64,000 bases of DNA. It comes from Escherichia phage mogra. Below, piece by piece: positions 1-64,000 of the stretch. Under the pieces are notes generated by a model. That model did not search any database, was not told the origin of the DNA, and saw only the letters and a program-made list of their open reading frames with translations. How positions within the stretch are numbered: position 1 is the first letter of the stretch; each line of letters opens with the position of its first letter. The stretch is from the sequence record MN850579.1, one strand, 5' to 3'. The position numbers and the translations under genes are program-made.

Positions 1-224
1 GGAACACTGGTGGATTCACAGACCAATGGCAGGACTTACGGTATACCCAAGCCTTTGCATCCATCGCATCATTTTGTACTGTAGTCTATTTTTACTACGA
101 TTTTATAAACCATAACAAGAAAAATAAAAAGATTTACGCTTCTCAAATGATTAGTTATAATGAACTTCTAGCTAAACGTGAAAATGAAACAATCGAAAAC
201 TTTATTAAGGAATGTAGAAAATGA
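1..224 (+). CDS. hypothetical protein, C-terminal part (5' end outside window)
   Basis: Open frame enters the window; stop TGA 222-224 overlaps next ATG (ATGA); tail ...ENFIKECRK resembles tail of the 2374..2679 product. Confidence 0.4.
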   Translation, partial: NTGGFTDQWQDLRYTQAFASIASFCTVVYFYYDFINHNKKNKKIYASQMISYNELLAKRENETIENFIKECRK

Positions 225-526
225 GTAAGATTATTGAAATTAAAGTACCAGAGTTTAATGATGCCAAATCCGCTTCAGATGCAATTTATAAACTTCTGAA
301 TCAAGCTGAACGTATCGAAGAAGAAGCAACAAAGATCGCAGACCAATATGCCGTGTCATTTTCTGTAGGTGATTATGGTAGCGGTCGTACTTATTATCCT
401 AAGGGTGAAATCGTATCCCAGTGGATGAAAGATGAAATTGAAAATAATGGTGGCGATGTTAAGCGTGAAGGTAATGGTTACGTTATTACTGAAGGTGCTT
501 GGGTTTCGTCTTCTGCGTTGTGCTAA
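221..526 (+). CDS. small hypothetical protein, GWVxSSxxC-tail family member 1
   Basis: 101 aa; C-terminus ...GAWVSSSALC shared with the next two ORFs. Confidence 0.55.
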   Translation: MSKIIEIKVPEFNDAKSASDAIYKLLNQAERIEEEATKIADQYAVSFSVGDYGSGRTYYPKGEIVSQWMKDEIENNGGDVKREGNGYVITEGAWVSSSALC

Positions 527-535
527 GGAATCATT

Positions 536-808
536 ATGTCTAAAGAACAAACCGAACTGGCTGAAGCTGTAGCAAAAATCTATGCAGCTATTGAGGCTGC
601 CAAAGAAATTGCTGATAAACAAAACACAACATTCAACTTGTACCCAGCTTATGGTATGGGTGGAACCTATCATTCACCCAGACATCTTAAAGCCGATCTT
701 GAACGTTGTACAAAAAACGGCTATGCTGAATGGGCTGACGTTTACCAATACGACTACAACCTGAGCCTCGAAACCGGTGGTTGGGTTGCATCTTCTCACA
801 CTTGCTAA
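536..808 (+). CDS. small hypothetical protein, GWVxSSxxC-tail family member 2
   Basis: 90 aa; AAGGAA RBS; C-terminus ...GGWVASSHTC. Confidence 0.55.
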   Translation: MSKEQTELAEAVAKIYAAIEAAKEIADKQNTTFNLYPAYGMGGTYHSPRHLKADLERCTKNGYAEWADVYQYDYNLSLETGGWVASSHTC

Positions 809-817
809 GGAAACAAT

Positions 818-1015
818 ATGTCTCGTGAATTAGATTGTGCTGTACGTACGGCAGTAGCTGCTCTGGAAAACCTGTTCCAAATTGCAACAGAAGAACGCGA
901 AGAAGTTACATTATGGATTGAAGATAACGCAGGTCTGAATCTCCAGGACGCGATCTCATTATCCCACAATAGTATCACTGTTCAAGGCTGGGTATCATCT
1001 AGTTATTCTTGCTAA
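818..1015 (+). CDS. small hypothetical protein, GWVxSSxxC-tail family member 3
   Basis: 65 aa; AAGGAA RBS; C-terminus ...QGWVSSSYSC. Confidence 0.5.
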   Translation: MSRELDCAVRTAVAALENLFQIATEEREEVTLWIEDNAGLNLQDAISLSHNSITVQGWVSSSYSC

Positions 1016-1019
1016 AACA

Positions 1020-1056
1020 GTTTACAACAAGATAGGGCTATGTTATAGTAGTCCTA
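1020..1056 (+). promoter_or_regulatory. early-type promoter (GTTTAC -35, TATAGT -10) with inverted repeat TAGGGCTA / TAGTCCTA bracketing the -10
   Basis: GTTTAC 1020-1025, TATAGT 1044-1049, arms 1033-1040 and 1049-1056; same module recurs at 2316, 13276, 51222. Confidence 0.5.
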
Positions 1057-1078
1057 TCAAAAACAAATGGAGTCCACA

Positions 1079-1318
1079 ATGATTTATTACGAAAGTATCG
1101 GAACCAAAGTGGTTGGTAAAACCATTACTCGTGAAAAGTTTGCAAAGATATTCGATATGCGTTATAAAAAATCTGAACACAAAGGCATCCGATTCGAAGA
1201 TGCGCACTGTACAATTTGCCCTTATAATGAAGACATAAACGGTACAATCGTTCCATTGGTAGAGGCTTCACACGATGACCTCTGGGACGAATATAATATC
1301 GCATGTCGTGAAATTTAA
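1079..1318 (+). CDS. hypothetical protein
   Basis: ATG 1079 six nt after GGAG; track start 1067 lies in the leader; 79 aa. Confidence 0.5.
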   Translation: MIYYESIGTKVVGKTITREKFAKIFDMRYKKSEHKGIRFEDAHCTICPYNEDINGTIVPLVEASHDDLWDEYNIACREI

Positions 1319-1346
1319 GTTAATGAATTAATCCGAGGAAAATATT

Positions 1347-2303
1347 ATGATGTTAGTTATTGGTTCTCGTGCACTTCACTATCACGGTCTTATTGATTCT
1401 AGCGCTATCAAAAATAGCGATTGGGACTTTATTGCGGACCAAGGTTCTTGGAATGCATTCAAAAATCAAATGATGGGTGTATATGTTCACCAAGATAACC
1501 CTGATGTCCAAGTTTTCAAATGCTTCCATAATGGACGCGAAACTCATTTTGAAGCATATATTGTTCCGGCAATCACTAATGTCCGTGAATTAGTCGGTGA
1601 ACTCACTCCTGAAGATTTCACGTCTTCTTATGACCTTTTAAAATACGCCAAGAAAAATTTGACTAAAGACCGTTTGAACGGGTTTTACTGGGCAACTCCT
1701 GAGATATGTCTTGCAATTAAGATGTCTCATCGTTTCAAGAAAAATAATCCATTCTTTTTAAAGACTATGAACCATATTCAGTATCTTCGTGGTAAAGGTG
1801 TTACACTGAACGATGAACTTACTGAAATTATGCTGAAACGCCAGAAAGAAACCTTGAACTATGCTCACCCGGTTCTTGACACTTCTAAAAGTGCGTTCTT
1901 TAAAGATGACATCTATACATATGACCATGATACTATTCATGAAGCCATTGCACTAACAGACCGTCCGGCTTATACATTTTATATGAAAGACGGTTCTGAA
2001 GTCATGACCTCACGCGAGAAGTTCGAATCGTTACCAGAAATGGTCAAATTGGCCGGTGTATATGAAGAATCATGTGTACTAGCATTAGAACGTTCTCAGA
2101 TTCCTAATGACTTTAAAATTAACCCTGAAGCCAGTTTCATGATGGCATTAGAAAAAGTCTGCACAAGCATCACCTCCGGTTGGTTCCGTGAATACGCCTG
2201 GGAAAACTACAGCAAAGTAGTAAGTATGTACCAAAGCTTAGGACATAACGATTACGTCAAACGTTTCAAACAAAATTTCCATATGGTAAAACCTTTCAAA
2301 TAA
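1347..2303 (+). CDS. hypothetical protein (318 aa)
   Basis: Long uninterrupted ORF with AGGAAA RBS; no motif recognised. Confidence 0.6.
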   Translation: MMLVIGSRALHYHGLIDSSAIKNSDWDFIADQGSWNAFKNQMMGVYVHQDNPDVQVFKCFHNGRETHFEAYIVPAITNVRELVGELTPEDFTSSYDLLKYAKKNLTKDRLNGFYWATPEICLAIKMSHRFKKNNPFFLKTMNHIQYLRGKGVTLNDELTEIMLKRQKETLNYAHPVLDTSKSAFFKDDIYTYDHDTIHEAIALTDRPAYTFYMKDGSEVMTSREKFESLPEMVKLAGVYEESCVLALERSQIPNDFKINPEASFMMALEKVCTSITSGWFREYAWENYSKVVSMYQSLGHNDYVKRFKQNFHMVKPFK

Positions 2304-2315
2304 TTTCGCAAAACT

Positions 2316-2352
2316 GTTTACACAATTATAGGACTATGTTATAGTAGTCCTA
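2316..2352 (+). promoter_or_regulatory. early-type promoter with palindromic -10 region (TAGGACTA N8 TAGTCCTA)
   Basis: GTTTAC 2316-2321; TATAGT 2340-2345; perfect 8-bp inverted arms 2329-2336 / 2345-2352. Confidence 0.55.
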
Positions 2353-2373
2353 CCAAAACATGAGGAGAATATT

Positions 2374-2679
2374 ATGAAATTAGGCGAAACCAACCGAATT
2401 GGTCTTTTAACAATATTTGCATCACTTTTTTACGCAACTCTTTCTGTTGCAGTATTACAAAAGGCTTACAGTATGGATGGTGTGCCTGGTTGTATATTCT
2501 TATCACCGTTTTTATTATTCGTCGGAGCTTTGTTATTATATGCCACGACTAGTTTCGACCATAATGTCTGGGTCAATTATAAACGTAAATTGACCGAAGA
2601 AGAACACGCAGAAGCTCGTAAAAAAGCTATTGAATCTACCAATCTAGAAAATTTCATTAAAGAATGTCGAGGAAAATAA
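2374..2679 (+). CDS. small membrane protein
   Basis: 101 aa, two hydrophobic helices, GAGGAG RBS; tail ...ENFIKECRGK like the ORF ending at 224. Confidence 0.55.
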   Translation: MKLGETNRIGLLTIFASLFYATLSVAVLQKAYSMDGVPGCIFLSPFLLFVGALLLYATTSFDHNVWVNYKRKLTEEEHAEARKKAIESTNLENFIKECRGK

Positions 2680-2680
2680 T

Positions 2681-3367
2681 ATGAATAGTTCTAAAGTGTT
2701 TAATAGTCAAGCTCGTGCAATAGGTGGTTTTGCTCATGCGATTAAAAACGACCAGATTAAAAACGAGCCTATGTTCTTTAACTGCGATTTGAATTTTGCT
2801 TTTGATAATGGCGGCCCAATTACTCGTAGCTTTATCCAAAATCTCCCTGACGATTGGAAAGACTCGGATGTAGTATTTGATTCACGAGTCCACATGCTGA
2901 TGCCTGGTTGGTACCCTGCTATTCCTGGATATCACCATGACGATGTTCCACGCCCTGATATTCCAGTTGGTCAACATTTTATTACTGCAGGACAACCTGA
3001 TTATGACAATCCTCGCTATTTGTCTGAACATATTCTTGGTCTTGTTAACGCTGATGTGTGTCCTACTCATTTTGCAACAGGAACTGCAGAGTTCAGTCAG
3101 ATTCCTGATGGCGAACTTATCTATCGCCAGTGGCACAAAGAAGTCCTCGAAAAAATCGAAAAAGGCGAACTAGAGAAATGGGAAGCTCCAGACCGTACTC
3201 TTCTTCAGTTTGATTGGCAAACATGGCACACTGGTTCTCGTGCAATTAGTAATGGATGGCGTTGGTTCGGACGTGTATCTCGTAATACAGACCGAGTTAA
3301 AAAGATTACCAATGAAATTCGTGTCAATGCCCAAGTTTATCTGGAATTCCCTATGGAAGGTTGGTAA
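2681..3367 (+). CDS. hypothetical protein (228 aa)
   Basis: ORF immediately after upstream stop (TAATATG); no motif recognised. Confidence 0.6.
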   Translation: MNSSKVFNSQARAIGGFAHAIKNDQIKNEPMFFNCDLNFAFDNGGPITRSFIQNLPDDWKDSDVVFDSRVHMLMPGWYPAIPGYHHDDVPRPDIPVGQHFITAGQPDYDNPRYLSEHILGLVNADVCPTHFATGTAEFSQIPDGELIYRQWHKEVLEKIEKGELEKWEAPDRTLLQFDWQTWHTGSRAISNGWRWFGRVSRNTDRVKKITNEIRVNAQVYLEFPMEGW

Positions 3368-3858
3368 TGATTAACAAAACATATTGGTCTAATATAGACG
3401 ATGGCAACGAAGGTATTTCGTATTATTCGGTAGATTGGACAGGATGTCCATCCTACTTAGTGAAACATATTTGCCAAGAATTTAAAATCTACCAGCCAGC
3501 AGGTATTATTGTGAACAGATACATTAATGGATATCAACCTATCGATGAAGTAATACGAACAACTCAAGCTGAGCTTGAAAAGTTTTTCAATAAGTGCCAA
3601 TGGATAACAGGATGGATTATATTTGTACCGTCTATATGGTTTTTTAGTACTAAAGTAAGTGCCTTTGCTGTACTAGATATTATCGCTATCTTATTAGCAT
3701 CTACTATCGTAAGTATTATTGGTGGTATTATTGGTGGAGGTATTGTAGGCATCATTATTAATCTTATTAAAAGTAGTTTACAAGAACATAAAGACAAGAT
3801 AAAAGCCAAGAATAATGAAGTTGAACGTTTTATTACCGAATGCAGGAATTTGAGATGA
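3367..3858 (+). CDS. membrane protein with glycine-zipper helix
   Basis: ATG 3367 overlaps upstream stop (TAATG); hydrophobic segment ...SIIGGIIGGGIVGIIINLI... Confidence 0.5.
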   Translation: MINKTYWSNIDDGNEGISYYSVDWTGCPSYLVKHICQEFKIYQPAGIIVNRYINGYQPIDEVIRTTQAELEKFFNKCQWITGWIIFVPSIWFFSTKVSAFAVLDIIAILLASTIVSIIGGIIGGGIVGIIINLIKSSLQEHKDKIKAKNNEVERFITECRNLR

Positions 3859-4091
3859 GTATAGCAATTTACATTAAATCAGAATCATGTGATAGTTATC
3901 TGTACACATACGATAAAGATGTGTCAGAAGAAAAAATCAAAGACGATCTTAATATGGACCTTGATATGTTCTGTCCTATTGCAGATTACAAACTTGCGGT
4001 CTCTAATAGTGAAAGTCCATCTAAAGAAACGCGCATCGAAGAATTTATGTCCGAATTAATGGCCAAATCATGGGACCGAGATGATGAGTAA
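3855..4091 (+). CDS. hypothetical acidic protein
   Basis: ATG 3855 overlaps upstream stop (ATGA); 78 aa. Confidence 0.45.
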   Translation: MSIAIYIKSESCDSYLYTYDKDVSEEKIKDDLNMDLDMFCPIADYKLAVSNSESPSKETRIEEFMSELMAKSWDRDDE

Positions 4092-4539
4092 GAAAAATAA
4101 AGTGAAAGAACTATCAGCCGGTATTATTTTCCTTACCGAAGATAAAGAATTATTCATGGGGCGTGTAACTGGTTCTTGTCCTAAAGGTTCTTTAGCTCAT
4201 AGGTGGGATATTCCTAAAGGCCGTGTCGAACCTGGCGAATCTTCTATTGAAGCCGCTATTCGTGAATGCGAAGAAGAAACTGGGTTTACACAATATGACC
4301 CTGCCTTCCTGAAAGACCTAGGTGAACATCGTTACTCAGACAATAAGAATATTCATCTGTTCCTATATGCCATCCCTGTAGAGCACGAGCAATTCAGAAA
4401 CAGTGTTTGTAATTCCTATCATACATTCCCAGACGGACGACAGATTCCTGAATTTGATGCATTCGCTTTAATTAAACCTTCTCAATGGGAATATGTGATG
4501 GGCAAATCATTATATAAGGTGCTCACTACCCTCCTATAA
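4081..4539 (+). CDS. nudE: Nudix hydrolase
   Basis: Nudix box GRVEPGESSIEAAIRECEEETGF; sits immediately upstream of lysozyme as T4 nudE (e.1) does. Confidence 0.85.
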   Translation: MMSKKNKVKELSAGIIFLTEDKELFMGRVTGSCPKGSLAHRWDIPKGRVEPGESSIEAAIRECEEETGFTQYDPAFLKDLGEHRYSDNKNIHLFLYAIPVEHEQFRNSVCNSYHTFPDGRQIPEFDAFALIKPSQWEYVMGKSLYKVLTTLL

Positions 4540-4540
4540 G

Positions 4541-4573
4541 TAATAAATACCTCCTATAAACGTGGGAGGTATT
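4541..4573 (+). promoter_or_regulatory. RBS-sequestering hairpin with late-promoter-like box ahead of lysozyme
   Basis: 9-bp stem AATACCTCC (4546-4554) / GGAGGTATT (4565-4573) contains the SD and abuts ATG 4574; TAATAAATA 4541-4549 just upstream. Confidence 0.5.
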
Positions 4574-5062
4574 ATGAATATATTTGAAATGCTTCGTAAT
4601 GACGAAGGTCTTAGACTGACTTTATACAAAGACACTGAAGGCTTTTGGACGATTGGCATAGGCCATTTAGTAACAAAGAACCCGTCTTTAGCCGTAGCTA
4701 AAGCTGAACTTGACAGAATGATCGGTCGTAAATGCAACGGTACAATTACCCTTGATGAGGCTGAAAAGCTATTTAATGAAGACGTTGATAAAGCCGTTCG
4801 CGGAATCTTGGGTAATGCTAAACTTAAACCGGTGTATGATTCTTTAGACGCGGTTCGTCGATGTGCATTGGTCAATATGGTCTTCCAAATGGGTGTAGCA
4901 GGCGTCGCTGGTTTTACTAATTCTCTTCGTATGCTTCAACAGAAACGTTGGGACGAAGCGGCAGTAAATCTAGCCCAATCTAAATGGTATCGTCAGACAC
5001 CTAATCGCGCGAAACGCGTAATCTCAACATTTAAAACAGGAACTTGGAAAGCGTATATATGA
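4574..5062 (+). CDS. e: lysozyme (endolysin, T4 e type)
   Basis: [31 protein letters not shown]... near-identical to recalled T4 lysozyme N-terminus with catalytic Glu11/Asp20 context; 162 aa. Confidence 0.95.
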
Positions 5063-5340
5063 AAACATACAATGAATTTTTATCAGAATCTATTCTTAAC
5101 GAAGCTACTGACACATTTGCAACTAAGCTAGGTGCAGCTTTGGTTGAAGCCGAAAGTCTATTAGCACGTATTTCTGAACTTGCTAGTAAGATAGATACTC
5201 GCAAATTTGAACGTACCAGCGATATCGTTAAGCTCGAAGCCTTGTTGCGTATGTGCGATAAACCGGAAGAAATCGCTAAGAACGGCTCGCTGATGAAACA
5301 ACGTCTTGAAAAATATATTTCAGGCGCTTCAGAAAAATAG
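5059..5340 (+). CDS. internal-protein-like protein with capsid targeting sequence
   Basis: ATG 5059 overlaps lysozyme stop (ATGA); N-terminus [10 protein letters not shown] matches the T4 internal-protein CTS MKTYQEFIAE. Confidence 0.6.
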
Positions 5341-5341
5341 T

Positions 5342-5395
5342 GTTTACTTCCTCCAAGGACTTTGATACTATACATCTATCAACTACTTGGAGGAA
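5342..5395 (+). promoter_or_regulatory. early-type promoter embedded in an inverted repeat that can sequester the denV SD
   Basis: GTTTAC 5342-5347; arm TTCCTCCAAG 5348-5357 between -35 and -10; complementary arm CTTGGAGGAA 5386-5395 carries the SD. Confidence 0.55.
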
Positions 5396-5398
5396 ATT

Positions 5399-5812
5399 AT
5401 GACTCGTATCAATTTGACACTTGTTTCTGAACTGACCGACCAACATCTTATGGCTGAGTATCGTGAATTACCACGCGTATTTGGTGCAGTCCGTAAACAT
5501 GTTCAAAACGGTAAACGTGTAAAGGATTTTAAAATCTCTCCAACATTTATCTTAGGCACAGGTCACGTAACATTCTTTTACGACAAACTCGAATTTTTAC
5601 GTTTACGACAAATCGAGCTAATCGCTGAATGCTTGAAACGTGGTTTCAAAATCAAGGACACGACAGTCCAGGATATTTCCGACATCCCTGCCGAATTTCG
5701 TAATAATTATGTCCCGTCTGAAGCGTCCATTGCGATAAGTCAAGCACGCTTAGATGAAAAAATTGCTCAACGTCCGACTTGGTACAAATACTATGGTAAA
5801 TCAATTTACTAA
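5399..5812 (+). CDS. denV: endonuclease V (pyrimidine dimer DNA glycosylase)
   Basis: [31 protein letters not shown]... matches recalled T4 endo V; ATG 5399 after GGAGG; 137 aa. Confidence 0.93.
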
Positions 5813-5818
5813 GGAAAA

Positions 5819-6079
5819 ATGAAAATGTATCAAGAATTTATCGCTGAAGCAGATGCCAAAGGTCCTAAATTTAAAGTTAAAGCTTTCATTGGTGATGCCG
5901 AAGACTTTGGCTCATTAAAACGTAATGGGTATTCTTTCTTAGGTGGCGATGGTAAAGAAATCAACACCTATGCAAAACGTAGTGAAATTGCTTATGTTGT
6001 AGCAAGTCCTAAAGTAGATGTTGACGATATTGGATACGATTTTAACAACTTCGGAATTATTTCTGGCGGTAAAGCTTAA
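5819..6079 (+). CDS. internal-protein-like protein with capsid targeting sequence
   Basis: N-terminus MKMYQEFIAEA; 86 aa. Confidence 0.6.
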   Translation: MKMYQEFIAEADAKGPKFKVKAFIGDAEDFGSLKRNGYSFLGGDGKEINTYAKRSEIAYVVASPKVDVDDIGYDFNNFGIISGGKA

Positions 6080-6142
6080 ACGGTTTACGCTTAAGTATTA
6101 ATATGGTATAATTACTCTATCAAAACAAACAAGGAAACAAAA

Positions 6143-6721
6143 ATGAAAACGTATAAAGAATTTATCGCCGAGGCCTTTGCAGGAAAAGCTCAAGGCATTA
6201 ATAAGGACGAGTGGAATTATCGTGGCGGAAACGGCTTTGACCCTAAAACTGCTCCACTTGAACGATATCTGGCCACAAAAGCTTCTGATTTTAAAGCCTT
6301 CGCTTGGGAAGGACTACGCTGGCGTAACGATCTAAATATTGAAGTTGACGGACTTAAATTTGCTCATATTGAAGATGTTGTTGCTAGTAACTTAGACGCA
6401 GCTTTTGTTAAAGCCGACAGTGACCTTCGTCGCTGGAATTTAAAACTGTTCTCTAAACAAAAAGGCCCGAAGTTTGTGCCTAAAGCAGGTAAATGGGTCA
6501 TTGATAATAAATTAGCTAAAGCTGTCAACTACGCCGGTCTTGAATTTGCCAAGCATAAATCATCATGGAAAGGTCTTGATGCAATGGCTTTCCGTAAAGA
6601 ATTTGCCGATGTTATGGCTAAAGGCGGCTTTAAGGCAGAAATAGATACAACTAAGGGCACGTTTAAAGACGCTAATGTTCAGTACGCTTACGCCGTTGCT
6701 AATGCAGCCCGTAATTCCTAA
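6143..6721 (+). CDS. internal protein (IPIII-sized) with capsid targeting sequence
   Basis: N-terminus MKTYKEFIAEA; 192 aa, basic. Confidence 0.65.
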   Translation: MKTYKEFIAEAFAGKAQGINKDEWNYRGGNGFDPKTAPLERYLATKASDFKAFAWEGLRWRNDLNIEVDGLKFAHIEDVVASNLDAAFVKADSDLRRWNLKLFSKQKGPKFVPKAGKWVIDNKLAKAVNYAGLEFAKHKSSWKGLDAMAFRKEFADVMAKGGFKAEIDTTKGTFKDANVQYAYAVANAARNS

Positions 6722-6762
6722 TAAAGCTAATACTCAGACCTATTTACATTTAAAGGAAACAT

Positions 6763-7065
6763 ATGAAAACATATCAAGAATTTATTACTGAAGCGCGAGT
6801 GAGTGCAGGTAAATTAGAAGCCGCTATAAATAAAAAGGCCCATTCATTTCATGATTTGTCCGATAAAGACCGTAAGAAACTTGTAAGCCTTTATATTGAC
6901 AAAGAGCGTATTCTCGCTCTTCCTGGCGCTAATGAAGGTAAACAGGCCAAGCCTTTGAATGCTGTCGAAAAGAAAATTGATAACTTTGCTTCTAAATTCG
7001 GTATGTCTATGGATGACCTTCAGCAAGCGGCTATCGAAGCAGCTAAAGTAATTAAAGGTAAATAA
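6763..7065 (+). CDS. internal protein (IPII-sized) with capsid targeting sequence
   Basis: N-terminus MKTYQEFITEA; 100 aa. Confidence 0.65.
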   Translation: MKTYQEFITEARVSAGKLEAAINKKAHSFHDLSDKDRKKLVSLYIDKERILALPGANEGKQAKPLNAVEKKIDNFASKFGMSMDDLQQAAIEAAKVIKGK

Positions 7066-7178
7066 CAGTTTACTTTCTCCTAGAATTGTGATAGTATATT
7101 CATAATTACTTGGAGGGGTAAATACAGAAATGGACAATTCATGCGCCACGGAATGGCCCAACCTAAAAGAGAAACTAA

Positions 7179-7718
7179 ATGAGAACATTTTTAACTGGTC
7201 CTTATCTATCCCTGATGAATGCTTTTACACACCATTCTGATGCTAGAGTAGAAGAAATTTGTAAGAATGGTTATGTCCCACCATTTGAAGACGTACTCAA
7301 GCAGTACTGTACACTTCGTTTAGACGGTGGCAGACAATCAGGTAAATCGTCCGCAGTAACTAATTTTGCTGTTAATTGGCTATACGATGGTGGAACAGTT
7401 ATTGTTCTTTCTAATACTTCAGCTTATGCTAAAATTTCTGCTGGCAACATTAAAAAAGAATTTTCTCGTTATTCTAGCGATGATATTCGATTCCGTTTAT
7501 TTACTGATTCTGTTCGTAGTTTTATTGGCAATGAAGGTTCTAAATTCCGTGGATTAACGCTTTCTCGTATTCTGTATATAATTGACGAGCCTATTAAAGC
7601 TCCTGATATGGATAAGATTTACAATGTCCACATTAAAACAGTACAGCACTGCTGCAAAAGCAAATATTGCATCGGCGGTAATGCTCGTCCTCAATTTTTT
7701 GTGATTGGAATGCAATGA
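7179..7718 (+). CDS. P-loop NTPase-like protein
   Basis: Walker A-like GGRQSGKSS and Walker B-like LYIIDE; 179 aa. Confidence 0.5.
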   Translation: MRTFLTGPYLSLMNAFTHHSDARVEEICKNGYVPPFEDVLKQYCTLRLDGGRQSGKSSAVTNFAVNWLYDGGTVIVLSNTSAYAKISAGNIKKEFSRYSSDDIRFRLFTDSVRSFIGNEGSKFRGLTLSRILYIIDEPIKAPDMDKIYNVHIKTVQHCCKSKYCIGGNARPQFFVIGMQ

Positions 7719-8023
7719 TGACCACTATTGAAGTTTTTGAGTATTGTTATAACAGCCCAGTATGCAATAAAAGGGCTCTTGTAGAAAATTACGAGATTTA
7801 CCATTTTAAACCTAAACGATATCGTTTGACTAAAGGTCCGTTCGCAGGGCAGCAGGTTCTTTGTACTGCTCCTAATGCACGGTTGATGACTAGTATTCCA
7901 CATTTCAAAATGGAATTTATTGATGGGCCATTTAAGGGATTAATCACTCAAAGTTTAATGGCGTTTAATTCCGACCCATTTTTGATTAAAGAAAAATCTT
8001 GGATAAATTTATTTTCTAATTGA
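7715..8023 (+). CDS. hypothetical protein
   Basis: ATGA overlap with upstream gene; 102 aa. Confidence 0.5.
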   Translation: MMTTIEVFEYCYNSPVCNKRALVENYEIYHFKPKRYRLTKGPFAGQQVLCTAPNARLMTSIPHFKMEFIDGPFKGLITQSLMAFNSDPFLIKEKSWINLFSN

Positions 8024-8029
8024 GGTTAT

Positions 8030-8392
8030 ATGAAAGCATATCAAATTCTTGAAGGTACACATAAAGGCACTATTTATTTTGAAGACGGTACTCAAGCCCG
8101 GATTATCGTCTCTAAGACTTTTAAAGAAGACTCTATTGTAGACCCGGAAATTTTCTACGGTTTGCATGCCCGTGAAATTGAAATTGAACATCAACCTAAA
8201 GTTAAAATTGAAGGTGGTCAACATCTGAACGTTAACGTTCTGCGTCGTGAAACTCTGGAAGATGCAGTTAAGCATCCGGAAAAATATCCGCAGCTGACCA
8301 TCCGTGTATCCGGTTATGCAGTTCGCTTTAACTCTCTGACTCCGGAACAGCAGCGCGACGTTATCGCTCGTACCTTTACTGAGAGTCTATAA
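8030..8392 (+). CDS. autonomous glycyl radical cofactor (GrcA/YfiD-like)
   Basis: C-terminal glycyl-radical motif ...[27 protein letters not shown]; size typical of GrcA; T4 Y06I-type protein. Confidence 0.8.
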
Positions 8393-8616
8393 TGGCTAAA
8401 TTGATTATAGAAGGGTCTGAAGATGTTTTAAAATGTTTTGCCGCCTGGTTTAGTTGCTCAGGCGAGCAATCATTCATTGAAGCATTTAGAACGGGTGATA
8501 TTACTGGAAACTATCCGACAACTGATATCACTGTACGTGGATATGGTATTAATGAGCCTATCCAATTGGTCGAATATGACCTTGCCACCGATGAGGAAAT
8601 TCCTTATGTCGATTGA
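8392..8616 (+). CDS. hypothetical protein
   Basis: TAATG overlap with upstream stop; 74 aa. Confidence 0.5.
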   Translation: MAKLIIEGSEDVLKCFAAWFSCSGEQSFIEAFRTGDITGNYPTTDITVRGYGINEPIQLVEYDLATDEEIPYVD

Positions 8617-8872
8617 AGACATCAAAGGCTACAAGCCACATACCGACGATAAAATCAGTAAAGTGAACGCTATTAAAGATGCAGAAGTCCGTCTTGGATT
8701 GATGTTTGATGCTCTGATTGAAGAAGCATATATCTTTAAAGAAAATGAAACAGAGCAACAAACCAAAGAAGATATGGATGCAGTGCAGGCTCTTAAGTAT
8801 GCTAAGCAACATCTAAAAGAAGCCAGCATGTGGGCATGTCGTGCAGTATTTCGACCTGAGGAAAAATACTAA
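8606..8872 (+). CDS. hypothetical protein
   Basis: ATG 8606 after GAGGAAA; track start 8438 is internal to the upstream gene; 88 aa. Confidence 0.5.
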
Positions 8873-9171
8873 TGGCTCAAATCCTATCAGGCTTTGGAAC
8901 TCATTATGAAGCATCTAGACGCATAACTGAAAGCAATCCTTTTGGCCTTGTTCCGAAGCACAAGAAAATTCAAAGCCTTGATGACTTTGAGAACCGCCTA
9001 TGGGCCCTCTTTAATGAGTACAAGGCATATCTGAAAGAAGACGCTGACTATTGTCTTGAAGAAGATGAGATTGCGTATTACGAACAACGCCTTGAACAGC
9101 TCAAGAACTTCCGTCAGGTTCGTGACGAAGTATCTAAAGCAGTTAAAAAGTTAATTCCTTTCAAAGAGTAG
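8872..9171 (+). CDS. hypothetical protein
   Basis: TAATG-coupled start; 99 aa. Confidence 0.55.
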
Positions 9172-9221
9172 TTTACTTCTCCTCTAGTTGTGTTACTATA
9201 GACTTGTCAACTAGAGGAGAA
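9171..9221 (+). promoter_or_regulatory. early-type promoter embedded in a 14-bp inverted repeat that can sequester the regB SD
   Basis: GTTTAC 9171-9176; arm TTCTCCTCTAGTTG 9177-9190; TACTAT 9194-9199; perfect complement CAACTAGAGGAGAA 9208-9221 includes the SD. Confidence 0.6.
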
Positions 9222-9227
9222 ATCAAA

Positions 9228-9686
9228 ATGACTATCAATTCGGAAGTTTTTATCCGCCGTAATAAACTCCGTCGAATCTTTGAAACGGAGTTCCGCAAAA
9301 TAAATGCCGGTATAAAAGATGCTGCAAAGTCTCTTGGACTACCAGGCTTTCATATCAAGTATTCTCAACATCTCTTAGATCGTGCCATCCAGAGAGAAAT
9401 AGATGAGAATTACGTTTTTGAATTATTTCATAAAGTAAAAAATCATGTTAAAGAAGTTGCAGAATTTTTATCAATGCCGGCACGTCCGGATGTTGATGAA
9501 GATTTTGTCGAAGGTGTCGAATATCGCCCAGGCCGTTTAGAAATAACTGATGGAAATCTTTGGTTAGGACTTACAGTTTGTCGCGAAAATCCAGCATTCA
9601 AAATGAAGACTCTTCAATGCAGAATGGCTATTATTAACAGTAAACGACTACCAGGAAAAGCTTCTAAAGCAGTGATTAAAATCTAG
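9228..9686 (+). CDS. regB: endoribonuclease RegB
   Basis: MTINSEVFIRRNKLRR...HIKYSQHLLDRAIQREIDE...LQCRMAIINSKRLPGKASKAVIK matches recalled T4 RegB; ATG 9228 after GAGGAG. Confidence 0.9.
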   Translation: MTINSEVFIRRNKLRRIFETEFRKINAGIKDAAKSLGLPGFHIKYSQHLLDRAIQREIDENYVFELFHKVKNHVKEVAEFLSMPARPDVDEDFVEGVEYRPGRLEITDGNLWLGLTVCRENPAFKMKTLQCRMAIINSKRLPGKASKAVIKI

Positions 9687-9694
9687 AGGTAAAC

Positions 9695-10237
9695 ATGAGA
9701 AAAGCACTACTCGCTGGTCTATTTGCTCTTTCGTTATCAGCACATAGCTCCGAGCATACTTTTAGTAATGTCCAACTCGATAACTTGAATTATGCTTATC
9801 AGTTTGGGGAACAGTTTTCTAAGGATGGAAAATTTAAAACGCATGAAAATATGCATAAGAAAGGACTTGGATACATAATGGCCGCAATACTATGGCAAGA
9901 ATCATCTGCCGGTATTAATCTTAAAGATAAGAAAGGTCACCATGCGTATGGAATGTTCCAAAACTATCTACCAACAATGAGGGCAAGAATTAACCAGCTT
10001 GGGTATAATATGACTGATGCCCAAATTAAGAAAATGCTATCTAAGCGGTCTAATTCAACCAGATGGGCTTATATCGAATTTTCTTATTGGTTAAATATAC
10101 ATAACGGGGATATAAGAAAAGCTATATCCTCATATAATGCTGGATGGAAGACAAGTGCTGGAAGTAAATATGCTTCTGAAGTCCTAGAAAAGGCTAATTA
10201 CCTTAAATCAAATAAACTACTGGAAATAAAAGAATGA
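9695..10237 (+). CDS. secreted lytic-transglycosylase-like protein
   Basis: Signal peptide MRKALLAGLFALSLSAHS; ESSAG and YNAGW motifs resembling SLT-domain catalytic regions. Confidence 0.5.
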   Translation: MRKALLAGLFALSLSAHSSEHTFSNVQLDNLNYAYQFGEQFSKDGKFKTHENMHKKGLGYIMAAILWQESSAGINLKDKKGHHAYGMFQNYLPTMRARINQLGYNMTDAQIKKMLSKRSNSTRWAYIEFSYWLNIHNGDIRKAISSYNAGWKTSAGSKYASEVLEKANYLKSNKLLEIKE

Positions 10238-10581
10238 CCAAAATGTTGGCTTTAATAGTTGGCTTGGTTTCATTTAACGCTCTTGCTAATACTACATATA
10301 CTGATGTAACGGAGTATACAAACAGAACGGCGTCTGATTATTGTGGTAAAAGTCAAGAGTGTAAAGTAGATTTTTCACAAAAATTGTTATACGCTTATAA
10401 AGACGGAGAAAAAGATGGGGCGTCTAGTAGGTTCAAGGCGTCTACCTTAATTAAAAGATACTATAAAAAATGGCAAATATTAGAATGCTCGGTGGCGGAA
10501 CCTAAAGATAAGGCAGCATGCAATTCTATGGTGGACCGTCTAGTTGACTCTTATAATAGAGGACTTGCAGCAAGTGATTAA
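10234..10581 (+). CDS. secreted small protein
   Basis: Signal peptide MTKMLALIVGLVSFNALA; 115 aa. Confidence 0.5.
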   Translation: MTKMLALIVGLVSFNALANTTYTDVTEYTNRTASDYCGKSQECKVDFSQKLLYAYKDGEKDGASSRFKASTLIKRYYKKWQILECSVAEPKDKAACNSMVDRLVDSYNRGLAASD

Positions 10582-11041
10582 AAACTATATCAAGGGCGAT
10601 ATTGTCGCCCTGTTTTCTAAAGGTAATAATATTGCTCATGGGTGTAATTGTTTTCATACAATGGGCGCTGGTGTGGCAGGGCAATTAGCAAAGGCTTATC
10701 CAAAAATTCTGGAAGCCGATAAACTTCAAACCGAATTCGGAGACAAGTCTAAACTCGGGACTTATTCGGTTTATGAAAAATATTTTAAGACCCATAAAGC
10801 TTATTGCTTTAATCTTTATACACAGTTTGAGCCGGGACCTAATTTTGAGTACTCTGCTTTAATGAATTGTATAATAGAATTAAATAAATTCGGAAAGAAT
10901 AAGATAACAAAGCCTGTAATTTATATGCCAAGAATTGGTGCAGGTATTGGTGGTGGAAACTGGGATGTCATCGAAGAGATTTTAGATACGTATTCCACTA
11001 AACTAGAAATTGTGATTGTTGATTGGGAACCGTTATTATGA
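10544..11041 (+). CDS. macro-domain protein (ADP-ribose binding / hydrolase fold)
   Basis: HGCNCFHTMGAGVAGQLAKA and PRIGAGIGGG resemble the two macro-domain glycine motifs; start uncertain (TTG 10544 or GTG 10574). Confidence 0.6.
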   Translation: MTLIIEDLQQVIKNYIKGDIVALFSKGNNIAHGCNCFHTMGAGVAGQLAKAYPKILEADKLQTEFGDKSKLGTYSVYEKYFKTHKAYCFNLYTQFEPGPNFEYSALMNCIIELNKFGKNKITKPVIYMPRIGAGIGGGNWDVIEEILDTYSTKLEIVIVDWEPLL

Positions 11042-11250
11042 ATATACATTATCCACATCCATATGATCCAAAGAATAAGGCAGTAATTATTCGTCAATGG
11101 GAACGCATTTGTCGTACCAAATGTCCAATTAATAGTCCACATGATGTAGATAAAGACTACATCGGAACATTCGTTGAATATACCTTTATTGATAAGAAAG
11201 GCCGTAAACAACATGTAGAAGAATATTGCTTAAAGGTGACATGGCTATGA
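11038..11250 (+). CDS. hypothetical protein
   Basis: ATG 11038 overlaps upstream stop (ATGA); 70 aa. Confidence 0.5.
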   Translation: MNIHYPHPYDPKNKAVIIRQWERICRTKCPINSPHDVDKDYIGTFVEYTFIDKKGRKQHVEEYCLKVTWL

Positions 11251-11453
11251 GTCAAACAAAAATTCTTACAGGTGCTAAATGCGAAAAATGCGAATGGCCT
11301 GTAGTTTTTGCTTTATGCAATGACGAAATGGCTTGTGATTTTGATTATTGGTGTTACTGTTCGAACAAAGGTTGTAGCAATCATAAAGGTGAAGGGTTTT
11401 ACTCAGGATTTTACCCTTACCCAGATTTCGTTAAAGAAGGTGAACCTAAATGA
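11241..11453 (+). CDS. cysteine-rich small protein
   Basis: CEKCEWP...CNDEMACDFDYWCYCSNKGCSNH cysteine cluster; start 11241 or 11247. Confidence 0.5.
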   Translation: MAMSQTKILTGAKCEKCEWPVVFALCNDEMACDFDYWCYCSNKGCSNHKGEGFYSGFYPYPDFVKEGEPK

Positions 11454-11632
11454 AATTAACTAAAGAAGAGAAAGCTAAACTGTTCGAACTTATCCATGAC
11501 CTATTGGATGAGCAAGCAGCCACCAATGCGTATGATGAATATGCTCCTTTGACGGACGAAGAATATCAAGCATTGTTGGAATCATTTGACAGGAAAGAAC
11601 AAGAACTCATTGACTACGTGAATTCACTATAA
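11450..11632 (+). CDS. hypothetical acidic protein
   Basis: ATGA overlap; 60 aa. Confidence 0.45.
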   Translation: MKLTKEEKAKLFELIHDLLDEQAATNAYDEYAPLTDEEYQALLESFDRKEQELIDYVNSL

Positions 11633-11641
11633 GGGACTCTT

Positions 11642-12223
11642 ATGGCTAGTTTAATTTTTACCTATGCCGCTATGAACGCTGGTAAGTCTGCTTCATTACT
11701 TACTGCCGCACATAACTATAAAGAACGTGGCATGGGTGTATTAGTTCTTAAACCGGCTATTGATACTCGCGATTCAAAAGGTGAAATAGTCTCTCGTATT
11801 GGTATTCGTCAGGACGCCAATATAATTACAAAAGACATGGATATCTTTGAATTCTATAAATGGGCTGCAGCACAAAAGGATATTCACTGCGTATTTGTTG
11901 ACGAAGCTCAGTTCTTAACTACTGAAAAGGTGTATCAACTTAGTCGTATTGTTGACGTATACAATGTGCCGGTAATGGCATATGGACTACGAACAGATTT
12001 TAAAGGTAATCTATTTGAAGGTTCTCAAGCATTAATGGCTATTGCCGATAAGCTTGTTGAACTTAAAGGGGTCTGTCATTGCGGTAAAAAGGCCACAATG
12101 GTAGCTAGAGTCACGGAAGACGGACTTCCAATTACAGATGGCAGTCAAATTGAAATTGGTGATACTGATAGATATGTGTCATTATGCCGGAAGCATTGGA
12201 ACGATTTGACAGGGTTGTTATAA
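11642..12223 (+). CDS. tk: thymidine kinase
   Basis: P-loop AMNAGKSASLL; C-terminal zinc motif CHCGKKA...C; matches recalled T4 Tk N-terminus MASLIFTYAAMNAGKSASLL. Confidence 0.93.
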   Translation: MASLIFTYAAMNAGKSASLLTAAHNYKERGMGVLVLKPAIDTRDSKGEIVSRIGIRQDANIITKDMDIFEFYKWAAAQKDIHCVFVDEAQFLTTEKVYQLSRIVDVYNVPVMAYGLRTDFKGNLFEGSQALMAIADKLVELKGVCHCGKKATMVARVTEDGLPITDGSQIEIGDTDRYVSLCRKHWNDLTGLL

Positions 12224-12250
12224 ATACTAATATCTAACCAAGAGGTATAT

Positions 12251-12463
12251 ATGCAGCAATTAAACGAAAGACAACTTCGTAATCTTACTGTAACCCAATT
12301 GGATGAAATCCGAAGAGAATTAGGACATTCTATTTCTCATTTAAACGAGGATATCCGTCAAACTGGTTCTAAAGCTGATTATACACGCAAGCGCAAGCTG
12401 GAAAAATACCTCGCAGATGTTAAGGCCGTCCAAAGGCGAAAAATAAATACTGGCCAAAATTAA
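12251..12463 (+). CDS. hypothetical protein
   Basis: GAGG RBS; 70 aa basic protein. Confidence 0.5.
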
Positions 12464-12475
12464 CAGGAGGCCTAT

Positions 12476-12778
12476 ATGGCCTTAAGAGCGATAGCTGTCA
12501 TGGCGATGCTGGGGTTTTTTGCAGCAACAACTCCTATCGTTGGTACTGCATATATCGACCCATATTTTGATAACTTTATGGAATCAGGGATTAAAAACGT
12601 ATATACTTTGTTTGAAATTCAAAATGTCGAGAATTCTGAAAAATTCTATAAGTATATGGCAAAGCATTACAAAAATAGTCCCTGTGATGATGCATTTGAA
12701 TGTCATGAACAAGGCATAAAAACTGCCAGACAATTTGCCGAGTTCATGAAAATAAAATTAGAGCCTACATCTATCTAA
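12476..12778 (+). CDS. rI: lysis-inhibition regulator RI (antiholin)
   Basis: Signal-anchor MALRAIAVMAMLGFFAA then ...DPYFDNFMESGI...KNSPCDDAFECHEQG resembling recalled T4 RI; directly downstream of tk. Confidence 0.8.
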   Translation: MALRAIAVMAMLGFFAATTPIVGTAYIDPYFDNFMESGIKNVYTLFEIQNVENSEKFYKYMAKHYKNSPCDDAFECHEQGIKTARQFAEFMKIKLEPTSI

Positions 12779-12784
12779 TTTACT

Positions 12785-12813
12785 AGCCCCTTCCGAAAGG
12801 TCGGGGCTTTTTG
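12785..12813 (+). terminator. intrinsic terminator
   Basis: Hairpin AGCCCC...GGGGCT followed by TTTTT. Confidence 0.6.
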
Positions 12814-12823
12814 GCATCTATCA

Positions 12824-12875
12824 GTTTACTTCTCCTCAGGTTGTGTTATAGTAAACCTTACTTACTAGAGGAGAA
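12824..12875 (+). promoter_or_regulatory. early-type promoter with SD-complementary upstream arm
   Basis: GTTTAC 12824-12829; arm TTCTCCTC 12830-12837; TATAGT 12847-12852; complement GAGGAGAA 12868-12875. Confidence 0.5.
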
Positions 12876-12879
12876 CGTT

Positions 12880-13059
12880 ATGTCACGTAAAGAAAAAATT
12901 TCTAAGTTAATGTTTTTGATTGAAGAGTACGCTAATGCGGTATCTGATTGGGAAAATGCTCATGGTTGCGAAGATGGAGACATCGACATTAACAGAGCTA
13001 TGAAAAAGATGGCCGACGCCCACACCGAATTGCAAATGTATGTTAACGAGATTATGTGA
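12880..13059 (+). CDS. hypothetical protein
   Basis: ATG 12880 after GAGGAG; track start 12811 lies inside the promoter; 59 aa. Confidence 0.5.
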   Translation: MSRKEKISKLMFLIEEYANAVSDWENAHGCEDGDIDINRAMKKMADAHTELQMYVNEIM

Positions 13060-13066
13060 GGATATT

Positions 13067-13276
13067 ATGCTTTACGATTATACTGGAAAATCTGAAGACG
13101 GTGTACTTGAACTTTTACCTGAAAGCGCTGAAGATGACGATATGGCGACGGTGATGTTTTGTAAAAATGGTCCCGGGGATAAGGGATGGATTTATCTTCG
13201 CCAAGAAAATGACCTAATTGTTTTAGACCCTAAACAAGTTGAAGAACTTTATCAACATTTAAAACACAATCGGTAG
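13067..13276 (+). CDS. hypothetical acidic protein
   Basis: ATG 13067 four nt after GAGGA; 69 aa. Confidence 0.5.
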   Translation: MLYDYTGKSEDGVLELLPESAEDDDMATVMFCKNGPGDKGWIYLRQENDLIVLDPKQVEELYQHLKHNR

Positions 13277-13312
13277 TTTACATCTTGGTAGGACTATGTT
13301 ATAGTAGTCCTA
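13276..13312 (+). promoter_or_regulatory. early-type promoter with palindromic -10 region
   Basis: GTTTAC 13276-13281; arms TAGGACTA 13289-13296 / TAGTCCTA 13305-13312; TATAGT 13300-13305. Confidence 0.55.
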
Positions 13313-13333
13313 TCAAAACGAACGGAGAACAAA

Positions 13334-13444
13334 ATGAAACTTTTGCTTATCGCTTATGTTGTAGTACAATACAATTATCCGATGTTTACTTATAACATGG
13401 TAAACGGCATAGTGAATCTTATTGAAACGAGTATGGTAAAATGA
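13334..13444 (+). CDS. very small hydrophobic ORF (36 aa)
   Basis: GGAGAA RBS then ATG 13334; stop overlaps next ATG (ATGA); not in supplied track. Confidence 0.25.
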   Translation: MKLLLIAYVVVQYNYPMFTYNMVNGIVNLIETSMVK

Positions 13445-13620
13445 CCCGTGAACAAGCTAATAAATTGATGGACCTTATCCGTGACCTACGTGAAGCCGAT
13501 TCAGATTTGAATGATGTAGCTTATCATGCGGTAAATGATAACGGAGACTTTTATGAAAATCAGGTTGACGCTTGTCAGAAGGCTTTGGTGAATTTTGTTG
13601 AAACTTTAATTGGTGAATAA
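13441..13620 (+). CDS. hypothetical protein (59 aa)
   Basis: ATG 13441; MTREQANKLMDLIRDLREADSD...; below track size cut-off. Confidence 0.4.
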   Translation: MTREQANKLMDLIRDLREADSDLNDVAYHAVNDNGDFYENQVDACQKALVNFVETLIGE

Positions 13621-13621
13621 T

Positions 13622-14152
13622 ATGAAAACTGTAATTGAAACAACCGAGTTGTTTGGCGATTTATGTATCGAAAAACGTGGTTATGCTTACGTTCTGACAC
13701 AAGAAGATGATGCTGTTACTATTCTTCCTATGGAACTGGACAAGATTTTGAAACTCAATCCGCCCGGCCATGCATCTGTAATTAACATTGATGAAGACCT
13801 TCAAGTTCGTTTTTATCACGGTCTTTATAGTGGGGTTAATATCGAAACAGAAGATGAATGCCTTTCTATCAATAATTGGAAAACATTCGTCTCTAAGGTG
13901 AAAGAATTCATAGAATCTGAAACTGCCAAAAAGGCCAAACTTCAATGGGCTAAATGCCGTAATGCTTTTATTACAAATCAGGACCGCCCTGACTATACAA
14001 CAGTCCTAGGCGTTAATCCTTCTTATGAAGACGGTGATGTCGTAGTTATTCGCCAAACTGATGACCTTCGTCAACATATCATTACATTAGACAAAGATGA
14101 AGCAGTTGCTCTTAAAGCTTATCTCGATTCTATTATCCCAACTTTGAAATAA
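13622..14152 (+). CDS. hypothetical protein
   Basis: TAATATG-coupled ATG 13622; 176 aa. Confidence 0.6.
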   Translation: MKTVIETTELFGDLCIEKRGYAYVLTQEDDAVTILPMELDKILKLNPPGHASVINIDEDLQVRFYHGLYSGVNIETEDECLSINNWKTFVSKVKEFIESETAKKAKLQWAKCRNAFITNQDRPDYTTVLGVNPSYEDGDVVVIRQTDDLRQHIITLDKDEAVALKAYLDSIIPTLK

Positions 14153-14161
14153 GGAATTATT

Positions 14162-14635
14162 ATGATTATCAATGAAAACTCTTGGCACTTTAAAATTTAT
14201 GCCGCGTTCAATAGTACATGGAATCGCCCGAAAACGTTGTGTGCTTATTTTTGGAAAACGTTAATCCCGGTATTGGCTGTTTCAATTATTGGATTTGCGA
14301 TTTTAGCAGCAGTCACAATCATTGGCCAGGAAATTTTAACTAAATTCTTTGTTTTTAGCAGTCTATGGACATTAGTTCCGGCCTCAATTGGTGTAGGCAT
14401 TTTAATTGTAGCAGTCATGGCTTTTATTGCTACAGGGTTAGTAATTGGTCCGTCTTGGCTGTTAGACAAATATAACGACAGAAAATATTATAAAGAAATT
14501 GAGCTCATTGCGCAAAACCAAGAACGAATTAAAAATGGACTTGAGCCTATTGAACGTAAGAAATCATTAATAGGCGAATACCTTAAAGCTCGTAAAGAAA
14601 AAGTCTGTCCTACTCTTGAATATAAGGCTAAATGA
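14162..14635 (+). CDS. membrane protein
   Basis: Three hydrophobic helices; 157 aa. Confidence 0.6.
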   Translation: MIINENSWHFKIYAAFNSTWNRPKTLCAYFWKTLIPVLAVSIIGFAILAAVTIIGQEILTKFFVFSSLWTLVPASIGVGILIVAVMAFIATGLVIGPSWLLDKYNDRKYYKEIELIAQNQERIKNGLEPIERKKSLIGEYLKARKEKVCPTLEYKAK

Positions 14636-15621
14636 TGAAAACAATTATGAAAGGCTACTTTGGTAGCCACCTTTATGGAACGTCTACTCCTGAATCTGAC
14701 GTCGATTTTAAAGAAATTTATGTCCCTCATGCTCGTGATATCTTGACCGGTAACGTTAAAGAACACATGAGCAAGAACACGAATAACACATCTTCTAAGA
14801 ACACAAAAGACGACGTGGACCATGAGTTGTATAGTCTCAAATATTTCTTTAAACTAGCTGCGGATGGTGAAACTGTCGCATTAGATATGCTTCACACTCC
14901 ACAAAGTCTAGTAGTTAAATCTGATTTGCCTGATGTATGGAAGTATATTCAAGATAACAGGTCTCGTTTCTATACCACTAACATGAAATCTTATTTAGGG
15001 TATGTCCGTAAGCAAGCTTCTAAATACGGTGTCAAGGGTTCTCGACTGGCTGTTCTTCGTCAAGCCCTTAAACGTTCTAATGAATGGGGACAATACTTTG
15101 ATAATGGCGCAGTAATTCGTTTATCACATATGAAGAATGTTCTGCCTGTAGGTGAATTTGCTTCGTGGGTTGAAACTGAAAACGAGAAAACAGGTAAGCA
15201 AACATTCTATAATCTGTTGGACCGTAAATTCCAAGACACATTAACCAATAAAGAGTTCAATGCCATCCTGGTTAAACTAGAAGAGAACTATGGCGAACGT
15301 GCTCGTAAGGCAGAAGCTAACGAAGGTATTGACTGGAAAGCATTGAGTCATGCATGTCGTGGTGGACTTCAATTATTGGAAATTTACAAAACCGGCGACC
15401 TGGTTTACCCACTTCAGGATGCTCCATTTATTCTCGATGTTAAGCTTGGTAAACATACGTTTAAAACTGTACAAGAATTCCTAGAAGATATTGTTGACCA
15501 AGTTGAACAAGCATCAGAAAAAGCCGCTAAGAACGGTATGCAACAAAAAGTAGATATGAGTTTCTGGGACGACTTCCTTGAACAAGTCTATCTCGAAAAT
15601 CATAATTCTTACTATAAATAA
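14632..15621 (+). CDS. nucleotidyltransferase-fold protein (Pol-beta superfamily-like)
   Basis: N-terminal GS...D-x-D signature (YFGSHLYGTSTPESDVDF); 329 aa. Confidence 0.5.
   Translation: MMKTIMKGYFGSHLYGTSTPESDVDFKEIYVPHARDILTGNVKEHMSKNTNNTSSKNTKDDVDHELYSLKYFFKLAADGETVALDMLHTPQSLVVKSDLPDVWKYIQDNRSRFYTTNMKSYLGYVRKQASKYGVKGSRLAVLRQALKRSNEWGQYFDNGAVIRLSHMKNVLPVGEFASWVETENEKTGKQTFYNLLDRKFQDTLTNKEFNAILVKLEENYGERARKAEANEGIDWKALSHACRGGLQLLEIYKTGDLVYPLQDAPFILDVKLGKHTFKTVQEFLEDIVDQVEQASEKAAKNGMQQKVDMSFWDDFLEQVYLENHNSYYK
15613..15620 (+). promoter_or_regulatory. late-promoter-like box TATAAATA
   Basis: Exact TATAAATA about 33 nt upstream of ATG 15653. Confidence 0.4.
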
Positions 15622-15652
15622 ATAGATAAATAACCATTAACTTGAGGTAAAT

Positions 15653-15934
15653 ATGAAAAAATTAGTAATTGGTTTATTCGCAGTAATGATGGCATTCTCT
15701 GTTGGTGCTACCACAGGTGCAACCGGCGGTAGTGCAGGAGCTGGTGGTAACCAGTCTTCTGGGCCTTCCAATGGTTCGGTAAATGCATCACATTCTCAGG
15801 GTATTGAGAATATCAGATCAAGCTATATTAATAGCACGGCCGGACAAGCAACTGAAGCATGGTCAAAGGGCCGAGTAGTTACTCGCTCCGTATTCTGTGA
15901 TATGCCTAATTATGTTGCTAAGTGCGATAAGTAA
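15653..15934 (+). CDS. secreted Gly/Ser-rich small protein
   Basis: Signal peptide MKKLVIGLFAVMMAFSVGA; Gly/Ser-rich mature region; 93 aa. Confidence 0.55.
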   Translation: MKKLVIGLFAVMMAFSVGATTGATGGSAGAGGNQSSGPSNGSVNASHSQGIENIRSSYINSTAGQATEAWSKGRVVTRSVFCDMPNYVAKCDK

Positions 15935-15938
15935 ATGT

Positions 15939-15958
15939 GGGGACCTTCGGGTCCCTTT
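15939..15958 (+). terminator. intrinsic terminator
   Basis: GGGGACC-TTCG-GGTCCC hairpin followed by TTT. Confidence 0.6.
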
Positions 15959-16052
15959 AGGGGGTTAAAATATTTTTAAAAAGTAGTGTACATGCTTTTA
16001 GGATATGTTATTATAGACCTATCGAAACGAAATGAGTAAATTGGAGAATAAA

Positions 16053-17033
16053 ATGTTCAACGTTCAAATCAAAAAAGGTATCTATCGTAATAACGAAATC
16101 TCTGGTTCTTATGTTGCCACAAAGACCTGGTTCCCGGCAAAGCTTAATCCTGAATGTTCCCACTTAGGTGATGGTAAAATTTTCGTTATGATTGATGGTT
16201 CTGAACGTGGAGTATGGGTCTTCAAATCAGACATCGTAATGGAAGGAGTTGAGACGTCACCAGTTGCAGTTATTGAAAGCACTGAAGATATGAAAACTCG
16301 TATCAACAAACGCTTTAAAGTAATGAACATGATGACGAATGGCATTATCGATGGCAAAATTCGTTCACTCATTATTTCAGGTGCAGCTGGTATTGGTAAG
16401 ACGTATTCTCTGGATAAAGCACTTAATAATGCTAATGATAACGGTTTCATCAAATACAAAAGCATTAATGGTAAAATCTCCGGTATTGGCCTTTACGAAC
16501 AACTTTGGCTCAACCGTGATGCAGACAGCGTTCTCTTAATCGACGACGTTGACGTATTCTCAGATATGGACATCTTGAACCTTCTTAAAGCAGCATTAGA
16601 TACCGGCGATAAACGCAAAGTTTGTTGGAGCACTGCGTCATCTTATCTCGAGGATAAGGGTATTGATAAAGAATTTGAGTTTGAAGGTACTATCGTTTTC
16701 ATTACAAACGTTGATATCGATAAAGAGTTAGAACGGGGTTCGAAACTTGCTCCACACCTTCAAGCTTTAGTATCTCGTTCAGTGTATCTCGACCTTGGAG
16801 TACACTCTAATGAAGAGATTATGGTTCGAGTTGAAGATGTAATATTATCTACTGACATGATGCAGAAACGTGGCCTGACGGATGCAGAAACGTACAAAGC
16901 ATTGTCCTGGATGAAGGCTAATGTATCTCGTCTTCGCAATGTATCATTACGTACCGCTCTTTATGTAGCAGATTTTATTTCAACTGATAAAGATGGTTGG
17001 GAGGAAATCTCTGAAGTAACTTTACTGAAATAA
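16053..17033 (+). CDS. P-loop ATPase (AAA-like)
   Basis: Walker A ISGAAGIGKTYS; Walker B VLLIDDVD; ATG 16053 after GGAGAA. Confidence 0.6.
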   Translation: MFNVQIKKGIYRNNEISGSYVATKTWFPAKLNPECSHLGDGKIFVMIDGSERGVWVFKSDIVMEGVETSPVAVIESTEDMKTRINKRFKVMNMMTNGIIDGKIRSLIISGAAGIGKTYSLDKALNNANDNGFIKYKSINGKISGIGLYEQLWLNRDADSVLLIDDVDVFSDMDILNLLKAALDTGDKRKVCWSTASSYLEDKGIDKEFEFEGTIVFITNVDIDKELERGSKLAPHLQALVSRSVYLDLGVHSNEEIMVRVEDVILSTDMMQKRGLTDAETYKALSWMKANVSRLRNVSLRTALYVADFISTDKDGWEEISEVTLLK

Positions 17034-17170
17034 GCTTATAGGAAGTTCTGAGGTAACAAAAGCCATAAAGATGAATAATCATATGGCTTACCTCAAAGAA
17101 GGACACCAGGAACCTACTGAGGGCATAGAAATATTTAAAATAATGATGTACAAATCAAAGAGGATATGTT

Positions 17171-17458
17171 ATGGATTTTATGCAAAAAATTAAAGCCGCA
17201 GTCGAACTGTATGCTCATCGTATGGTTAGTTCTACGATGCAATATAGCGAGGAGGTTCGCCAGGACTCTTCCTTGAAAGGAAAAACTAAAGCCTTAATTA
17301 CCTTAGATCGTTTGCAAAAGAATGCCATAGAGATGCTCCAGTACGACAAGGGTGTATATAAGAAAGAACAGGAAGAGAAACTTAAATCTGAAAAATTACA
17401 AAAAATCCCGAAGTCTGTTTGGTTCAGTGGAAAAAATACCGAAAAAAGTTTCTTTTAG
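17171..17458 (+). CDS. hypothetical protein
   Basis: GAGGA RBS; 95 aa. Confidence 0.5.
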   Translation: MDFMQKIKAAVELYAHRMVSSTMQYSEEVRQDSSLKGKTKALITLDRLQKNAIEMLQYDKGVYKKEQEEKLKSEKLQKIPKSVWFSGKNTEKSFF

Positions 17459-17460
17459 TT

Positions 17461-17495
17461 GTTTACAAGGTCTATGGTTATGTTATTATAGACCT
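17461..17495 (+). promoter_or_regulatory. early-type promoter with inverted repeat bracketing the -10
   Basis: GTTTAC 17461-17466; arms AGGTCTAT 17468-17475 / ATAGACCT 17488-17495; TATTAT 17484-17489. Confidence 0.5.
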
Positions 17496-17516
17496 ATCAA
17501 CTACTGGAGGTAAAAC

Positions 17517-18044
17517 ATGAACGCTAAAGATATTTTCAACCTGGTAAATTATAACGACGGTAAATTTAAATCTGAAGCACAAAGTAAGTTCTTTAATGAC
17601 ATTGCTTATGGTAACGAGATTACCGTGGACGGAGGTCAGATTTTCAAATCTCGCTGGAATTGGATTGTTATCATCGATTCAGTTGGAATTGTGGAAGTCT
17701 ACAAAAACACTAACAAAAAACGTACATTATTCTGGTCTCGTGAAACTAACGAGAAGTACAAAAAGGATAAAGCATCTCGTTTATCCAAAGTAACCCAGGA
17801 AGATATCGAGTTTATCAAGAAAGATATCGAGATGTACGAAAATTTAATCGCTGAAGACCAGGCAGTACTCGATAAGTTTGATGAAATTAAAGCTTCTCTT
17901 GAAATCCCTGACTTCATGAAAGAAACAGTAAACGAACGATACGCTCTCACTTCAGAACGTATTGCAAACTATACAAAACAGAAAGCAGAACGTATTAGTA
18001 CTCTTCGGAAATTTGAAGAACGTTTAAAGACGGTTCACGCATAA
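17517..18044 (+). CDS. hypothetical protein
   Basis: GGAGG RBS; 175 aa. Confidence 0.55.
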   Translation: MNAKDIFNLVNYNDGKFKSEAQSKFFNDIAYGNEITVDGGQIFKSRWNWIVIIDSVGIVEVYKNTNKKRTLFWSRETNEKYKKDKASRLSKVTQEDIEFIKKDIEMYENLIAEDQAVLDKFDEIKASLEIPDFMKETVNERYALTSERIANYTKQKAERISTLRKFEERLKTVHA

Positions 18045-18106
18045 ACGCTTTACCCAAGGACGGGTTATAATGGTTTTGAGTTCCAATTCAATCTGAGGAA
18101 ATAGTT

Positions 18107-19102
18107 ATGAGCATTACATCTGATGCGGTAAAACATGAAATTAATGGTTTATGTGCTTCACAGATTAAAGTGTGGTTTAAAGACCATAACGATCGCAGAG
18201 CACTTAATTATGAGCAAATTGCTATCCAAGTTCATCAATTACTGGTTAGTAAATTTGATTTTCATATGCCGTCTGAAATCTATACTAATCTGCCGCGAGC
18301 ACTTATTAAAGCGTGTAAAGGTTATGGAAAATCAATGGCTGATGGAATCTTCAGCGCGCTGAATAAACTTAACGTTCTGTCGATGATTAACTCTAACAAC
18401 ATCCTGAGTAATCTAGGACGTACTGATTTGTTCGGACGTGAACAGTGTAAAATGCCTTTGAAATGGATTGTTGCTCATCTTAACGAGAACCAAACACGTT
18501 TTATGGCCGTAACAGCACGTTTACAAATGGGCCTAGATCGTCAGATGAACTTTAAAACTCATCCACGTTATTCAGGTTCAACTGACTTTTATAAATGTGA
18601 GCTTCAAAAGGTTGGTGGCAAAACTGTCTTAGTAGTTCGTGTAACGTTTGAAGGACGTCGTCAAGGATATTTTGACATAATCGGCTCTGGACTTAAACAT
18701 TGTGGATTTATCGACGAAGTTGATATCAAGCGAGACGGCATTGGATACCGTATTGGGTATGTTTGTACTCTTAAAGAAGAGATTTCAGGACCAGCTCCAG
18801 GACTAAAAGACGTTAGATATAAAGACGAGCTCGTTGAAGAAATAAAAGAAGTTGAATATGATATCAACCAAGAAGATGCTCTTAAAGACCTTATTGATGA
18901 ACTGAACCAAGACGTTATTCCGGTTCAGAAATTTGAATCAAAACATGCTGAGCAAATCAAATACTTTGAAGCTTTGATTAACGAACTTAATGTAACTATT
19001 CAACAGACTGACGATGAAATCTCACGATTAGCAGGCTTAAACGGTAAAAATAAAACAGAACGAGCTAATCTTATTCAAGTAGTAAAACTTCTTAAGGAAT
19101 GA
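18107..19102 (+). CDS. hypothetical protein with C-terminal coiled coil
   Basis: 331 aa; first of three similar-sized consecutive genes. Confidence 0.6.
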   Translation: MSITSDAVKHEINGLCASQIKVWFKDHNDRRALNYEQIAIQVHQLLVSKFDFHMPSEIYTNLPRALIKACKGYGKSMADGIFSALNKLNVLSMINSNNILSNLGRTDLFGREQCKMPLKWIVAHLNENQTRFMAVTARLQMGLDRQMNFKTHPRYSGSTDFYKCELQKVGGKTVLVVRVTFEGRRQGYFDIIGSGLKHCGFIDEVDIKRDGIGYRIGYVCTLKEEISGPAPGLKDVRYKDELVEEIKEVEYDINQEDALKDLIDELNQDVIPVQKFESKHAEQIKYFEALINELNVTIQQTDDEISRLAGLNGKNKTERANLIQVVKLLKE

Positions 19103-19131
19103 TGTACAACCAAGGATGGTTGGAGTATAAT
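19103..19131 (+). promoter_or_regulatory. promoter module TGTACA-ACCAAGGATGGTTGGAG-TATAAT
   Basis: Conserved 27-bp module also at 20098, 61105 and 61663; TATAAT 19126-19131. Confidence 0.55.
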
Positions 19132-19157
19132 AAATTTTTCAACATGAGGAATATAAA

Positions 19158-20093
19158 ATGGCTTTTATTACACGTAGAGAACTTATCAAAGAATTTACCT
19201 CGAACGCATATACTCCAGGACCTAATCCTATCCGTATGCCTGTAAAGACTCCTGAAGAGATTGAGGAAGTCTGTTCATATTATGGGATTACTTCTCGTAA
19301 GTTTACTCAATTTGAATGCGTTACTAACACACCCGTTAAAGAGTTCATTAAAAATGGTGAGTTCAGCCGTTTATTAGCCAAACAGAAACTTCGTAATTTT
19401 TGTATTGGTGGTGAAGGACAATATTTCGCTAAGCAGTTCCGGAATAACCTTAACAATCTGATGGCCATTGCTTCTCGTATTCGTCCTCAAGCAATTAACA
19501 TGAAACATTTGAAATATACTTACGATAAGTTAGAAATCATGGTTATCAGTGAGAATGAGTTCACTCTTACGTATAAACCTAAGAATGATAACGTTGCTCG
19601 TGTATTCCACCAAGCGTTGGAAGTTTTAGGTGATAATATCCACCAGATTAAAGCAATTTATTCTCGTGAGCTTAATATTATCGACCCTATCAAGAATAAG
19701 GGCCATATCGCTATCCAGGCTCGTGTATCTATTGGTAAAAAGGTTCCTGCGCCATGGTGGCACAAAGACTCTGAATACTATCAAAATCTTAAAAAGGAAA
19801 ATGCAACGTTCGAAGCGTCAATTACTGCAACCCCAATTGGCCATGCTGAAGTTCTAGGTGCATATTCTACTGCTCCATCTATACACATTTCACCGTCGAC
19901 TAAACTGGAAATCTCTAACGGTCTTCTTCCTGCCGAAGATTACCATTATAATCAAATCAAGGCCACTGTAGACCAACTATCCGTTGAACTTGACAAAGCA
20001 CAAGCTAAGCTTCGTGATGCTCAACAAGTAGTTACCAAGCTCCAGTTGCAGTACTCTAAACTTTTTAACGCAATGAATGCATTAAAATCATAA
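19158..20093 (+). CDS. hypothetical protein with C-terminal coiled coil
   Basis: 311 aa. Confidence 0.6.
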   Translation: MAFITRRELIKEFTSNAYTPGPNPIRMPVKTPEEIEEVCSYYGITSRKFTQFECVTNTPVKEFIKNGEFSRLLAKQKLRNFCIGGEGQYFAKQFRNNLNNLMAIASRIRPQAINMKHLKYTYDKLEIMVISENEFTLTYKPKNDNVARVFHQALEVLGDNIHQIKAIYSRELNIIDPIKNKGHIAIQARVSIGKKVPAPWWHKDSEYYQNLKKENATFEASITATPIGHAEVLGAYSTAPSIHISPSTKLEISNGLLPAEDYHYNQIKATVDQLSVELDKAQAKLRDAQQVVTKLQLQYSKLFNAMNALKS

Positions 20094-20097
20094 ATCA

Positions 20098-20127
20098 GTT
20101 TACAACCAAGGATGGTTGGAGTATAAT
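20098..20127 (+). promoter_or_regulatory. promoter module GTTTAC-AACCAAGGATGGTTGGAG-TATAAT
   Basis: GTTTAC 20098-20103; TATAAT 20122-20127; spacer identical to the 19103 copy. Confidence 0.55.
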
Positions 20128-20157
20128 GAGAACCTATCTTAACGAGAGGAAAATATT

Positions 20158-21108
20158 ATGACACGTTCACATTACATTGAATACTTTGCCGGTCTTATCG
20201 CTAACGTTCATGCCCAACGTGCTTCTGGTTCATTAGGATTTGATGTTCCACACCGAGATGTAGTAAGTGGTATTCTTCGCGATTTTGGTACATACACAGG
20301 CCAAGAAAATCATATCTGTAAAGATACTCAAAATGCATATTCTCATTCACTAGGGACGCTGCTTCAATGGTTCAAACGTTCTCGTTTATTATCTTCTACT
20401 GTAGCTCGCGATAACATTAAAAACTTTATGAAACCGAGCTTTATTAAATCTGTGACATCTAAAACCGATTTGGTTGAATTCACTATTGTTAATGATGTTA
20501 AAAAGACTCATTTGGCTGATTGGTTATCTACCATTCCTGAAACTAAATTTGCTGATAAATTTGCTTGTGAATTCAATAAACAAGTGAATATGCTTTTTAA
20601 ACATTCTCGTAAATTATTCACTGGCGGTGATGGCCGTACAAATAAAGTTCATGTTAAAGATTGGGTTACTGCAGTATTCAAACCAACTGGTAATGGTAAC
20701 GCATCATTATCAATTGATATCCAGGTTCCTTATTACTACTCACGTAATCTCGGCACCATGAAAGCCGAAGAAATTAATAAGCACAACAAAACTATTCGTT
20801 CGTTGTCTTATAAACTTATTACATTGTTAGAGACTATGGATGTTGTTGAAACGTTCGACGAATCCGAAGATAACGGTTCAATGTTATATAGTTCTCGTAC
20901 CCGAATTAAGTTGAAGAACCCTAACGAGTATAAACTTAAGACTATTAAAGAACCTAAAGTAGAAAAAGTTGACAACTTGAGCGAAGAACGTGAGTACCTC
21001 AAATCTCGTCTGAAAGAAGTCGAAGCCCAGATTGCAGAACAAACTAAATCGTTAAAAGCTCTGAATGCGAAAGCGGATGGTTTACGAAATGCCATTGAGG
21101 TGTTATAA
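20158..21108 (+). CDS. hypothetical protein with C-terminal coiled coil
   Basis: 316 aa. Confidence 0.6.
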   Translation: MTRSHYIEYFAGLIANVHAQRASGSLGFDVPHRDVVSGILRDFGTYTGQENHICKDTQNAYSHSLGTLLQWFKRSRLLSSTVARDNIKNFMKPSFIKSVTSKTDLVEFTIVNDVKKTHLADWLSTIPETKFADKFACEFNKQVNMLFKHSRKLFTGGDGRTNKVHVKDWVTAVFKPTGNGNASLSIDIQVPYYYSRNLGTMKAEEINKHNKTIRSLSYKLITLLETMDVVETFDESEDNGSMLYSSRTRIKLKNPNEYKLKTIKEPKVEKVDNLSEEREYLKSRLKEVEAQIAEQTKSLKALNAKADGLRNAIEVL

Positions 21109-21413
21109 TGAAACTACGTCTTTTAGAGGATATTGATATGAGCACTAATCATGGCTTGGTTAAGTTTATTGATGATAGTTCAAAGATTGAATTTGTTCAG
21201 CGAGATAAAATCCACGGTGAAGAAAAGTTCGTTCCTCCGGCATGGAACGAAATAATGAAAATGGTTGAACGACGTGAAAATGCTGCCAAATCGGCAGCAA
21301 AACATCCATGTCCGGAATGTGGAACTATCCAAGTCCAACTGGTTAACTGGGCCAGTGATAACTTGAAATTGAAATGCCGTAAATGCTTCCACAAATTTGA
21401 GAGAACATTATAA
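21108..21413 (+). CDS. zinc-ribbon protein
   Basis: CPECG...CRKC pair at C-terminus; 101 aa. Confidence 0.5.
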   Translation: MKLRLLEDIDMSTNHGLVKFIDDSSKIEFVQRDKIHGEEKFVPPAWNEIMKMVERRENAAKSAAKHPCPECGTIQVQLVNWASDNLKLKCRKCFHKFERTL

Positions 21414-21820
21414 TGAGATATAGCCTTCGTTGTTTTATCGCAGCTTTAGTTTTTGCTATTATTCCATTCATTTGGAACAGCCAGAATACTTACATGGAAA
21501 CTAAAGTAATTCCTGTGGAGGTAGTGGAATTAATCTCAGGCCAATCTACAGGAAAATATTCTAAATTAGAATTTATTGCAGTCTATAAAGATGAGCAAGG
21601 ACGAGTTTTTGACAGGCGTGTATCACCTTCGTTTTATACGCTTCTGAATAAAGGTGATACGATAGCTATAGAAATTCGTGAGATGGATATCAAACAAACT
21701 ACTAAAGATAACTTGATTTGGTTCTTTGGTACAGTGTTGTTGGTTTCTATCTGTATCACAGGTTTTATTACATGTATTGTATTTGGCATTGCATATTTAA
21801 TCGATGAAAGGAAAAAATAA
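21413..21820 (+). CDS. membrane protein
   Basis: N- and C-terminal hydrophobic helices; 135 aa. Confidence 0.55.
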   Translation: MRYSLRCFIAALVFAIIPFIWNSQNTYMETKVIPVEVVELISGQSTGKYSKLEFIAVYKDEQGRVFDRRVSPSFYTLLNKGDTIAIEIREMDIKQTTKDNLIWFFGTVLLVSICITGFITCIVFGIAYLIDERKK

Positions 21821-22083
21821 TGTTTAAAGTGTACGGGTATGACTCTACTATTCATAAATGCATTTATTGTGATAATGCGAAACGATTGCTGACTGTTAAG
21901 AAACAGCCGTTCGAATTCATTAATGTTATGCCAGAAAAAGGTGTATTCGATGAAGAAAAAATTGCTGAGCTTCTGGCTAAGCTTGGACGTGAAACACATG
22001 TTGGATTGACGATGCCTCAGGTGTTTGCTCCTGATGGAACTTCGATCGGTGGCTTTGATCAACTGCGAGAATATTTTAAATGA
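21820..22083 (+). CDS. nrdC: thioredoxin/glutaredoxin NrdC
   Basis: MFKVYGYDSTIHKCIYCDNAKRLL... with CxxC; 87 aa; near-identical to recalled T4 NrdC. Confidence 0.9.
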   Translation: MFKVYGYDSTIHKCIYCDNAKRLLTVKKQPFEFINVMPEKGVFDEEKIAELLAKLGRETHVGLTMPQVFAPDGTSIGGFDQLREYFK

Positions 22084-22436
22084 CATATTCATTAAATCTT
22101 AAAGATTTCCAAGATGTATACGAAGTTTGTGCCAATGAACTTGGTCCTGATGCTCCAACTATTATTGAAGTTTTAAATGTGCTCCCTTCATCATTAGCTT
22201 ACGAAGCCAAATCATGGGGTTGGAACGACACTGTCGTTCGTGATGACCTTTACGTCCTGATGAACGATATGATGGTTAAAAAGGCAGAACCGGTTGCACC
22301 AATGGTTACCATTACCGTTGAAGAATATAATCGCCTGCAAGCCATTGAAGAGCTTCTGTGGAACATTGAATGTGACCTGCCGTCAGGGCTAGAATCCTGG
22401 ATTGATTATGAAGAGCTCAATAAACTCCGGGGTTAA
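22080..22436 (+). CDS. hypothetical acidic protein
   Basis: ATGA overlap with nrdC; 118 aa. Confidence 0.55.
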   Translation: MTYSLNLKDFQDVYEVCANELGPDAPTIIEVLNVLPSSLAYEAKSWGWNDTVVRDDLYVLMNDMMVKKAEPVAPMVTITVEEYNRLQAIEELLWNIECDLPSGLESWIDYEELNKLRG

Positions 22437-22564
22437 GCCATGGTATTCGGCTCGATGGGAAACTGTCGAGCCAGACGTCGAAACAGTTTACAACGACGAA
22501 GAAACGTGTTATGATGAACCTACAGTAAACGATATGATTGATTTGGAAATGGGAAGAGATTATT

Positions 22565-22735
22565 ATGCAAGTTAAATTATTGTACCGTTTATTAAAAAAT
22601 GGCAAGCATGATTGGTATTTGCTTATTAAAACCGATCCGAATTTTTTCTCCGGACGACCATTTACGGTTCGACCAACTAAACGTCAGCTTCGCAAAGCGA
22701 AACGCACGCATCGCAACTTTTATAGAGGATATTGA
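22565..22735 (+). CDS. small basic protein
   Basis: ATG 22565 after GGGAAGAGA; 56 aa; track start is TTG upstream. Confidence 0.4.
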   Translation: MQVKLLYRLLKNGKHDWYLLIKTDPNFFSGRPFTVRPTKRQLRKAKRTHRNFYRGY

Positions 22736-22736
22736 T

Positions 22737-23162
22737 ATGAATATTTCTGACACACATGGTAAATGGTTCAAGATTGTTAAAGAAGATGAAGAACTACAAG
22801 TCAAGTTTCCTGAATTAAAGAAAGATACAATCATCAAGGTAATTGGTACTACGACCGAAGATGGTTATGGCGACCATGGCATTATTGAAGTGATGTTGAA
22901 CACTGGTGAGAAACTTTGCATCTATGACCGTGATACTTCTCTTTGGTGCTTCTGGGAATCACATTCAATAGATGAACTCGAAGAAATTGATTCGGCTGAT
23001 ATTGCGGGTGTGCTAGGTAGTAAACTTGGCGAATTCGAAGGTGAACGAATTTCTTATGCATTAGCTAAATTAGCCGGACAAGAAAATAACGACGGCTATG
23101 AAGGTAACCTGATGCAAGCAGCCGCAGAATACATTGAATATTTAGAAAGACGTTTAAGTTAA
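22737..23162 (+). CDS. hypothetical acidic protein
   Basis: ATG 22737 after AGAGGA; track N-terminal extension is in a region better read as the previous small gene. Confidence 0.55.
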   Translation: MNISDTHGKWFKIVKEDEELQVKFPELKKDTIIKVIGTTTEDGYGDHGIIEVMLNTGEKLCIYDRDTSLWCFWESHSIDELEEIDSADIAGVLGSKLGEFEGERISYALAKLAGQENNDGYEGNLMQAAAEYIEYLERRLS

Positions 23163-23192
23163 TAAATACCCTTATCTATTTAAGGTAAGGGT
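23160..23192 (+). promoter_or_regulatory. late-promoter-like box plus hairpin in the gene 49 leader
   Basis: TAATAAATA 23160-23168 (same variant as upstream of e); stem ACCCTTA 23168-23174 / TAAGGGT 23186-23192. Confidence 0.45.
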
Positions 23193-23197
23193 TTATC

Positions 23198-23671
23198 ATG
23201 TTATTATCAGGCGCAAAATATAAAGAAGAAAAACAAAAATTTTATGATGCACAGAACGGTAAGTGTCCTATTTGCCACCGTGAATTAGACCCTGATGTTC
23301 AAGGTAACCATCTTGACCACGACCACGAATTAAACGGGCCAAAAGCTGGTAAGGTTCGTGGTTTACTATGTAACCTGTGCAATGCAGCAGAAGGCCAAAT
23401 GAAGCATAAGTTCAACCGTTCTGGTCTTAAAGGTCAAAACGTTGATTACCTCGAATGGCTTGAATCTCTTCTTGCTTATTTGAAACAAGATTATTCTGAT
23501 AATAATATCCATCCTAATTTTGTTGGAGATAAATCAAAGGAATTTTCTCGTTTAGGAAAAGAGGAAATGATGTCCGAGATGCTTCAAAGAGGATTTGAAT
23601 ATAATGAATCTGATACTAAAACACAATTAATAGCTTCATTCAAAAAGCAGCTTAGAAAGAGTTTAAAATGA
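23198..23671 (+). CDS. 49: endonuclease VII (Holliday junction resolvase)
   Basis: MLLSGAKYKEEKQKFYDAQNGKCPICHRELDPDVQGNHLDHDHELNGPKAGKVRGLLCNLCNAAEGQ... matches recalled T4 gp49; 157 aa. Confidence 0.93.
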   Translation: MLLSGAKYKEEKQKFYDAQNGKCPICHRELDPDVQGNHLDHDHELNGPKAGKVRGLLCNLCNAAEGQMKHKFNRSGLKGQNVDYLEWLESLLAYLKQDYSDNNIHPNFVGDKSKEFSRLGKEEMMSEMLQRGFEYNESDTKTQLIASFKKQLRKSLK

Positions 23672-25485
23672 AAATTGAAAAAGAAATTGAAGGATTAATT
23701 TATAAAACTAATAAAGATCTTTTGAACGAGAATGCTAATAAAGATTCTCGTGTTTTTCCAACTCAACGGGACCTTATGGCTGGTATTGTGTCTAAGCACA
23801 TTGCCAAAAATATGGTCCCGTCTTTTATTATGAATGCGCATGAAAGCGGAATCATTCACATGCATGATATTGATTATTCTCCTGCTCTTCCGTTTACCAA
23901 TTGCTGTTTAGTCGATTTAAAGGGGATGCTTGAGAATGGATTTAAATTAGGCAATGCTCAAATTGAAACGCCTAAATCTATTGGCGTTGCTACTGCAATT
24001 ATGGCACAAATTACCGCACAAGTTGCTTCACACCAGTATGGCGGAACTACATTTGCGAATGTCGATAAAGTTCTTTCTCCTTATGTTAAACGCACATACG
24101 CTAAACATATTGAAGATGCAGAAAAATGGCAAATCGCTGATGCGTTGAATTATGCTCAATCCAAAACAGAAAAAGATGTCTATGACGCGTTCCAAGCTTA
24201 TGAATATGAAGTAAATACTCTCTTTAGTTCAAACGGACAAACGCCTTTTGTAACAATTACATTTGGTACGGGAACTGACTGGACTGAACGAATGATTCAG
24301 AAGGCAATTCTTAAAAACCGCATTAAAGGTCTTGGTCGTGATGGAATAACTCCTATTTTTCCTAAACTTGTTATGTTTGTTGAAGAAGGTGTTAATCTTT
24401 ATAAAGATGATCCAAACTATGATATTAAACAACTTGCGTTAGAATGTGCAAGCAAAAGAATGTATCCTGACATTATTTCGGTTAAGAATAATAAAGCTAT
24501 TACCGGTTCTTCAGTTCCTGTTTCTCCGATGGGTTGCCGTAGTTTTTTGAGTGTGTGGAAAGATTCGACTGGTAATGAAATTCTTGATGGACGTAATAAT
24601 CTTGGTGTTGTAACACTGAATCTTCCTCGTATCGCATTAGATTCTTATATTGGAACACAGTTCAATGAACAGAAATTTGTTGAGCTATTTAACGAACGAA
24701 TGGACCTGTGTTTTGAAGCCTTGATGTGTAGAATTAGTTCTTTAAAGGGTGTTAAAGCGACTGTTGCTCCTATTCTTTACCAAGAAGGTGCATTCGGTGT
24801 TCGTCTTAAACCTGATGACGATATAATTGAGTTATTTAAAAACGGTAGAAGTTCAGTGTCTTTGGGATACATTGGTATTCACGAATTGAATATTCTTGTC
24901 GGTCGTGATATTGGGCAAGAAATTTTAACTAAAATGAATGCTCATCTTAAACAGTGGACTGAAAGAACCGGATTTGCTTTTAGTTTATATTCTACTCCTG
25001 CTGAAAACCTTTGTTATCGCTTCTGTAAACTTGATACAGAAAAATATGGAAGTGTAAAGGATGTTACAGATAAAGGCTGGTACACTAACAGTTTCCATGT
25101 TTCAGTAGAAGAAAATATTACTCCGTTTGAAAAAATTTCTCGTGAAGCTCCTTATCATTTCATAGCGACCGGCGGTCACATTTCTTATGTTGAACTTCCA
25201 GATATGAAAAACAATTTAAAGGGGCTTGAGGCCGTCTGGGATTATGCTGCACAACATTTAGATTATTTTGGTGTTAATATGCCAGTGGATAAATGTTTTA
25301 CATGTGGAAGTACCCATGAAATGACTCCTACTGAAAATGGATTTGTTTGTTCAGTTTGCGGAGAAACTGATCCTAAAAAGATGAACACAATAAGAAGAAC
25401 ATGTGGTTATTTGGGAAATCCGAACGAACGCGGATTTAATCTCGGTAAAAATAAAGAAATCATGCATAGGGTTAAACACCAATGA
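23668..25485 (+). CDS. nrdD: anaerobic ribonucleoside-triphosphate reductase
   Basis: 605 aa uninterrupted; C-terminal zinc ribbon CFTCGS...CSVCGE and glycyl-radical motif RRTCGYLG. Confidence 0.95.
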   Translation: MKIEKEIEGLIYKTNKDLLNENANKDSRVFPTQRDLMAGIVSKHIAKNMVPSFIMNAHESGIIHMHDIDYSPALPFTNCCLVDLKGMLENGFKLGNAQIETPKSIGVATAIMAQITAQVASHQYGGTTFANVDKVLSPYVKRTYAKHIEDAEKWQIADALNYAQSKTEKDVYDAFQAYEYEVNTLFSSNGQTPFVTITFGTGTDWTERMIQKAILKNRIKGLGRDGITPIFPKLVMFVEEGVNLYKDDPNYDIKQLALECASKRMYPDIISVKNNKAITGSSVPVSPMGCRSFLSVWKDSTGNEILDGRNNLGVVTLNLPRIALDSYIGTQFNEQKFVELFNERMDLCFEALMCRISSLKGVKATVAPILYQEGAFGVRLKPDDDIIELFKNGRSSVSLGYIGIHELNILVGRDIGQEILTKMNAHLKQWTERTGFAFSLYSTPAENLCYRFCKLDTEKYGSVKDVTDKGWYTNSFHVSVEENITPFEKISREAPYHFIATGGHISYVELPDMKNNLKGLEAVWDYAAQHLDYFGVNMPVDKCFTCGSTHEMTPTENGFVCSVCGETDPKKMNTIRRTCGYLGNPNERGFNLGKNKEIMHRVKHQ

Positions 25486-25952
25486 ATTATGATAGATTTT
25501 ATCCTTGCGATTTTGTGAATGGCCCTGGATGCAGGGTCGTTCTTTTCGTTACGGGTTGTTTGCATAAATGCGAAGGGTGTTATAATAAATCAACATGGAA
25601 TGCTAGAAATGGTATTCCATTCACTGGTGAAACACTAGAACAATTAATTGAATGTTTGAATAATGATTATATAGAAGGATTAACTATAACCGGAGGTGAC
25701 CCTCTCTATCCTGATAACCGAGATGTTATTCATTGCATTGTTCAAACAGTAAAAAATCTTTATCCCAATAAAAGCATTTGGTTGTGGACAGGATATAAGT
25801 TTGAAGATATTAAACAACTAGAAATGCTTAAATATGTTGATGTTATTATTGATGGGAAGTATGAGAAAAATCTTCCGACCAAAAAGCTGTGGCGAGGATC
25901 AGATAATCAGCGGCTTTGGTCAAATACCGATGGGGTGTGGAAACATGATTAA
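25482..25952 (+). CDS. nrdG: anaerobic RNR activating enzyme (radical SAM)
   Basis: CxxxCxxC cluster CLHKCEGC; ATGA overlap with nrdD. Confidence 0.92.
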   Translation: MNYDRFYPCDFVNGPGCRVVLFVTGCLHKCEGCYNKSTWNARNGIPFTGETLEQLIECLNNDYIEGLTITGGDPLYPDNRDVIHCIVQTVKNLYPNKSIWLWTGYKFEDIKQLEMLKYVDVIIDGKYEKNLPTKKLWRGSDNQRLWSNTDGVWKHD

Positions 25953-26058
25953 ATTGAATTACATTATGGATACTATAAATGATATGATTTTTAATTTTGG
26001 TCCAGAATTTTATTCGCAATATAGTTTAATGCTTATCAATGCTTAATTAAGGGTAAAT

Positions 26059-26274
26059 ATGTATAAATTTCGTAAAGGTTTAGCTGATTTTCTTACAACT
26101 GTAACGTTCTTTTTGTTTATGGCAGTTGGAGCTATTTTTCTTATTCCTTTTACTGGCGTATTTTTCGTGATTAGTTTAATTTCTCCAGAAAAGGGTTTAT
26201 CCTCCAGCGAATTCAATGAACGTTTGGACAAAATTACTAATAAACTGAATTCTGTTCTTGATAAAAAGGCTTAA
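26059..26274 (+). CDS. small membrane protein
   Basis: Two hydrophobic helices; 71 aa. Confidence 0.5.
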   Translation: MYKFRKGLADFLTTVTFFLFMAVGAIFLIPFTGVFFVISLISPEKGLSSSEFNERLDKITNKLNSVLDKKA

Positions 26275-26276
26275 TT

Positions 26277-26594
26277 ATGATTAGTTTTGAGCGGTATGTA
26301 GTAGAGAGTTGGAATGGTTTTGATATGTTCGGTAATGACTATTATTTCTATGAATGTAGTCTGAACCCAAGCTTCTGGGCTGGACGTGAACAAGACCTCG
26401 AAGAAATCAACGCTCGTGCCGATTTGTTAGGTGAACTGCCTACGGTTTATTTTACCTTTGATGAATCCGGCTTCGTTATCCAGGTTTATTTTCCTGAAGA
26501 AAACTCTGGTGAGGATTCTGTTAATCCTCCTTATTGGGCTTACCAAGGAATTATTTCTCGTGGAACAAAACTCGAACTTAAAGAACAAGATTGA
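26277..26594 (+). CDS. hypothetical acidic protein
   Basis: TAATTATG-coupled; 105 aa. Confidence 0.55.
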   Translation: MISFERYVVESWNGFDMFGNDYYFYECSLNPSFWAGREQDLEEINARADLLGELPTVYFTFDESGFVIQVYFPEENSGEDSVNPPYWAYQGIISRGTKLELKEQD

Positions 26595-26883
26595 AATTTA
26601 TGGCATCCCTGAAGAAGTTGGACGTTGTCCAGGATGTTATACTGTTACAAAACTTTTAAAGGAGCTCAATGCTCCTTATACATTTTATAAAGTCCTCACT
26701 AATAATGGTAAGATTGAATATGACCGTCCTTTAATCGTATCTCTTGCTAAACGTGCAGGATTCACTTCACTTAATATTCGTTATCCTGTCATATTTTTAA
26801 ATGATAAGAAACAAAAGAATATTGCAGAGTTTAAAAAGTCCTTGATTTCATTAGGATATGACTCTGATATCATAGAAGATTGA
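26560..26883 (+). CDS. nrdH: glutaredoxin-like protein (NrdH-like)
   Basis: IEIYGIPEEVGRCPGCYTVTKLL... with CPGC redox motif; 5' end unresolved: nearest in-frame starts are GTG 26560 or ATT 26590. Confidence 0.6.
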   Translation: MEQNSNLKNKIEIYGIPEEVGRCPGCYTVTKLLKELNAPYTFYKVLTNNGKIEYDRPLIVSLAKRAGFTSLNIRYPVIFLNDKKQKNIAEFKKSLISLGYDSDIIED

Positions 26884-26906
26884 CCAGGTGCCGCCTGGTC
26901 TTCTTT
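26882..26906 (+). terminator. intrinsic terminator
   Basis: GACCAGG-tgccg-CCTGGTC hairpin followed by T-rich tract. Confidence 0.6.
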
Positions 26907-27048
26907 ATCTCATTTCTAATATAATCCATTGGAATCTTCACTTCACTATCTCCTTGTGCCCCTCTCAAATCAAAAATATTTTCATAAAACAGTTTACATC
27001 CTCAATAGATGTGTTAAGATTAAACCATCTACTATAGAGGAAAATAAA

Positions 27049-27231
27049 ATGACAATTGAAGATAAAGAAATTAAGGTTGACCAGTACTATTCTGTCAATG
27101 GTAATGCCGTACAGATAACCAGAGTTTCAAGCCTGGATGTTTGGTACCGTTCAATCAAATATCCAGAAATTGGTGAAATGCTTTGTGACCGTGGTATCTT
27201 CTGTTCAATTGCGAAGGAAATTAAGCCATGA
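27049..27231 (+). CDS. hypothetical protein
   Basis: ATG 27049 after AGAGGAAAA; track start 26929 is upstream of promoter-like sequence; 60 aa. Confidence 0.45.
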   Translation: MTIEDKEIKVDQYYSVNGNAVQITRVSSLDVWYRSIKYPEIGEMLCDRGIFCSIAKEIKP

Positions 27232-27476
27232 TTAGTTTAGATTCAAAGAAAGTTGTTCTAACCCTTAAAGTTAATGACGAGCGACCGGTATTCGTTACCA
27301 TTTCCGATTTGTATGTTGAAATTGCTAATGGCGTTCGTACTTATCAAGCAAATAAAACTCATTGGGATTATATCCCGATGTTGACGCTTACTCAGCGTTT
27401 AGAATCAATCGGTCTTAAAGACCTTTCAGTAAGTGAAGTGAATTTTATCAAACGCATTGTATCAATCAACCTTTGA
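27228..27476 (+). CDS. hypothetical protein
   Basis: ATGA overlap; 82 aa. Confidence 0.5.
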   Translation: MISLDSKKVVLTLKVNDERPVFVTISDLYVEIANGVRTYQANKTHWDYIPMLTLTQRLESIGLKDLSVSEVNFIKRIVSINL

Positions 27477-27483
27477 GGTACTT

Positions 27484-27777
27484 ATGGGTAAAACATATCG
27501 TCGTAAAGATTTGAAAGTTCGTGATTACGACTATTTTGGTAAGCGTAAAGCTCCTGACGGTGTTAGCCACAAAGACATGGTTGAAAACATTTTCCGCTCA
27601 GATAAATGGAAACGTATGAAAGGCGTTGATTCTGAAGTCAAGAATGAAATGAATCGACAACTCCGCAAAGAAGTTCGTAAGTTGAAAAAAGATGTTTACA
27701 GTAAAGAAGAGTATGATTATAATACTTCTCATACTGAAGCCAAACGTAAAGCTAACGAATGTTATCGTTACAGTTGA
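27484..27777 (+). CDS. basic small protein
   Basis: ATG 27484 after GAGGT; Lys/Arg-rich; 97 aa. Confidence 0.5.
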   Translation: MGKTYRRKDLKVRDYDYFGKRKAPDGVSHKDMVENIFRSDKWKRMKGVDSEVKNEMNRQLRKEVRKLKKDVYSKEEYDYNTSHTEAKRKANECYRYS

Positions 27778-27784
27778 GGAAATT

Positions 27785-27919
27785 ATGAATATCAAACGAA
27801 TGCTTTTTAAGCAGGGATTATATACTTTAAATGTTAATCCAAAGGGTGATACAACTAAATGGTCTGTAAATGACTGGATTAAGTTCATCGATGAAAATGG
27901 GGCCTGGAATATAAAATGA
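27785..27919 (+). CDS. very small ORF (44 aa)
   Basis: ATG 27785 after GAGGAAA; ends ATGA-coupled to next gene. Confidence 0.35.
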   Translation: MNIKRMLFKQGLYTLNVNPKGDTTKWSVNDWIKFIDENGAWNIK

Positions 27920-28116
27920 ATCCTGAATCTATGTTATCTCAAAAACTTCGCGAAGAACGAGCTGAATTCTTTGCCAATATGAAACTCAACGGCGTTGAGG
28001 ATGAAGACTTCTTACGCTGGTTCTGGATTTACAAATACAAAGAATGCCAACACGCTGTGCTATTGACTTGCGCAGTTATGTACGAAGGCTGGAAAGGCGC
28101 TAAAAAGTTCGGATAA
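27916..28116 (+). CDS. hypothetical protein
   Basis: 66 aa. Confidence 0.5.
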   Translation: MNPESMLSQKLREERAEFFANMKLNGVEDEDFLRWFWIYKYKECQHAVLLTCAVMYEGWKGAKKFG

Positions 28117-28185
28117 CGATTTACAAACTCTTGAGAGCAGAGTATAATGCTCTCATTGGATAATAAAATAACCGAGGAAAATAAT

Positions 28186-28518
28186 ATGTCTACTAAAATC
28201 AAAAACGTAGTTAATTCTTTCGCTTTCGATAAAGTTGTTGCTCTTCTGGAATCCGGCAATATTGTTACTCCTCAAGTTCTTGACGCGTGGGAATTCCGTC
28301 TTTATGAAATCATGCAAAAACACGACCAGAAAATTGGACGTAATTCTATTCGCGAAATTCTAGTACAATATATTCTTTCTGAATTTGACGTTGCTGCATT
28401 TGGTGTTGAATCTAAAGCTTATCAGAAACATGAAATCTCTGAAAAGACTATCCGTCGTATGAAAAATCAACGTAAGAAAAAATTCGTTGATCTGAAAATT
28501 GTTAAGGCGGTAAAATGA
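28186..28518 (+). CDS. hypothetical protein
   Basis: ATG 28186 after GAGGAAA; track ATG 28147 sits inside the -10 element; 110 aa. Confidence 0.55.
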   Translation: MSTKIKNVVNSFAFDKVVALLESGNIVTPQVLDAWEFRLYEIMQKHDQKIGRNSIREILVQYILSEFDVAAFGVESKAYQKHEISEKTIRRMKNQRKKKFVDLKIVKAVK

Positions 28519-28742
28519 GCGTATTAACAGAAATTTTGATTAATGACCTGCGTCTAGCTGGTTACGAAGTTGGTACAAATAGCCTAGGTCTTCCTCAGAT
28601 TGAAGGTCCTGGATTTATTCTAGAATACGAATTCAAACAATGGTGGTTATATGCTACGGTTGACGATGCGTTGAATATTGATTTCGTTGACCAATTTGAT
28701 TCGTTGGATGCTGCCTTATTTGCAGCAAAGGAAATAGAATGA
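28515..28742 (+). CDS. hypothetical acidic protein
   Basis: ATGA overlap; 75 aa. Confidence 0.5.
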   Translation: MSVLTEILINDLRLAGYEVGTNSLGLPQIEGPGFILEYEFKQWWLYATVDDALNIDFVDQFDSLDAALFAAKEIE

Positions 28743-28897
28743 AACTATCTCGAATCACTATAACCGAAGAAAAGTTTGGTGAATTTTAAGTCGACAACTT
28801 TATAAAAGTTACGTATCTTTGATAGTATCTCGTGCTTTAAGATAGGTCTCTAAATATTATGATATAATAGACCTATGAATTGAGCCAAGAGGTACTT

Positions 28898-29455
28898 ATG
28901 ACTGAACAAAAACCTAAAAATAACTATGTGAATAATAAAGAGCTTCTCGCCGCTATAATCGAGTGGAAAAAGGAGCTCTTAAATAATAAAGACCCAAACA
29001 AAATTATTCGTCAGAATGATACTATCGGTTTAGCAATTATGCTTATCGCCGAAGGCCTGTCCAAACGTTTCAACTTTTCAGGATATACCCAGTCTTGGAA
29101 GCAGGAGATGATTGCAGATGGGATTGAAGCCTCTATTAAGGGACTTCATAATTTCGACGAAACTAAGTACAATAACCCACATGCATACATAACTCGAGCT
29201 TGTTTTAATGCTTTTGTCCAACGTATCAAAAAAGAACGTAAGGAAGTTGCAAAGAAATATAGTTACTTCGTTCATAATGTCTACGACAGTCATGACGATG
29301 ATATGGTAGCGTTGGTAGATGAAACGTTTATTCAAGACATCTACGATAAAATGACGCATTATGAAGAATCCGCTTATAAAGCTCCTGGGGCTGAAAAGAA
29401 GGAAGTTGTTAGCGATTCGCCTAGTTTGGATTTTTTATATGAGGATGACAATTGA
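28898..29455 (+). CDS. 55: late-transcription sigma factor gp55
   Basis: [83 protein letters not shown]... near-identical to recalled T4 gp55. Confidence 0.93.
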
Positions 29456-29654
29456 CATCTCTAACTACTTAGAAGAACCTTTTGACGAAGCAATCCCTTA
29501 TTTGGTAAAACTGTTGGGTCGTGAATTTAAAATTAATTTTGACATCGACCCTTTGAACCCACATGACGTGTCATTTTCAATAAATGGGACTCCGGTTGAG
29601 TATGAGTTCTGTATTGAAGAGGATGGACGTTTTTATTTTAATTTAATGAGATAA
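29439..29654 (+). CDS. hypothetical protein
   Basis: In-frame ATG 29439 overlapping gp55 end; 71 aa; start uncertain. Confidence 0.45.
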
Positions 29655-29655
29655 T

Positions 29656-29979
29656 ATGACTACCGAGATTATTGAAAATAAAGAAGCAGAAGATGCAGTA
29701 GCTAAAATGCTACAAGAAATCCAAAAGAAAAATGAAGCTGAAGCACGTAAAAAATCCGAAAAGATTCTTAAAAAGAATCGTTTTGAACTAAACCGTCTTT
29801 ATGCTCATGCTCAAGAAGCAGCAATTCAAAACAACTTCGAAGCTTACGAATATGCTATTAAGAAATCTCGGGATATTCTACGACAACCATATAATGACAA
29901 GTTAATTAAAATCCAGTGGGTTACTACTCGTCAGGCTATTGAGGACATCATTAATGGCGCTAGTTCAAACAAAGTTTAA
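29656..29979 (+). CDS. hypothetical protein
   Basis: TAATATG-coupled; coiled-coil-like; 107 aa. Confidence 0.5.
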   Translation: MTTEIIENKEAEDAVAKMLQEIQKKNEAEARKKSEKILKKNRFELNRLYAHAQEAAIQNNFEAYEYAIKKSRDILRQPYNDKLIKIQWVTTRQAIEDIINGASSNKV

Positions 29980-30160
29980 ACGTCTGAAGCTGAACGCAGG
30001 GTTCACCATTAAATTGGGTGGTCCTCTTTGTGTTAAAATTTCTGAAAAGGAATATCATGACGGTTCTATTACAGAAATTTGTCCGCCTATTGTAAAGGCA
30101 GACCCAAAACAACTCGTGTGGGTTGATTCATTTCAAGTTAAGAAATGGTGGAAACAATGA
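29939..30160 (+). CDS. hypothetical protein
   Basis: 73 aa; alternative start ATG 29954. Confidence 0.45.
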   Translation: MRTSLMALVQTKFKRLKLNAGFTIKLGGPLCVKISEKEYHDGSITEICPPIVKADPKQLVWVDSFQVKKWWKQ

Positions 30161-30199
30161 GAGAAATCGGTTTAGGTATTTTCTGAGAGGTGCTTATGC

Positions 30200-30373
30200 A
30201 TGACGAACATCCCGACTTCTGAAAATTTCGATAAAATCCGTAAAGGCAAAGCAGAAAGAATGAGACGTTTTAAAGAGTCTTATGATAAAGCTAAAGCCGA
30301 AGGAACTATTACATACAAGCCCATTCGATTTAAAAGTTCAAATGAGCCTCTGTACGGTGTACTATGTGGATAG
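30200..30373 (+). CDS. hypothetical protein (57 aa)
   Basis: GAGAGG RBS then ATG 30200; ends at terminator hairpin; not in track. Confidence 0.4.
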   Translation: MTNIPTSENFDKIRKGKAERMRRFKESYDKAKAEGTITYKPIRFKSSNEPLYGVLCG

Positions 30374-30396
30374 GAACTCTTCGGAGTTCCTTTTTT
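30372..30396 (+). terminator. intrinsic terminator
   Basis: AGGAACTC-TTCG-GAGTTCCT hairpin followed by TTTTTT. Confidence 0.7.
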
Positions 30397-30442
30397 GCTT
30401 TATAAACGGATGATAGAATGAATTAACTAATGAGGAAATAAT

Positions 30443-31462
30443 ATGAAAATTTTGCACTTAGGCGACTTCCATATCGGAGTCAAACAAGACGACCCATGGG
30501 TTCAAGATATTCAACGTGATGGTATTCATCAAGCAATTGAATACTCTAAGAAACACGGGATTAAAACTTGGATTCAGTACGGTGATTGGTTTGACGTCCG
30601 TAAAGCAATAACACATCGTACAATGGAATTCAATCGTGAAATCGTTGATATGATTTCTAAAGCAGGCATTCACGTTCATGTCACGATAGGAAACCATGAC
30701 ATGGCGTTTAAGAATACAATAACACCTAACACTGTTTCTGAATTGTTAACTCAATTTGAAAACTTTACTATTTACGAGCATCCGACTACTGTAGATTTTG
30801 ACGGATGTCTGATTGATATCGTTCCATGGATGTGTGAAGAAAATACAGGTGAAATCTTAGAGCACATCAAGACTTCTTCCGCAGCGTATTGTGTTGGGCA
30901 CTGGGAACTGAATGGCTTTTATTTCTATAAAGGGATGAAGTCTCATGGGCTTGAACCTGATTTCTTAAAGACCTATAAACAAGTCTGGTCCGGCCACTTC
31001 CACACAATCTCTGAAGCTGCTAACGTCAAATATATTGGGACACCATGGACCCTTACTGCAGGTGATGAGAACGACCCGCGCGGATTCTGGGTATTTGACA
31101 CTGATGATGAACGTATGGAATTTATTCCTAATGAAACAACATGGCATCGACGAATCACTTATCCATTTAAAGGCAAAATCAATTATTCTGATTATACTAA
31201 TCTAGCCGTACGTGTTATAGTATCAGAAATTGATTCAGAGTTGACTAAGTTTGAATCTGAACTTGAAAAAGTAGTTCACTCTCTTCGTATGGTTTCTAAA
31301 GTTGATAACAGTGTTGAATCTGATGACGACCAGGAAATCGAGATTAAATCACTTCAAGATATCATTAAAGAATATATTGACGCGATTCCAGATATCTCAG
31401 ACGAAGACAGAGAAGCGCTGGTCAAATATTCCAACGAACTTTATATTGAGGCAACACAATGA
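30443..31462 (+). CDS. 47: recombination nuclease subunit gp47 (Mre11-like)
   Basis: Calcineurin-like phosphoesterase motifs ILHLGDFH, QYGDWFD, TIGNHDM; 339 aa. Confidence 0.92.
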   Translation: MKILHLGDFHIGVKQDDPWVQDIQRDGIHQAIEYSKKHGIKTWIQYGDWFDVRKAITHRTMEFNREIVDMISKAGIHVHVTIGNHDMAFKNTITPNTVSELLTQFENFTIYEHPTTVDFDGCLIDIVPWMCEENTGEILEHIKTSSAAYCVGHWELNGFYFYKGMKSHGLEPDFLKTYKQVWSGHFHTISEAANVKYIGTPWTLTAGDENDPRGFWVFDTDDERMEFIPNETTWHRRITYPFKGKINYSDYTNLAVRVIVSEIDSELTKFESELEKVVHSLRMVSKVDNSVESDDDQEIEIKSLQDIIKEYIDAIPDISDEDREALVKYSNELYIEATQ

Positions 31463-31716
31463 CTTTAGATGAATTTAATAATGCTGGGCTCGGGCTTGAA
31501 GTCGAAATGGACGTTAAAGATGACGATGGATTCGAGAACACTATCAAGTATTGGATTGAGCCATTACGCGTTGAATGCAATGAAGTTAAAGCAGTTCATG
31601 TCTGCACCGACTGGGCTATTGAATTTAGCTTTAATATAATGGACAACGATACTCCTGGCTCTATTCTTAAAATGGCTGAAGCGTGTATTGAGGATGCGTA
31701 TAATGACGAAGACTGA
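31459..31716 (+). CDS. hypothetical acidic protein
   Basis: ATGA overlap with gene 47; 85 aa. Confidence 0.5.
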   Translation: MTLDEFNNAGLGLEVEMDVKDDDGFENTIKYWIEPLRVECNEVKAVHVCTDWAIEFSFNIMDNDTPGSILKMAEACIEDAYNDED

Positions 31717-31942
31717 TTATGAAATCCATCGTCATGAATTTAGTATTGGTGACGGTTATATTGGTATCGTTGAATGGACTGAGAATTACGAGGAATCAAC
31801 TCCTCGTTTCTTTGGAACAATGTATGTTACCTGTGAGTATGCACCAGGTGTTGTTATGTATGCAGAACTAGATGAATATTTTGCTGATAGAGATGACATG
31901 TTAAAATATGTAGAGGACTTCATTCGAAGAGAATACATATGA
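31703..31942 (+). CDS. hypothetical protein
   Basis: ATG 31703 after GAGGA; 79 aa. Confidence 0.5.
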   Translation: MTKTDYEIHRHEFSIGDGYIGIVEWTENYEESTPRFFGTMYVTCEYAPGVVMYAELDEYFADRDDMLKYVEDFIRREYI

Positions 31943-33627
31943 AATCATTTAAATTAAACCGTGTTCGTTATCAAAACATCATGTCGGTAGGTGGGAATCC
32001 TATTGATATCCAATTAGATAAAGTCCAAAAGACATTAATCACTGGTAAAAATGGTGGTGGTAAATCTACGATGTTAGAAGCCATTACTTTCGGACTTTTC
32101 GGTAAACCATTTCGTGATGTTAAGAAAGGACAAATCATTAATAGCACGAACAAGAAAGAGCTCTTAGTTGAGCTTTGGATGGAATTCGATGATAAAAAAT
32201 ACTTCATTAGACGTGGCCAAAAGCCCAATATTTTCGAAATCTCCGTTGACGGTGTTCGTCTCGATGAATCTGCCAGCAGTCGTGACTTCCAAGAAGAATT
32301 TGAACGTAGCATCGGAATGTCATACGCGTCTTTTAAACAGATCGTTGTGCTTGGGACGGCAGGGTATACCCCTTTCATGGCTCTTAGCACCCCTGCTCGT
32401 AGAAAACTTGTCGAAGACCTTTTAGAAGTCGGCACACTCGCTGAAATGGATAAAATCAATAAGTCTCAAGTTCGAGAACTTAATTCCCAGGGACAAGTTC
32501 TCGATGCCAAGAAAGATGGTGTTATCCAACAAATTAAGATTTATAACGAGAATATCGAACGTCAAAAGAAATTATCTGGTGATAATGTAGCGCGTCTACA
32601 GAATATGTATGACGACCTAGCCAAAGAAGCTCGTTCATTAAAAGCAGAAATCGAAGAAGCTAATGAGCGACTACTTAATATCGTTCTTGATGAAGACCCT
32701 ACTGAGGCATTCAACAAGATAGGACAAGAAGCATTCTTGATTAAATCTAAAATTGACTCATACAACAAAGTTATTAAGATGTATCATGATGGCGGTACAT
32801 GTCCTACTTGCGCATCACAGTTGCACCAGGGTGACCCTATTGTCTCTAAGATTACCGATAAGCTTCATGAATGTAATCACTCATTCGAGCAACTTACCTG
32901 TCACAGAGATAATCTGAGTGTCCTAGTTGATGAATATAGAGCTAATGTTAAGACTAAGCAGGACCTTGCATCTGATATTCGTACCAAGAAACAAGCAATG
33001 ATTGCCACTATTGATAAAGCTAAGAAAGTTAAAGCTGCAATAGAGCAAGCCTCAGCAGAATTTATCGACCATGCCGATGAGATAGCTTTGCTTCAAAAAG
33101 AACTTGATAAAATCATTAAAACAAAATCGGATATCGTTCTTGAAAAATACCATCGTGGTATTATCACAGATATGTTAAAAGATTCTGGTATTAAAGGTGC
33201 TATCATTAAAAAATATGTGCCTCTGTTCAACAAGCAGATTAACCATTATCTTAAAATTATGGAAGCCGATTACGTGTTTTCTATTGACGAAGAATTCAAT
33301 GAATCTATAAAATCACGTGGTCGTGAAGAGTTCAGTTATGCTTCATTTAGTCAAGGTGAAAAAGCACGTATCGATATCGCGCTGTTGTTTACATGGCGAG
33401 ATATTGCTGAAAAGGTTTCTGGTGTTAGAATTAATACATTAATTATGGACGAAGTCATGGATTCCGCGACTGATTCTGAAGGTATTAAAGCTATTTCAAC
33501 AATTCTTAACTCTCTAACCGATGCAAACGTGTTTATAATTAGTCACAGAGACCATGACCCACAAGCTTATGGACAACATCTTCAAATGAGCAAAGTTGGA
33601 CGATTTACTGTGATGACTGTTTCATAA
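31939..33627 (+). CDS. 46: recombination ATPase subunit gp46 (Rad50/SbcC-like)
   Basis: Walker A GKNGGGKST; zinc hook CPTC; Walker B LIMDEV; coiled-coil middle; 562 aa. Confidence 0.93.
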   Translation: MKSFKLNRVRYQNIMSVGGNPIDIQLDKVQKTLITGKNGGGKSTMLEAITFGLFGKPFRDVKKGQIINSTNKKELLVELWMEFDDKKYFIRRGQKPNIFEISVDGVRLDESASSRDFQEEFERSIGMSYASFKQIVVLGTAGYTPFMALSTPARRKLVEDLLEVGTLAEMDKINKSQVRELNSQGQVLDAKKDGVIQQIKIYNENIERQKKLSGDNVARLQNMYDDLAKEARSLKAEIEEANERLLNIVLDEDPTEAFNKIGQEAFLIKSKIDSYNKVIKMYHDGGTCPTCASQLHQGDPIVSKITDKLHECNHSFEQLTCHRDNLSVLVDEYRANVKTKQDLASDIRTKKQAMIATIDKAKKVKAAIEQASAEFIDHADEIALLQKELDKIIKTKSDIVLEKYHRGIITDMLKDSGIKGAIIKKYVPLFNKQINHYLKIMEADYVFSIDEEFNESIKSRGREEFSYASFSQGEKARIDIALLFTWRDIAEKVSGVRINTLIMDEVMDSATDSEGIKAISTILNSLTDANVFIISHRDHDPQAYGQHLQMSKVGRFTVMTVS

Positions 33628-33681
33628 ACGCTTTAACATGATGTGGTTATAATGACCACATCAAATTAAATGGAGAACAAC

Positions 33682-33870
33682 ATGGAGTATTCAACTGGAC
33701 AACATCTTCTCGTTGTCCCTGAAATTAAAAAATATGTTTTGACCAATACGTTTTCAGGTGAAGAACATATTGTTACTGAACAAATGCTCAAATCTGCTTT
33801 TAAAGATGAGTATAATAAAATAATGTCTAATCGCAATTCCGCATGGACAGTTACCGACTTCTACGAATAA
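33682..33870 (+). CDS. hypothetical protein
   Basis: ATG 33682 after GGAG; 62 aa. Confidence 0.45.
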   Translation: MEYSTGQHLLVVPEIKKYVLTNTFSGEEHIVTEQMLKSAFKDEYNKIMSNRNSAWTVTDFYE

Positions 33871-33882
33871 GAGAGAAATAAT

Positions 33883-34299
33883 ATGTTTACTACTGCTAAA
33901 GGTTTTACCGCTGCTGATCTGAAAGTTACTTCTATCCGTACTGACGCTAACCCACATAACCATAATCGTGTTCGTAAAGCATGGGTCCTGCATTGTGATG
34001 ACGCAAGTGCTAAAAAGCTTCAATCTCTTCCACAAGAAACTCGTTTCATGATTTATGGCTTTATTGATAACGATGTGTCTGATATGTGGATTCATTTGAT
34101 GCGTAAGCATTATAAAGATTCTATCGAAGCAGGTGCTAAAATCGTTCTTGATAAAGACGGTTCTGAACGCCTTGAAGATTTTTACTGTGTTGATGCCGAC
34201 GAACAACTAATTGCCGCTGGTGAAATTGTTGCTTCTAAAATTCCAGAATATATTGAATCACTGCCTGAAGCTATTAAAAAGCAGATGGTTGCTGCATAA
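33883..34299 (+). CDS. hypothetical protein in the rpbA position
   Basis: 138 aa; lies between 46 and 45 where T4 has rpbA; identity not confirmed. Confidence 0.5.
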   Translation: MFTTAKGFTAADLKVTSIRTDANPHNHNRVRKAWVLHCDDASAKKLQSLPQETRFMIYGFIDNDVSDMWIHLMRKHYKDSIEAGAKIVLDKDGSERLEDFYCVDADEQLIAAGEIVASKIPEYIESLPEAIKKQMVAA

Positions 34300-34341
34300 T
34301 AAATTTGTTATAAACTTTGAATTGTCTTGAAAGGAAATAAA

Positions 34342-35028
34342 ATGAAACTGTCTAAAGATACTATCGCTATTCTGAAAAACTTTGCCTCTATTAACTCTGG
34401 CATTCTGCTGAGTCAAGGTAAATTTATTATGACTCGTGCAGTTAATGGCACCACTTATGCGGAAGCAAATATCTCCGATGAAATTGATTTTGACGTAGCA
34501 CTTTATGATTTGAATAGCTTCTTAAGCATTTTGAGTCTAGTGTCTGATGATGCCGAAATTTCAATGCATACTGATGGCAATATTAAAATTGCAGATACAC
34601 GTTCCACAGTTTATTGGCCTGCTGCCGACAAGAGCACCATTGTTTTTCCTAATAAGCCAATTCAATTCCCAGTGGCTTCTGTGATTACTGAAATTAAAGC
34701 TGAAGACCTTCAACAATTGCTTCGAGTTTCACGTGGACTTCAGATTGATACAATTGCTATTACAAATAAAGATGGTAAAATTGTTATCAATGGCTATAAT
34801 AAAGTTGAAGATTCCGGACTAACTCGTCCTAAGTATTCTTTGACTCTTACTGATTATGACGGTTCTAATAACTTTAACTTCGTAATCAATATGGCTAATA
34901 TGAAAATCCAGCCAGGTAACTATAAAGTAATGTTGTGGGGAGCTGGTGATAAAGTTGCAGCTAAGTTTGAAAGCTCTCAAGTAAGTTATGTTATTGCGAT
35001 GGAAGCCGATTCTACTCACGACTTCTAA
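34342..35028 (+). CDS. 45: sliding clamp gp45
   Basis: MKLSKDTIAILKNFASINSGILLSQGKFIMTRAVNGTTYAEANISDEIDFDVALYDLN... matches recalled T4 gp45; 228 aa. Confidence 0.93.
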   Translation: MKLSKDTIAILKNFASINSGILLSQGKFIMTRAVNGTTYAEANISDEIDFDVALYDLNSFLSILSLVSDDAEISMHTDGNIKIADTRSTVYWPAADKSTIVFPNKPIQFPVASVITEIKAEDLQQLLRVSRGLQIDTIAITNKDGKIVINGYNKVEDSGLTRPKYSLTLTDYDGSNNFNFVINMANMKIQPGNYKVMLWGAGDKVAAKFESSQVSYVIAMEADSTHDF

Positions 35029-35103
35029 GTCAAAGCTTTACGTTTATTGTGATACGATTATGGAGGAGAAATCCTCCAGTTTAATGATAATGAGGAAAAT
35101 TAC

Positions 35104-36066
35104 ATGATTACTATCAATTCCAAAGAACACATTCTAGAACAGAAATATCGTCCTTCTTCCATTGACGAATGTATTCTGCCTGCGTATGACCATGAAACAT
35201 TCAAGTCTTTAGTATCTAAAGGAAAACTTCCTCATATTATTTTGCACTCTCCTTCTCCTGGTACCGGTAAAACAACCGTAGCAAAAGCATTATGTAACGA
35301 TATCAACGCTGAAATGATGTTCGTCAACGGTTCTGATTGTAAAATTGATTTTGTACGTGGTCCATTAACTGCATTCGCTCGTTCAGTCTCAATGGAAGGC
35401 AAGCCTAAAGTTATTGTTATTGATGAATTTGACCGTAGTGGCCTCGCTGAATCACAACGTCACCTTCGTACATTCATGGAAGAATTCTCTAGTAACTGTT
35501 CTATTATTATTACTGCCAACAACATCGATGGAATTATCGAACCGTTACGTAGTCGTTGTCGAGTTATCGAATTCGGACGTCCAACCGAAGAAGATAAAAT
35601 CTCAATGATGAAGAAAATGATTCATCGCATGGTTGAAATCTGTAAGAACGAAAATATCGAAATCGCTGATATGAAAGTTGTTGCAGCTCTGGTTAAAAAG
35701 AACTTCCCGGACTTTCGACGTACAATTGGTCAATTAGACCAGTACTCGTCTAAAGGTGTTCTTGATGCAGGTATTTTGTCGATTGTAACCAATGATCGTG
35801 GCACGGTAGATGATGTCATAGAAGCAATGAAAAATAAAGATATCAAACAGCTTCGTGCGTTAGCTCCAAAATATGCCGCTGATTATTCATGGTTCATCGA
35901 TAAATTAGTTTCTGAGTGTTATGACAAAGTTGCACCAGGTAAAAGTATTATTTCGCTTTATGAAATTGCAGGCGAAAATAATAAGTTTCATGGATTAGCA
36001 AGTAATATTGAATTACATGTTATGTATATGCTTCTTCAACTGACCTGCGAACTGACTTGGAAATAA
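35104..36066 (+). CDS. 44: clamp loader large subunit gp44 (AAA+)
   Basis: Walker [11 protein letters not shown]; Walker B VIVIDEFD; 320 aa. Confidence 0.93.
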
Positions 36067-36067
36067 T

Positions 36068-36631
36068 ATGAACTTATTTGATGATGACGTCCAACTTAAC
36101 GAGCACCAAATTGCATGGAAGTCTAACGACGCTGATGCGATTCAAAAATGTGCTGACATGTTTAAAGAAAAACCTGAGAATGAATTCTTTAAAATCATTA
36201 ATGCTATTAATGAAAAGAAATCTATGTCAATTGCTCAGGTCGACTACTCAAAATTTATGGTTGAGAACTCATTATCCCAGTTCCCAGAATGTATGCCAGC
36301 CGTTTACATGATGAACTTAGTCGGTTCTGAATTAAGTGATGAAGCGCACTTCAACTATATGATGGCGGCAATTCCACGTGGCCGACGATTCTCTAAATGG
36401 GCTAAACTAGTCGAAGACACTTCAGAGTTACTAGTTATCAAACTGTTGATGAAACATTACACAATCAACATGAATGATGCTACCGAGTATAAGCGGCTCC
36501 TTGAAAAAAATAACAAGTTGCCAATAGTCCTTAAAGAACTGAAGGCCATGGTCACTGATGAGTTTCTCAAAGAAGTTACAAAAAATGTGAAAGAACAAAA
36601 ACAATTTAAAAAATTAGCATTGGAATGGTAA
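36068..36631 (+). CDS. 62: clamp loader small subunit gp62
   Basis: 187 aa between 44 and regA; ...[32 protein letters not shown]... matches recalled T4 gp62. Confidence 0.88.
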
Positions 36632-36633
36632 AA

Positions 36634-37002
36634 ATGATCGAAATTAAATTGAAGAACCCCGAAGATTTTCTGAAAGTCAAAGAGACTCTGACCCGTATGG
36701 GCATCGCTAATAACAAGGATAAAGTTCTTTATCAGTCCTGTCATATCCTCCAAAAGCAAGGTAAATATTACATCGTCCACTTTAAAGAAATGCTGCGTAT
36801 GGACGGACGTCAGGTTGATATTGATGGTGAAGACTATCAGCGACGTGATTCGATTGCTCAGTTGCTTGAAGACTGGGGATTGATTGTTATTGAAGACTCT
36901 GCTCGTGAAGATCTGTTTGGCCTGACTAATAACTTCCGTGTTATCTCTTTTAAACAGAAAGATGACTGGACTTTGAAAGCAAAATATACAATTGGTAATT
37001 AA
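36634..37002 (+). CDS. regA: translational repressor RegA
   Basis: MIEIKLKNPEDFLKVKETLTRMGIANNKDKVLYQSCHILQK...; 122 aa as in T4. Confidence 0.9.
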   Translation: MIEIKLKNPEDFLKVKETLTRMGIANNKDKVLYQSCHILQKQGKYYIVHFKEMLRMDGRQVDIDGEDYQRRDSIAQLLEDWGLIVIEDSAREDLFGLTNNFRVISFKQKDDWTLKAKYTIGN

Positions 37003-37005
37003 AGC

Positions 37006-37026
37006 AATGGGACTTCGGTCCCATTT
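37006..37026 (+). terminator. stable hairpin after regA (weak terminator or processing structure)
   Basis: AATGGGAC-TTCG-GTCCCATT; only a short U-tract follows; TATAAT for gene 43 lies 5 nt downstream. Confidence 0.45.
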
Positions 37027-37083
37027 GGAGTATAATAAGTTCATCAACAAACAAAAGACAATAACTCGTCTAAAGGAAATTAA

Positions 37084-39795
37084 ATGAAAGAATTTTACTT
37101 AACGGTTGAACAGATTGGTGATTCAATTTTTGAACGTTACATCGATTCTAATGGCCGTGAACGTACTCGTGAAGTAGAATATAAACCATCACTGTTTGCT
37201 CATTGTCCAGAAAGTCAGGCTACGAAATATTTCGATATCTACGGTAAGCCGTGTACTCGTAAGCTGTTCGCTAATATGCGTGATGCCTCCCAATGGATTA
37301 AACGCATGGAAGATATCGGACTTGAAGCACTTGGCATGGACGATTTCAAATTGGCGTATTTGTCTGACACTTATAACTATGAAATCAAATACGACCATAC
37401 AAAAATTCGTGTGGCTAACTTCGACATCGAAGTAACATCTCCGGATGGGTTCCCTGAGCCGTCACAAGCAAAACATCCGATTGATGCTATCACCCATTAT
37501 GACTCAATTGACGACAGGTTCTACGTATTTGATCTATTGAATTCTCCATATGGTAATGTAGAAGAATGGTCTATTGAAATCGCTGCTAAGCTTCAAGAAC
37601 AAGGCGGTGATGAAGTTCCATCTGAAATTATCGATAAAATCATTTATATGCCGTTCGATAACGAAAAAGAATTGTTGATGGAATATCTCAACTTCTGGCA
37701 ACAGAAAACTCCTGTCATTTTGACTGGATGGAACGTTGAGTCATTTGATATTCCATATGTGTATAACCGAATCAAGAATATTTTTGGCGAATCTACTGCG
37801 AAACGTTTATCGCCACATCGTAAAACTCGTGTTAAAGTTATCGAAAACATGTATGGTTCTCGTGAAATCATTACATTGTTCGGTATCTCTGTTCTTGATT
37901 ACATTGACCTTTACAAAAAATTCTCTTTTACCAATCAACCGTCGTATTCTCTGGATTACATTTCAGAATTTGAATTGAACGTTGGTAAACTGAAATATGA
38001 CGGCCCTATTTCTAAACTTCGTGAAAGCAATCACCAACGATATATTTCTTATAACATTATCGATGTGTATCGTGTATTGCAAATTGATGCTAAGCGTCAG
38101 TTCATCAACTTGAGTTTGGACATGGGTTATTATGCTAAGATACAGATTCAATCTGTGTTTAGCCCAATTAAAACATGGGATGCTATTATTTTTAATAGCC
38201 TTAAAGAGCAGAACAAGGTGATTCCACAAGGTCGTTCTCACCCGGTTCAACCTTATCCTGGCGCTTTTGTTAAGGAACCTATTCCAAATCGATACAAATA
38301 TGTAATGAGTTTCGACCTTACATCTCTGTATCCAAGCATCATTCGCCAAGTGAATATTAGCCCAGAAACAATAGCAGGAACGTTTAAAGTAGCTCCATTA
38401 CATGATTATATTAACGCAATCGCTGAACGTCCTTCAGATGTGTACAGTTGTTCTCCTAACGGCATGATGTATTATAAAGACCGTGATGGTGTAGTTCCAA
38501 CTGAAATCACTAAGGTCTTTAATCAACGTAAAGAACATAAAGGTTACATGCTTGCAGCTCAACGTAATGGTGAAATAATTAAAGAGGCATTGCATAATCC
38601 TAATCTTTCTGTTGACGAACCATTAGATGTTGATTATCGTTTCGACTTCAGCGATGAGATTAAAGAAAAGATTAAAAAGTTGTCTGCTAAATCTCTTAAT
38701 GAAATGTTGTTTAGAGCTCAACGTACTGAAGTTGCAGGTATGACTGCACAAATTAACCGTAAATTGCTCATCAACTCACTTTATGGTGCACTTGGCAACG
38801 TTTGGTTCCGTTATTATGATTTGCGTAATGCTACTGCAATCACAACATTCGGGCAAATGGCTTTACAGTGGATTGAACGTAAAGTTAATGAATATCTGAA
38901 TGAAGTTTGTGGTACAGAAGGTGAAGCTTTCGTTCTTTATGGTGATACAGACTCCATTTACGTATCTGCGGATAAAATTATTGATAAGGTTGGTGAATCT
39001 AAATTCCGTGATACTAACCATTGGGTAGACTTCTTAGATAAGTTCGCTCGTGAACGTATGGAACCTGCTATTGATAGAGGTTTCCGTGAAATGTGCGAAT
39101 ACATGAATAATAAGCAACATTTGATGTTCATGGACCGAGAAGCTATTGCTGGCCCTCCGCTCGGTTCTAAAGGTATTGGTGGATTCTGGACTGGTAAGAA
39201 ACGTTATGCATTAAACGTGTGGGATATGGAAGGCACTCGTTATGCTGAGCCTAAACTCAAAATCATGGGTCTAGAGACTCAGAAATCTTCGACCCCTAAA
39301 GCAGTACAGAAAGCTCTTAAAGAATGTATTCGTCGTATGCTTCAAGAAGGTGAAGAATCATTACAAGAATATTTTAAAGAGTTTGAAAAAGAATTCCGTC
39401 AATTGAATTATATTAGCATCGCGTCGGTATCTTCTGCGAATAACATTGCTAAATATGATGTCGGTGGATTCCCTGGTCCCAAATGCCCGTTCCATATTCG
39501 TGGAATTCTGACGTATAACCGGGCTATCAAAGGTAATATCGATGCACCACAAGTTGTAGAAGGTGAAAAAGTATATGTTCTGCCTTTACGTGAAGGAAAC
39601 CCATTCGGTGATAAATGTATCGCATGGCCTTCTGGCACTGAAATAACAGATTTAATTAAAGACGACGTACTTCATTGGATGGACTACACTGTTCTCCTTG
39701 AGAAGACATTTATTAAACCACTTGAAGGATTCACATCAGCAGCGAAACTCGATTACGAGAAGAAAGCATCTCTGTTCGATATGTTCGATTTTTGA
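37084..39795 (+). CDS. 43: DNA polymerase gp43 (family B)
   Basis: Exo I motif ANFDIEVT; polymerase motif LYGDTDSIYV; 903 aa. Confidence 0.95.
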   Translation: MKEFYLTVEQIGDSIFERYIDSNGRERTREVEYKPSLFAHCPESQATKYFDIYGKPCTRKLFANMRDASQWIKRMEDIGLEALGMDDFKLAYLSDTYNYEIKYDHTKIRVANFDIEVTSPDGFPEPSQAKHPIDAITHYDSIDDRFYVFDLLNSPYGNVEEWSIEIAAKLQEQGGDEVPSEIIDKIIYMPFDNEKELLMEYLNFWQQKTPVILTGWNVESFDIPYVYNRIKNIFGESTAKRLSPHRKTRVKVIENMYGSREIITLFGISVLDYIDLYKKFSFTNQPSYSLDYISEFELNVGKLKYDGPISKLRESNHQRYISYNIIDVYRVLQIDAKRQFINLSLDMGYYAKIQIQSVFSPIKTWDAIIFNSLKEQNKVIPQGRSHPVQPYPGAFVKEPIPNRYKYVMSFDLTSLYPSIIRQVNISPETIAGTFKVAPLHDYINAIAERPSDVYSCSPNGMMYYKDRDGVVPTEITKVFNQRKEHKGYMLAAQRNGEIIKEALHNPNLSVDEPLDVDYRFDFSDEIKEKIKKLSAKSLNEMLFRAQRTEVAGMTAQINRKLLINSLYGALGNVWFRYYDLRNATAITTFGQMALQWIERKVNEYLNEVCGTEGEAFVLYGDTDSIYVSADKIIDKVGESKFRDTNHWVDFLDKFARERMEPAIDRGFREMCEYMNNKQHLMFMDREAIAGPPLGSKGIGGFWTGKKRYALNVWDMEGTRYAEPKLKIMGLETQKSSTPKAVQKALKECIRRMLQEGEESLQEYFKEFEKEFRQLNYISIASVSSANNIAKYDVGGFPGPKCPFHIRGILTYNRAIKGNIDAPQVVEGEKVYVLPLREGNPFGDKCIAWPSGTEITDLIKDDVLHWMDYTVLLEKTFIKPLEGFTSAAKLDYEKKASLFDMFDF

Positions 39796-39835
39796 TATAA
39801 TGCCAAGGACGGCCAACTAATTAAATGAGAGAAAT

Positions 39836-40471
39836 ATGAAAACTACACCAATCACTATCGCTATTGACGCAATTGTAAAACAAGCTTCATCTCTTGCCAC
39901 TATGGCTAAAGTAATTAGTCAAAACCATGCTCGTTATAATGCTATTCTAGAAACTCTTCGACGCCCTGGACTTAGTAATTATGAAAGCCGGGTAATTATT
40001 ACAGGTGTTGGTAAGAATGCTAATATCGCAACTAAAGCTTCCGAGACTTTTGCTTCACTAGGTATTCCTAGCATGTATTTGAATACCGGGCATTATTCTC
40101 ATGGTGACGCAGGATTTATTGCACCTAATGATGTATTAGTTCACATCAGTCGTTCTGGTAAGACTGAAGAAATGATAGGTGTTGCTAAACATCTTCGTAT
40201 GATTCGTCCTCAGGTTAAACAGATTCTGTTACATTGTAACCCTGACATTCCACAAGAATACGAAGCTCTTTTTGATTATACGTTCTGTACCGGTATCGCG
40301 GTAGAAGTTGACGAGAACTCTTTAGCTCCGACAATGTCTACTACATTGTTGTTAGCGCTTATCGATACGTTCGCTATCAACCTTTCGTCTGAACGTGGAT
40401 TTACCTCTAATGATTTCCTTAAGTTCCATCCAGGCGGTGCACTAGGTGCCATGTTACGAGGCGAACAATGA
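39836..40471 (+). CDS. SIS-domain sugar-phosphate isomerase, arabinose-5-phosphate isomerase (KpsF/GutQ)-like
   Basis: ITGVGKNANIATKASETFASLG, HISRSGKTEE, LAPTMSTT and HPGGALG match recalled KpsF/GutQ SIS signatures; no CBS domains. Confidence 0.78.
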   Translation: MKTTPITIAIDAIVKQASSLATMAKVISQNHARYNAILETLRRPGLSNYESRVIITGVGKNANIATKASETFASLGIPSMYLNTGHYSHGDAGFIAPNDVLVHISRSGKTEEMIGVAKHLRMIRPQVKQILLHCNPDIPQEYEALFDYTFCTGIAVEVDENSLAPTMSTTLLLALIDTFAINLSSERGFTSNDFLKFHPGGALGAMLRGEQ

Positions 40472-40611
40472 AAGCAATAACAATAGGACTTTTACTATTG
40501 ATGCTTGCCATGACTATCTACTGGAGCTTAACGGCTCCGGTAATGATTCCAACACTTGTAATTGGATGGATTATGATTGGACTACAAGCAAAGTATGAAT
40601 GCTTTAACTAG
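40468..40611 (+). CDS. 47-aa two-helix membrane peptide
   Basis: ATG 40468 overlaps upstream stop (ATGA); MKAITIGLLLLMLAMTIYW...PTLVIGWIMIGL; not in track. Confidence 0.45.
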   Translation: MKAITIGLLLLMLAMTIYWSLTAPVMIPTLVIGWIMIGLQAKYECFN

Positions 40612-40652
40612 AATAGTGTACAATACTCCTACTTACCAATGAGGACTTCAAC

Positions 40653-42338
40653 ATGAAAAAAGCTGTTATTCTTGGTGCTGGACTGGCAACTCGTTTGTAT
40701 CCAATAACGCATCATATTCCTAAGGTGCTTGTGAACTATAAACAAGACACTATTCTGAGCAATTTGTATACAATTTATTCTGACCTTGGCGCAGATGAAA
40801 TTATTGTAGTAGTTCATTCAAAATTTGCTGAAACTGTTCGAGCTTATTGTGAGCAAGAAGGGTTCAATGTGACTATTCGTACAGTTGATGAAGCGTATGG
40901 TTCTGCTTATGCTCTTGCTAAATTACACAAAGATTTAGACGGTCATAATGTAATTGTTAACTGGTGCGATATTATTCCTGATTTTGGTTCATGGTCTTGG
41001 AATGTTAACGCAATCTATGTTAAGGGTGATGAATGTCGATATAATTTCGACGGTGAAAATATCACTAACGTAGGTTCAACAGGTGGTAATGTTGTAGGAA
41101 TTTATCAGTTCAAAGACTGGGAATTCTATATGGGTTCTACTGATGAGGAAATTCATGAATACTGCAAAGGACGTGATTTCGTAGAATTCCTTTACAGCGC
41201 CGCATTCAATAAATCAGAGCTTATGAATCTAATTGATTTAGGTGATATGCCTAAACTTGAAAAGGCTCATGAAGTTCGTGAACTTAATCGTAGTTTTAAC
41301 GCAGTTGAAATTGGTGAAGAAACTGTAACTAAATTCGCATTAACCGAACAGGGTCGAGCTCTTCAGAAAGATGAGATTTCATGGTATTTGAAAGTGAAAT
41401 CAGATTCAGTTCCTCAGTTAGTTTCTGTTAATGAAAATAACTTTGAAATGGAACGCATTAAAGGTAAGCCAGCATTTGAATATATTAAATCCAAATCAAG
41501 TCTTGCTCGTCCACAAATTGTTGATGCAATTTTAGATGCACTGAAATTCAGCACAGACACTTATTTTGTAAGTCCTGAAACTGTTCGTCGTGATTTCACT
41601 AAAGAATTCTATACGAAAGTTATTGATCGTTGTGAAAGCATTCAACCATTGATTGATTCATTTGGTAAAATCACGCATGTGAACTACACTAAGATTGGAC
41701 GTCTGAAGCCAATGCTGAAACAAGCTTTAGAACACCTTATTCGTTATCATAACCGTTCTCAGGGACAGTACTCTGTTATTCATGGCGACCCGAACTTCAG
41801 TAATACTATGATTACTGATAATGGCGAAGTCAAGTTTATCGACCCTCGTGGATATTTTGGTGAAACCAAGATTTACGGGCCGAAATTGTACGACGAAGCT
41901 AAAGTGCTTTACGCTGTTTCAGGTTATGATGAATTCAACGCTAATCCGACCTGGGGGCAGTTTACTATTGATGAAACAACTTGTAATGTGACTATTAACA
42001 TCAATCCATTAGTTTACAAATATGGAAAGATGAGTTCGTTTAACGAGTATCATCATTTGGCAGTGGCAATTATCTGGATTGCATTAGGTGGTTATTTCAA
42101 GAATAATCCACTTAAAGCGGTAGCCGCATATTATAAAGGTATGGAACTTCTGACTAAGCAATTACGTAACATGGGCCGTGTACTTCAGGACGGCTCTATT
42201 AGTTATGACGTAGCAGAACCTGTAACGGCTACTCTGATTACAAAAAATCCTGGTAAGTGGGTACTAACTGATAAAGAAACTGGTGTTTCCTATCGTCCAA
42301 TAGGTGGCGATATCACTCATCAATGGGAACGAATCTAA
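40653..42338 (+). CDS. bifunctional sugar-1-phosphate nucleotidyltransferase / APH-fold sugar kinase
   Basis: N-terminal LGAGLATRLYP...PK (GxGxR NTP-transferase motif); C-terminal VIHGDPNFSNTMITDNGEVKFIDPRG (kinase catalytic and metal loops); 561 aa. Confidence 0.72.
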   Translation: MKKAVILGAGLATRLYPITHHIPKVLVNYKQDTILSNLYTIYSDLGADEIIVVVHSKFAETVRAYCEQEGFNVTIRTVDEAYGSAYALAKLHKDLDGHNVIVNWCDIIPDFGSWSWNVNAIYVKGDECRYNFDGENITNVGSTGGNVVGIYQFKDWEFYMGSTDEEIHEYCKGRDFVEFLYSAAFNKSELMNLIDLGDMPKLEKAHEVRELNRSFNAVEIGEETVTKFALTEQGRALQKDEISWYLKVKSDSVPQLVSVNENNFEMERIKGKPAFEYIKSKSSLARPQIVDAILDALKFSTDTYFVSPETVRRDFTKEFYTKVIDRCESIQPLIDSFGKITHVNYTKIGRLKPMLKQALEHLIRYHNRSQGQYSVIHGDPNFSNTMITDNGEVKFIDPRGYFGETKIYGPKLYDEAKVLYAVSGYDEFNANPTWGQFTIDETTCNVTININPLVYKYGKMSSFNEYHHLAVAIIWIALGGYFKNNPLKAVAAYYKGMELLTKQLRNMGRVLQDGSISYDVAEPVTATLITKNPGKWVLTDKETGVSYRPIGGDITHQWERI

Positions 42339-42724
42339 TGCACCGCGTAGAAAACATGCTTAATCTTTGTTTTGATGTCGATGATTGTATAACAGAGTGG
42401 AATAACAATCGTGATTACGTGAACTTCAAGCCAGACGTCGAAATGGTGTCTGCCATTAATGCCCTGTATGATGCAGGGCATACCATAACGCTTTACACTG
42501 CTCGCGGTATGAAGTCAGTCGGTCCTGGTCGTATAGCAATTGACATTCTCCCAAGTCTGATTCAGAACTTGGCAAACATTGGCTTGAAGTACCATAATTT
42601 GCTAACACATAAACCAGTATATGATTGGATTATCGACGACAAAGCTATGCGTCCTGACGAATTCAAAGCTCTTATGAATAAAGGCGAATTCGAAACATTT
42701 AAATCATATAAACCGAATCTATAA
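42338..42724 (+). CDS. HAD-superfamily phosphatase
   Basis: Motif I CFDVDDCIT, Thr/Arg motif LYTARG, C-terminal DD (WIIDDKA); ATG 42338 overlaps upstream stop (TAATG). Confidence 0.6.
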   Translation: MHRVENMLNLCFDVDDCITEWNNNRDYVNFKPDVEMVSAINALYDAGHTITLYTARGMKSVGPGRIAIDILPSLIQNLANIGLKYHNLLTHKPVYDWIIDDKAMRPDEFKALMNKGEFETFKSYKPNL

Positions 42725-42784
42725 TAATTTAAGTAAGACCTGCAAAAAAAAACCATCGCATCAATTAACGCGAGATGCAAAAAA

Positions 42785-43945
42785 ATGAATACTTTTAAAA
42801 TCGGAACGAATTTTGATTTAGCTCTTCTTGATAAAATCGTAGAGCTCAATAAAACTTATCCTAATAGCTTGATAAATGAAGTATACGGCTCTACAAGAGA
42901 AATGGCTTTTGTAGCAGCCAGACCTGATTTTAGGCTTCCTGACATTGACAAAAAGATGTTAGAAGATTATGTTAAACGTTGTAACGAATTAGGTATTTGC
43001 TTTAACTATACACTCAACACGATAAATCCTGGTTCAAAAAGAGAACTAGTTGAGTGGAAGAAGAAAGCTATTCAGGATTATGTTCAGTATCTTTGGTCAA
43101 TAGGCGTATGGCGTATTACTATCGCTAACCCTGTTGTTATGGAAATTGTTCGTGAAGTCAATAAAGACATTGAGATTGAAGTTTCAACAATTCTACATGT
43201 CGATGCTGTAACTCAAATCAAATACTTGCATGACCAGTATAATATCAAAAAGGTCTGCTGTGGAATTCATAAGAACCGTTCAGTTTCTTTCCTGAAGCGT
43301 GCAGCAGAGTTTTGCAATAAGAACAATATAATATTTGAAGTTCTTGTAAATGAGTTCTGTTCTAATGCTGGTAAAGGGTATACAACACATTGTAGCTATC
43401 GTGACTCTTGCTATATTTTCCATAGTACTGATGTTACAGCTGATGATGCTAAATCCTTAAACGGATATCCAATGCAGCACTGTATTAAAGCTCGTGATAC
43501 AGACCCATTTAACTGGTTGAGAACTCGTTTTGTTCGTCCTCAAGATTTGAAACTTTATAATGATATCGGTATCACTCAATTCAAAGTTTCAGGACGTACA
43601 GGTAGCACAGACTACATTTTGAAAGTTCTTGAAGCATACGCTTCTGAAAAGTTTGAAGGTAATTTGTTAGAACTGTGGAAGCCTTTAGAGACTATTTTCA
43701 CTCTTGAAAACGAAACTGAGTTTTCACATACAGTAAATATTGAAACCTCTTTGTTAGATGGCTTTTTAGAAAAAAGGTGGTTCAGACATCCAGATTTCGA
43801 TTGTGCTAATGAAATCTGCGGGACGACGTGTACATATTGTGAAAGATATTATAAACGTCAATTATCTAAAAACGGGTTAGCAGAAAACTCTATATCTATT
43901 ATTGATATAACTAACTCTGATGACGCTTTGAGGTACCCGGAATGA
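42785..43945 (+). CDS. peptidase-U32-family protein (family includes O2-independent hydroxylases)
   Basis: Block pattern FNYTLNT...ITIANPVV...EIEVST...VLVNEFC...G...HCSYRDSC parallels recalled U32 TIM-barrel signature; second cluster CANEICGTTCTYC. Confidence 0.5.
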   Translation: MNTFKIGTNFDLALLDKIVELNKTYPNSLINEVYGSTREMAFVAARPDFRLPDIDKKMLEDYVKRCNELGICFNYTLNTINPGSKRELVEWKKKAIQDYVQYLWSIGVWRITIANPVVMEIVREVNKDIEIEVSTILHVDAVTQIKYLHDQYNIKKVCCGIHKNRSVSFLKRAAEFCNKNNIIFEVLVNEFCSNAGKGYTTHCSYRDSCYIFHSTDVTADDAKSLNGYPMQHCIKARDTDPFNWLRTRFVRPQDLKLYNDIGITQFKVSGRTGSTDYILKVLEAYASEKFEGNLLELWKPLETIFTLENETEFSHTVNIETSLLDGFLEKRWFRHPDFDCANEICGTTCTYCERYYKRQLSKNGLAENSISIIDITNSDDALRYPE

Positions 43946-44181
43946 TTTCTAGAAAAACTTTTAACCACCGACTTAATGAAGAGATTTTGACTATGAAACT
44001 GAACACTAATGAACAAATTCTTAAAAAGGCCCTGATGGGCCTGTTTGAAACTAAAGCGGCTAAAGTGATTAAAGAACCTGTTCAATTGGAATACTACGCT
44101 GATGCATTTCTTCATAGTGTTCTTGGAAGTATCGATGCTGAATCTTTACGTTATATCAACATTGTCAAGAAATTCAAATAA
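43942..44181 (+). CDS. hypothetical small protein
   Basis: ATGA overlap with U32-like gene; 79 aa; no motif. Confidence 0.45.
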   Translation: MISRKTFNHRLNEEILTMKLNTNEQILKKALMGLFETKAAKVIKEPVQLEYYADAFLHSVLGSIDAESLRYINIVKKFK

Positions 44182-44223
44182 GCTTTACGAATTGAGTATA
44201 TAATAAATTGTATTGAGGTAAAC

Positions 44224-44940
44224 ATGGGAAAACATAACACAATGAAATATATCAAAGCCGCAGATTTTCAAACCGCATTTAAAGCAGTCAATCGTGAAAT
44301 TTTAGAAAACCCGGAATTCGTAACTGATTCTCGTATTGGACGTTGTAATGAAATTGGGTCTATGACAGTAGTTGTTGACACTCCATCATCATTCAAAATG
44401 ACCGACCCACGTATTAACCGCATCTCTTATGAATATGCCGAAGACTTCTGGAAGTTTATGATTTCCGGTGGTACCAACGCAGAAGAAGCGTTTAAGGCAT
44501 ATCCTAATGTCGCTAAATTTATTTCTAAACCAAAATCAGATGTTTTGCCGGCGAACTTCAACACTTTCTATGGTCCTCGCATTGCGGCCCAATTACCAGC
44601 TCTTCTAAAAGAACTTAAAGAGAAGCCTAACTCTCGAAGAGTTGTGTTCCAAATTCTAGAAAGTTCTGATCAGGCTTTGCTTGATTCGGACGAAACGCTT
44701 GAATATCCATGTACTGACTCAGTGACTTATTATATTCGTGATGGTAAGCTTTATACCCACTGTCATATGCGTTCTCAGAACTGTGCTGTTGTTATGCAGT
44801 TGGATTTTTATCTCCAAGGAAAATTACTTCATTATATCGCTAACGAATGTGGTGTAGAAGTTGGTGATTATACTCATACCATGGTAAGTGCCCATGTGTT
44901 TGAACGTGATTTTGATTATGTTAAAGGATTCCTTGACTAA
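44224..44940 (+). CDS. thymidylate-synthase-fold pyrimidine C5 enzyme, dCMP hydroxymethylase-like, divergent
   Basis: PNSRR phosphate loop; catalytic Pro-Cys (YPCTD); MRSQN...QLDFY with Asp at the ThyA Asn177-equivalent position; EVGDY...H. Confidence 0.78.
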   Translation: MGKHNTMKYIKAADFQTAFKAVNREILENPEFVTDSRIGRCNEIGSMTVVVDTPSSFKMTDPRINRISYEYAEDFWKFMISGGTNAEEAFKAYPNVAKFISKPKSDVLPANFNTFYGPRIAAQLPALLKELKEKPNSRRVVFQILESSDQALLDSDETLEYPCTDSVTYYIRDGKLYTHCHMRSQNCAVVMQLDFYLQGKLLHYIANECGVEVGDYTHTMVSAHVFERDFDYVKGFLD

Positions 44941-45839
44941 TGGCTATTTTCCGCGTACCAATCTTGAGTATGCGGTCTTATGAAACTGGACAGTATGCTA
45001 TCCTTAAGGATGGCAACTTCCAACTTCATTTGCACCGTGCTAATCCAGGCGATGTGATTACATATCCACGTAATGCATCTGATATTAAAGAATGTGAACG
45101 TCTTTTCCCAGAATTTAAGTTTGTTCCATTATGGTATAAAGATAACGCGTATAACACTCGTAAATATTTCTGGTCCGAAAATGAATTTGTGGTTGATTCA
45201 TTAATTGCTTATTATGATTGTGATTTTCTAATCACAGATATCACTGGATATAACGGCGCTTTTGATGTAGAATTCAATTTCAATATCACGGCAGACCCTA
45301 ATAAACCACGTTTTTATATTGGCGAATTCTTAAAAACCGATATGTTGTCAGTTAATAGTTCACTTCAAACTACTGTGTTGAATGAACGTCAAAAAGAAGT
45401 GCTGGTTAACGCAGGTGCAGATGGTAATAAGATTATCGTAACTCAGAAAGTTATACGTCCTTCCATCATGCAGCGTCTTGTAGGTGATTTGGCTCCTATT
45501 CATCTAGATGGTATTTTTCATCCATTTCGAATTAGTGACCCGTGCTATCGTTTTGAACAAGTGGTTGAATGTGCAATTCAATTAGGCCAACCGCTTTATA
45601 TAACCGATCCAAATAATAGCTTCGACAGAAATAAGTATCCTGAAGAAGCGCTGATTCGAATTTTTAAACCAACTAAAACTGAGTACTATCAAATTCTTAA
45701 AGGACGTCCGAAGATTCAATATTTCGAAAATCCTGAAGAAGTATTTCATCCAGGTCTTGGTGAGTTCATCTACTTTAATGCTTTAATTTCTTCGCCGTAT
45801 AATATACCTAAATACGAAGATGTCGTAATCGAGGAATAA
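44940..45839 (+). CDS. hypothetical protein (299 aa), candidate DNA sugar transferase
   Basis: TAATG-coupled to the TS-fold gene; no recognisable motif; function inferred from context only. Confidence 0.5.
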   Translation: MAIFRVPILSMRSYETGQYAILKDGNFQLHLHRANPGDVITYPRNASDIKECERLFPEFKFVPLWYKDNAYNTRKYFWSENEFVVDSLIAYYDCDFLITDITGYNGAFDVEFNFNITADPNKPRFYIGEFLKTDMLSVNSSLQTTVLNERQKEVLVNAGADGNKIIVTQKVIRPSIMQRLVGDLAPIHLDGIFHPFRISDPCYRFEQVVECAIQLGQPLYITDPNNSFDRNKYPEEALIRIFKPTKTEYYQILKGRPKIQYFENPEEVFHPGLGEFIYFNALISSPYNIPKYEDVVIEE

Positions 45840-45840
45840 A

Positions 45841-46389
45841 ATGGCTAAAATTATTTTAGTAGATGGCCCGGATAATGCCGGTAAAACAACTTTCATTAAT
45901 GACATAATGGAAATTAGTGAAAGATATGTAAAGATTGATTTCCCTAAACGAACAGTTGATGGACGTTTCGATGTTAAGTCTCGAAATGAAGTTGGTTGTT
46001 TCGAAACGATGTTGAATTATTTAGACCCTACTAAGATTTATCTGTTAGACCGTGGATATATTAGTAACTGGGTTTATGGACGTATTCGACAAGATGCGGA
46101 CTCTGTTCTTGATGTTTATGAGCAGGATTATGTTCGTCTTTGCCAAAACCATGATGTGTTCACAATTATTTTAACACGTAACGAAATGACTGAAAGTTTT
46201 GAAGACGACCTTATTACTTTGTCTTCATTCGGTTTTAATACAGTCATTTCACATTTTGAAGAGTTTGCAATTCATAACAAAATCCAAACGTATCAATTAC
46301 TTAATCATGATGGTGCTAACAAAGTTATAGGATTTAATGCAAGCGAACGTAATGGTTTGATTACAGAAATCATCAAATGGGCTCGTTAA
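45841..46389 (+). CDS. P-loop nucleotide kinase (thymidylate-kinase-like)
   Basis: P-loop VDGPDNAGKTT; DRGY motif (LLDRGYISNWVYGR) reminiscent of Tmk DRY/DRH; 182 aa. Confidence 0.62.
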   Translation: MAKIILVDGPDNAGKTTFINDIMEISERYVKIDFPKRTVDGRFDVKSRNEVGCFETMLNYLDPTKIYLLDRGYISNWVYGRIRQDADSVLDVYEQDYVRLCQNHDVFTIILTRNEMTESFEDDLITLSSFGFNTVISHFEEFAIHNKIQTYQLLNHDGANKVIGFNASERNGLITEIIKWAR

Positions 46390-46487
46390 GAGCCATTTAA
46401 AGTTTTAAATGCTGTATAACCCTTAGTATATAATCGTCTTATCTTTTAAACATGAGTAAAATATAATGATGCCTATGGAAAAATACA

Positions 46488-47660
46488 ATGTCTGATTTAA
46501 AATCTCGTCTGATTAAAGCTTCTACTTCTAAAATGACTGCAGACTTGACTAAGTCTAAGCTGTTTAATAATCGTGATGAAGTCCCTACTCGTATTCCGAT
46601 GTTGAATATCGCACTAGGTGGTGCTCTGAATGCAGGATTGCAATCAGGCTTGACTATTTTTGCTGCACCTTCTAAACATTTTAAAACATTGTTTGGACTG
46701 ACCATGGTTGCAGCATATATGAAGAAATATAAAGATGCAATTTGTTTGTTCTATGATTCGGAATTTGGTGCTTCAGAATCTTATTTTCGATCAATGGGTG
46801 TTGATTTAGACCGAGTAGTTCATACTCCGATTCAATCTGTCGAACAACTTAAAGTTGATATGACTAATCAGCTTGACGCGATTGAACGCGGCGATAAAGT
46901 TATTATCTTTATCGATTCAATCGGTAATACTGCATCTAAGAAAGAAACCGAAGATGCGTTGAACGAGAAAGTTGTAGGTGATATGTCTCGTGCTAAGGCA
47001 CTTAAATCTCTTTTCCGTATTGTGACTCCTTATCTGACTATTAAAGATATTCCATGTGTTGCAATCAACCATACAGCAATGGAAATTGGCGGATTGTATC
47101 CTAAAGAGATTATGGGCGGCGGTACAGGTATTCTTTACTCGGCTAACACTGTATTCTTTATCTCTAAACGTCAGGTTAAAGATGGCACTGAATTGACCGG
47201 TTATGACTTCACGTTGAAAGCAGAAAAATCTCGCACAGTTAAAGAGAAATCTACTTTCCCAATCACAGTTAATTTTGATGGTGGTATCGACCCATTCAGT
47301 GGCTTGTTAGAAATGGCAACTGAAATTGGATTTGTTGTTAAGCCTAAAGCCGGTTGGTATGCTCGTGAATTCCTTGACGAAGAAACAGGCGAAATGATTC
47401 GTGAAGAGAAATCGTGGCGTGCTAAAGCTACTGATTGTGTAGAATTCTGGGGACCGTTGTTTAAACACAAACCTTTCCGAGATGCAATTGAAACTAAATA
47501 TAAACTAGGTGCTATCTCTTCTATTAAAGAAGTTGATGACGCTGTTAACGACCTTATTAATTGCAAAGCAACAACTAAAGTTCCTGTTAAAACTTCTGAT
47601 GCTCCGTCTGCAGCAGATATAGAAAACGACCTTGACGAAATGGAAGATTTCGATGAATAA
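46488..47660 (+). CDS. uvsX: recombinase UvsX (RecA-like)
   Basis: MSDLKSRLIKASTSKMTADLTKSKLFNNRDEVPTRIPMLNIALGG... and ...GWYAREFLDEETGEMIREEKSWRAK... match recalled T4 UvsX; 390 aa. Confidence 0.95.
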   Translation: MSDLKSRLIKASTSKMTADLTKSKLFNNRDEVPTRIPMLNIALGGALNAGLQSGLTIFAAPSKHFKTLFGLTMVAAYMKKYKDAICLFYDSEFGASESYFRSMGVDLDRVVHTPIQSVEQLKVDMTNQLDAIERGDKVIIFIDSIGNTASKKETEDALNEKVVGDMSRAKALKSLFRIVTPYLTIKDIPCVAINHTAMEIGGLYPKEIMGGGTGILYSANTVFFISKRQVKDGTELTGYDFTLKAEKSRTVKEKSTFPITVNFDGGIDPFSGLLEMATEIGFVVKPKAGWYAREFLDEETGEMIREEKSWRAKATDCVEFWGPLFKHKPFRDAIETKYKLGAISSIKEVDDAVNDLINCKATTKVPVKTSDAPSAADIENDLDEMEDFDE

Positions 47661-47994
47661 TCTCGTTGATTTAAATCTAGAAATCGTTGATGAATCCCCT
47701 TCTTCGGAAGGGGAAGACATTCGCAAAGAACGAGTGTTTAATGAATCTCTTAAAATTGTCCGTTCAGCAATGGAAAATGTCATTCAAGAGATTCTGATTA
47801 CACTTGAAGACGGTTCCCATCATATAGTCTATATTACAAAACTAGACTGGGTTGATGGTAAAATCGTAATGGACTTTGCAGTTCTTGACCAGGACAGAAA
47901 AGCAGAACTTGCACCACATGTTGAAAAATGTGTTACAATGCAAGTACAACAAGCTTTTAATGAACGGACCAAGAAAAAATTTAAATTCTTTTAA
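47653..47994 (+). CDS. 40: gp40-position protein
   Basis: ATG 47653 overlaps uvsX stop; 113 aa between uvsX and 41 as in T4. Confidence 0.65.
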   Translation: MNNLVDLNLEIVDESPSSEGEDIRKERVFNESLKIVRSAMENVIQEILITLEDGSHHIVYITKLDWVDGKIVMDFAVLDQDRKAELAPHVEKCVTMQVQQAFNERTKKKFKFF

Positions 47995-48003
47995 GGAGTT
48001 ATC

Positions 48004-49446
48004 GTGGTAGAAATTATTTTGTCTCATCTCGTATATGACCAGGCTTATTTTTCTAAGGTCTGGCCTTATATGGATTCTGAGTATTTTGAGCGTGGACCGG
48101 CAAAAAACGTCTTTAAAATTATAAAGAGCCACGTTAACGAATATAATGCAATGCCATCTATCAATGCATTAAAGGTGGCTTTAGATAACAGTTCTTTAAC
48201 TGAAGCCGAATATAAAGGAACTTCAGACCTAATTGAAAAATTGGCTGATACTCCTGAAGACCACGAATGGTTGGTTAAAGAAACTGAGAAATATGTCCAG
48301 CAAAAAGCGATGTATAATGCTACGTCTAAAATCATTGAGATTCAGTCTAATGCTGAACTACCTCCAGAACAACGTAACAAGAAAATGCCCGACGTAGGAG
48401 CTATTCCTGATATTATGCGTCAAGCACTTTCAATTTCGTTTGATAGTTATATTGGGCATGACTGGATGGAAGACTATGAAGCACGCTGGCTTTCTTATCT
48501 GAACAAAGCACGTAAGGTCCCGTTCAAATTAAACATTTTGAATAAAATCACCAAAGGCGGCGCAGAAACAGGTACACTAAACGTTTTAATGGCTGGTGTT
48601 AACGTCGGTAAATCTTTAGGCCTTTGTTCACTTGCTGCAGATTATCTTCAAACAGGTCATAATGTTCTTTATATTTCAATGGAAATGGCTGAAGAAGTTT
48701 GTGCTAAGCGTATAGATGCAAACATGCTTGACGTATCACTCGATGATATTGATGATGGTAACGTATCTTATGCTGAATATAAAGCCAAGATGGAAAAATG
48801 GCGTTCAAAAACAACATTAGGACGTTTAGTAGTTAAACAGTATCCTACTGGTGGAGCTAATGCTAATACATTTCGTGCATTGCTTAATGAGTTAAAACTT
48901 AAGAAGAACTTTGTGCCATCTGTAATCATGGTTGATTACTTAGGTATTTGTGGGTCTTGTCGTATCAGAGTTTACACTGAAAATAGCTACACATTAGTTA
49001 AAGCTATCGCAGAAGAACTTCGTGCATTAGCAGTAGAATCTGAAACAGTTCTATGGACTGCAGCTCAAGTAGGACGTGCAGCATGGGATGCTTCAGACAT
49101 GAACATGAGTGATATCGCAGAATCAGCAGGTTTACCAGCAACGGCAGATTTCATGTTGGCTGTAATTGAAACCGAAGAACTTGCACAAGCTGAACAACAA
49201 CTTATCAAACAAATCAAATCACGATACGGCGATAAGAATAAGTGGAATAAATTCCTGATGGGTGTACGTAAAGGCAATCAGAAATGGGTTGAGATTGAGC
49301 AAGAAGGCATGAACACACCTAACACAGTAAATGAAAACGCAGGTGCTCAGATGCGTCAGGCAGAGGTGAATCGTACGGAACGCGTAGGTAAAGCCAAAGC
49401 AACACGTGCTGACCTAGATAGCTTAGCCAATGAGTTAAAATTTTAA
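48004..49446 (+). CDS. 41: replicative DNA helicase gp41 (DnaB-like)
   Basis: GTG start; MVEIILSHLVYDQAYFSKVWPYMDSEYFE...; Walker A AGVNVGKS; 480 aa. Confidence 0.95.
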   Translation: MVEIILSHLVYDQAYFSKVWPYMDSEYFERGPAKNVFKIIKSHVNEYNAMPSINALKVALDNSSLTEAEYKGTSDLIEKLADTPEDHEWLVKETEKYVQQKAMYNATSKIIEIQSNAELPPEQRNKKMPDVGAIPDIMRQALSISFDSYIGHDWMEDYEARWLSYLNKARKVPFKLNILNKITKGGAETGTLNVLMAGVNVGKSLGLCSLAADYLQTGHNVLYISMEMAEEVCAKRIDANMLDVSLDDIDDGNVSYAEYKAKMEKWRSKTTLGRLVVKQYPTGGANANTFRALLNELKLKKNFVPSVIMVDYLGICGSCRIRVYTENSYTLVKAIAEELRALAVESETVLWTAAQVGRAAWDASDMNMSDIAESAGLPATADFMLAVIETEELAQAEQQLIKQIKSRYGDKNKWNKFLMGVRKGNQKWVEIEQEGMNTPNTVNENAGAQMRQAEVNRTERVGKAKATRADLDSLANELKF

Positions 49447-49452
49447 TAAAAA

Positions 49453-49472
49453 GGAGACTTCGGTCTCCTTTC
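49453..49472 (+). terminator. intrinsic terminator
   Basis: GGAGAC-TTCG-GTCTCC hairpin followed by TTT. Confidence 0.65.
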
Positions 49473-49534
49473 GGGGTTTACATCTTCCTCTAGGCATGAT
49501 ATGATGTACTTACACAAACCAAGAGGAAAACATT

Positions 49535-49909
49535 ATGAATATGTCTCAAGCAATTTTTACTGCAATCACCGAAAACACAACTGTTGAAGTAGTTTCTCCG
49601 CTGGCAACTTACGTTATTCTTGCTCCTAAAACTATTGTATCTCGTATGGAAAACATGGGCAAACGTATCGTACAAATTGTTGGAGCCGGAAATCAAAAAC
49701 TTGATTATCTACGAACCATCAAAGCTTATGAACATTTCCAACTCGAAAAAGGTTCTCCTATCCAGGTAGAACTCGTAAATGGTGATATCGTTCGAGCAAT
49801 GTTCCATCATTTCTATGCATTGAATGACCCATCTAAAGCGGTTCGTTTAATTGCATATGACGCAAACCAAAACGAAATCAACGCGGATATATCTAAATTA
49901 CGTTTTTAA
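49535..49909 (+). CDS. hypothetical protein
   Basis: AAGAGGAAA RBS; 124 aa. Confidence 0.55.
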   Translation: MNMSQAIFTAITENTTVEVVSPLATYVILAPKTIVSRMENMGKRIVQIVGAGNQKLDYLRTIKAYEHFQLEKGSPIQVELVNGDIVRAMFHHFYALNDPSKAVRLIAYDANQNEINADISKLRF

Positions 49910-49960
49910 GTTTACTTCTCCAGTAGTTGTGTTATTATAGACCTATCAACTACTGGAGAA
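49910..49960 (+). promoter_or_regulatory. early-type promoter embedded in a 14-bp inverted repeat that can sequester the SD
   Basis: GTTTAC 49910-49915; arm TTCTCCAGTAGTTG 49916-49929; TATTAT 49933-49938; perfect complement CAACTACTGGAGAA 49947-49960. Confidence 0.6.
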
Positions 49961-49964
49961 CAAA

Positions 49965-50282
49965 ATGAAAACCATCGATTGTAAAGCAGAATTTAAGATT
50001 TTTTATCACGGTTCAAGTAGTTCAGCTAACATCGAAAACATGCTTTGTCCTCCTGAAGAAACAGGAGTTCTGTCTGAAACTGGACGTAAGAAAAACTTGG
50101 ATCGTGTATTCTTTACTGAAGATATCGGTTTAGCAAAGATTTATGCAGGACGAGCAGCACGCTCTTATGGAGGTGAACCACGTCTCTATCGAGTAATTTC
50201 TCCGGTAGATGTAGTTCAAATGAATGATACTAAAGGCGCTACAGTTTATCACGCTGAATGGGCATTTTGCGAGGAAATATGA
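49965..50282 (+). CDS. hypothetical protein
   Basis: 105 aa. Confidence 0.55.
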   Translation: MKTIDCKAEFKIFYHGSSSSANIENMLCPPEETGVLSETGRKKNLDRVFFTEDIGLAKIYAGRAARSYGGEPRLYRVISPVDVVQMNDTKGATVYHAEWAFCEEI

Positions 50283-50467
50283 GCAAATTAACTAAAGTTA
50301 CTTTTATCGGTTGGTTTAAAAGCGGTGAGATGTTCACTAAAGATATCATGTTATCAGGTGATCGCGAAGAAATCGAGTGGGTTACGGTACAACTTGCTGA
50401 AGTGAACAAAGCATTAGTTAAAGCATTTGTTAATGACGAGAAAGTTTTTGAAGCAGATTTTCGATAA
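50279..50467 (+). CDS. small protein, possible Dmd-like antitoxin
   Basis: ATG 50279 overlaps upstream stop (ATGA); 62 aa; size and position downstream of 41 fit T4 dmd; identity from incomplete recall. Confidence 0.45.
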   Translation: MSKLTKVTFIGWFKSGEMFTKDIMLSGDREEIEWVTVQLAEVNKALVKAFVNDEKVFEADFR

Positions 50468-50538
50468 TTTTAAAATAACTGTTTACAAGCACCACATACT
50501 GTGTTACTATCTTTCTATCAACTACAGAGGAAATTGAA

Positions 50539-50907
50539 ATGAAAAAATTAATCGCTTTAGCAATGGTATTTGGATTAACCGGATGTGGTGCCCATGGCTT
50601 TATCCCTAATAACGTTGGCCAACTGATTTACAATCCGAATGTTAAACAGTACGACCAACCTAAAGTTGAAGTGGAAGACCCGGTTACTGTAGGTAATCGA
50701 ATGATTCAAGCTGATGCTCATGCTCAACGTTATCGTGATTCTGATACTGTAGCATTGTCAAAAGAACAACGCGTTAAAGAACATTGTCTACAGGCTACTG
50801 AAATTGCATTCATTCGCTATGTTGAAACAACTGGTAAAGAGCCTACCCAGAAACAAATCGCGAATAACTACGTCCAGTGTATTGAACGTTTAAACAAATT
50901 TAATTAA
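50539..50907 (+). CDS. lipoprotein
   Basis: Signal peptide with lipobox MKKLIALAMVFGLTGC; 122 aa. Confidence 0.6.
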   Translation: MKKLIALAMVFGLTGCGAHGFIPNNVGQLIYNPNVKQYDQPKVEVEDPVTVGNRMIQADAHAQRYRDSDTVALSKEQRVKEHCLQATEIAFIRYVETTGKEPTQKQIANNYVQCIERLNKFN

Positions 50908-50968
50908 TTGGTTTACACCAAAGTTAAAATAAGATACTATAAACATAACAAATCAAGAGGAAATTAAC

Positions 50969-51217
50969 ATGGAATTATTCGTAGCTAGTTCAGTAGCAGT
51001 TTTAATCGCAGGTATTGGTTCAATCATCATTTACATGTTGCCTTGGGTAATCGCACTTATTCGTGGCACAAAAAGCACAACAGCAATCTTCTTTGTATCT
51101 TTACTCTTTAACTGGACGATGGTTGGTTGGATTGGAACTTTAATTTGGTCTATCGTTGCCGAAAAGAAATCTGCTCAGCAGCATCAACAAGTAATTATTA
51201 TTCGCGAAAAAGAATAA
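50969..51217 (+). CDS. small two-helix membrane protein, superinfection-immunity (Imm)-like
   Basis: MLPWVIALIRG...TMVGWIGTLIWSIVA resembles the Imm_superinfect motif from memory; 82 aa. Confidence 0.45.
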   Translation: MELFVASSVAVLIAGIGSIIIYMLPWVIALIRGTKSTTAIFFVSLLFNWTMVGWIGTLIWSIVAEKKSAQQHQQVIIIREKE

Positions 51218-51221
51218 ACTT

Positions 51222-51256
51222 GTTTACATTATAGATGGACTATAGTATAGTAGTCC
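51222..51256 (+). promoter_or_regulatory. early-type promoter with palindromic -10 region
   Basis: GTTTAC 51222-51227; arms GGACTA 51237-51242 / TAGTCC 51251-51256; TATAGT 51246-51251. Confidence 0.5.
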
Positions 51257-51280
51257 TATCAAATCAACTAAGGAGTTAAA

Positions 51281-51574
51281 ATGAAAAAGTTATCATTGGC
51301 AGCAATCTTACTTGCAGTATCATGTGCACCGGCTCCAGTTACGGCAGGTTATGATAAAGACCTCTGTGAGTGGTCAATGACTGCAAATCAAGAAGATGTT
51401 GAACAACAAATCTTCTCTGATATCATGAACATCACTAAACGAGACCGTCCTAATATGGTTAATAAAGTTGTTGAACAACTTAAGTCTGGCGGTATCATGC
51501 AGTACAACTATGTTTTGTATTGTGACCCTAATTTCGATAACAAAGATATCGTAACCGAAATCACAGGTGAATAA
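51281..51574 (+). CDS. sp: spackle periplasmic protein
   Basis: Signal peptide MKKLSLAAILLAVSCA then ...GYDKDLCEWSMTANQEDVEQQ...SGGIMQYNYVLYCD... matches recalled T4 Sp; 97 aa. Confidence 0.8.
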   Translation: MKKLSLAAILLAVSCAPAPVTAGYDKDLCEWSMTANQEDVEQQIFSDIMNITKRDRPNMVNKVVEQLKSGGIMQYNYVLYCDPNFDNKDIVTEITGE

Positions 51575-51575
51575 T

Positions 51576-52226
51576 ATGATTTATTATATACACAAAAATG
51601 CACCATTTAAATATGGTAAATTTCCTAATGCACAATGCTATAATATAACGCCGAATGAAAATAATAACGGATACCATATTGGTGTAATTTTTGTAATTGT
51701 TAAAGATAACGAAATCGTTGCCTGGGCAGATTTTAAAGGTACAACATATGATGTTAATCCTGTGCCTTTCACATATTACAATATAATGGATTTGGCATAT
51801 GATTATAATTGGTTTAATCATGACACGTTGGCTCATATTGAAGGTGTAGGATTTGACATCTCTTATTCTAGCTATTCATTATGTCCTATGAGCCGAGCTC
51901 ACGGTAAAGATGCATCGTATCTTTCAATTCGTAAACGTGTAAACTTCAAACGTAGTACAGAGTATGTTGGTGGACTCTTTGTTAAAGATAATAAAATAAC
52001 CCGTATTAGTTATCCTTTAAGTGTGGGACAAAAAGATGTTGATGTCGATTTAGACTTAACTGAAAATAACATTAATCGTATTGCTTCTGTATATTTTGAT
52101 ATCGATGAAAAAATTGTAGTGTGTGGATACGAATTACCACCTGAAGAAAAGGCTGAAGCAATTGAAGTCGAATTAGAAATTTCTGTTGATGACCAAATAT
52201 TTAATGCATTTATGAATCGAGGTTAA
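51576..52226 (+). CDS. hypothetical protein in the 61.2 position
   Basis: ATG 51576 two nt after sp stop; 216 aa. Confidence 0.55.
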   Translation: MIYYIHKNAPFKYGKFPNAQCYNITPNENNNGYHIGVIFVIVKDNEIVAWADFKGTTYDVNPVPFTYYNIMDLAYDYNWFNHDTLAHIEGVGFDISYSSYSLCPMSRAHGKDASYLSIRKRVNFKRSTEYVGGLFVKDNKITRISYPLSVGQKDVDVDLDLTENNINRIASVYFDIDEKIVVCGYELPPEEKAEAIEVELEISVDDQIFNAFMNRG

Positions 52227-52227
52227 A

Positions 52228-52425
52228 ATGACTACTGCAATTTGCACTGGTTCTAAAATTAGTGTTTTTACAAGTTTTGAAGATTATGAAGTTGTTTCAA
52301 AACACCAATGCCATATTAGCGTAAAAGCTAATGACGGTGTAATTTGGAATATTCCACAGTATGAAGGCACTACATATGAAGTCACAGATATAAATGGTGA
52401 CAAAGCAATCTTTGTAATTGATTAA
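52228..52425 (+). CDS. hypothetical protein
   Basis: 65 aa. Confidence 0.5.
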   Translation: MTTAICTGSKISVFTSFEDYEVVSKHQCHISVKANDGVIWNIPQYEGTTYEVTDINGDKAIFVID

Positions 52426-52444
52426 ATATACTCAGGAGGTACCT

Positions 52445-52912
52445 ATGGGTATTATTAACACTGCAATAGATTCTGTTTATGCATATAAGTTTATTCGACT
52501 AATGCAAAAACCTTTTACCGAATGGAAAGCATATGAAGCCAAAATCATCGATGAACGTGGAAGTGTTCTTAAACGCCCTTCCACTCCTGAAGAGAAAGCG
52601 GCTTATACACCTTTTCATGCTTCAGTTCGTTCAATGAAGCGAATGATGAGCACTGTTCCAGGTCTTAATGGAATGGCCTCAATGATGTCTGCTTGGAGTG
52701 CTGTAGCTTCACGCTATAACATTACTGAAGAACAACAGAAAGAAATATTTAAAGAACTCCCTTTATTTGAGGATATGGTTGCTGGCGATTCAGGTGGCAG
52801 CCCTCAAGCTATTGCATCAGGAACTACTACAGGTGCAATTGTAAATAAAGGTCCCGAACAAATTCCTTCCAAGAAAAGAAAGCGAATTAAAGTAAATATT
52901 AATAAGTTGTGA
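52445..52912 (+). CDS. hypothetical protein
   Basis: ATG 52445 after AGGAGG; basic C-terminus KKRKRIKVNINKL; 155 aa. Confidence 0.55.
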   Translation: MGIINTAIDSVYAYKFIRLMQKPFTEWKAYEAKIIDERGSVLKRPSTPEEKAAYTPFHASVRSMKRMMSTVPGLNGMASMMSAWSAVASRYNITEEQQKEIFKELPLFEDMVAGDSGGSPQAIASGTTTGAIVNKGPEQIPSKKRKRIKVNINKL

Positions 52913-52951
52913 TAAGATGGCCTTATTAATTTAAGGCCTCTGGAGAATACT

Positions 52952-53974
52952 ATGGCTGAATGGATAGATAATGAATTTGCTTATCGTGCGTTTTCTCACC
53001 TACCTCGTTTTAGACAAATCAATAATTCAAGCACATTTAAATTAACATTTCGATGTCCAGTTTGTGGCGACTCCCAGACAGATGCAATGAAAGCTCGCGG
53101 ATGGTATTATGGCGGTACTCCTGGTAATGTGCATTGCTATAACTGTCAATACCACAATACAATTTCCGGATACTTAAAAGAGTATGATGAAGAGCTTTAT
53201 CGCGAGTATCTAATGGAAGTTCGTAAAGAAAAAGCTAGAATGGAACCAAAGATTGAAAAGGTTCCTGAACATAAACCAGAACCGGAGAAAAAGACTATAA
53301 ATTCTTTGCCGTCTTGTTCTCGTCTGGACAAGCTGCCTGAAGAGCATCCTATTGTGAAATATGTTAAGTCTCGGTGTATTCCTAAAGAATCATGGAACAG
53401 ATTATGGTTCACATTAGAATGGCCTAAATTGGTCAACAAGATTCAACCTGGTACGTATAAGAAAGAGATTCCTGAACCGCGTTTAGTTATTCCTATTTTT
53501 AATAAAGATGGGAAGGCCGAGTCGTTCCAAGGACGTGCACTTCGTAAAGATGCTCCTCAGAAATATATCACTATTAAAGCATTTGAGTCTGCAACAAAAA
53601 TTTATGGTGTTGAACGTGTTAAGGAAGGAGACGTCTGGGTAATGGAAGGCCCTATTGATAGTTTATTCATACCCAATGCAATCGCTATTACAGGCGGCTC
53701 AATAGATTTAGATGTGGTACCATTTAAAGAACGTCGGGTATGGGTAATGGATAATGAACCTAGGCATCCGGATACTATAGCTCGTATGAAGCGATTAGTT
53801 GATGCAGGCGAACGTGTCATGTTCTGGGATAGAGCTCCATGGAGTTCAAAGGATGTTAATGATATGGTAATGAAAGAAAATGCAACACCACAAGAAATTT
53901 TAGAATATATGAAACAGAATATTTCAAGTGGGTTGCATGCTAAAATGAGATTATCTCGTTATTCGAAGATTTAA
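52952..53974 (+). CDS. 61: DNA primase gp61
   Basis: Zinc ribbon CPVCGDSQTD...CYNC; TOPRIM-like acidic motifs (VMEGPIDSL, DNEPRH); 340 aa. Confidence 0.92.
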   Translation: MAEWIDNEFAYRAFSHLPRFRQINNSSTFKLTFRCPVCGDSQTDAMKARGWYYGGTPGNVHCYNCQYHNTISGYLKEYDEELYREYLMEVRKEKARMEPKIEKVPEHKPEPEKKTINSLPSCSRLDKLPEEHPIVKYVKSRCIPKESWNRLWFTLEWPKLVNKIQPGTYKKEIPEPRLVIPIFNKDGKAESFQGRALRKDAPQKYITIKAFESATKIYGVERVKEGDVWVMEGPIDSLFIPNAIAITGGSIDLDVVPFKERRVWVMDNEPRHPDTIARMKRLVDAGERVMFWDRAPWSSKDVNDMVMKENATPQEILEYMKQNISSGLHAKMRLSRYSKI

Positions 53975-54168
53975 ACAAGCCCTATAACGGCAAAAGCTAG
54001 GTCAACTACAGTATCCAACGGAACAGAAGGAACCATAACACCATGGGCAACTAACAATGGTGCAATTCCGAAGTTCCATGAAATAATGCCACCTACAACT
54101 ATTGCAGCGATAGCAGTTTTCTTTTTATTGCCTTTAATAGCATTGATTAACGATGGAAGTTTAAACAT
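53971..54168 (-). CDS. small membrane protein (only minus-strand gene in window)
   Basis: Strong RBS on - strand (AAGGAGATATT then ATG); 65 aa, two hydrophobic helices; 3' end overlaps gene 61 stop. Confidence 0.5.
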   Translation of the reverse strand: MFKLPSLINAIKGNKKKTAIAAIVVGGIISWNFGIAPLLVAHGVMVPSVPLDTVVDLAFAVIGLV

Positions 54169-54257
54169 AATATCTCCTTAGTTACCTATTATTTATTACG
54201 CTTTATAAAATTAATGGTAGAATTAAACTCTCTTATACTGAATTGAAAGGAAAAATA

Positions 54258-54779
54258 ATGGCGCACTTTAATGAATGTTCACAACTTATTTCTGGTGTTG
54301 ATAAAGCAGAAGAAGCTTATTTTAATGCTCTGATTCACGAAGATAAAGACCCACTTCAGGTAATGCTTGATATGCAGAAATCTTTACAGGTTCGTCTGGC
54401 AAATGACAAGCCTGAACATAACAAACATCCTGATGAATTGGCTACTGCTGGTGATGTTGTTGATTGGCTGCGTAATCAGAAAGATTATATTGATGATGAA
54501 TTCCGTGAACTGTTGACTTCACTTGGTGGTATGAGCAATGGTGAAAAAGCCGCCAGCAGTGTATGGAAGCCTTGGAAAGCACAACATGCTGAATATCGAA
54601 ATCGTCGTATCGATGAACTGTCTCCTGAAGACCAGCTTGAAATTAAATTTGAGATGATTGATATTCTTCATTTCGTTCTGAATATGTTCCAGGGTCTTGG
54701 TCTTACAGCAGAAGAAATCTTTAAACTTTACTACTTGAAAAACCAACACAACTTTGAACGCCAGGATAATGGTTACTGA
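54258..54779 (+). CDS. 56: dCTP pyrophosphatase gp56 (MazG-like)
   Basis: ATG 54258 after AGGA; all-alpha MazG-like NTP-PPase; position between 61 and soc; 173 aa. Confidence 0.8.
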   Translation: MAHFNECSQLISGVDKAEEAYFNALIHEDKDPLQVMLDMQKSLQVRLANDKPEHNKHPDELATAGDVVDWLRNQKDYIDDEFRELLTSLGGMSNGEKAASSVWKPWKAQHAEYRNRRIDELSPEDQLEIKFEMIDILHFVLNMFQGLGLTAEEIFKLYYLKNQHNFERQDNGY

Positions 54780-54785
54780 TTAAGT

Positions 54786-54793
54786 TATAAATA
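54786..54793 (+). promoter_or_regulatory. late promoter box TATAAATA for soc
   Basis: Exact TATAAATA about 32 nt upstream of soc ATG. Confidence 0.55.
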
Positions 54794-54824
54794 CACCTGT
54801 AATTAAACAACAAAGGAGTTAATT

Positions 54825-55061
54825 ATGGGTGGTTATGTAAACATCAAAACCTTTACGCATCCTGCGGGTGAAGGCAAAGAAGTTAAAGGTATGGAAGTTT
54901 CTGTACCGTTTGAGATTTATTCAAACGAACATCGGATTGCAGATTCTCATTACCAAATCTTTCCATCAGAAAAGGCAGCTTATTCTGATGTCGTTTCTGA
55001 TGCAGCAACTTGGAAAACTAAGAACGCTGCAATGTTTACCCCTACACCAGTAAGTGGTTAA
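54825..55061 (+). CDS. soc: small outer capsid protein Soc
   Basis: GYVNIKTF...HYQIFPSEKAAYS... matches recalled T4 Soc; 78 aa; late promoter and terminator flank it. Confidence 0.88.
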   Translation: MGGYVNIKTFTHPAGEGKEVKGMEVSVPFEIYSNEHRIADSHYQIFPSEKAAYSDVVSDAATWKTKNAAMFTPTPVSG

Positions 55062-55068
55062 ATAATTT

Positions 55069-55096
55069 AAGGAATCCTTCGGGATTCCTTTTTTTG
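55069..55096 (+). terminator. intrinsic terminator
   Basis: AAGGAATCC-TTCG-GGATTCCTT hairpin followed by TTTTTTT. Confidence 0.75.
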
Positions 55097-55162
55097 TTTC
55101 TACAGTTTACAACCACTAAAAACTGTGTTAAGATATTCTTACTTACTCAAGAGGAGAACAAT

Positions 55163-55390
55163 ATGTTAAATCGTTGGATTAAACCTAATAACACATTAGG
55201 TGCTTTGATTGCTCAAGAAGTTTCGTTGAAATACGGTCTTGGATATTATGATGATGTAGTCGTACACTCATTCATGATGGATGGTGAAGACGTCAAATTT
55301 AATGCCGAAATCCGTTGGGATGACGGTGGTGTTCGTTTTGTTCGAGGAACAATTAATGCTTACGATACTGAAGAAGTTGTTTGCTGTTAA
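55163..55390 (+). CDS. hypothetical protein
   Basis: ATG 55163 after GAGGAG; 75 aa; track start 55094 is upstream of the promoter. Confidence 0.5.
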   Translation: MLNRWIKPNNTLGALIAQEVSLKYGLGYYDDVVVHSFMMDGEDVKFNAEIRWDDGGVRFVRGTINAYDTEEVVCC

Positions 55391-55403
55391 ACCAGGCGAA
55401 GGT

Positions 55404-55604
55404 ATGATGCCTATTCCTGATACACATGAAAAAAGTTGGGAATATATCGGTGACGGAATGATGGAAGAAGTTGTTCGTCCAAAAACAAAACATGTTAATG
55501 CTTCAAGCTCTTCAAGTTATAATCATTCATACGTATCGTCTTGGCCTGGTGATTCTGGGTCAAGTTATTCTGATTGTGGTTCAAGCTCAGGGAGCTGCGA
55601 ATGA
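55404..55604 (+). CDS. small protein with Ser-rich C-terminus
   Basis: First in-frame ATG after upstream stop; ...NASSSSSYNHSYVSSWPGDSGSSYSDCGSSSGSCE; 66 aa. Confidence 0.4.
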   Translation: MMPIPDTHEKSWEYIGDGMMEEVVRPKTKHVNASSSSSYNHSYVSSWPGDSGSSYSDCGSSSGSCE

Positions 55605-55780
55605 ACAAGATAGTTAAATGGTTTAAAAGCTGGGACGATGGTGTCGGTCCAGAAGATTGGCTGGATGTTCTTGAAGAGAATATGGCTAAAGAATTCCAGA
55701 AACATGAAGAAAAGCTCGTCGAAGATGAAGGCGAACGTATTGTAAAACTTTATATGGGTGAACCATCGAGGAAATTATAA
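55601..55780 (+). CDS. hypothetical acidic protein
   Basis: ATG 55601 overlaps upstream stop (ATGA); 59 aa. Confidence 0.45.
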   Translation: MNKIVKWFKSWDDGVGPEDWLDVLEENMAKEFQKHEEKLVEDEGERIVKLYMGEPSRKL

Positions 55781-56244
55781 TGGATGCTATGCTATTTAAA
55801 ATGTATTTGCTTGAAGCCAAGTCGTTTAAACATATACCGGTGGAAGATAAGACCCCACTAGAAATAGCTATTCTCATTAACAAAAGTCTAAATAATCCGC
55901 AATATATCGTAGAAGAATTCTGCAAATTGCAGATTCCTAAAGGTTACAAAATTCGTGTAGAGCGAGTTGGAGCTATTACTCATTCTAAAAATTCTCCGTT
56001 TAGTCTTGAAGAAGGCATAAAGGACTTAGGGTATGAATCTACAGAAAATGCTGTTTATGTGAATCCTGAAAAGCGTTTAGACCTGTTTGAAAAGCGAGAC
56101 CATACGTATTTTGCCAAAAAATACTTTATTACATCATTAGCAGATTTAATCCATTTGCAACGAGCTATTTGGAAATTTTTTAAGACAAAAGGTGTAGCAC
56201 TAGAAACATTCTCTGAGCAGCCTAGTTTTTATCTCGGTGAATAA
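55780..56244 (+). CDS. hypothetical protein
   Basis: 154 aa. Confidence 0.55.
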   Translation: MDAMLFKMYLLEAKSFKHIPVEDKTPLEIAILINKSLNNPQYIVEEFCKLQIPKGYKIRVERVGAITHSKNSPFSLEEGIKDLGYESTENAVYVNPEKRLDLFEKRDHTYFAKKYFITSLADLIHLQRAIWKFFKTKGVALETFSEQPSFYLGE

Positions 56245-56245
56245 T

Positions 56246-56425
56246 ATGGACTTGATGAGTATGTTTGATGAGTCCGAAGTTGAGGCTCCTAAAGTGCATC
56301 GTAGTGAACTTGTTGATGAACTAGATAGTATTATACAACGACATGGCTTTAGTTTACCATTAGATGTCCTGAAAGACCTCGCCTCTTATTATGATGACCC
56401 TCCACCATGGAGTCCTTGGAAATGA
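56246..56425 (+). CDS. hypothetical acidic protein
   Basis: ATG 56246 one nt after upstream stop; 59 aa. Confidence 0.45.
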   Translation: MDLMSMFDESEVEAPKVHRSELVDELDSIIQRHGFSLPLDVLKDLASYYDDPPPWSPWK

Positions 56426-56586
56426 AAGAGAAATTTAAAGAGAAATTCTTACTAGAAATCAAGGAAAAAGACTTTGAGACATGGTATCGAATGGTGAAAG
56501 GGTTGACATTGCTTTTTAAAGCATCCTTATTCATGTTAGAACAACCTGGTCCTGATGGTCCTTTAGTAGGAAAGCTTAAAAAGTAG
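56422..56586 (+). CDS. hypothetical protein (54 aa)
   Basis: ATGA overlap; not in track. Confidence 0.4.
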   Translation: MKEKFKEKFLLEIKEKDFETWYRMVKGLTLLFKASLFMLEQPGPDGPLVGKLKK

Positions 56587-56641
56587 TTTACATTCCCTCC
56601 TCTCGTGTTATGATAGGCTTATCTTTAAATGGAGGTCTATC

Positions 56642-57223
56642 ATGACATGTCAATCTGAACTTCAAGAACGTGAATACCTAACAAATCTGATTGATAGCAA
56701 ATTCACCCACCAAGAACAAAACATTCTCTGGGCTTGCACCGATTCTAAGGAAGACCCGGATTTCCATTATGAATTAGACCATCTTGTTCGTAAGCATATG
56801 ACTTCTACAGTACCAGTAGAACTCTACCGTGGTGTAACTCCAGAAGAAGTAGAACGTCTTTCCCTTCTTTCTGTTGGATGCCATTGGTCTCCTGGACGAG
56901 TAACATCGTTCACAGCTGATTTCAGTACAGCTCGTCAATTCTCTGGGAGATGGGAATATCAGACGTACACTATTCTTAGTCTCAGGAATGCTCCGTTCAT
57001 TTTTGATTACTACCAAAACATGGTTAACATTGTACTCGCCGGAAAGAACCCTAAGCATGTTATGGAAGAAACGCGTGTTGACGTCCTAGATATGATTGAA
57101 TCTGAACAAGAGTACATGGTCTCAGGTATCTCTAGATTTGAGATTGTGGAAATTGAAGACTTAGAATATGACCCTTTATCTCGGTTATACAAAATCATTC
57201 ATTTGAAAATGTTGAATTTTTAG
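56642..57223 (+). CDS. Mod-family ADP-ribosyltransferase (modB position)
   Basis: R-S-E ART signature: LYRGV, FTADFSTARQF, ESEQEYMVSG; 193 aa; paralog of next gene. Confidence 0.72.
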   Translation: MTCQSELQEREYLTNLIDSKFTHQEQNILWACTDSKEDPDFHYELDHLVRKHMTSTVPVELYRGVTPEEVERLSLLSVGCHWSPGRVTSFTADFSTARQFSGRWEYQTYTILSLRNAPFIFDYYQNMVNIVLAGKNPKHVMEETRVDVLDMIESEQEYMVSGISRFEIVEIEDLEYDPLSRLYKIIHLKMLNF

Positions 57224-57280
57224 TGTACAAACTCTACCGACGATGATACTATACTTTTATCAACCACAGGAGAAACCTAA

Positions 57281-57889
57281 ATGTTTATGCCGTATAACGA
57301 GTGTGAAATTGAAGAAATGGTTCGACGTGCTCAATGCCCGGATTATCAATATATGCTTCAGTACAAAATCGATGAGCAATTCAGCGACATTGAACAAAGT
57401 GTACTGTGGCAGTGTATGGAAAACAAGCCTGATAGCATCCAACAAGATTTAAGTGCAATTGTTCGTAGAAATTGGTCTTCTTCAGTTCCTGAGACAATGT
57501 ATCGTGGAATCTCTAAGAAAACTATGGCTACACTCGATGATAAAAGCATTGGTAGTATTATTAAATTTGACAGAGTAATGAGCTTTAGTCCGGTGTTTGG
57601 TGTAGCACGTAACTTCGCTTCATATAATTTTTATGGAACATTTAATATGTTCTGCATCAAAGATGCACCATTTGCTTTCAACTTCCGTGAACATATGCTT
57701 AACATGATTCTGGCTGCGCCATCTTGTGAGTTCAATGGAGCTTTCCCTGAAGCGACAAGACGGTCTAATGCTAGACTTATATCTGACGAATGTGAATTTA
57801 TGCTCCCTATAGGGACTACACTGCGTGTAGATTCTATTATTCAAGATGGACGTTATACAATCTGGAATCTGTCTATTGTCAGTTACTGA
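57281..57889 (+). CDS. Mod-family ADP-ribosyltransferase (modA position)
   Basis: R-S-E ART signature: MYRGI, MSFSPVFGVARNF, SDECEFMLP; 202 aa. Confidence 0.72.
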   Translation: MFMPYNECEIEEMVRRAQCPDYQYMLQYKIDEQFSDIEQSVLWQCMENKPDSIQQDLSAIVRRNWSSSVPETMYRGISKKTMATLDDKSIGSIIKFDRVMSFSPVFGVARNFASYNFYGTFNMFCIKDAPFAFNFREHMLNMILAAPSCEFNGAFPEATRRSNARLISDECEFMLPIGTTLRVDSIIQDGRYTIWNLSIVSY

Positions 57890-58041
57890 CTGAATTGGAA
57901 TAACCGGATGGAACTCAGAACCATTATAACACATAAAAAATTAAAGCATTTTACGAAAAAAGAGTGTACACTACCTGAGGGCATGATATTATAAGCTTAT
58001 CAGCTAAATGACCTAACGTCCGTAAGACAGAGGAAAATATT

Positions 58042-58788
58042 ATGTTATCAAATAATAAAATTAACAAAATCAATCGTCGTCTTGACCACACCAGAGCTTC
58101 TGCGAAGAGACGCTCTAAGGATTTTAACTTAGACTTTAATTACCTTAAAAACATTCTTGACCAAAAGGTCTGCGCTTACTCAGGTGAATCTTTTAATAAC
58201 TCTGTTGAAGGTGAGAAATTATCCTTAGAACGTTTTAATAATGATATAGGCTACATTAAAGGCAATGTTATCCCAGTTAAGAAAAAATATAACACGGCTC
58301 GTTCTGATTTAACATTAGAAGAACTTATTGTGAAACGTGATGCCATTGCAAGACGTATCGCTAATCCTTCTGCCCGTAAAGTAGAGAAACTTAATCTCGA
58401 TGAGAAGAAATGGGCCCAAATTAAAAATGTTTATGGTACTATTTTAAAAATCCGAGCAAAACGTGAAAATCGTGTTAAGCATATGGCGAACATGATGAAA
58501 AATCAACCTTTATCTAACGAATCTAAACTTAGAATTGTTGCTTTGAAAGCACGCATTAATGGTTCACATCAAGCAGAAGGCCATGAACTTACTAAACTCA
58601 ACGTTCTTCTTAAAGGCTCTGACTGGAAAACTAAAACTAAATTAACTGACGCTGAATCGCTTTTCGATACATATGATAAAGTTATCCAAGGTCTGCAACG
58701 TTTTGAAAAGATTGGTTTCATTGGTAAATTAAAATTGAAACGTGGCTTACCACTTAGCGCATCATTATTCCAACTGATTAAAGGTTAA
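58042..58788 (+). CDS. hypothetical basic protein (srd position)
   Basis: 248 aa between Mod genes and dda; LERFNNDIGYIKGNV motif of uncertain meaning. Confidence 0.55.
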   Translation: MLSNNKINKINRRLDHTRASAKRRSKDFNLDFNYLKNILDQKVCAYSGESFNNSVEGEKLSLERFNNDIGYIKGNVIPVKKKYNTARSDLTLEELIVKRDAIARRIANPSARKVEKLNLDEKKWAQIKNVYGTILKIRAKRENRVKHMANMMKNQPLSNESKLRIVALKARINGSHQAEGHELTKLNVLLKGSDWKTKTKLTDAESLFDTYDKVIQGLQRFEKIGFIGKLKLKRGLPLSASLFQLIKG

Positions 58789-58790
58789 TT

Positions 58791-59102
58791 ATGGTTTATG
58801 TATATGCAATAGTTTATCGAGATATGGAAGGATTTACTGTCCCGGTTCCACTTGATGAGCATCGTCCTGCGGTATTTTTTAGAAAGGATATTGCAGATAA
58901 AGTTTTCGATACTTTGAAAACACAGTATAAAACAGATTTAAAAATGGGAGTTCTAAGAATGGTCGAAACTCCGCGTAAGTTCTGGTTTAATAAGCTTGAA
59001 ATGAAACACATTAAACTAGATGCGGAGACGCAAAGATTGTATCAACGAATCCTGGACACAGGACGTATTGTTAGTATTCCAATTGCAGGGACTTTACGAT
59101 GA
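58791..59102 (+). CDS. hypothetical protein (dda.1 position)
   Basis: 103 aa; ATGA-coupled to dda. Confidence 0.5.
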   Translation: MVYVYAIVYRDMEGFTVPVPLDEHRPAVFFRKDIADKVFDTLKTQYKTDLKMGVLRMVETPRKFWFNKLEMKHIKLDAETQRLYQRILDTGRIVSIPIAGTLR

Positions 59103-60412
59103 CATTTGATGATTTGACTGACGGCCAGAAAAACGCCTTCAACGTTGTTATGAAAGCTATTAAAGAAAAGAAACATCACGTAACTATTAATGGGCCTGCT
59201 GGTACAGGTAAAACAACCCTTACTAGATTTATTGTTGAAGCTCTTATTTCTGCCGGAGAATCAGGTATTATTTTAGCAGCCCCTACACATGCTGCTAAAA
59301 AGGTTCTAAGCAAACTTGCGGGTCAAGAAGCATCGACTATTCATAGCATTCTTAAAATCAACCCAACTACATACGAAGAAAACGTATTGTTTGAACAGAA
59401 AAAGGTTCCAGACTTAGCCTTGTGCCGTGTACTGTTATTTGATGAAGCGTCAATGTGCGACCGTTCTCTGTTTAAAATAATGTTAGCTAGTATCCCTAAA
59501 TGGTGTACAGTAATTGGAATTGGTGACCGATGTCAGATTCGACCGGTAGACCCAGGCGAATCAACTGCGTATCTAAGTCCTTTCTTCACTCACAAAGACT
59601 TCGTGCAATGCAACCTTACAGAAGTTAAACGTAGCAATGCACCAATTATTGATGTTGCGACTGATATTCGTAATGGCAAATGGATTTACGATAAAGTAGT
59701 TGATGGACACGGTGTTCACGGATATACAGACCTTAAATCGTATATGATGAACTATTTTAACGTCGTTAAAACTCCTGAAGACCTTTTCGAAAATCGAATG
59801 ATGGCATTCACAAATAAGTCTGTGGACAAGTTAAATTCAATTATTCGACGAAAACTTCTTGAAACAGAAAAACCATTTATTAAAGACGAAGTCATTGTTC
59901 TACAAGAGCCATTTACTAAGACATATAAGTTAGATGGTAAAAATATGACCGAAATGCTTTTCAATAACGGGCAATTCGTTCGTATTCGAGATGCTGTAGA
60001 AACGTCTACATTCGTTAAAGCACGTGGTGTTTCAGGCGAATATATGATACGATACTGGAATCTTACAGTAGAAACATATGGGGATGATGAAGAATACATC
60101 CGCGAAGATATAAAGGTTATTTCTTCCGAAGAAGAGCTTTATAAATTCAATTTGTTTTTGGCTAAGACCGCAGAAACATACAAATTTTGGAATAAAGGTG
60201 GTAAAGCTCCATGGAGCGAATTCTGGGATGCTAAACGTATGTTCACTAAGGTGAAGGCACTACCAGTATCAACCTTCCATAAGGCCCAGGGTATGTCTGT
60301 TGACACGGCCTTTGTTTATACACCGTGTATCCATTATGCCGATTCAGAATTAGCTAAACAGTTATTGTATGTCGGCACAACTCGTGGTCGGTTTGACGTC
60401 CATTTTATTTGA
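59099..60412 (+). CDS. dda: SF1 DNA helicase Dda
   Basis: Walker A NGPAGTGKTT; Walker B LLFDEASM; 437 aa. Confidence 0.92.
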   Translation: MTFDDLTDGQKNAFNVVMKAIKEKKHHVTINGPAGTGKTTLTRFIVEALISAGESGIILAAPTHAAKKVLSKLAGQEASTIHSILKINPTTYEENVLFEQKKVPDLALCRVLLFDEASMCDRSLFKIMLASIPKWCTVIGIGDRCQIRPVDPGESTAYLSPFFTHKDFVQCNLTEVKRSNAPIIDVATDIRNGKWIYDKVVDGHGVHGYTDLKSYMMNYFNVVKTPEDLFENRMMAFTNKSVDKLNSIIRRKLLETEKPFIKDEVIVLQEPFTKTYKLDGKNMTEMLFNNGQFVRIRDAVETSTFVKARGVSGEYMIRYWNLTVETYGDDEEYIREDIKVISSEEELYKFNLFLAKTAETYKFWNKGGKAPWSEFWDAKRMFTKVKALPVSTFHKAQGMSVDTAFVYTPCIHYADSELAKQLLYVGTTRGRFDVHFI

Positions 60413-60421
60413 GAGAAAATT

Positions 60422-61099
60422 ATGAGCACTGATGTTATTATAGATTTTGAAACATTCGGCAATACATCAAAAGCGGCTGTTATTGACCTTGCGGTTATTG
60501 CATATAATTCCGACCCTGAAGTTGTTGAATCATTTGAAGAACTTGTTCAACGAGGTAAGCGAATTAAATTTAATTTAGCTTCTCAGAAAGGGAAGCGAGT
60601 TTTCGCTAAATCCACTATGAAATGGTGGAAAGAACAATCGGCTGAAGCGCGTAAAAACTTGGCTCCGTCTGAAGACGATGTCACTACGCTTGAAGGCATT
60701 AAAATCTTTTTAGATTATTGTCGAGCTAATAAAGTTGACCAATGGAAATCGCAAATGTGGTGCCGTGGTATGAGCTTTGACTTCCCAATATTGGTTGATT
60801 TGATTCGTGACCTCTATCGTGATGAAGGTGTTCTTGAACCAGATATTGATACTGATAAATTAGAACCGGTTAAATTCTGGGCTCAACGCGATATTCGTAC
60901 GGCAATCGAAGCTTACTCGTTGACACGAGGATTAAGTATGTGTCCATTACCGATGGGTACGCTAAAAGGATTCGTTGCCCATGATAGTATTCATGATTGT
61001 GCTAAAGATATTTTGATGTTAAAATATGCTCAGCGTTATGCGCTTGGCCTTGAAGATGTCCCTGAGAATCCTGACCCGTTAAGTGTAAAACAGCGATAA
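60422..61099 (+). CDS. dexA: exonuclease A (DEDD 3'-5' exonuclease)
   Basis: Exo I motif VIIDFETFG; 225 aa immediately after dda as in T4. Confidence 0.8.
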   Translation: MSTDVIIDFETFGNTSKAAVIDLAVIAYNSDPEVVESFEELVQRGKRIKFNLASQKGKRVFAKSTMKWWKEQSAEARKNLAPSEDDVTTLEGIKIFLDYCRANKVDQWKSQMWCRGMSFDFPILVDLIRDLYRDEGVLEPDIDTDKLEPVKFWAQRDIRTAIEAYSLTRGLSMCPLPMGTLKGFVAHDSIHDCAKDILMLKYAQRYALGLEDVPENPDPLSVKQR

Positions 61100-61104
61100 A
61101 ATCA

Positions 61105-61134
61105 GTTTACAACCAAGGACGGCTGGAGTATAAT
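61105..61134 (+). promoter_or_regulatory. promoter module GTTTAC-AACCAAGGACGGCTGGAG-TATAAT
   Basis: Variant (2 mismatches) of the 19103/20098/61663 module; TATAAT 61129-61134. Confidence 0.5.
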
Positions 61135-61164
61135 CTTTCTATCTTAACCAAACAGGAAAACATT

Positions 61165-61659
61165 ATGAATATCAATACTACGGCTACTTACATCCTGAAA
61201 GACGAAAAACAAATCAACTGGTACGGTGCTTCAGTGCGAGCTTATGAAAAGTTTTGTGAAATTTTAGGTGCCACTCAAGGTAATAGTTTTACTATTGTTA
61301 ACTTCATCAAACAAGCTGAAGGCCCTTGGTTATTCTTAGAAATTAAAAATTCATATGGTACAATTTCTACTACCGCCCTTCCAAGCACCGACTTTGAACT
61401 GTTGATTGAAGAAGTAGAACCCGTTAAAGACATCTGTATTGATATGGATATCGCTTGTATGTACGGTACTCTGATTAAGCCTATTGAGCCTACTGATTTG
61501 TTGTGTAAAGCTGTTTCAATTCGACGTCCGTTCGCAGGACCAGTGAGTGGATGGGTAACTGATCAATGGATTGAAAATGGTGTTGAACTTCTGAACGTAG
61601 TTCATGCAGGTGATTTTAGTGTAGTTCCACGTAGTGCTGTGGTTAATATTCTAAATTAA
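61165..61659 (+). CDS. hypothetical protein, DQW(I/V)E(D/N)G family member 1
   Basis: 164 aa; C-terminal ...GWVTDQWIENGVELLNVVHAGDFSVVP shared with next two genes. Confidence 0.55.
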   Translation: MNINTTATYILKDEKQINWYGASVRAYEKFCEILGATQGNSFTIVNFIKQAEGPWLFLEIKNSYGTISTTALPSTDFELLIEEVEPVKDICIDMDIACMYGTLIKPIEPTDLLCKAVSIRRPFAGPVSGWVTDQWIENGVELLNVVHAGDFSVVPRSAVVNILN

Positions 61660-61662
61660 TGT

Positions 61663-61691
61663 TGTACAACCAAGGATGGTTGGAGTATAAT
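61663..61691 (+). promoter_or_regulatory. promoter module TGTACA-ACCAAGGATGGTTGGAG-TATAAT
   Basis: Identical spacer to the 19103 and 20098 copies; TATAAT 61686-61691. Confidence 0.55.
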
Positions 61692-61721
61692 GAATTCAAC
61701 TTAAACAAAGAGAGAAAAATT

Positions 61722-62177
61722 ATGATTACTATTGGTGAAATTAAGCGTGTATCAACTGCATCCCGTTCTAAAGCCGCAGGTCGTCTGGTTGAAGTTGTCG
61801 GACTTCGCACAAATGGCATGGGACGTATTAAAGAAGTTAAAGTTCGAATCATTCCTAGTTTTGGACGTCAGGATACTCAGTACGCTTACGTAAGTCCTAA
61901 ATTCTTGGAAACTCATGTGAGCGCTCATTTTGCTTCTACTGAACCTAATGTACAGTTCAAATGGGCTCTTTGTAAAGGTGTTGAATTCCAGACTGATAAA
62001 GAATTTGACTTCATCGATGAATACGGTTATCCAAGCAAAACTGATACTATGTGTGGCTTCATTAGTGACCAATGGGTTGAAGATGGTGAAAAGTTATACA
62101 ATATCGTATTCTTAGGTGACTTCCGAGTTGTTAAAGAATCTGAAATCACTCGCTATGTGTCTCCTCGTAAAGCTTAA
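61722..62177 (+). CDS. hypothetical protein, DQW(I/V)E(D/N)G family member 2
   Basis: ATG 61722; track start 61659 lies within the promoter module; ...GFISDQWVEDGEKLYNIVFLGDFRVV. Confidence 0.55.
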   Translation: MITIGEIKRVSTASRSKAAGRLVEVVGLRTNGMGRIKEVKVRIIPSFGRQDTQYAYVSPKFLETHVSAHFASTEPNVQFKWALCKGVEFQTDKEFDFIDEYGYPSKTDTMCGFISDQWVEDGEKLYNIVFLGDFRVVKESEITRYVSPRKA

Positions 62178-62186
62178 GGAATTATT

Positions 62187-62606
62187 ATGAATATTGCAAA
62201 TCTCTCTATTGGTGATTATGTACACGTATCGGATGCTTCTCGCTCTAAAGTTGCCGGGAAGTTGGTTGAAGTTCTTTCTGTGAGTGATCCGGTTTTTGGA
62301 CGTAACGAAGTTAAAGTTCGTGACGCAGATGGTAACATTGGTTACGTTAAAAGCCAATTCATTGAGCCAGAAGAACGTGCGTTCAAATGGAAACTGTGCA
62401 GGTCTGTTTTAGTTGTAAAAGACCACAAATTTACTATTGCTGCTGCAACTGACGGGTCTCCATGGAAAACGAATCAAGTTGCTGGCTTTATTTCGGACCA
62501 ATGGGTAGAAGATGGTGTTAAGCTTTATAACATCGTTTTCGCTGGACAGTTCATGGTAGTTCCTGAGTTCCAAATCAAAAAATATTGTCCAGCATCTTTT
62601 GCATAA
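62187..62606 (+). CDS. hypothetical protein, DQW(I/V)E(D/N)G family member 3
   Basis: 139 aa; ...GFISDQWVEDGVKLYNIVFAGQFMVVP. Confidence 0.55.
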   Translation: MNIANLSIGDYVHVSDASRSKVAGKLVEVLSVSDPVFGRNEVKVRDADGNIGYVKSQFIEPEERAFKWKLCRSVLVVKDHKFTIAAATDGSPWKTNQVAGFISDQWVEDGVKLYNIVFAGQFMVVPEFQIKKYCPASFA

Positions 62607-62610
62607 AGTT

Positions 62611-62661
62611 GTTTACTTCTCCTCCGGTTTTGATATTATAACCATATCAACCAGAGGAGAA
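62611..62661 (+). promoter_or_regulatory. early-type promoter embedded in an inverted repeat that can sequester the SD
   Basis: GTTTAC 62611-62616; arm TTCTCCTCCGGTT 62617-62629; TATTAT 62634-62639; complement AACCAGAGGAGAA 62649-62661 (one mismatch). Confidence 0.55.
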
Positions 62662-62665
62662 TAAT

Positions 62666-63190
62666 ATGTTAGTTTATCGCGTAGAACGTAGTTTTTGTAC
62701 TCAACGTGAATCATTACCAGGAATTGCTATCGAAGATGGTAAAGCCGTCAGAATTTGGGAAACCTCTTGGAATAAAGAACCTCGCTCGCCATACGGTTGG
62801 TCGGGCACCGACAACTCTGAAGAAACATGGGAGTTCCTTGATAAGCATGGAATACTCTCAGGTAACTTCTACCATCACGGCGACAACTATAATGTCCCTA
62901 ATCGTCCTACAGTAAATGAAGACAAACTCCTTGAACAAAATATCTTAAGATACCATAGAATTGAGCACACATTTGAATTGAGTGAAGATTGGGCTCAAGG
63001 GTTCTATTTTGGATTTGAAAGTGTTGACGCGGTTTATGCATGGTTTGATGACCAGGTGGATGTTGAACTCTTGAAAGCTAAAGGATACTACATCGCGGTC
63101 TATGAAGCACCTGATTTCATCCTCGGAAGTTGTCAATTAATGTTCAGACGTTCATTGGCAGAACAAGTTGATTTTATTTTGCTAAAATGA
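62666..63190 (+). CDS. hypothetical protein
   Basis: 174 aa. Confidence 0.55.
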   Translation: MLVYRVERSFCTQRESLPGIAIEDGKAVRIWETSWNKEPRSPYGWSGTDNSEETWEFLDKHGILSGNFYHHGDNYNVPNRPTVNEDKLLEQNILRYHRIEHTFELSEDWAQGFYFGFESVDAVYAWFDDQVDVELLKAKGYYIAVYEAPDFILGSCQLMFRRSLAEQVDFILLK

Positions 63191-63247
63191 TGTACAACAA
63201 CTGTGGTCTATGATACTATAGACCTATCAAAACAAGAGGAGAATATT

Positions 63248-63475
63248 ATGAAACGTCAAATCATTAAAAACGTAACTACTGATTCAAACATCGATGAGTT
63301 TGAAGATGTTCTGTTTAATCCTGATTTAGTTGTTGTACAGAAAAACTGGACCGAATTTTTATGCTACACCGAAGTGGTTTACGTTTACGAAAAACTCGGT
63401 GACGAAATGCCTATCTATGGTATCTTCCGTGAAATCACTGAAAACGGTACAACTTATTGGAAGGAAACTTACTAA
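63248..63475 (+). CDS. hypothetical protein
   Basis: ATG 63248 after AGAGGAG; 75 aa; track start 63203 is inside the promoter. Confidence 0.5.
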
Positions 63476-63888
63476 TGGCTAATAAATTTGAAGTTAATAA
63501 ATGGTATCAGTTCATAGATAAACGTGCCCAAGAAGAGTTTATTAAAGACCACACTGATAATGGGATTTATGCACGACGTCTTGGCATGGAACCATTTAAA
63601 GTATTAGATGTTGACCATCTTGGTCGTCCTACTAAAATTGTGACATCTACTGGCATGGTTGGATACGCAACAGGCGGTGATATCCTTGATGAAAACTTTA
63701 TCTGGCTCTCCACGAATGAAGCAGAGTTCTTTGACGAAGTTGGAAATCTGTATCAAGCGTCAGAAGAGCAAGATTCTGGTGAACTTGATGAATTGTCTGA
63801 ATTTCCTGTGATGACGATTACTATCAAAAATAATGACCAGGCATGGTCTTTGTATCAAATGTTGAAAGCTCACTTTAAGGAACAATAA
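63475..63888 (+). CDS. hypothetical acidic protein
   Basis: ATG 63475 overlaps upstream stop (TAATG); 137 aa. Confidence 0.55.
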
Positions 63889-64000
63889 TGCCGTTATACG
63901 ACTATAAATGTCAATATGAAGATTGTGGTCATGAATATGAAAAAATTAAAAGGATTTCTGAACGAGAAAACGATGTTTGCCCTGAATGTCATCGTCTGTC
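63888..64000 (+). CDS. zinc-ribbon protein, N-terminal part (3' end outside window)
   Basis: [18 protein letters not shown]...CPECHRL: CxxC...CxxC ribbon; TAATG-coupled. Confidence 0.5.
   Translation, partial: MPLYDYKCQYEDCGHEYEKIKRISERENDVCPECHRL

Follow-up and report, generated by a model that had tools for sequence, protein, structure and literature searches.

Neither a homolog of the T4 glucosyltransferase genes a-gt and b-gt nor one of ba-gt was found in phage RB69, the DNA of which contains arabinose, and a search of this phage with BLASTP and custom HMMs retrieved only ORF003c, a remote GT-B protein (PMC6024577). RB69 DNA carries mono- and di-arabinosyl-5-hydroxycytosine, with gp45 to gp55 as the gene cluster involved, and the activity of gp48 as 5-hydroxy-dCMP (5hodCMP) synthase has been shown (PMC13326640). 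In vitro, this work reported glycosyltransferase activity only for gp76 plus gp77 of phage DLP3, not for RB69 gp46:47 or gp3 (PMC13326640). Similarly, 5-ara-dC and 5-ara-ara-dC were found by LC-MS in the DNA of NicPhage (PMC13390438). DNA chemistry has also been published for Bas46 and Bas47 (cited in PMC13326640). That the genus Mosigvirus lacks glucosyltransferases was described in papers of 2018 and 2026. In RB69-like phages, the lack of a-gt and b-gt has been visible in the annotation since 2003; the arabinosylation paper of 2018 explicitly started from it, and it was explained mechanistically by the work on arabinosyl-5-hydroxycytosine of 2025-2026. The absence of a-gt described below is real, explained, and already known, and adds little that is new.

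The DNA analyzed (hereafter called the window) is a 64-kb stretch of Escherichia phage mogra (MN850579.1), representing 38% of a genome of about 168 kb; for the remainder, the absence of a glucosyltransferase was inferred from relatives. Its closest matches place the window in the genus Mosigvirus, that of the RB69- and PhAPEC2-like T4-type coliphages. Indeed, its proteins are 92-100% identical to those of RB69, and PhAPEC2, Bas46, JK45, NicPhage (98%), and about 145 further Mosigvirus records are 97-99% identical to it at the nucleotide level. Bas46 aligned with 62.6 of the 64 kb (98%) at 93-98.5% identity, corresponding to about 97% overall; compared with RB69 and other Mosigvirus members, a few short stretches in other parts of the window were without a match.

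The interval between genes 55 and 47

A sequence-only reading of the window had placed the a-gt gene of T4 between genes 47 and 55. This matches the T4 record, in which a-gt (1203 nt) occurs there together with mobB and 47.1, and in which genes 55 and 47 are 3152 nt apart (record positions 36448-39599). In the window, only 987 nt separate the end of gp55 (29455) from the start of gp47 (30443), the surplus DNA of T4 consisting of mobB, a-gt, and 47.1. As that reading had stated, no a-gt gene is present in this interval, including the stretch from a-gt.2 to gene 47, and four small genes and a terminator take up the space (Table 1). The four ORFs listed earlier (71, 107, 73, and 57 amino acids) all exist, although the third one likelier starts at the ATG at 29954, giving 68 amino acids as in RB69 and T4, than at the TTG at 29939. 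Because BLASTP against T4 a-gt.5, a-gt.4, a-gt.3, and a-gt.2 returned identities of 47-76% (E 9e-19 to 3e-38), and because all four matched PHROG families and three of them Pfam DUFs, these ORFs are genuine conserved genes instead of chance ORFs. As in T4, the first one shares 17 nt with the 3' end of gene 55. The maximal ORF of gene 55 itself extends from 28880 to 29455, the start at 28898 being set by alignment with RB69 gp55.

Table 1. Position, strand, and supporting evidence of the features of the window
Feature	Position	Strand	Evidence and remarks
Gene 55 (late sigma factor gp55)	28898..29455	+	185 aa; 99.5% identical to RB69 gp55; annotated in PhAPEC2, Bas46, RB69
a-gt.5 homolog, 71 aa	29439..29654	+	47% to T4 a-gt.5 (E 9e-19; alignment starts at residue 1); Pfam DUF5491; phrog_1169
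a-gt.4 homolog, 107 aa	29656..29979	+	58% to T4 a-gt.4, E 3e-38; Pfam DUF2654; 100% to RB69p069
a-gt.3 homolog, 68 aa	29954..30160	+	71% to T4 a-gt.3, E 3e-35; 97% to RB69p068 over 68 aa; phrog_1648
a-gt.2 homolog, 57 aa	30200..30373	+	76% to T4 a-gt.2, E 1e-29; Pfam DUF5486
Intrinsic terminator	30372..30397	+	Terminator scan; GC-rich stem of 8 bp with TTCG loop and T-run; immediately 3' of a-gt.2 stop codon
Middle-promoter-like site	30393..30419	+	TTTGCTTTA (MotA-box-like), 11 nt, TAGAAT; sequence and alignment of five modules
Gene 47 (SbcD-like recombination nuclease subunit), 339 aa	30443..31462	+	99.4% identical to RB69 gp47
Arabinose-5-phosphate isomerase (RB69p055 homolog)	39836..40471	+	Pfam SIS; NCBIfam KpsF/GutQ, KdsD; 96% to RB69p055
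Bifunctional sugar kinase/nucleotidyltransferase (RB69p053:052, AfhE-like), intact, 561 aa	40653..42338	+	Pfam NTP_transferase and kinase-like; NCBIfam; 99% to RB69p053, p052
HAD-type sugar phosphatase (RB69p051, AfhF-like)	42338..42724	+	NCBIfam capsule biosynthesis phosphatase, E 3.8e-13; 99% to RB69p051
U32-family protein (RB69p050)	42785..43945	+	Pfam Peptidase_U32; Fe-S-enzyme-type cysteine patterns; 99% to RB69p050
79-aa ORF (RB69p049)	43942..44181	+	92% to RB69p049; site of chorismate mutase in many related phages
Thymidylate-synthase homolog (5-hydroxy-dCMP synthase)	44224..44940	+	99.2% to RB69 gp48; 25% to T4 gp42
GT-B-fold glycosyltransferase, 299 aa (RB69p047:046 fused; predicted first arabinosyltransferase)	44940..45839	+	T4 b-gt slot
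Thymidylate-kinase-like nucleotide kinase (RB69p045)	45841..46389	+	98.9% to RB69p045
Gene 56 dCTPase (removes dCTP from pool)	54258..54779	+	97.7% to RB69 gp56

The order 55, a-gt.5, a-gt.4, a-gt.3, a-gt.2, terminator, 47 is shared with RB69, PhAPEC2, Bas46, Bas47, and NicPhage, the compact layout being annotated as such in RB69, PhAPEC2, and Bas46. In addition, at least 80% of the 2.7-kb region is found as a single piece in 146 phage records. The short interval could also be due to faulty assembly, or to a deletion of recent date, in this sequence alone, and the repeated terminator/promoter modules around a-gt in other genera could mediate such a deletion, but the identical layout of these 146 independent records, with up to 99.2% identity and including RB69 (sequenced in 2003), makes this extremely unlikely.

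The 69 nt between the stop of a-gt.2 (30373) and the start of gene 47 (30443) are occupied by the terminator and a promoter-like site. The terminator had been noticed before and was borne out by folding, as its stem (30372-30391) reached -13.9 kcal/mol (z = -4.3), with none of 200 shuffled sequences folding as well; furthermore, the PhAPEC2 record has a terminator annotated at the same site. The site downstream is a putative middle promoter, predicted by its likeness to the T4 middle-promoter consensus. An alignment of five modules showed that the terminator/promoter module is present once in the window and twice in T4 and Klebsiella phage Mineola (Jiaodavirus), with a copy at either end of a-gt. 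The latter phage has the same order from gene 55 through a-gt.2 to the terminator and gene 47; unlike the window, it carries an a-gt that is 66% identical to that of T4 between a-gt.2 and gene 47, without mobB or 47.1. The a-gt gene is present between a-gt.2 and gene 47 in Tequatrovirus and Jiaodavirus and absent here, and the single copy of the module marks the place where the gene would sit. As two copies flank a-gt wherever it is present, it may be speculated that the genera came to differ through recombination between the two copies, or through insertion of a unit consisting of the gene plus a module.

Search for glucosyltransferase genes

Searches with T4 a-gt, T4 b-gt, and RB27 ba-gt (tblastn and phmmer, E ≤ 1) retrieved no homolog in the 64-kb window. 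Applied to the complete genome of Bas46, which is about 97% identical, the same three queries returned chance-level matches only (best tblastn E 0.065). With phmmer --max on all stop-to-stop segments, the best E value was 0.16. A ba-gt of the RB27/T2 type was considered as an alternative and rejected, with no match in the window and a best E of 0.85 in the Bas46 genome. Similarly, neither of the two Mosigvirus glycosyltransferases matched the Pfam families AGT (PF11440), T4-Gluco-transf (PF09198), and TAGT (PF20691), which recognized the T4 and RB27 proteins used as positive controls at 2.9e-260, 9.4e-98, and 1.2e-9, respectively. Six large unassigned ORFs (1347-2303, 2681-3367, 18107-19102, 19158-20093, 20158-21108, and 51567-52226) contained no glycosyltransferase domain, only DUFs and AdfA.

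A degenerate remnant of a-gt was sought as well. The sole local match at word size 2 in the interval between genes 55 and 47 (29436-29567, E 1.4) falls within the a-gt.5 homolog and is due to chance. At this word size, the best a-gt match of the whole window (16179-16418, E 0.014) is at chance level too and does not concern a glycosyltransferase; the ORF that carries it (16032-17033) displays AAA-ATPase/HTH Pfam traces and belongs to phrog_1250. Across the phage collection, 657 records contain an a-gt homolog; they form a Tequatrovirus-like band (at least 90% identity), a Klebsiella-phage band (about 66%), and a small number of distant ones.

Given that the window covers only 38% of the genome and that T4-type genomes shuffle accessory genes, an a-gt, b-gt, or ba-gt that glucosylates hydroxymethylcytosine (hmC) might have been relocated beyond the 64 kb. 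This is very improbable in view of the result for the complete Bas46 genome and of the RB69 searches, which gave only the remote ORF003c (PMC6024577). Moreover, the substrate for glucosylation would not be made, the enzyme concerned being a 5-hydroxy-dCMP synthase and not a hydroxymethylase.

Predicted arabinosyl-5-hydroxycytosine cassette

The region from gp43 to uvsX contains the same cassette as RB69 and other Mosigvirus members, with proteins that are 92-100% identical to RB69p045-p055. It starts after gp43 with the isomerase gene, and all genes for UDP-arabinose formation (isomerase, kinase/nucleotidyltransferase, and phosphatase) were retrieved, at 96-99.7% identity to RB69p055, p053:052, and p051. 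The function of the kinase/nucleotidyltransferase is taken from PMC13326640. The RB69 reference record splits the genes for the 561-aa and 299-aa proteins in two, which the literature ascribes to sequencing errors; both are intact ORFs here. The 79-aa ORF was tried as a chorismate mutase and rejected, as it has no Pfam match and no similarity to its positional counterpart in KLB31.

The thymidylate-synthase homolog had been labelled gene 42, a name that does not hold, since its identity to T4 gp42 is a mere 25% and it is no dCMP hydroxymethylase. It is nearly identical to the sequences of PDB entries 9iqc, 9ir2, and 9iqu (E 7.9e-161). Many records nevertheless carry it as dCMP hydroxymethylase; for annotation, this means that genes named so, or gene 42, in such genomes encode a 5-hydroxy-dCMP synthase. 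Because the gene 42 homolog is such a synthase, there would be no hmC to glucosylate, and the phage is predicted to be devoid of hmC itself. A test of its DNA with enzymes that depend on glucosyl-hmC, as suggested earlier, would therefore be trivially negative.

The earlier statement that the 42/uvsX locus is without a b-gt-like gene was right insofar as no b-gt ortholog was found; the slot is not empty, however, since it holds the 299-aa glycosyltransferase, with a confident GT-B fold. Its ORF, upstream of uvsX, begins at the stop codon that closes the gene for the thymidylate-synthase homolog, and its analogy to T4 b-gt is one of position and fold only, not orthology. In both T4 and the window, a GT-B gene directly follows a thymidylate-synthase homolog. 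The ba-gt (TAGT) of T2, T6, and RB27 is likewise situated directly downstream of a thymidylate-synthase-family gene, but it has no sequence similarity to the 299-aa protein, which does not match the TAGT family. A second glycosyltransferase, of the RB69 ORF003c type, had no match in the window; in all relatives, Bas46 and RB69 among them, its gene is situated between gene 39 and rIIA.1, and 155 records contain it at 95% identity or more. This locus falls a few kilobases past the 3' end of the window. The protein is a very remote GT-B relative of a-gt and a candidate arabinosyltransferase. Its presence does not contradict the absence of a-gt, because it is not a bona fide a-gt.

The pathway proposed is based on the 92-100% protein identity to RB69 and on the published biochemistry of RB69, Bas46, and NicPhage. 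The gp56 dCTPase and the flavin- and O2-dependent thymidylate-synthase homolog would channel the dCMP pool via 5-hydroxy-dCMP into DNA. The isomerase, the kinase/uridylyltransferase, and the phosphatase would convert ribulose-5-phosphate into UDP-arabinofuranose, from which the two GT-B glycosyltransferases, one encoded downstream of the thymidylate-synthase homolog and the other outside the window, adjacent to rIIA.1, may put one or two arabinoses on the 5-hydroxyl group. Since the genus makes use of a 5-hydroxycytosine base and arabinose as sugar, the absence of a-gt is almost certainly the expected genus-wide state of a phage whose base and sugar both differ from those of T4. The earlier suggestion of an alternative cassette in place of T4-type glucosylation agrees with the biology of the genus (PMC6024577, PMC13326640, PMC13390438).

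The presence of a thymidylate-synthase-family gene and a dCTPase, together with the many dCMP hydroxymethylase annotations, could also point to bare, unglycosylated hmC, as in the a-gt- b-gt- double mutant of T4. There is very little chance of this, however, as the enzyme is a near-copy (99.2% identity) of RB69 gp48, the product of which is 5-hydroxy-dCMP (PMC13326640), as the window has intact genes for the whole UDP-arabinose pathway and for a GT-B transferase, and as arabinosylated dC was detected by LC-MS in close relatives (PMC13390438).

With T4, the window shares the genomic backbone, the four small a-gt.x genes, and a common logic, in which a dCTPase and a thymidylate-synthase-family enzyme replace cytosine and GT-B enzymes add a sugar. 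It differs by lacking mobB, a-gt, 47.1, and a b-gt ortholog. Furthermore, the base would be 5-hydroxycytosine instead of 5-hydroxymethylcytosine, the identity of the thymidylate-synthase homologs being low, and the sugar, arabinofuranose, would come from the phage's own enzymes, whereas T4 draws on UDP-glucose of the host. For phage use, it is relevant that Mosigvirus DNA does not respond as T4 DNA does to restriction, CRISPR, and type IV (modification-dependent) restriction systems.

A U32-family protein in the cassette

The RB69 counterpart of the U32-family protein has been labelled only as a sugar or heterocycle reductase (NAR 2026). The protein contains ten invariant cysteine residues, including a C-terminal Cx4Cx3Cx2C pattern, and gave no match to PDB sequences at E ≤ 1. 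By analogy with other systems, it might be a prephenate-dependent, O2-independent C5-hydroxylase of cytosine nucleotides, serving as a backup during anaerobic growth of the host for the 5-hydroxy-dCMP synthase, which depends on O2 and flavin, a tentative idea that is on balance rather unlikely. The analogues are RlhA, which forms ho5C in 23S rRNA, and TrhP, which forms ho5U in tRNA. Across phage genera, the U32 protein is at least 80% identical, versus 44-68% for the adjoining glycosyltransferase. Prephenate is the product of chorismate mutase, and 48 related phages have a bona fide gene for this enzyme, with the U32 gene on one side and the thymidylate-synthase homolog on the other. The U32 gene is absent from all Acinetobacter phages possessing the rest of the cassette, Acinetobacter being an obligately aerobic host. 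A further pointer is that, on other phage contigs, U32 homologs that are 50-57% identical adjoin genes for dCMP deaminase, dNK/NT5C, or a TAGT-like transferase plus dUTPase. Against the idea count the Dhakavirus coliphages, which have the pathway without the U32 gene, and the absence of a chorismate mutase from the window. If it were true, a gut phage could keep its DNA hypermodified without oxygen.

Absence of T4-type glucosyltransferases

The absence of the T4 alpha-glucosyltransferase gene (a-gt) between genes 55 and 47 is real, was correctly interpreted in its main point by the sequence-only reading, and is already known. Indeed, 987 nt separate both genes (Table), in agreement with the proposed interval of less than 1 kb, whereas 3152 nt separate them in T4, where a-gt.5, a-gt.4, a-gt.3, a-gt.2, mobB, a-gt, and 47.1 are found; exactly mobB, a-gt, and 47.1 are lacking from the interval here. 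The annotation of RB69, PhAPEC2, and Bas46 shows the same compact layout. The four small ORFs noticed in the interval exist and are homologues of a-gt.5 (47% identity), a-gt.4 (58%), a-gt.3 (71%), and a-gt.2 (76%) of T4, a homology backed by Pfam DUF or PHROG families. As to their sizes, the start of the 71-aa ORF is supported, since its product aligns with T4 a-gt.5 from the first residue onwards and the overlap with gene 55 is likewise 17 nt, but for the 73-aa ORF the most likely start is an ATG that gives 68 aa, the length in RB69 and T4. The terminator that had been noted was retrieved directly 3' of the a-gt.2 stop codon; it is a GC-rich, TTCG-looped hairpin followed by a T-run (-13.9 kcal/mol; z = -4.3).

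Searches with tblastn for T4 a-gt, the T4 beta-glucosyltransferase (b-gt), and the T2-type beta-glucosyl-HMC-alpha-glucosyltransferase of RB27 (ba-gt) gave no match at E <= 1 in the window and chance-level matches only (E 0.065 and 0.85) in the complete Bas46 genome, which stood in for the rest of the genome. Unfiltered phmmer, applied to all stop-to-stop segments of 50 aa or longer, reached an E-value of 0.16 at best. The Pfam families AGT, T4-Gluco-transf, and TAGT recognised the positive controls (E 2.9e-260, 9.4e-98, and 1.2e-9, respectively) and matched neither Mosigvirus glycosyltransferase. The suggested lack of T4-type glucosylation was thereby upheld, and the literature agrees that no glucosyltransferase is present. 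Among the phage collection, a-gt homologues occurred in 657 records, in a Tequatrovirus band (at least 90% identity), a Klebsiella phage band (approximately 66%), and a few distant ones. Of two ORFs of approximately 330 aa in the nrdC-region equivalent, one carries an RlaP domain (RNA-repair-pathway polymerase-beta-family nucleotidyltransferase); the other, with AAA-ATPase/HTH traces, gave the best tblastn match to a-gt with word size 2, but this match is at chance level and the ORF was rejected as an a-gt relative.

The 2.7-kb region around the interval matched 709 phage records, 146 of which spanned 80% or more of its length without interruption, with identities reaching 99.2%; the best matches were all Mosigvirus (PhAPEC2, F2, phiE142, APCEc01, and mar005P1). 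Similarly, a 25-kb stretch of the window was approximately 98% identical to the Mosigvirus phages JK45, Bas46 'ChristianSchoenbein', and NicPhage, the whole Bas46 genome aligned 62.6 of the 64 kb (93-98.5% identity), and the proteins of the relevant regions were 92-100% identical to those of RB69. The plus strand runs in the direction of falling T4 map coordinates. Four small variable segments of the early-gene region had no megablast match in the otherwise approximately 97% identical Bas46 genome.

Features of the window and of the loci used for comparison
Feature	Position	Family match or basis
Variable segments	6755-7115, 8878-9160, 11032-11441, 15620-15931	megablast
~330-aa ORF	14632-15621	RlaP
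~330-aa ORF	16032-17033	AAA-ATPase/HTH traces
71-aa ORF, start	29439	T4 a-gt.5
gp55, end	29455	
73-aa ORF, most likely start	29954	RB69 and T4
Terminator/promoter module	30372-30419	
gp47, start	30443	
gp43	37084-39795	
Arabinose-5-phosphate isomerase	39836-40471	SIS; KpsF/GutQ/KdsD
561-aa nucleotidyltransferase + kinase	40653-42338	Pfam, NCBIfam
HAD phosphatase	42338-42724	NCBIfam
U32-family protein	42785-43945	Pfam
79-aa ORF	43942-44181	no family match
Thymidylate-synthase homologue	44224-44940	Pfam, NCBIfam
299-aa ORF	44940-45839	structure
Thymidylate-kinase-like protein	45841-46389	RB69p045
uvsX	46488-47660	
Anti-DarT factor A	51567-52226	Pfam AdfA, E 2.9e-119
T4 modules (L002, minus strand)	18678-18737, 16570-16630	
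Mineola modules (L010)	3426-3485, 4692-4752	
KLB31 chorismate mutase (L012)	7155-7394	Pfam CM_2, E 1.3e-9

Arabinosyl-5-hydroxycytosine pathway

The alternative cassette proposed in place of T4-type glucosylation was confirmed as eight genes between gp43 and uvsX, all eight products being 92-100% identical to RB69p045-p055. Two of these genes are split in the RB69 reference record (p053/p052 and p047/p046), whereas the window has single intact ORFs of 561 and 299 aa, which fits the published attribution of the RB69 splits to sequencing errors. The gene that had been read as gene 42 encodes a thymidylate-synthase homologue with 25% identity to T4 gp42 versus 99.2% to RB69 gp48; near-identical proteins have solved structures (9iqc, 9ir2, and 9iqu). 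RB69 gp48 converts dCMP into 5-hydroxy-dCMP with O2 and flavin, and RB69 DNA contains mono- and di-arabinosylated 5-hydroxycytosine (PMC13326640). Similarly, 5-ara-dC and 5-ara-ara-dC were found by HPLC/MS in Mosigvirus NicPhage (PMC13390438), which is 98% identical to the window. Given this near-identity to a proven 5-hydroxy-dCMP synthase, the labels 'dCMP hydroxymethylase' and 'deoxycytidylate 5-hydroxymethyltransferase' in many public records look, from sequence comparison, like a widespread mis-annotation.

The 299-aa protein, modelled from a 50-sequence alignment (pLDDT 94.5; pTM 0.89), adopts a GT-B fold; its best Foldseek match was the retaining glycosyltransferase MshA (3c4q), and T4 b-gt was not among the top 60 matches. 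The T4 b-gt slot is thus taken by a GT-B enzyme that is not orthologous to b-gt and is predicted to be the first arabinosyltransferase. A second predicted arabinosyltransferase (RB69 ORF003c, bas46_0103) is encoded a few kb past the window end, between gene 39 and rIIA.1, and occurs at an identity of at least 95% in 155 records. Two corrections to the sequence-only reading follow: the hydroxymethylcytosine that it implied is not involved at all, and the 42/uvsX locus, although devoid of a b-gt orthologue as claimed, does hold a glycosyltransferase. The system is the RB69/Mosigvirus arabinosyl-5-hydroxycytosine system, every defining feature testable within the window having been found. It resembles that of T4 in outline, with dCTP removal, formation of a C5-oxygenated dCMP by a thymidylate-synthase-family enzyme, and glycosylation by GT-B enzymes, but differs from those of T4 and T2 in that none of its enzymes belongs to the a-gt, b-gt, or ba-gt families.

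A candidate oxygen-independent hydroxylase

Ten cysteines are invariant in the U32-family protein, among them those of a C-terminal Cx4Cx3Cx2C motif, and the protein is at least 80% identical among phages of Escherichia, Klebsiella, Yersinia, Serratia, Proteus, and Shewanella; its gene is missing from all 57 records of Acinetobacter phages in which the neighbouring glycosyltransferase is present. Between the U32 gene and that of the thymidylate-synthase homologue, 48 related T4-like phages, Klebsiella phage KLB31 among them, have a small chorismate mutase gene, whereas this slot holds the unrelated 79-aa ORF in the window. In other phage-like contigs, the neighbours of homologues with 50-57% identity are genes for dCMP deaminase plus DNA polymerase III alpha, for NT5C plus a deoxynucleoside kinase, or for a TAGT-like transferase plus dUTPase/DCD. 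RlhA and TrhP are both U32-family proteins. RlhA forms 5-hydroxycytidine in rRNA by means of an Fe-S cluster and prephenate, and TrhP, which depends on prephenate, is the counterpart of TrhO, which depends on O2 (PMC13602947). Together, these features and analogies make it a reasonable hypothesis that the U32 protein, the RB69 counterpart of which is listed as 'sugar or heterocycle reductase' (PMC13326640), is a candidate prephenate-dependent cytosine hydroxylase, providing an O2-independent route to 5-hydroxycytosine. The presence of the pathway without a U32 gene in Dhakavirus JS10 argues against this.

A repeated module flanking a-gt

The 69 nt from a-gt.2 to gene 47 consist of one module, namely the TTCG-loop hairpin, the T-run, TTTGCTTTA (which resembles the T4 MotA box), 11 nt, and TAGAAT. 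In general form, the module spans approximately 50 nt, with the terminator hairpin, the MotA-box-like TTGCTTTAT, and TAnAAT, and is present as a single copy in the window. T4 has two copies, after a-gt.2 and after a-gt. In Klebsiella phage Mineola (Jiaodavirus), the module occurs on both sides of an a-gt gene that is 66% identical to that of T4 and has the same location; mobB and 47.1 are lacking there. All five copies align. Recombination between two copies would remove a-gt cleanly, and a-gt would be gained if a gene-plus-module unit were inserted; the module could hence mediate a clean gain or loss of a-gt in either direction. Elsewhere in the window, the anti-DarT factor A ORF represents a counter-defence gene directed at DarTG, a toxin-antitoxin system.

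Follow-up and report, generated by a model that had tools for sequence, protein, structure and literature searches.

A probable arabinosyl-5-hydroxycytosine DNA hypermodification cassette in Escherichia phage mogra and the possible role of its U32-family protein

Which genes occupy the interval between the DNA polymerase gene 43 and uvsX in Escherichia phage mogra, and which DNA modification do they serve? The T4 gene order is 45-44-62-regA-43-imm.1-imm-42-beta-gt-segA-uvsX-40-41, and the preliminary description rightly assigned imm, 42, and beta-gt to the same interval of T4. In the window, i.e., the whole stretch of 64,000 nucleotides analyzed here, the ORF list contains nine co-oriented + strand ORFs between gp43 (37084-39795) and UvsX (46488-47660), in agreement with the nine-gene cassette located earlier (Table 1). 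The coupled junctions claimed for it were also found: ATGA overlaps at 40468/40471 and 43942/43945, a 1-nt overlap at 44940, and a 1-nt spacer at 45839/45841. All nine ORFs matched a PHROG family. A chance feature is excluded, because at least 80% of the interval is present in 151 phage records (95-99% identity) and the base composition is uniform over the cassette.

The interval DNA is 97.1% identical to the region from 24.0 to 30.6 kb of RB69, to which the earlier description had correctly pointed, and 98.5% identical to other Mosigvirus-type phages. RB69p045-p055 map to it one to one and in the same order; apart from two genes that sequencing errors break up in the RB69 reference and that are intact in the window, there is essentially no difference. 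The interval is very probably the arabinosyl-5-hydroxycytosine DNA hypermodification cassette of RB69-type Mosigvirus (RB69 genes 45-55), whose pathway is also that of HY126 (Afh), DLP3, and Serratia phage LC53. In RB69-type phages, arabinose-decorated 5-hydroxycytosine replaces every cytosine in the DNA (PMC13326640). The system is not undescribed, as had been assumed, but corresponds to the RB69 gp45-gp55 cluster, which was flagged in 2018 (Thomas et al., PMC6024577) and dissected in 2026 (Lee et al. NAR 2026, PMC13326640). Work on RB69, HY126, or DLP3 orthologs has already solved the modified-base structure and shown the hydroxylase reaction, the step of the dNMP kinase, and the AfhE/AfhF activities (PMC13326640). 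We infer the pathway roles of the isomerase, the arabinosyltransferase 1 (GT1), and the Tmk-like kinase. The single functional unit for cytosine hypermodification that had been predicted matches the published RB69 cluster. The pathway of the cassette is published, which leaves the U32 protein as the novel part. The arabinosyl-5-hydroxycytosine pathway is reportedly also the subject of He et al. (Nat Chem Biol 2026) and Mahler et al. (Cell Host Microbe 2025).

Table 1. Genes of the cassette and the dCTP pyrophosphatase gene in the window
Feature	Position	Strand	Equivalent	Evidence
Arabinose-5-phosphate isomerase (putative)	39836..40471	+	RB69 gp55	Pfam SIS 38.9 bits; RB69p055 mapping
47-aa hydrophobic peptide	40468..40611	+	RB69 gp54	ORF, ATGA overlap
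Bifunctional nucleotidyltransferase/kinase	40653..42338	+	RB69 gp52:53, HY126 AfhE type	Pfam, motif
Small HAD-type phosphatase, 133-aa ORF	42338..42724	+	RB69 gp51, AfhF type	NCBIfam, PHROG, motif
U32-family protein, 386 aa	42785..43945	+	RB69 gp50	Pfam Peptidase_U32 42.2 bits (cut-off 22.4)
79-aa ORF	43942..44181	+	RB69 gp49	PHROG 8601 (unknown function)
5-hydroxy-dCMP synthase, TS-fold	44224..44940	+	RB69 gp48	Pfam Thymidylat_synt 56.9 bits
GT-B fold glycosyltransferase, 299 aa	44940..45839	+	RB69 gp46:47	Structural match
P-loop kinase resembling thymidylate kinase	45841..46389	+	RB69 gp45	Adjoins GT1
dCTP pyrophosphatase (outside the cassette interval)	54243..54779	+	T4 gp56/RB69p028 type	Pfam dUTPase_2 29.3 bits

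As anticipated, the cassette couples a dedicated supply of activated sugar with a dCMP-directed TS-fold enzyme and a nucleotide kinase, and the earlier family calls were recovered (Pfam SIS, NTP_transferase with weak kinase matches, Peptidase_U32, and Thymidylat_synt; NCBIfam isomerase and HAD). The phage brings its own arabinose-activation genes because no NDP-sugar donor of arabinofuranose is known in Enterobacteriaceae (PMC13326640). The isomerase reached 110.8 bits (KpsF/GutQ) and 105.7 bits (KdsD) in NCBIfam, both under the equivalog cut-offs, and matched PHROG 5670 'arabinose 5-phosphate isomerase' (E 2.6e-116). It consists of the SIS domain alone, whereas KdsD and GutQ additionally have a CBS pair, and would convert ribulose-5-P to arabinose-5-P, the role put forward in PMC13326640. 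The next enzyme of the branch is encoded by one intact ORF of 561 codons, as is the RB69 counterpart once resequenced (Thomas et al., PMC6024577); residues 3-99 matched Pfam NTP_transferase, residues 344-409 gave weak APH/fructosamine-kinase-type matches, and the kinase motif HGDPNFSN (HxDxxxxN) is present. The corresponding AfhE activities were reported for HY126, as relayed in PMC13326640. Its C-terminal kinase half would form Araf-1,5-P2 from Ara-5-P, the HAD phosphatase would remove the 5-phosphate to give Araf-1-P (role from PMC13326640), and the N-terminal nucleotidyltransferase half would yield UDP-Araf. The HAD ORF matched the NCBIfam capsule-biosynthesis phosphatase TIGR01689 (E 4.3e-13, under cut-off) and PHROG 1238 (E 5.3e-43) and has a DVDD (DxD) motif near its N-terminus; its first in-frame ATG is at 42323, and the starts annotated in JK45 and RB69 correspond to 42338.

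The TS-fold enzyme is 98% identical over its full length to the crystallized homologs PDB 9iqc/9ir2/9iqu and has the same hydroxylase signature as RB69: the catalytic Cys146 is kept, and E, N, and D stand at L143, D169, and N177, respectively (ThyA numbering). It would hydroxylate dCMP at C5 in a flavin- and O2-dependent reaction. The preliminary description had expected a glycosylated 5-hydroxymethylpyrimidine, and the 2018 model likewise took the product for glycosylated 5-hydroxymethylcytosine (ara-hmC) and the TS homolog for a dCMP hydroxymethylase resembling T4 gp42. Thomas et al. (2018) read their HPAEC and MALDI data in this way, the cytosine-type substitutions N177D and L143E are common to the cassette enzyme and T4 gp42, and dCMP hydroxymethylase is the annotation in many GenBank records. 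Position 169, however, is D in T4 gp42, which thus lacks the D169N signature of the window protein. Moreover, NMR and LC-MS placed an arabinofuranose in ether linkage on C5 via the 5-hydroxyl, expression of RB69 gp48 gave 5hodC (243 Da, co-eluting with the standard), 18O from 18O2 entered 5hodC, and RB69 gp48, whose hydroxylase activity was demonstrated, bound FMN (PMC13326640). For RB69, ara-hmC is ruled out by this published structure determination, and for the window it is hardly tenable.

A gp1-type dNMP kinase, the gene of which lies outside the window, would together with host enzymes convert the hydroxylated nucleotide to the triphosphate. The dCTP pyrophosphatase, positionally equivalent to a 'dCTP pyrophosphatase' of JK45 and also listed as dCTPase in Table 1 of PMC13326640, is assigned to the same pathway since it would clear canonical dCTP and leave only the modified nucleotide for incorporation. 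Of the two ORFs described as orphans, the 79-aa ORF stayed one, whereas the structure check of the 299-aa ORF revealed a GT-B fold with 6kih as the top match, as in PMC13326640. We propose that this enzyme is GT1, which would link the first, base-proximal alpha-Araf to the 5-OH. The next arabinose would come from a second transferase, the gene of which lies just past the window. The Tmk-like kinase gene adjoins GT1 in most lineages examined.

The cassette occupies the same slot (gene 43 to uvsX) as the T4 glucosyl-hmC genes and shares the logic of that system (gp42, gp56, gp1, alpha-/beta-glucosyltransferases): in both, dCMP is the substrate of a TS-fold enzyme, a dCTPase and a dNMP kinase take part, and a GT-B transferase glycosylates the newly made hydroxyl. 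It is nevertheless distinct from the T4 machinery, as had been claimed: flavin and O2 chemistry (D169N) places the hydroxyl on C5 itself instead of on a folate-derived hydroxymethyl group, the sugar is arabinofuranose instead of glucose, and T4 has no U32 gene. Glycosylated 5-hydroxycytosine of Rhizobium phage RL38J1 likewise involves a TS-fold 5hodCMP synthase with adjoining GT and Tmk-like kinase genes; that phage uses hexose and galactofuranose with a UDP-galactopyranose mutase, and Rhizobium phages have no U32 among the matches listed. DLP3-type cassettes lack the U32 gene and the 79-aa and 47-aa ORFs and have extra transferases.

The 47-aa peptide belongs to PHROG 3610 (unknown function; E 4.5e-27) and is not discussed in PMC13326640. 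Its gene is kept downstream of the isomerase gene in several genera, with homologs in Entb_45, LC53, Vettismorki, and Bp7 (57-64% identity) and none found in Konradin, Thanatos-2, Clarke_MM3, or PspYZU05. The 79-aa family is limited to Mosigvirus-type phages, some members having only 47-58 aa. Profile searches gave no Pfam or NCBIfam match, and the AF2 model (three helices, pLDDT 71.5) had no fold match. In other genera, the slot of this ORF is that of an AroQ chorismate mutase (CM). The 79-aa ORF itself is not recognizable as a CM (hhalign against the phage CM profile, probability 0.1%), and no CM remnant was detected in any reading frame.

The U32 protein contains the two Cys clusters seen before (C192/C203/C209/C233 and C340-x4-C345-x3-C349-x2-C352), the C-terminal CX4CX3CX2C cluster being extra relative to the E. 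coli U32 paralogs, and ten Cys are invariant in the clade down to 48% identity. Its gene is 99.5% identical to the HY126 counterpart, and only 17-23% identity was found between the protein and the four E. coli U32 paralogs. The U32 domain links it to TrhP of the TrhO/TrhP pair (ho5U34 in tRNA), UbiU,V of the UbiI,H,F/UbiU,V set, and RlhA (ho5C2501 in 23S rRNA). RlhA makes ho5C (PMC5727448), TrhP makes ho5U alongside the O2-dependent TrhO (PMC6599085), and UbiU/V use prephenate as oxygen donor in ubiquinone hydroxylation (PMC10990095); the characterized U32 proteins are tied to O2-free hydroxylation of pyrimidine C5 or ubiquinone and need prephenate and Fe-S (PMC5727448, PMC6599085, PMC10990095). 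The hydroxylations linked to RlhA and TrhP concern C5 of C and U, which is also the position modified in the phage DNA; the E. coli enzymes act on RNA or quinone, while the phage protein presumably acts on a deoxynucleotide or DNA. By comparison with these relatives, we give about even chances to the phage protein being a prephenate-dependent, Fe-S-containing, O2-independent pyrimidine C5 hydroxylase.

The prephenate dependence of the E. coli enzymes fits the gene neighborhood in phage relatives. A CM adjoins or neighbors U32 in nine other lineages, and Pfam CM_2 scored above gathering by U32 in Kanagawa-, Winkler-, Marfa-, Mosuguk-, Braga-, Teguna-, and Kagamiyamavirus phages and Thanatos. 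The product of CM is prephenate. No member of the cassette-linked CM family was found outside lineages with U32, and the gene invariably adjoins U32 or the TS homolog; in Thanatos-2, U32 and CM are relocated as a pair, and cassettes without U32 lack CM as well. In the window, no recognizable CM was found (Pfam/NCBIfam, hhalign, all-frame remnant search), and prephenate would therefore need to come from host PheA/TyrA. In unrelated DnaE-type metagenomic phages, a GT1 homolog immediately precedes the U32 homolog, and three of the four loci have Tmk-like genes upstream. At one locus, homologs of the isomerase (API) and of the NTase-kinase are present as well, together with a DAHP-synthase-like gene. 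In none of them does a TS homolog occur within 7-8 kb of U32; one might lie elsewhere in these genomes.

Several observations count against the proposed hydroxylase. The canonical four-Cys spacing of the family is lost (Cys1 can be matched, plus Cys2 or Cys3 depending on the alignment), and about 40 Escherichia phages, e.g., Dhakavirus Bp7, have the O2-dependent hydroxylase and no U32 despite a facultatively anaerobic host. The only wording in the accessible literature, which leaves standing the statement that phage DNA modification offers no precedent for U32, is the label 'sugar or heterocycle reductase' in Table 1 of PMC13326640 (Lee et al.). This label also speaks for a redox enzyme, such as a reductase, that modifies the heterocycle or belongs to the sugar branch and maybe tailors arabinose or the nucleotide donor. 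So does the location of U32 between the HAD phosphatase and base-branch genes in the window and, in L022, with sugar-activation genes on one side and a gene of NAD-epimerase type on the other. We consider such a reductase unlikely: sugars are not known as substrates of any U32 member and the characterized ones are linked to hydroxylation (PMC5727448, PMC6599085, PMC10990095), the identical arabinofuranosyl modification is made by DLP3-type Acinetobacter phages, which have no U32, and the CM and DAHP-synthase neighbors suggest prephenate rather than sugar chemistry.

U32, with CM if present, might instead hydroxylate RNA and tune phage or host tRNA/rRNA with no role in DNA modification, given that T4-like phages encode their own tRNAs. 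Both characterized pyrimidine-directed U32 proteins do act on RNA (PMC5727448, PMC6599085). Yet phage U32, present in 221 records, occurs among the matches listed only in lineages with a 5hodCMP-synthase cassette, inside it or at its edge (Thanatos), accompanies GT1, Tmk, dCMP deaminase, dNTP pyrophosphatase, and DNA polymerase genes in unrelated phages, and is shorter than RlhA (386 aa vs. 653 aa), whose C-terminal DUF3656 region it does not have. These findings make an RNA target quite unlikely. Databases annotate the protein as 'peptidase' or 'collagenase-like protease'. A peptidase or a dispensable passenger gene is nevertheless highly improbable, as U32 is the most conserved cassette protein (80-89% identity across genera vs. 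44-79% for the others), its ten invariant Cys suit a metalloenzyme better, and the peptidase mechanism of the family was never defined (PMC5727448).

A hydroxylase homolog is carried by 57 Acinetobacter and 20 Rhizobium phages, where no U32 was found among the matches listed. Both hosts are aerobes, although phage phylogeny confounds this correlation of U32 with host aerobiosis. The gap in Acinetobacter phages recurs for NrdD. Escherichia is a facultative anaerobe, and NrdD and NrdG are encoded within the window. The proposed U32 hydroxylase would fit a phage of this kind because it also carries the anaerobic reductase NrdDG. U32 together with an O2-using enzyme for one product would repeat the pattern of TrhP/TrhO and UbiUV/UbiIHF, and U32 would supply 5-hydroxy-(d)C without O2 and thereby back up the O2-dependent enzyme.

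The preliminary description had located nine co-oriented plus-strand ORFs at 39836-46389, between the DNA polymerase gene and uvsX, and these coordinates were confirmed. The junctions consist of ATGA overlaps, 1-nt overlaps or 1-nt spacers, consistent with the translational coupling suggested there, and the flanks (45-44-62-regA-43 and uvsX-40-41) are collinear with T4, in which the interval holds imm.1, imm, 42, beta-gt and segA. The initial family calls were borne out by Pfam (SIS, NTP_transferase with additional weak kinase matches, Peptidase_U32 and Thymidylat_synt) and by NCBIfam (a KpsF/GutQ-type isomerase and a capsule-biosynthesis HAD phosphatase family), and all nine ORFs belong to a PHROG. 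Base composition is even across the interval; a horizontal acquisition of the cassette was rejected, as the interval shows no compositional anomaly. Two start codons come into question for the HAD phosphatase gene: a protein of 133 aa and a 16-nt overlap result from the first in-frame ATG (42323), whereas the ATG at 42338 (128 aa), which overlaps the upstream stop codon by 1 nt, is used in annotated relatives.

The cassette had been put forward as a candidate for an undescribed modification system. It is, however, an already known and published one, the RB69 cluster (Thomas et al., 2018, PMC6024577; Lee et al., 2026, PMC13326640), and the chemistry first assigned to it was partly wrong. The whole 6.55-kb interval is present at 95-99% identity in 151 phage records, all of them RB69-like (megablast). 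It is 97.1% identical to RB69 24.0-30.6 kb with a one-to-one mapping onto RB69p045-p055, and identity to RB69 reaches 100% for the DNA polymerase and UvsX proteins. In the RB69 reference NC_004928, the glycosyltransferase gene is split into p046/p047 and the nucleotidyltransferase-kinase (NTase-kinase) gene into p052/p053, and gp54 is annotated with 36 aa. The corresponding ORFs of the window are intact (299, 561 and 47 aa, respectively), which agrees with the published view of the RB69 splits as sequencing errors. Thomas et al. (2018) saw in this cluster the probable origin of the arabinose donor and demonstrated that ORF052/053 is a single gene. Lee et al. (2026) described mono- and di-arabinosylated 5-hydroxycytosine in RB69 DNA, with a beta-D-Araf-3-alpha-D-Araf chain ether-linked to C5, and assigned gp45-gp55 to the pathway. 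RB69 gp48, a thymidylate synthase (TS) homolog with bound FMN, makes 5-hydroxy-dCMP with oxygen derived from 18O2, and a gp1-type kinase was shown to phosphorylate the product (PMC13326640). Arabinosyl-5-hydroxycytosine blocks many restriction enzymes (PMC13326640). The cassette matters as counter-defence, a story already told to which one more RB69-like genome adds little.

The TS homolog of the window (Pfam Thymidylat_synt, 56.9 bits vs a cut-off of 24.3) was aligned with E. coli ThyA and T4 gp42. The catalytic cysteine (ThyA C146) is invariant, and a dCMP-type pocket according to the criteria of PMC13326640 is present (Asp at ThyA N177, Glu at L143), which is common to T4 gp42. The position of ThyA D169 is occupied by Asn (RSQN, compared with RSCD in ThyA and RSND in T4 gp42), the signature given in PMC13326640 as separating hydroxylases from hydroxymethylases. 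A T4 gp42-type dCMP hydroxymethylase was rejected, as Asp169 of folate-dependent methylene transfer is replaced and the identity to gp42 is 21%. The general logic proposed at the outset, a private sugar supply combined with pyrimidine C5 chemistry and a kinase, is therefore sound and fits the RB69 pathway, but the base is 5-hydroxycytosine instead of a 5-hydroxymethylpyrimidine. Over its full length, the protein shows 98% identity to PDB entries 9iqc, 9ir2 and 9iqu, and it is 99% identical to RB69 gp48 (tblastn). At this level of identity, it probably shares the flavin cofactor and the use of O2 as oxygen source shown for gp48 (PMC13326640).

In the sugar branch, the isomerase (API) contains a SIS domain (Pfam) and matches TIGR00393 KpsF/GutQ (E 8.5e-32, residues 52-207). 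It lacks the full KdsD/GutQ architecture of SIS plus tandem CBS domains (211 aa, profile positions 47-202 of 328) and scores below the equivalog level (105.7 bits vs a cut-off of 505, NCBIfam). Among the orthologs in phage HY126, AfhE catalyzes the kinase/pyrophosphorylase step and AfhF the phosphatase step, according to the portion of He et al. (2026) relayed in PMC13326640. The 299-aa ORF, initially listed as one of two orphans, is none: its two Rossmann-like domains are superposable on known GT-B enzymes. This protein, GT1, has been proposed to transfer arabinofuranose from UDP-Araf to 5-hydroxycytosine (PMC13326640). Single transferases were inactive on 5hoC-containing DNA, and Lee et al. 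(2026) could not decide between the mononucleotide and DNA as the acceptor of the first arabinose. Given both points, it is conceivable that the Tmk-like protein is a kinase for arabinosyl-5hodCMP. This 182-aa protein has a P-loop and belongs to PHROG 761 'thymidylate kinase' (E 5.7e-45). Nothing significant was obtained in Pfam, the NCBIfam dTMP-kinase match was weak (E 0.006), and structural matches are reported in PMC13326640. Its gene adjoins GT1 in most lineages examined. In Klebsiella phage Clarke_MM3 and in Bp7, it precedes the hydroxylase gene instead of following GT1, and an API homolog was not detected in either cassette. The 47-aa peptide is conserved in several genera; neither gp54 nor the 79-aa gp49 is mentioned in PMC13326640. 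The dCTPase of the pathway lies inside the window, and the second arabinosyltransferase (RB69p003 homolog) just past its end, judged from synteny with the close relative JK45. In several genera, homing endonuclease genes are found at differing points of the cassette. The coordinates of these and further features are compiled in the table.

Coordinates of features in the window and in related phages and contigs (the loci of the homing endonuclease genes are given jointly for the four phages)
Feature	Sequence	Coordinates
nrdD	window	23668-25485
nrdG	window	25482-25952
DNA polymerase gene (43)	window	37084-39795
79-aa ORF	window	43942-44181
uvsX	window	46488-47660
dCTPase gene	window	54243-54779
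Glycosyltransferase gene, split p046/p047	RB69 NC_004928 (L031)	24597-25497
NTase-kinase gene, split p052/p053	RB69 NC_004928 (L031)	28094-29780
Homing endonuclease gene between HAD gene and U32	LC53, Vettismorki, PEi26	L008:3854-4492, L019:3827-4465, L016:1852-2490, L014:3696-4379 (this row and the next)
Homing endonuclease gene between U32 and chorismate mutase	Proteus phage PM2	see the row above
GT1, API, NTase-kinase and U32 cluster	80-kb phage contig (L022)	4939-10804
Glycosyltransferase and U32 cluster	61-kb phage contig (L029)	5777-14179
Cluster with two U32 genes	contig possibly bacterial or prophage (L025)	8001-15428

The remark in the preliminary description that the U32 protein has no precedent in phage DNA modification points to a real gap. 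In PMC13326640, gp50 U32 appears only in a table under the label 'sugar or heterocycle reductase', and no link is drawn between U32-using pathways and the cassette's own U32 protein. No paper relating phage 5-hydroxycytosine or arabinosylation to U32, prephenate or chorismate mutase was found in full-text searches, whose scope did not extend to He et al. (2026) or Mahler et al. (2025). Characterized members of the family use prephenate: the formation of ho5C2501 in 23S rRNA requires RlhA, which relies on Fe-S biogenesis and on prephenate (PMC5727448), TrhP carries out the prephenate-dependent formation of ho5U34 alongside the O2-dependent TrhO (PMC6599085), and in labelling under anoxia, prephenate served UbiU/V as the oxygen donor (PMC10990095). 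The pyrimidine C5 hydroxylation of RlhA and TrhP is exactly the reaction that the cassette needs.

The window protein matches Peptidase_U32 with 42.2 bits (cut-off 22.4, residues 94-286; Pfam) and, weakly, NCBIfam UbiU (E 8e-4). It falls outside the four characterized subfamilies, with 17-23% identity to UbiU, UbiV, TrhP and RlhA, and no PDB sequence was matched at E up to 1. C192 aligns with UbiU C169, TrhP C170 and RlhA C169, and C203 or C209 with Cys3 or Cys2 of the canonical motif, the two alignments disagreeing beyond Cys1. The spacing of the canonical 4Fe-4S-binding four-cysteine motif is not preserved; C192, C203, C209 and C233, in the same region, are invariant in the clade, and a second invariant cysteine cluster is located at 340-352. 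In total, ten cysteines are invariant down to 48% identity. The protein forms a phage clade of its own (48-89% identity) and is the most conserved of the cassette, being 80% identical to its counterpart in Shewanella phage Thanatos-2, compared with 71% for the hydroxylase, 68% for UvsX, 54% for the NTase-kinase, 47% for GT1 and 44% for the kinase.

Chorismate mutase (CM) makes prephenate. A CM scoring above the gathering threshold of Pfam CM_2 is encoded next to or near U32 in nine other lineages (including Kanagawavirus with Entb_45 and PEi26, Winklervirus with LC53, Marfavirus, Mosugukvirus, Bragavirus, Tegunavirus, Kagamiyamavirus and Thanatos-2). Arg, Arg, Lys, Glu, Ser and Gln are retained by the phage CMs in columns of the catalytic type. 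In all 51 phage records that contain this family, the CM gene is a neighbor of U32 or of the TS homolog. U32 and CM were relocated together in Thanatos-2, where they lie on the opposite side of the kinase gene, and collinear cassettes of Konradin (Acinetobacter), Bp7 (Dhakavirus) and PspYZU05 (Jiangsuvirus) are devoid of both genes. Clarke_MM3 carries U32, and its CM slot contains no ORF at all.

A CM-like peptide was found neither in any frame of the slot nor anywhere in the window. The 79-aa ORF was considered as a diverged or decayed AroQ-type CM, a reading rejected as unsupported. It gave no CM_2 match at E up to 10, compared with 33-47 bits for the positional counterparts; the hhalign probability was 0.1%, and there is no counterpart to the columns conserved among the phage CMs (R, R, K, E, S, Q). 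The BLASTP match to LC53 covers 12 N-terminal residues only (E 0.24), and the three-helix model of moderate confidence has no Foldseek match. The second of the two supposed orphans kept this status, and its family is confined to Mosigvirus-type phages. The 79-aa protein is 92% identical to that of RB69, compared with 99% for U32 and the TS homolog, and several relatives from metagenomes and NCBI (P0022-P0032) have truncated versions of 47-58 aa. The lower conservation and the truncated copies suggest relaxed selection on this ORF.

U32 was detected in 221 phage records, in which the listed hosts are Enterobacterales or Shewanella, and the hydroxylase homolog in 373, of which 57 are Acinetobacter phages and 20 are Rhizobium phages. 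The O2-dependent enzyme occurs without U32 in about 40 Escherichia phages. A strict rule by which the aerobiosis of the host decides on the presence of U32 was rejected because of the E. coli phage Bp7, which lacks the gene. The weaker statement that phages of obligate aerobes appear to be without U32 was kept, and this correlation is confounded by phage phylogeny. The window also encodes the anaerobic ribonucleotide reductase NrdDG (NrdD, Pfam NRDD 571 bits). Its nrdD is a single intact ORF of 605 aa, whereas nrdD of JK45 is interrupted by a homing endonuclease gene. NrdD is missing from most Acinetobacter phages according to an indirect comparison, as Acinetobacter falls below the 33-record cut-off of the list of the ten most frequent hosts.

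Hundreds of U32 relatives with 48-58% identity were found in metagenomes. Genes of nucleotide metabolism cluster at all nine sampled loci, of which eight are clear phage replication modules with a DnaE-type polymerase, and neighboring genes encode dCMP deaminase, thymidylate-kinase-like proteins, MazG/dUTPase_2-type pyrophosphatases and UDG-family proteins. In four loci, the gene directly upstream of U32 is a homolog of the window GT1 (E 5e-12 to 1e-16), overlapping U32 in three cases and separated by 4 nt in the fourth; a Tmk-like gene is located further upstream in three of the four. In a fifth locus (L022), homologs of GT1, API (E 1e-19) and the NTase-kinase (E 2e-47) precede U32, and the gene downstream scores 237 bits as DAHP synthase vs 63 bits as KDO8P synthase. 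A TS homolog was not found within 7-8 kb in any of the nine loci. From these GT1/Tmk neighbors and the absence of a TS homolog nearby, it follows that the hydroxylase-GT1-Tmk core recurs with U32 in the hydroxylase position. The L022 cluster, on a DnaE-type phage contig and ending with an NAD-dependent sugar epimerase/reductase-like gene behind the DAHP-synthase-like gene, is possibly a cassette for DNA glycosylation of the arabinose type in which U32 takes the central place of the TS homolog.

Other loci differ in composition. The L029 phage contig carries a Gly_transf_sug gene, a short ORF with a weak Tmk-like match, the GT1 homolog and U32, followed by a TAGT-like gene (Tet-associated glycosyltransferase family, weak match), a dUTPase/dCTP deaminase gene, two genes without Pfam matches and a UDP-galactopyranose mutase gene, the last reminiscent of the galactofuranose-using system of Rhizobium phage RL38J1. 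Three huge-phage-like contigs (L021, L023 and L027, one of 466 kb) share a recurring block of genes for a radical SAM/SPASM protein, a protein of about 403 aa with a weak tRNA-queuosine-mannosyltransferase-N match, thymidylate kinase, a UDG domain (separate or fused to the polymerase), DnaE polymerase, U32, a conserved protein of about 250 aa and SSB, with a dCMP deaminase gene between polymerase and U32 in L021 and L023. This block looks like an undescribed DNA base modification module. The L025 cluster lies on a contig that may be bacterial or a prophage in view of nearby glycoside hydrolase and dockerin genes. Besides its two U32 genes, it includes genes for an NT5C deoxyribonucleotidase, an NMN-type transporter, a deoxynucleoside kinase, a radical SAM/SPASM protein and a nucleoside 2-deoxyribosyltransferase and looks like a nucleoside-level modification or salvage cluster.

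We tentatively propose, as a reading that falls somewhat short of probable, that the U32 clade comprises undescribed phage Fe-S, prephenate-dependent pyrimidine C5 hydroxylases acting on DNA or its precursors, an O2-independent twin of the 5hodCMP synthase and the sole hydroxylase in DnaE-type phages. The enzyme would hydroxylate dCMP (alternatively dCTP or DNA cytosine) at C5 without O2 and would serve as a backup to the flavin/O2 enzyme during anaerobic growth of the host, just as NrdDG is carried beside the aerobic reductase. Prephenate dependence and O2 independence are inferred from comparative genomics, namely from the CM near the ortholog in nine lineages and the DAHP-synthase-like gene in L022. 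In genera with a CM, a gene with which U32 often travels, the phage itself would boost the oxygen donor. For the Mosigvirus-type window, which encodes no CM, prephenate would have to come from the host PheA/TyrA. In DnaE-type phages, U32 alone would feed the GT1/Tmk glycosylation module.

A sugar or heterocycle redox enzyme, as in the label of PMC13326640, is rated lower, since DLP3-type phages make the same sugar modification without a U32 gene. The consistent DNA-precursor neighborhoods also argue against this role, as they do against an RNA hydroxylase, the activity of RlhA and TrhP, and against a peptidase, the activity in the Pfam family name; both are likewise rated lower. The comparative evidence turns the U32 gap into a specific, testable hypothesis on an Fe-S hydroxylase. 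If true, no earlier U32 enzyme would have had DNA building blocks as its substrate, the chemistry of prephenate as oxygen donor would extend to viruses, and hypermodified pyrimidines would have a third enzymatic origin, after TS homologs and TET/JBP dioxygenases. U32 would also provide a sequence marker by which novel DNA bases with hydroxyl groups or sugars could be found in uncultured phages without a TS homolog. In T4-like phages of enterobacteria and Shewanella, the U32 twin would allow cytosine to be fully replaced in the anoxic gut, which would explain complete replacement during growth there, although the known hydroxylase needs O2.

Follow-up and report, generated by a model that had tools for sequence, protein, structure and literature searches.

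Three genes of Escherichia phage mogra (sequence record MN850579.1) raise the question of which activated sugar their products would supply, by which order of steps and for which acceptor. An earlier note, made from the sequence alone, had proposed an NDP-pentose as the end product and as donor for DNA glycosylation. Our tests and the literature agree with this proposal, the product being UDP-D-arabinofuranose (UDP-Araf). The three open reading frames very probably form a UDP-Araf supply line for arabinosylating 5-hydroxycytosine DNA in RB69-like Mosigvirus. The pathway itself is already known and was published between 2018 and 2026. The module was proposed by Thomas 2018 (PMC6024577).

The Locus Is a Conserved Mosigvirus Gene Block

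Within the window, the whole stretch of 64,000 nt that was analyzed, all three open reading frames were intact on the + strand: 39836-40471 (211 aa), 40653-42338 (561 aa) and 42323-42724 (133 aa), the last one overlapping the stop of the preceding gene by 16 nt. The gene order between gp43 (DNA polymerase) and uvsX was the same as in sequenced Mosigviruses, and the annotation of Bas46 agreed gene for gene with the locus. The window is from an RB69-like T-even phage, Mosigvirus. Over the 6.8 kb tested, the block was 98-98.5% identical at the nucleotide level to 151 complete phage records; the best full-length identity was 98.5%, and none of the records in the collection reached 99%. All three reading frames were kept in more than 150 Mosigvirus genomes, and near-identical genomes of this genus annotate the genes as "involved in UDP-arabinose biosynthesis". 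Compared to the Mosigvirus module (RB69 gp55, gp52:53 and gp51; HY126 AfhE/AfhF), genes and order were the same and the differences were at the strain level.

A homologous block was still recognizable at 37% identity in marine T4-like contigs. The genes for the SIS protein, the nucleotidyltransferase-kinase fusion, the HAD protein, the glycosyltransferase, the kinase and the thymidylate synthase-like (ThyA-like) protein co-occurred in phages of Acinetobacter, Serratia, Yersinia and Klebsiella and in marine phages. In the Marfavirus P545 cluster, the fusion and HAD genes were present and the SIS gene was absent, which suggests that the phage isomerase is dispensable where KdsD/GutQ of the host suffices. 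The features of the locus are listed in Table 1. For the SIS protein, the fusion N-terminus and the HAD protein, the family matches greatly exceed random expectation. The small membrane protein gene between the isomerase and fusion genes had been overlooked in the earlier note. Its homologues in Kanagawavirus, Winklervirus and Tegunavirus are about 60% identical, occupy the same position and are labeled transmembrane protein in the records.

Table 1. Features of the arabinosylation locus and related genes in the window.
Position	Strand	Predicted product	Basis
39836..40471	+	Single-domain SIS arabinose-5-phosphate isomerase, RB69 gp55 orthologue: Ru5P <-> D-arabinose-5-P	Sequence families, PDB matches
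40468..40611	+	Small hydrophobic protein of 47 aa with two helices, conserved	Intact ORF
40653..41270	+	Sugar-1-phosphate nucleotidyltransferase domain, fusion N-terminus (RB69 ORF53_52c / HY126 AfhE type): Ara-1-P + UTP -> UDP-Araf	Pfam, PDB; activity from literature
41283..42338	+	APH/protein-kinase-like kinase domain, fusion C-terminus: Ara-5-P -> Ara-1,5-bisphosphate	Motifs; fold and activity from literature
42323..42724	+	Small cap-less HAD phosphatase (RB69 gp51 / AfhF type): Ara-1,5-bisphosphate -> Ara-1-P	PDB identity, TIGR01689
42785..43945	+	U32-family Fe-S protein (RB69 gp50)	Pfam Peptidase_U32, AF2 fold, hhalign, linkage
43942..44181	+	79-aa helical ORF	Travels with U32 gene; no Pfam match
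44224..44940	+	Thymidylate synthase-like flavin- and O2-dependent 5-hydroxy-dCMP synthase (RB69 gp48)	PDB, Pfam Thymidylat_synt; function from literature
44940..45839	+	Putative first DNA arabinosyltransferase (RB69 gp46:47)	PHROG 3891 1.5e-154; assignment from literature
45841..46389	+	Thymidylate kinase-like nucleotide kinase (RB69 gp45)	PHROG 761; Lee 2026 Table 1 (PMC13326640)
54243..54779	+	dCTP pyrophosphatase (gp56 type), supplies dCMP	PHROG 173 1.7e-45; Table 1 RB69p028 (PMC13326640)

The SIS Protein Keeps the Active-Site Residues of Arabinose-5-Phosphate Isomerases

The KpsF/GutQ-type signatures that had been ascribed to the SIS protein were all found: GVGKN at residues 57-61, SRSGKTEE at 105-112, LAPTMSTT at 163-170 and HPGGALG at 198-204. 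The protein matched Pfam SIS with 38.9 bits (cut-off 25), PHROG 5670 with an E-value of 2.6e-116 and the NCBIfam models KpsF/GutQ (8.5e-32) and KdsD (2.8e-30), the NCBIfam match being confined to the SIS half. CBS domains, which KdsD/GutQ/KpsF carry in tandem, were absent from the phage protein, whose chain stops at residue 211 right after the SIS domain. The score against TIGR00393 was 110.8 bits, below the cut-off of 203.7, with profile positions 2-153 of 268 matched. Since CBS domains are lacking and the KpsF/GutQ full-length cut-off is not reached, we assigned the protein to the single-domain subgroup. Its closest matches in the PDB were single-domain arabinose-5-phosphate isomerases, 3etn from Bacteroides fragilis (1e-24) and 5uqi, E. 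coli c3406 (2.6e-22), followed by 2xhz (2e-18).

When the protein was aligned with KdsD of E. coli and with homologues, five in number, from phages, K60/H89/E112/E157/H198 were invariant. These correspond to K59/H88/E111/E152/H193 of KdsD, which we take, from the 2xhz work, to be the catalytic residues. The SIS fold and the catalytic residues are thus common to the phage protein, KdsD/GutQ/KpsF and the single-domain isomerases, and we infer that the phage protein would catalyze the KdsD/GutQ/KpsF reaction. The predicted role as Ru5P/Ara-5-P isomerase agrees with the five retained residues and with the literature.

The 561-aa Protein Combines a Nucleotidyltransferase and a Predicted Kinase Domain

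The N-terminus of the fusion matched Pfam NTP_transferase (PF00483) with 39.1 bits (cut-off 21.2). Of the motifs quoted before, HGDPNFSN (377-384) and FID (395-397) of the kinase domain were present, but the supposed GxGxR is really G8-A-G10-L-A-T-R14, the canonical GLGTR with Ala replacing the second Gly. Among 28 homologues, G10, R14 and K24 were invariant, and so were the kinase catalytic residues H377-G-D379-x4-N384 and D397. The best Pfam kinase match of the C-terminal domain (17.8 bits) was below its cut-off, and its profile gave marginal RIO2 matches in the PDB (E about 0.07). PF01636 is recorded for several homologues of the fusion, and PHROG 21938 spans residues 211-517. Taken alone, the sequence weakly supported a kinase fold of the C-terminus. 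The fold searches described in Lee 2026 (PMC13326640) list APH(2''), glucosamine kinase and MurU among the structural neighbors of the fusion. The Pfam match, the invariant motifs and the literature agree with the earlier division into a nucleotidyltransferase and a putative kinase domain.

The best single-sequence PDB match of the N-terminal domain was LicC (1jyk, 2e-05), and JGI has named some homologues "choline kinase", as would be expected for a LicA/LicC-like kinase for choline (or another non-sugar) with a cytidylyltransferase. We consider this reading very improbable. The family profile favored the HddC-like heptose-1-P guanylyltransferase (6jq8/5xhw, 1.4e-13) over LicC (1.6e-11), and in many lineages the fusion is joined to a SIS sugar-phosphate isomerase or encoded next to one. 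Four-domain HAD-SIS-nucleotidyltransferase-kinase proteins of about 900-955 aa exist in other viruses; in one of them, the SIS part shares 32% identity with the SIS protein studied here (E 1e-28). An activity on arabinose phosphates is also reported in PMC13326640.

The domain families did not support a function of the fusion as glycosyltransferase, a reading that Thomas 2018 (PMC6024577) weighed and then abandoned. A glycosyltransferase role is still suggested for Thanatos TH1_060, a homologue with 54% identity. When this protein was purified and assayed in vitro with xylose-1-P, pyrophosphorylase activity was not detectable, which speaks against the supply-line reading.

The HAD Phosphatase and the Order of Steps

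Residues 5-133 of the HAD protein were 100% identical to PDB 9iqw (7.8e-88), and 1xpj was matched with 5e-10. The Asp pair of motif I was present (D18-V-D20). The match to TIGR01689, the EcbF/BcbF capsule phosphatase model, had an E-value of 4.3e-13 and 49.3 bits, below the trusted cut-off of 162. By these sequence criteria, the protein belongs to the HAD superfamily, the assignment being at the superfamily level. A HAD-IIIA (GmhB-type) signal was weak.

According to the earlier note, the HAD protein would release free D-arabinose from Ara-5-P, the kinase would phosphorylate this sugar at its anomeric carbon, and the nucleotidyltransferase would form NDP-arabinose. Like the phage fusion, AmgK/MurU, LicA/LicC and Fkp-type fusions indeed combine a small-molecule kinase and a nucleotidyltransferase, and MurU and LicC are neighbors of the phage N-terminal domain in structure or sequence. 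The substrates of these known pairs and fusions are free sugars or choline, the Fkp kinase being of the GHMP type, and APH-fold anomeric kinases paired with nucleotidyltransferases (AmgK/MurU, NahK) use free sugars. MurU and glucosamine kinase as reported structural neighbors fit this scheme as well. In contrast, the published substrate of the phage kinase is a sugar 5-phosphate. Table 1 of Lee 2026 (PMC13326640) still holds the free-arabinose order of the older annotation, whereas the text of that paper relays in vitro work on phage HY126 (He 2026): the kinase domain of AfhE phosphorylates Ara-5-P at C1 to Ara-1,5-bisphosphate, AfhF (HAD) then strips the 5-phosphate, and the N-terminal domain yields UDP-Ara. 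The published order hence runs from Ru5P via Ara-5-P, Ara-1,5-bisphosphate and Ara-1-P to UDP-arabinofuranose, and the release of free arabinose does not agree with it.

The published order mirrors the nucleotide-heptose pathways (GmhA, HldE/HddA, GmhB, HldC/HddC), in which a SIS isomerase is followed by anomeric phosphorylation of a sugar phosphate, removal of the distal phosphate by a HAD enzyme, and a nucleotidyltransferase. The gene set of the phage parallels this, HldE likewise fuses kinase and nucleotidyltransferase, the best solved relative of the phage nucleotidyltransferase domain is the HddC-like enzyme, and the weak GmhB-type signal points in the same direction. We therefore consider the route via free arabinose improbable. 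Since the published order mirrors the heptose pathway, the analogy to Fkp-type salvage enzymes holds for the domain architecture but not for the route. The phage module works like the nucleotide-heptose pathway but is no member of it: it uses a pentose instead of heptose, its kinase is APH/protein-kinase-like while heptose-pathway kinases are of the PfkB or GHMP families, and its HAD protein is of the small EcbF/BcbF type, unlike that of the heptose pathway.

In the bisphosphate route, the SIS isomerase would convert Ru5P to Ara-5-P, the kinase domain at the C-terminus of the fusion would phosphorylate C1, the small HAD phosphatase would take off the 5-phosphate of Ara-1,5-bisphosphate, and the N-terminal domain would join Ara-1-P and UTP to UDP-Araf. 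The glycosyltransferase encoded in the locus and a second one outside the window would spend UDP-Araf on 5-hydroxycytosine in phage DNA, with 5-hydroxy-dCMP supplied by the ThyA-like enzyme. Gene identity, domain families, active-site residues, synteny and the four-activity fusion in other viruses come from this analysis; substrate identities, the order of steps, UDP as carrier and 5-hydroxycytosine as acceptor are taken from the literature.

KdsD-type isomerases normally supply Kdo synthesis, and for the HAD protein both the matched family ("capsule biosynthesis phosphatase") and the PDB entry ("capsule biosynthesis protein") have capsule-related names. These points would suit genes that act in the chemistry of the host envelope, on precursors of Kdo, capsule or LPS, or in general host takeover, instead of in DNA modification. 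However, arabinosyl-5-hydroxy-dC was measured in the DNA of RB69, DLP3 and Mosigvirus NP, and Kdo-8-P synthase was not found in the T4-like clusters, which makes an envelope or takeover function quite improbable.

Neighboring Modification Genes

The ThyA-like product was 98% identical to PDB 9iqc/9ir2/9iqu; these entries and 9iqw are presumably HY126 proteins. The glycosyltransferase gene was syntenic in all clusters examined, and a PDB sequence search with its product gave zero matches. Homologues of the 79-aa reading frame lie directly 3' of the U32 gene and, in Tegunavirus-type loci, upstream of a separate chorismate mutase gene. Its AF2 model was of low confidence (pLDDT 59.6). We rejected a diverged chorismate mutase: BLASTP and hhalign gave no similarity to phage chorismate mutases, Pfam gave nothing at E = 10, and a homologue occurs together with a genuine chorismate mutase in Tegunavirus-type loci (TG1 and relatives) and in one further T4-like viral contig. 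No chorismate mutase was found elsewhere in the window (best hmmsearch E-value 0.037).

A Candidate Anaerobic Hydroxylase of the U32 Family

The U32 protein matched Pfam Peptidase_U32 (PF01136) with 7.3e-11 and 42.2 bits (cut-off 22.4). Its AF2 model (pLDDT 91) had the U32 structure 5d88 as top PDB fold match, with a target-normalized TM-score of 0.70; a PDB sequence search gave zero matches. In hhalign, E. coli RlhA was closest (8e-6, probability 84%), with weak matches to TrhP and UbiU/V. Ten Cys residues were invariant in 31 sequences, including C192/C203/C209/C233 and those of the C-terminal CX4CX3CX2C motif (C340/C345/C349/C352). Of these candidate ligands for a 4Fe-4S cluster, C203 and C209 align with signature cysteines of RlhA, while the other two RlhA cysteines align with non-cysteines. 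The records and the paper examined label the RB69 gp50-type gene "peptidase" or "sugar or heterocycle reductase".

The U32 family, the TIM-barrel fold and, in part, conserved cysteines are common to the phage protein and RlhA, TrhP and UbiU/UbiV. RlhA makes 5-hydroxycytidine in 23S rRNA. The phage protein is only distantly related to these enzymes, has the additional C-terminal four-Cys motif, is virus-encoded and differs in its presumed substrate, a deoxynucleotide or DNA. The prephenate dependence reported for the U32 hydroxylation family matches the linkage of the phage gene to prephenate supply: a chorismate mutase gene follows the U32 gene in 48 phage records from other genera, and in non-T4 viral contigs a DAHP synthase or a DAHPS-CM fusion adjoins it, along with arabinose-activation genes. 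The DAHP_synth_1 neighbors were not Kdo-8-P synthases using Ara-5-P, as DAHP synthase models scored 163-221 bits versus 53-67 for KDO8PS.

Three configurations were seen. Among the clusters examined, those of Acinetobacter phages, marine phages and Dhakavirus have the ThyA-like gene and lack the U32 gene. Enterobacterial and Shewanella T4-like phages have both, with or without chorismate mutase. Uncultivated non-T4 phages combine U32 with DAHP synthase and/or chorismate mutase, arabinose-activation and glycosyltransferase genes, and the ThyA-like hydroxylase was not detected in these U32-bearing contigs. We propose the U32 protein as a candidate prephenate-dependent, O2-independent pyrimidine C5 hydroxylase, an assignment that is possible, though slightly less likely than not. 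This lead is possibly new; literature searches for a link of 5-hydroxycytosine to U32 proteins of phages, to chorismate mutase or to prephenate gave no pertinent result. With such an enzyme, phages of enterobacteria could form 5-hydroxycytosine DNA in the anoxic gut, an environment in which the O2- and flavin-dependent ThyA-like hydroxylase cannot work. T-even phages carry both aerobic and anaerobic ribonucleotide reductases, a parallel to the proposed pair of ThyA-like and U32 enzymes.

Implications

The three genes would explain how the virus makes UDP-Araf, which, to our knowledge, is not produced by the enterobacterial host. The arabinose protects phage DNA against restriction and CRISPR nucleases. 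As this account is already published, its re-finding here contributes one further isolate only. If the proposal for the U32 protein is true, this protein would be the first representative of the prephenate-dependent hydroxylation chemistry to be directed at DNA, and the presence of genes for chorismate mutase and DAHP synthase in phages would be accounted for. It would also become clear how phages of the gut maintain full DNA modification under anoxia, a point of relevance for phage therapy and for designing defense-evading phages.

Sequence Evidence for the Arabinose Genes

With a 6.8-kb query across the isomerase, fusion, and phosphatase genes, 151 complete phage records matched at about 98% identity (best 98.5%), all of them RB69-like Mosigviruses of Escherichia and Shigella hosts. 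The T4-type replication genes gp45, gp44, gp62, regA, and gp43 are present in the window, and the DNA polymerase can be recognized as that of RB69. In the annotation of phage Bas46 (ChristianSchoenbein), the isomerase gene is listed as 'putative phosphosugar isomerase involved in UDP-arabinose biosynthesis', the fusion gene as 'putative enzyme involved in UDP-arabinose biosynthesis', and the HAD gene as 'putative phosphatase'. No second arabinosyltransferase of the RB69 gp3 type turned up in the window ORFs that were scanned. The window also harbors two tandem paralogous ORFs that match the RNA-polymerase ADP-ribosyltransferase family (ModA/ModB type); such a pair is ordinary in T-even phages.

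The three ORFs lay exactly where the earlier note had placed them, and all motifs that it had quoted were found. The SIS protein scored above the Pfam SIS cut-off and matched the SIS half of KpsF/GutQ and KdsD with E-values of 1e-30 to 1e-32. Its closest solved relatives were the single-domain arabinose-5-P isomerases 3etn, 5uqi, and 2xhz. K59, H88, E111, E152, and H193 of the E. coli KdsD active site are kept in the alignment as K60, H89, E112, E157, and H198 of the phage protein, which ends ahead of the CBS domains. Between the isomerase and fusion genes we detected a conserved 47-aa membrane ORF, which the earlier note had missed. It has two hydrophobic helices, and its counterparts in three other genera share about 60% identity with it; one would not expect a membrane peptide within a cytosolic sugar-nucleotide operon.

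The N-terminus of the 561-aa fusion scored above the Pfam NTP_transferase cut-off, and with a 28-sequence family profile the best solved relatives were the HddC-like heptose-1-P guanylyltransferase 6jq8/5xhw (1.4e-13) and LicC. In the C-terminal half, the HGDxxxxN loop and a downstream Asp were invariant in the 28 sequences, and sequence searches gave only sub-threshold kinase matches; the APH/choline-kinase fold is based mainly on published structure comparisons (PMC13326640). The 133-aa protein is a HAD enzyme that lacks a cap; its sequence is 100% identical to PDB 9iqw, and its relatives include 1xpj and the EcbF/BcbF capsule phosphatases. The ThyA homologue of the window is 98% identical to the solved structures 9iqc, 9ir2, and 9iqu; since these entry codes adjoin 9iqw, we infer that they are HY126 depositions.

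Features in the window and in other loci (L, retrieved loci or contigs; P, proteins)
Source	Coordinates	Feature	Remark
Window	39836-40471	SIS isomerase	
Window	40468-40611	47-aa membrane ORF	
Window	40653-42338	561-aa fusion	
Window	42323-42724	HAD phosphatase	
Window	42785-43945	U32 gene	RB69 gp50
Window	43942-44181	79-aa helical ORF	
Window	44224-44940	ThyA-like gene	
Window	54243-54779	gp56-type dCTP pyrophosphatase	supplies dCMP for hydroxylation
Window	56642-57223	ModA/ModB-type ORF	tandem pair
Window	57281-57889	ModA/ModB-type ORF	tandem pair
L008	6155-6394	chorismate mutase	
L017	6321-6665	chorismate mutase	
L018	6495-6740	chorismate mutase	Klebsiella phage P545
L019	6450-6743	chorismate mutase	
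L051	4321-5376	DAHP-synthase/chorismate-mutase fusion or lone DAHP synthase	
L048	4411-5433	as for L051	
L052	4332-5387	as for L051	
L049	9-971	as for L051	
L037	7080-7826	as for L051	
L009	8175-8939	~250-aa protein after U32	
L012	8089-8832	~250-aa protein after U32	
L002	8001-10781	HAD-SIS-NTase-kinase protein	P0084
		HAD-SIS-NTase-kinase proteins	P0088, P0089, P0091, P0092

Comparison with the Published Route

Arabinose was found on RB69 DNA, and ORF055c and ORF53_52c were proposed as UDP-arabinose genes (Thomas et al. 2018, PMC6024577). The modified base is arabinosylated 5-hydroxycytosine, not hydroxymethylcytosine, and 5-hydroxy-dCMP is made by the thymidylate-synthase homologue, a flavin-dependent enzyme that requires O2 and takes its oxygen from it (Lee et al. 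2026, PMC13326640). For HY126, the work of He 2026, as far as it is relayed in PMC13326640, gives the route Ru5P, Ara-5-P, Ara-1,5-bisphosphate, Ara-1-P, and UDP-Araf: the AfhE kinase makes Ara-1,5-bisphosphate, the Mg-dependent phosphatase AfhF yields Ara-1-P, and the AfhE pyrophosphorylase makes UDP-Araf. The same logic is found in nucleotide-heptose routes, with an SIS isomerase, phosphorylation of the sugar phosphate at C1, removal of the distal phosphate by a HAD enzyme, and the nucleotidyltransferase acting last.

The earlier note had assigned the gene functions and their purpose, the supply of an activated pentose for DNA glycosylation, in agreement with these reports. Its order of steps, which passed through free arabinose, is superseded by the HY126 route in the form relayed in PMC13326640; the free-arabinose order is still printed in Table 1 of that paper. 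We concluded that the three-gene finding is real, well explained, and already known.

Occurrence of the Arabinose Genes

The fusion protein was found in 376 phage records, 57 of them from Acinetobacter phages. That the activities form one set has independent support from gene clusters and from domain fusions. Genes for the SIS protein, the fusion, the HAD enzyme, a glycosyltransferase, a nucleotide kinase, and the ThyA-like protein are again found together in phages of Acinetobacter, Serratia, and Yersinia, in marine phages, and in Kanagawavirus (Klebsiella) phages. The clusters of Marfavirus P545 and Dhakavirus MN04 gave no match to the SIS isomerase. P545 retains the fusion, HAD, U32, and chorismate mutase genes and, as its cluster shows no SIS isomerase, presumably relies on host KdsD/GutQ.

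Some homologues of the fusion reach about 900-955 aa, their domains being ordered HAD-SIS-NTase-kinase. In one of them, P0084, the SIS part was 32% identical to the phage isomerase, and the HAD part belonged to a different HAD subfamily. P0084 is encoded in a giant-virus-like contig that also carries genes for RNA-polymerase subunits and a MutS-HNH protein, and P0091 stems from a Ceratiomyxa transcriptome. The occurrence of four-domain proteins in these two sources suggests that giant viruses may also make an NDP-arabinose.

The U32 Protein and Its Gene Neighborhood

The gene directly after the three ORFs encodes a putative Fe-S protein of the U32 family (Pfam 7.3e-11), which carries the label 'sugar or heterocycle reductase' in Lee et al. 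2026 (PMC13326640) and is not discussed there. Its AF2 model was confident (pLDDT 91), with 5d88, the only U32 structure, as best solved match. Ten Cys residues were invariant in 31 homologues, including a C-terminal CX4CX3CX2C. Among the four E. coli U32 proteins, RlhA, the 23S rRNA 5-hydroxycytidine synthase, was the best match of the family profile (E 8e-6, 204 columns), with two of its signature cysteines aligned to C203 and C209 of the phage protein; the matches of TrhP, UbiU, and UbiV were weaker.

Homologues were present in 221 phage records, every one at least 80% identical, from phages of Escherichia, Klebsiella, Shigella, Serratia, Proteus, Yersinia, Enterobacter, Providencia, Edwardsiella, and Shewanella. 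The fusion is only 43-66% identical in some U32-bearing phages, e.g., Marfavirus P545 and Tegunavirus fHe-Yen9-01. U32 was absent from the examined clusters of Acinetobacter phage Maestro, Dhakavirus MN04, and marine phages; MN04 also lacks chorismate mutase.

Kanagawa-, Winkler-, Marfa-, and Tegunaviruses carry a bona fide chorismate mutase gene of type II (Pfam 1.3e-9) between their U32 and ThyA-like genes, and 48 records showed a phage type II chorismate mutase beside U32. No counterpart was found in this Mosigvirus window. The 79-aa helical ORF that follows U32 here could encode a U32 partner; its homologues detectable outside Mosigvirus sit directly after U32, and in Tegunavirus-type phages the homologue precedes the separate chorismate mutase.

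A scan of IMG/VR yielded 47 U32 loci, 32 of which were not T4-like. Neighbors in the non-T4 loci were SIS and fusion homologues, a GT1-like glycosyltransferase, and thymidylate-kinase-like and HAD genes. In uncultivated viral contigs of this group, a DAHP-synthase/chorismate-mutase fusion or a lone DAHP synthase adjoins U32, and no ThyA-like hydroxylase was detected in the non-T4 loci with DAHP synthase. A parallel scan for ThyA-like proteins, which relied on short peptide patterns, gave 53 contigs and overlapped with the U32 set in only 15 contigs, all T4-like.

In large phage contigs, U32 homologues also adjoin genes for dCMP deaminase, thymidylate kinase, and DnaE-type polymerase. In two DnaE-type contigs, the gene after U32 encodes a conserved protein, about 250 aa long (44% identity between the two contigs), with faint epimerase/dehydratase similarity; genes for dCMP deaminase, UDG, and thymidylate kinase lie nearby. 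The contig of one U32 homologue also encodes a dockerin-bearing glycoside hydrolase.

A Putative Role of the U32 Protein

Hydroxylation that does not need O2 and draws its oxygen from prephenate has been linked to U32 proteins. Our literature search, which did not reach He 2026 and Mahler 2025, retrieved no publication linking phage U32, chorismate mutase, or prephenate with 5-hydroxycytosine. From family matches and gene neighborhoods we propose that the phage U32 protein may be an oxygen-independent pyrimidine hydroxylase, a role that we regard as a real possibility somewhat short of probable. This reading is tempered by the lack of U32 in some coliphages, by the lack of a chorismate mutase in this Mosigvirus, and by the reliance of the ThyA-like scan on short peptide patterns. 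Under the proposal, prephenate would feed the U32 protein, which would provide these phages with an O2-independent alternative to the ThyA-like hydroxylase.
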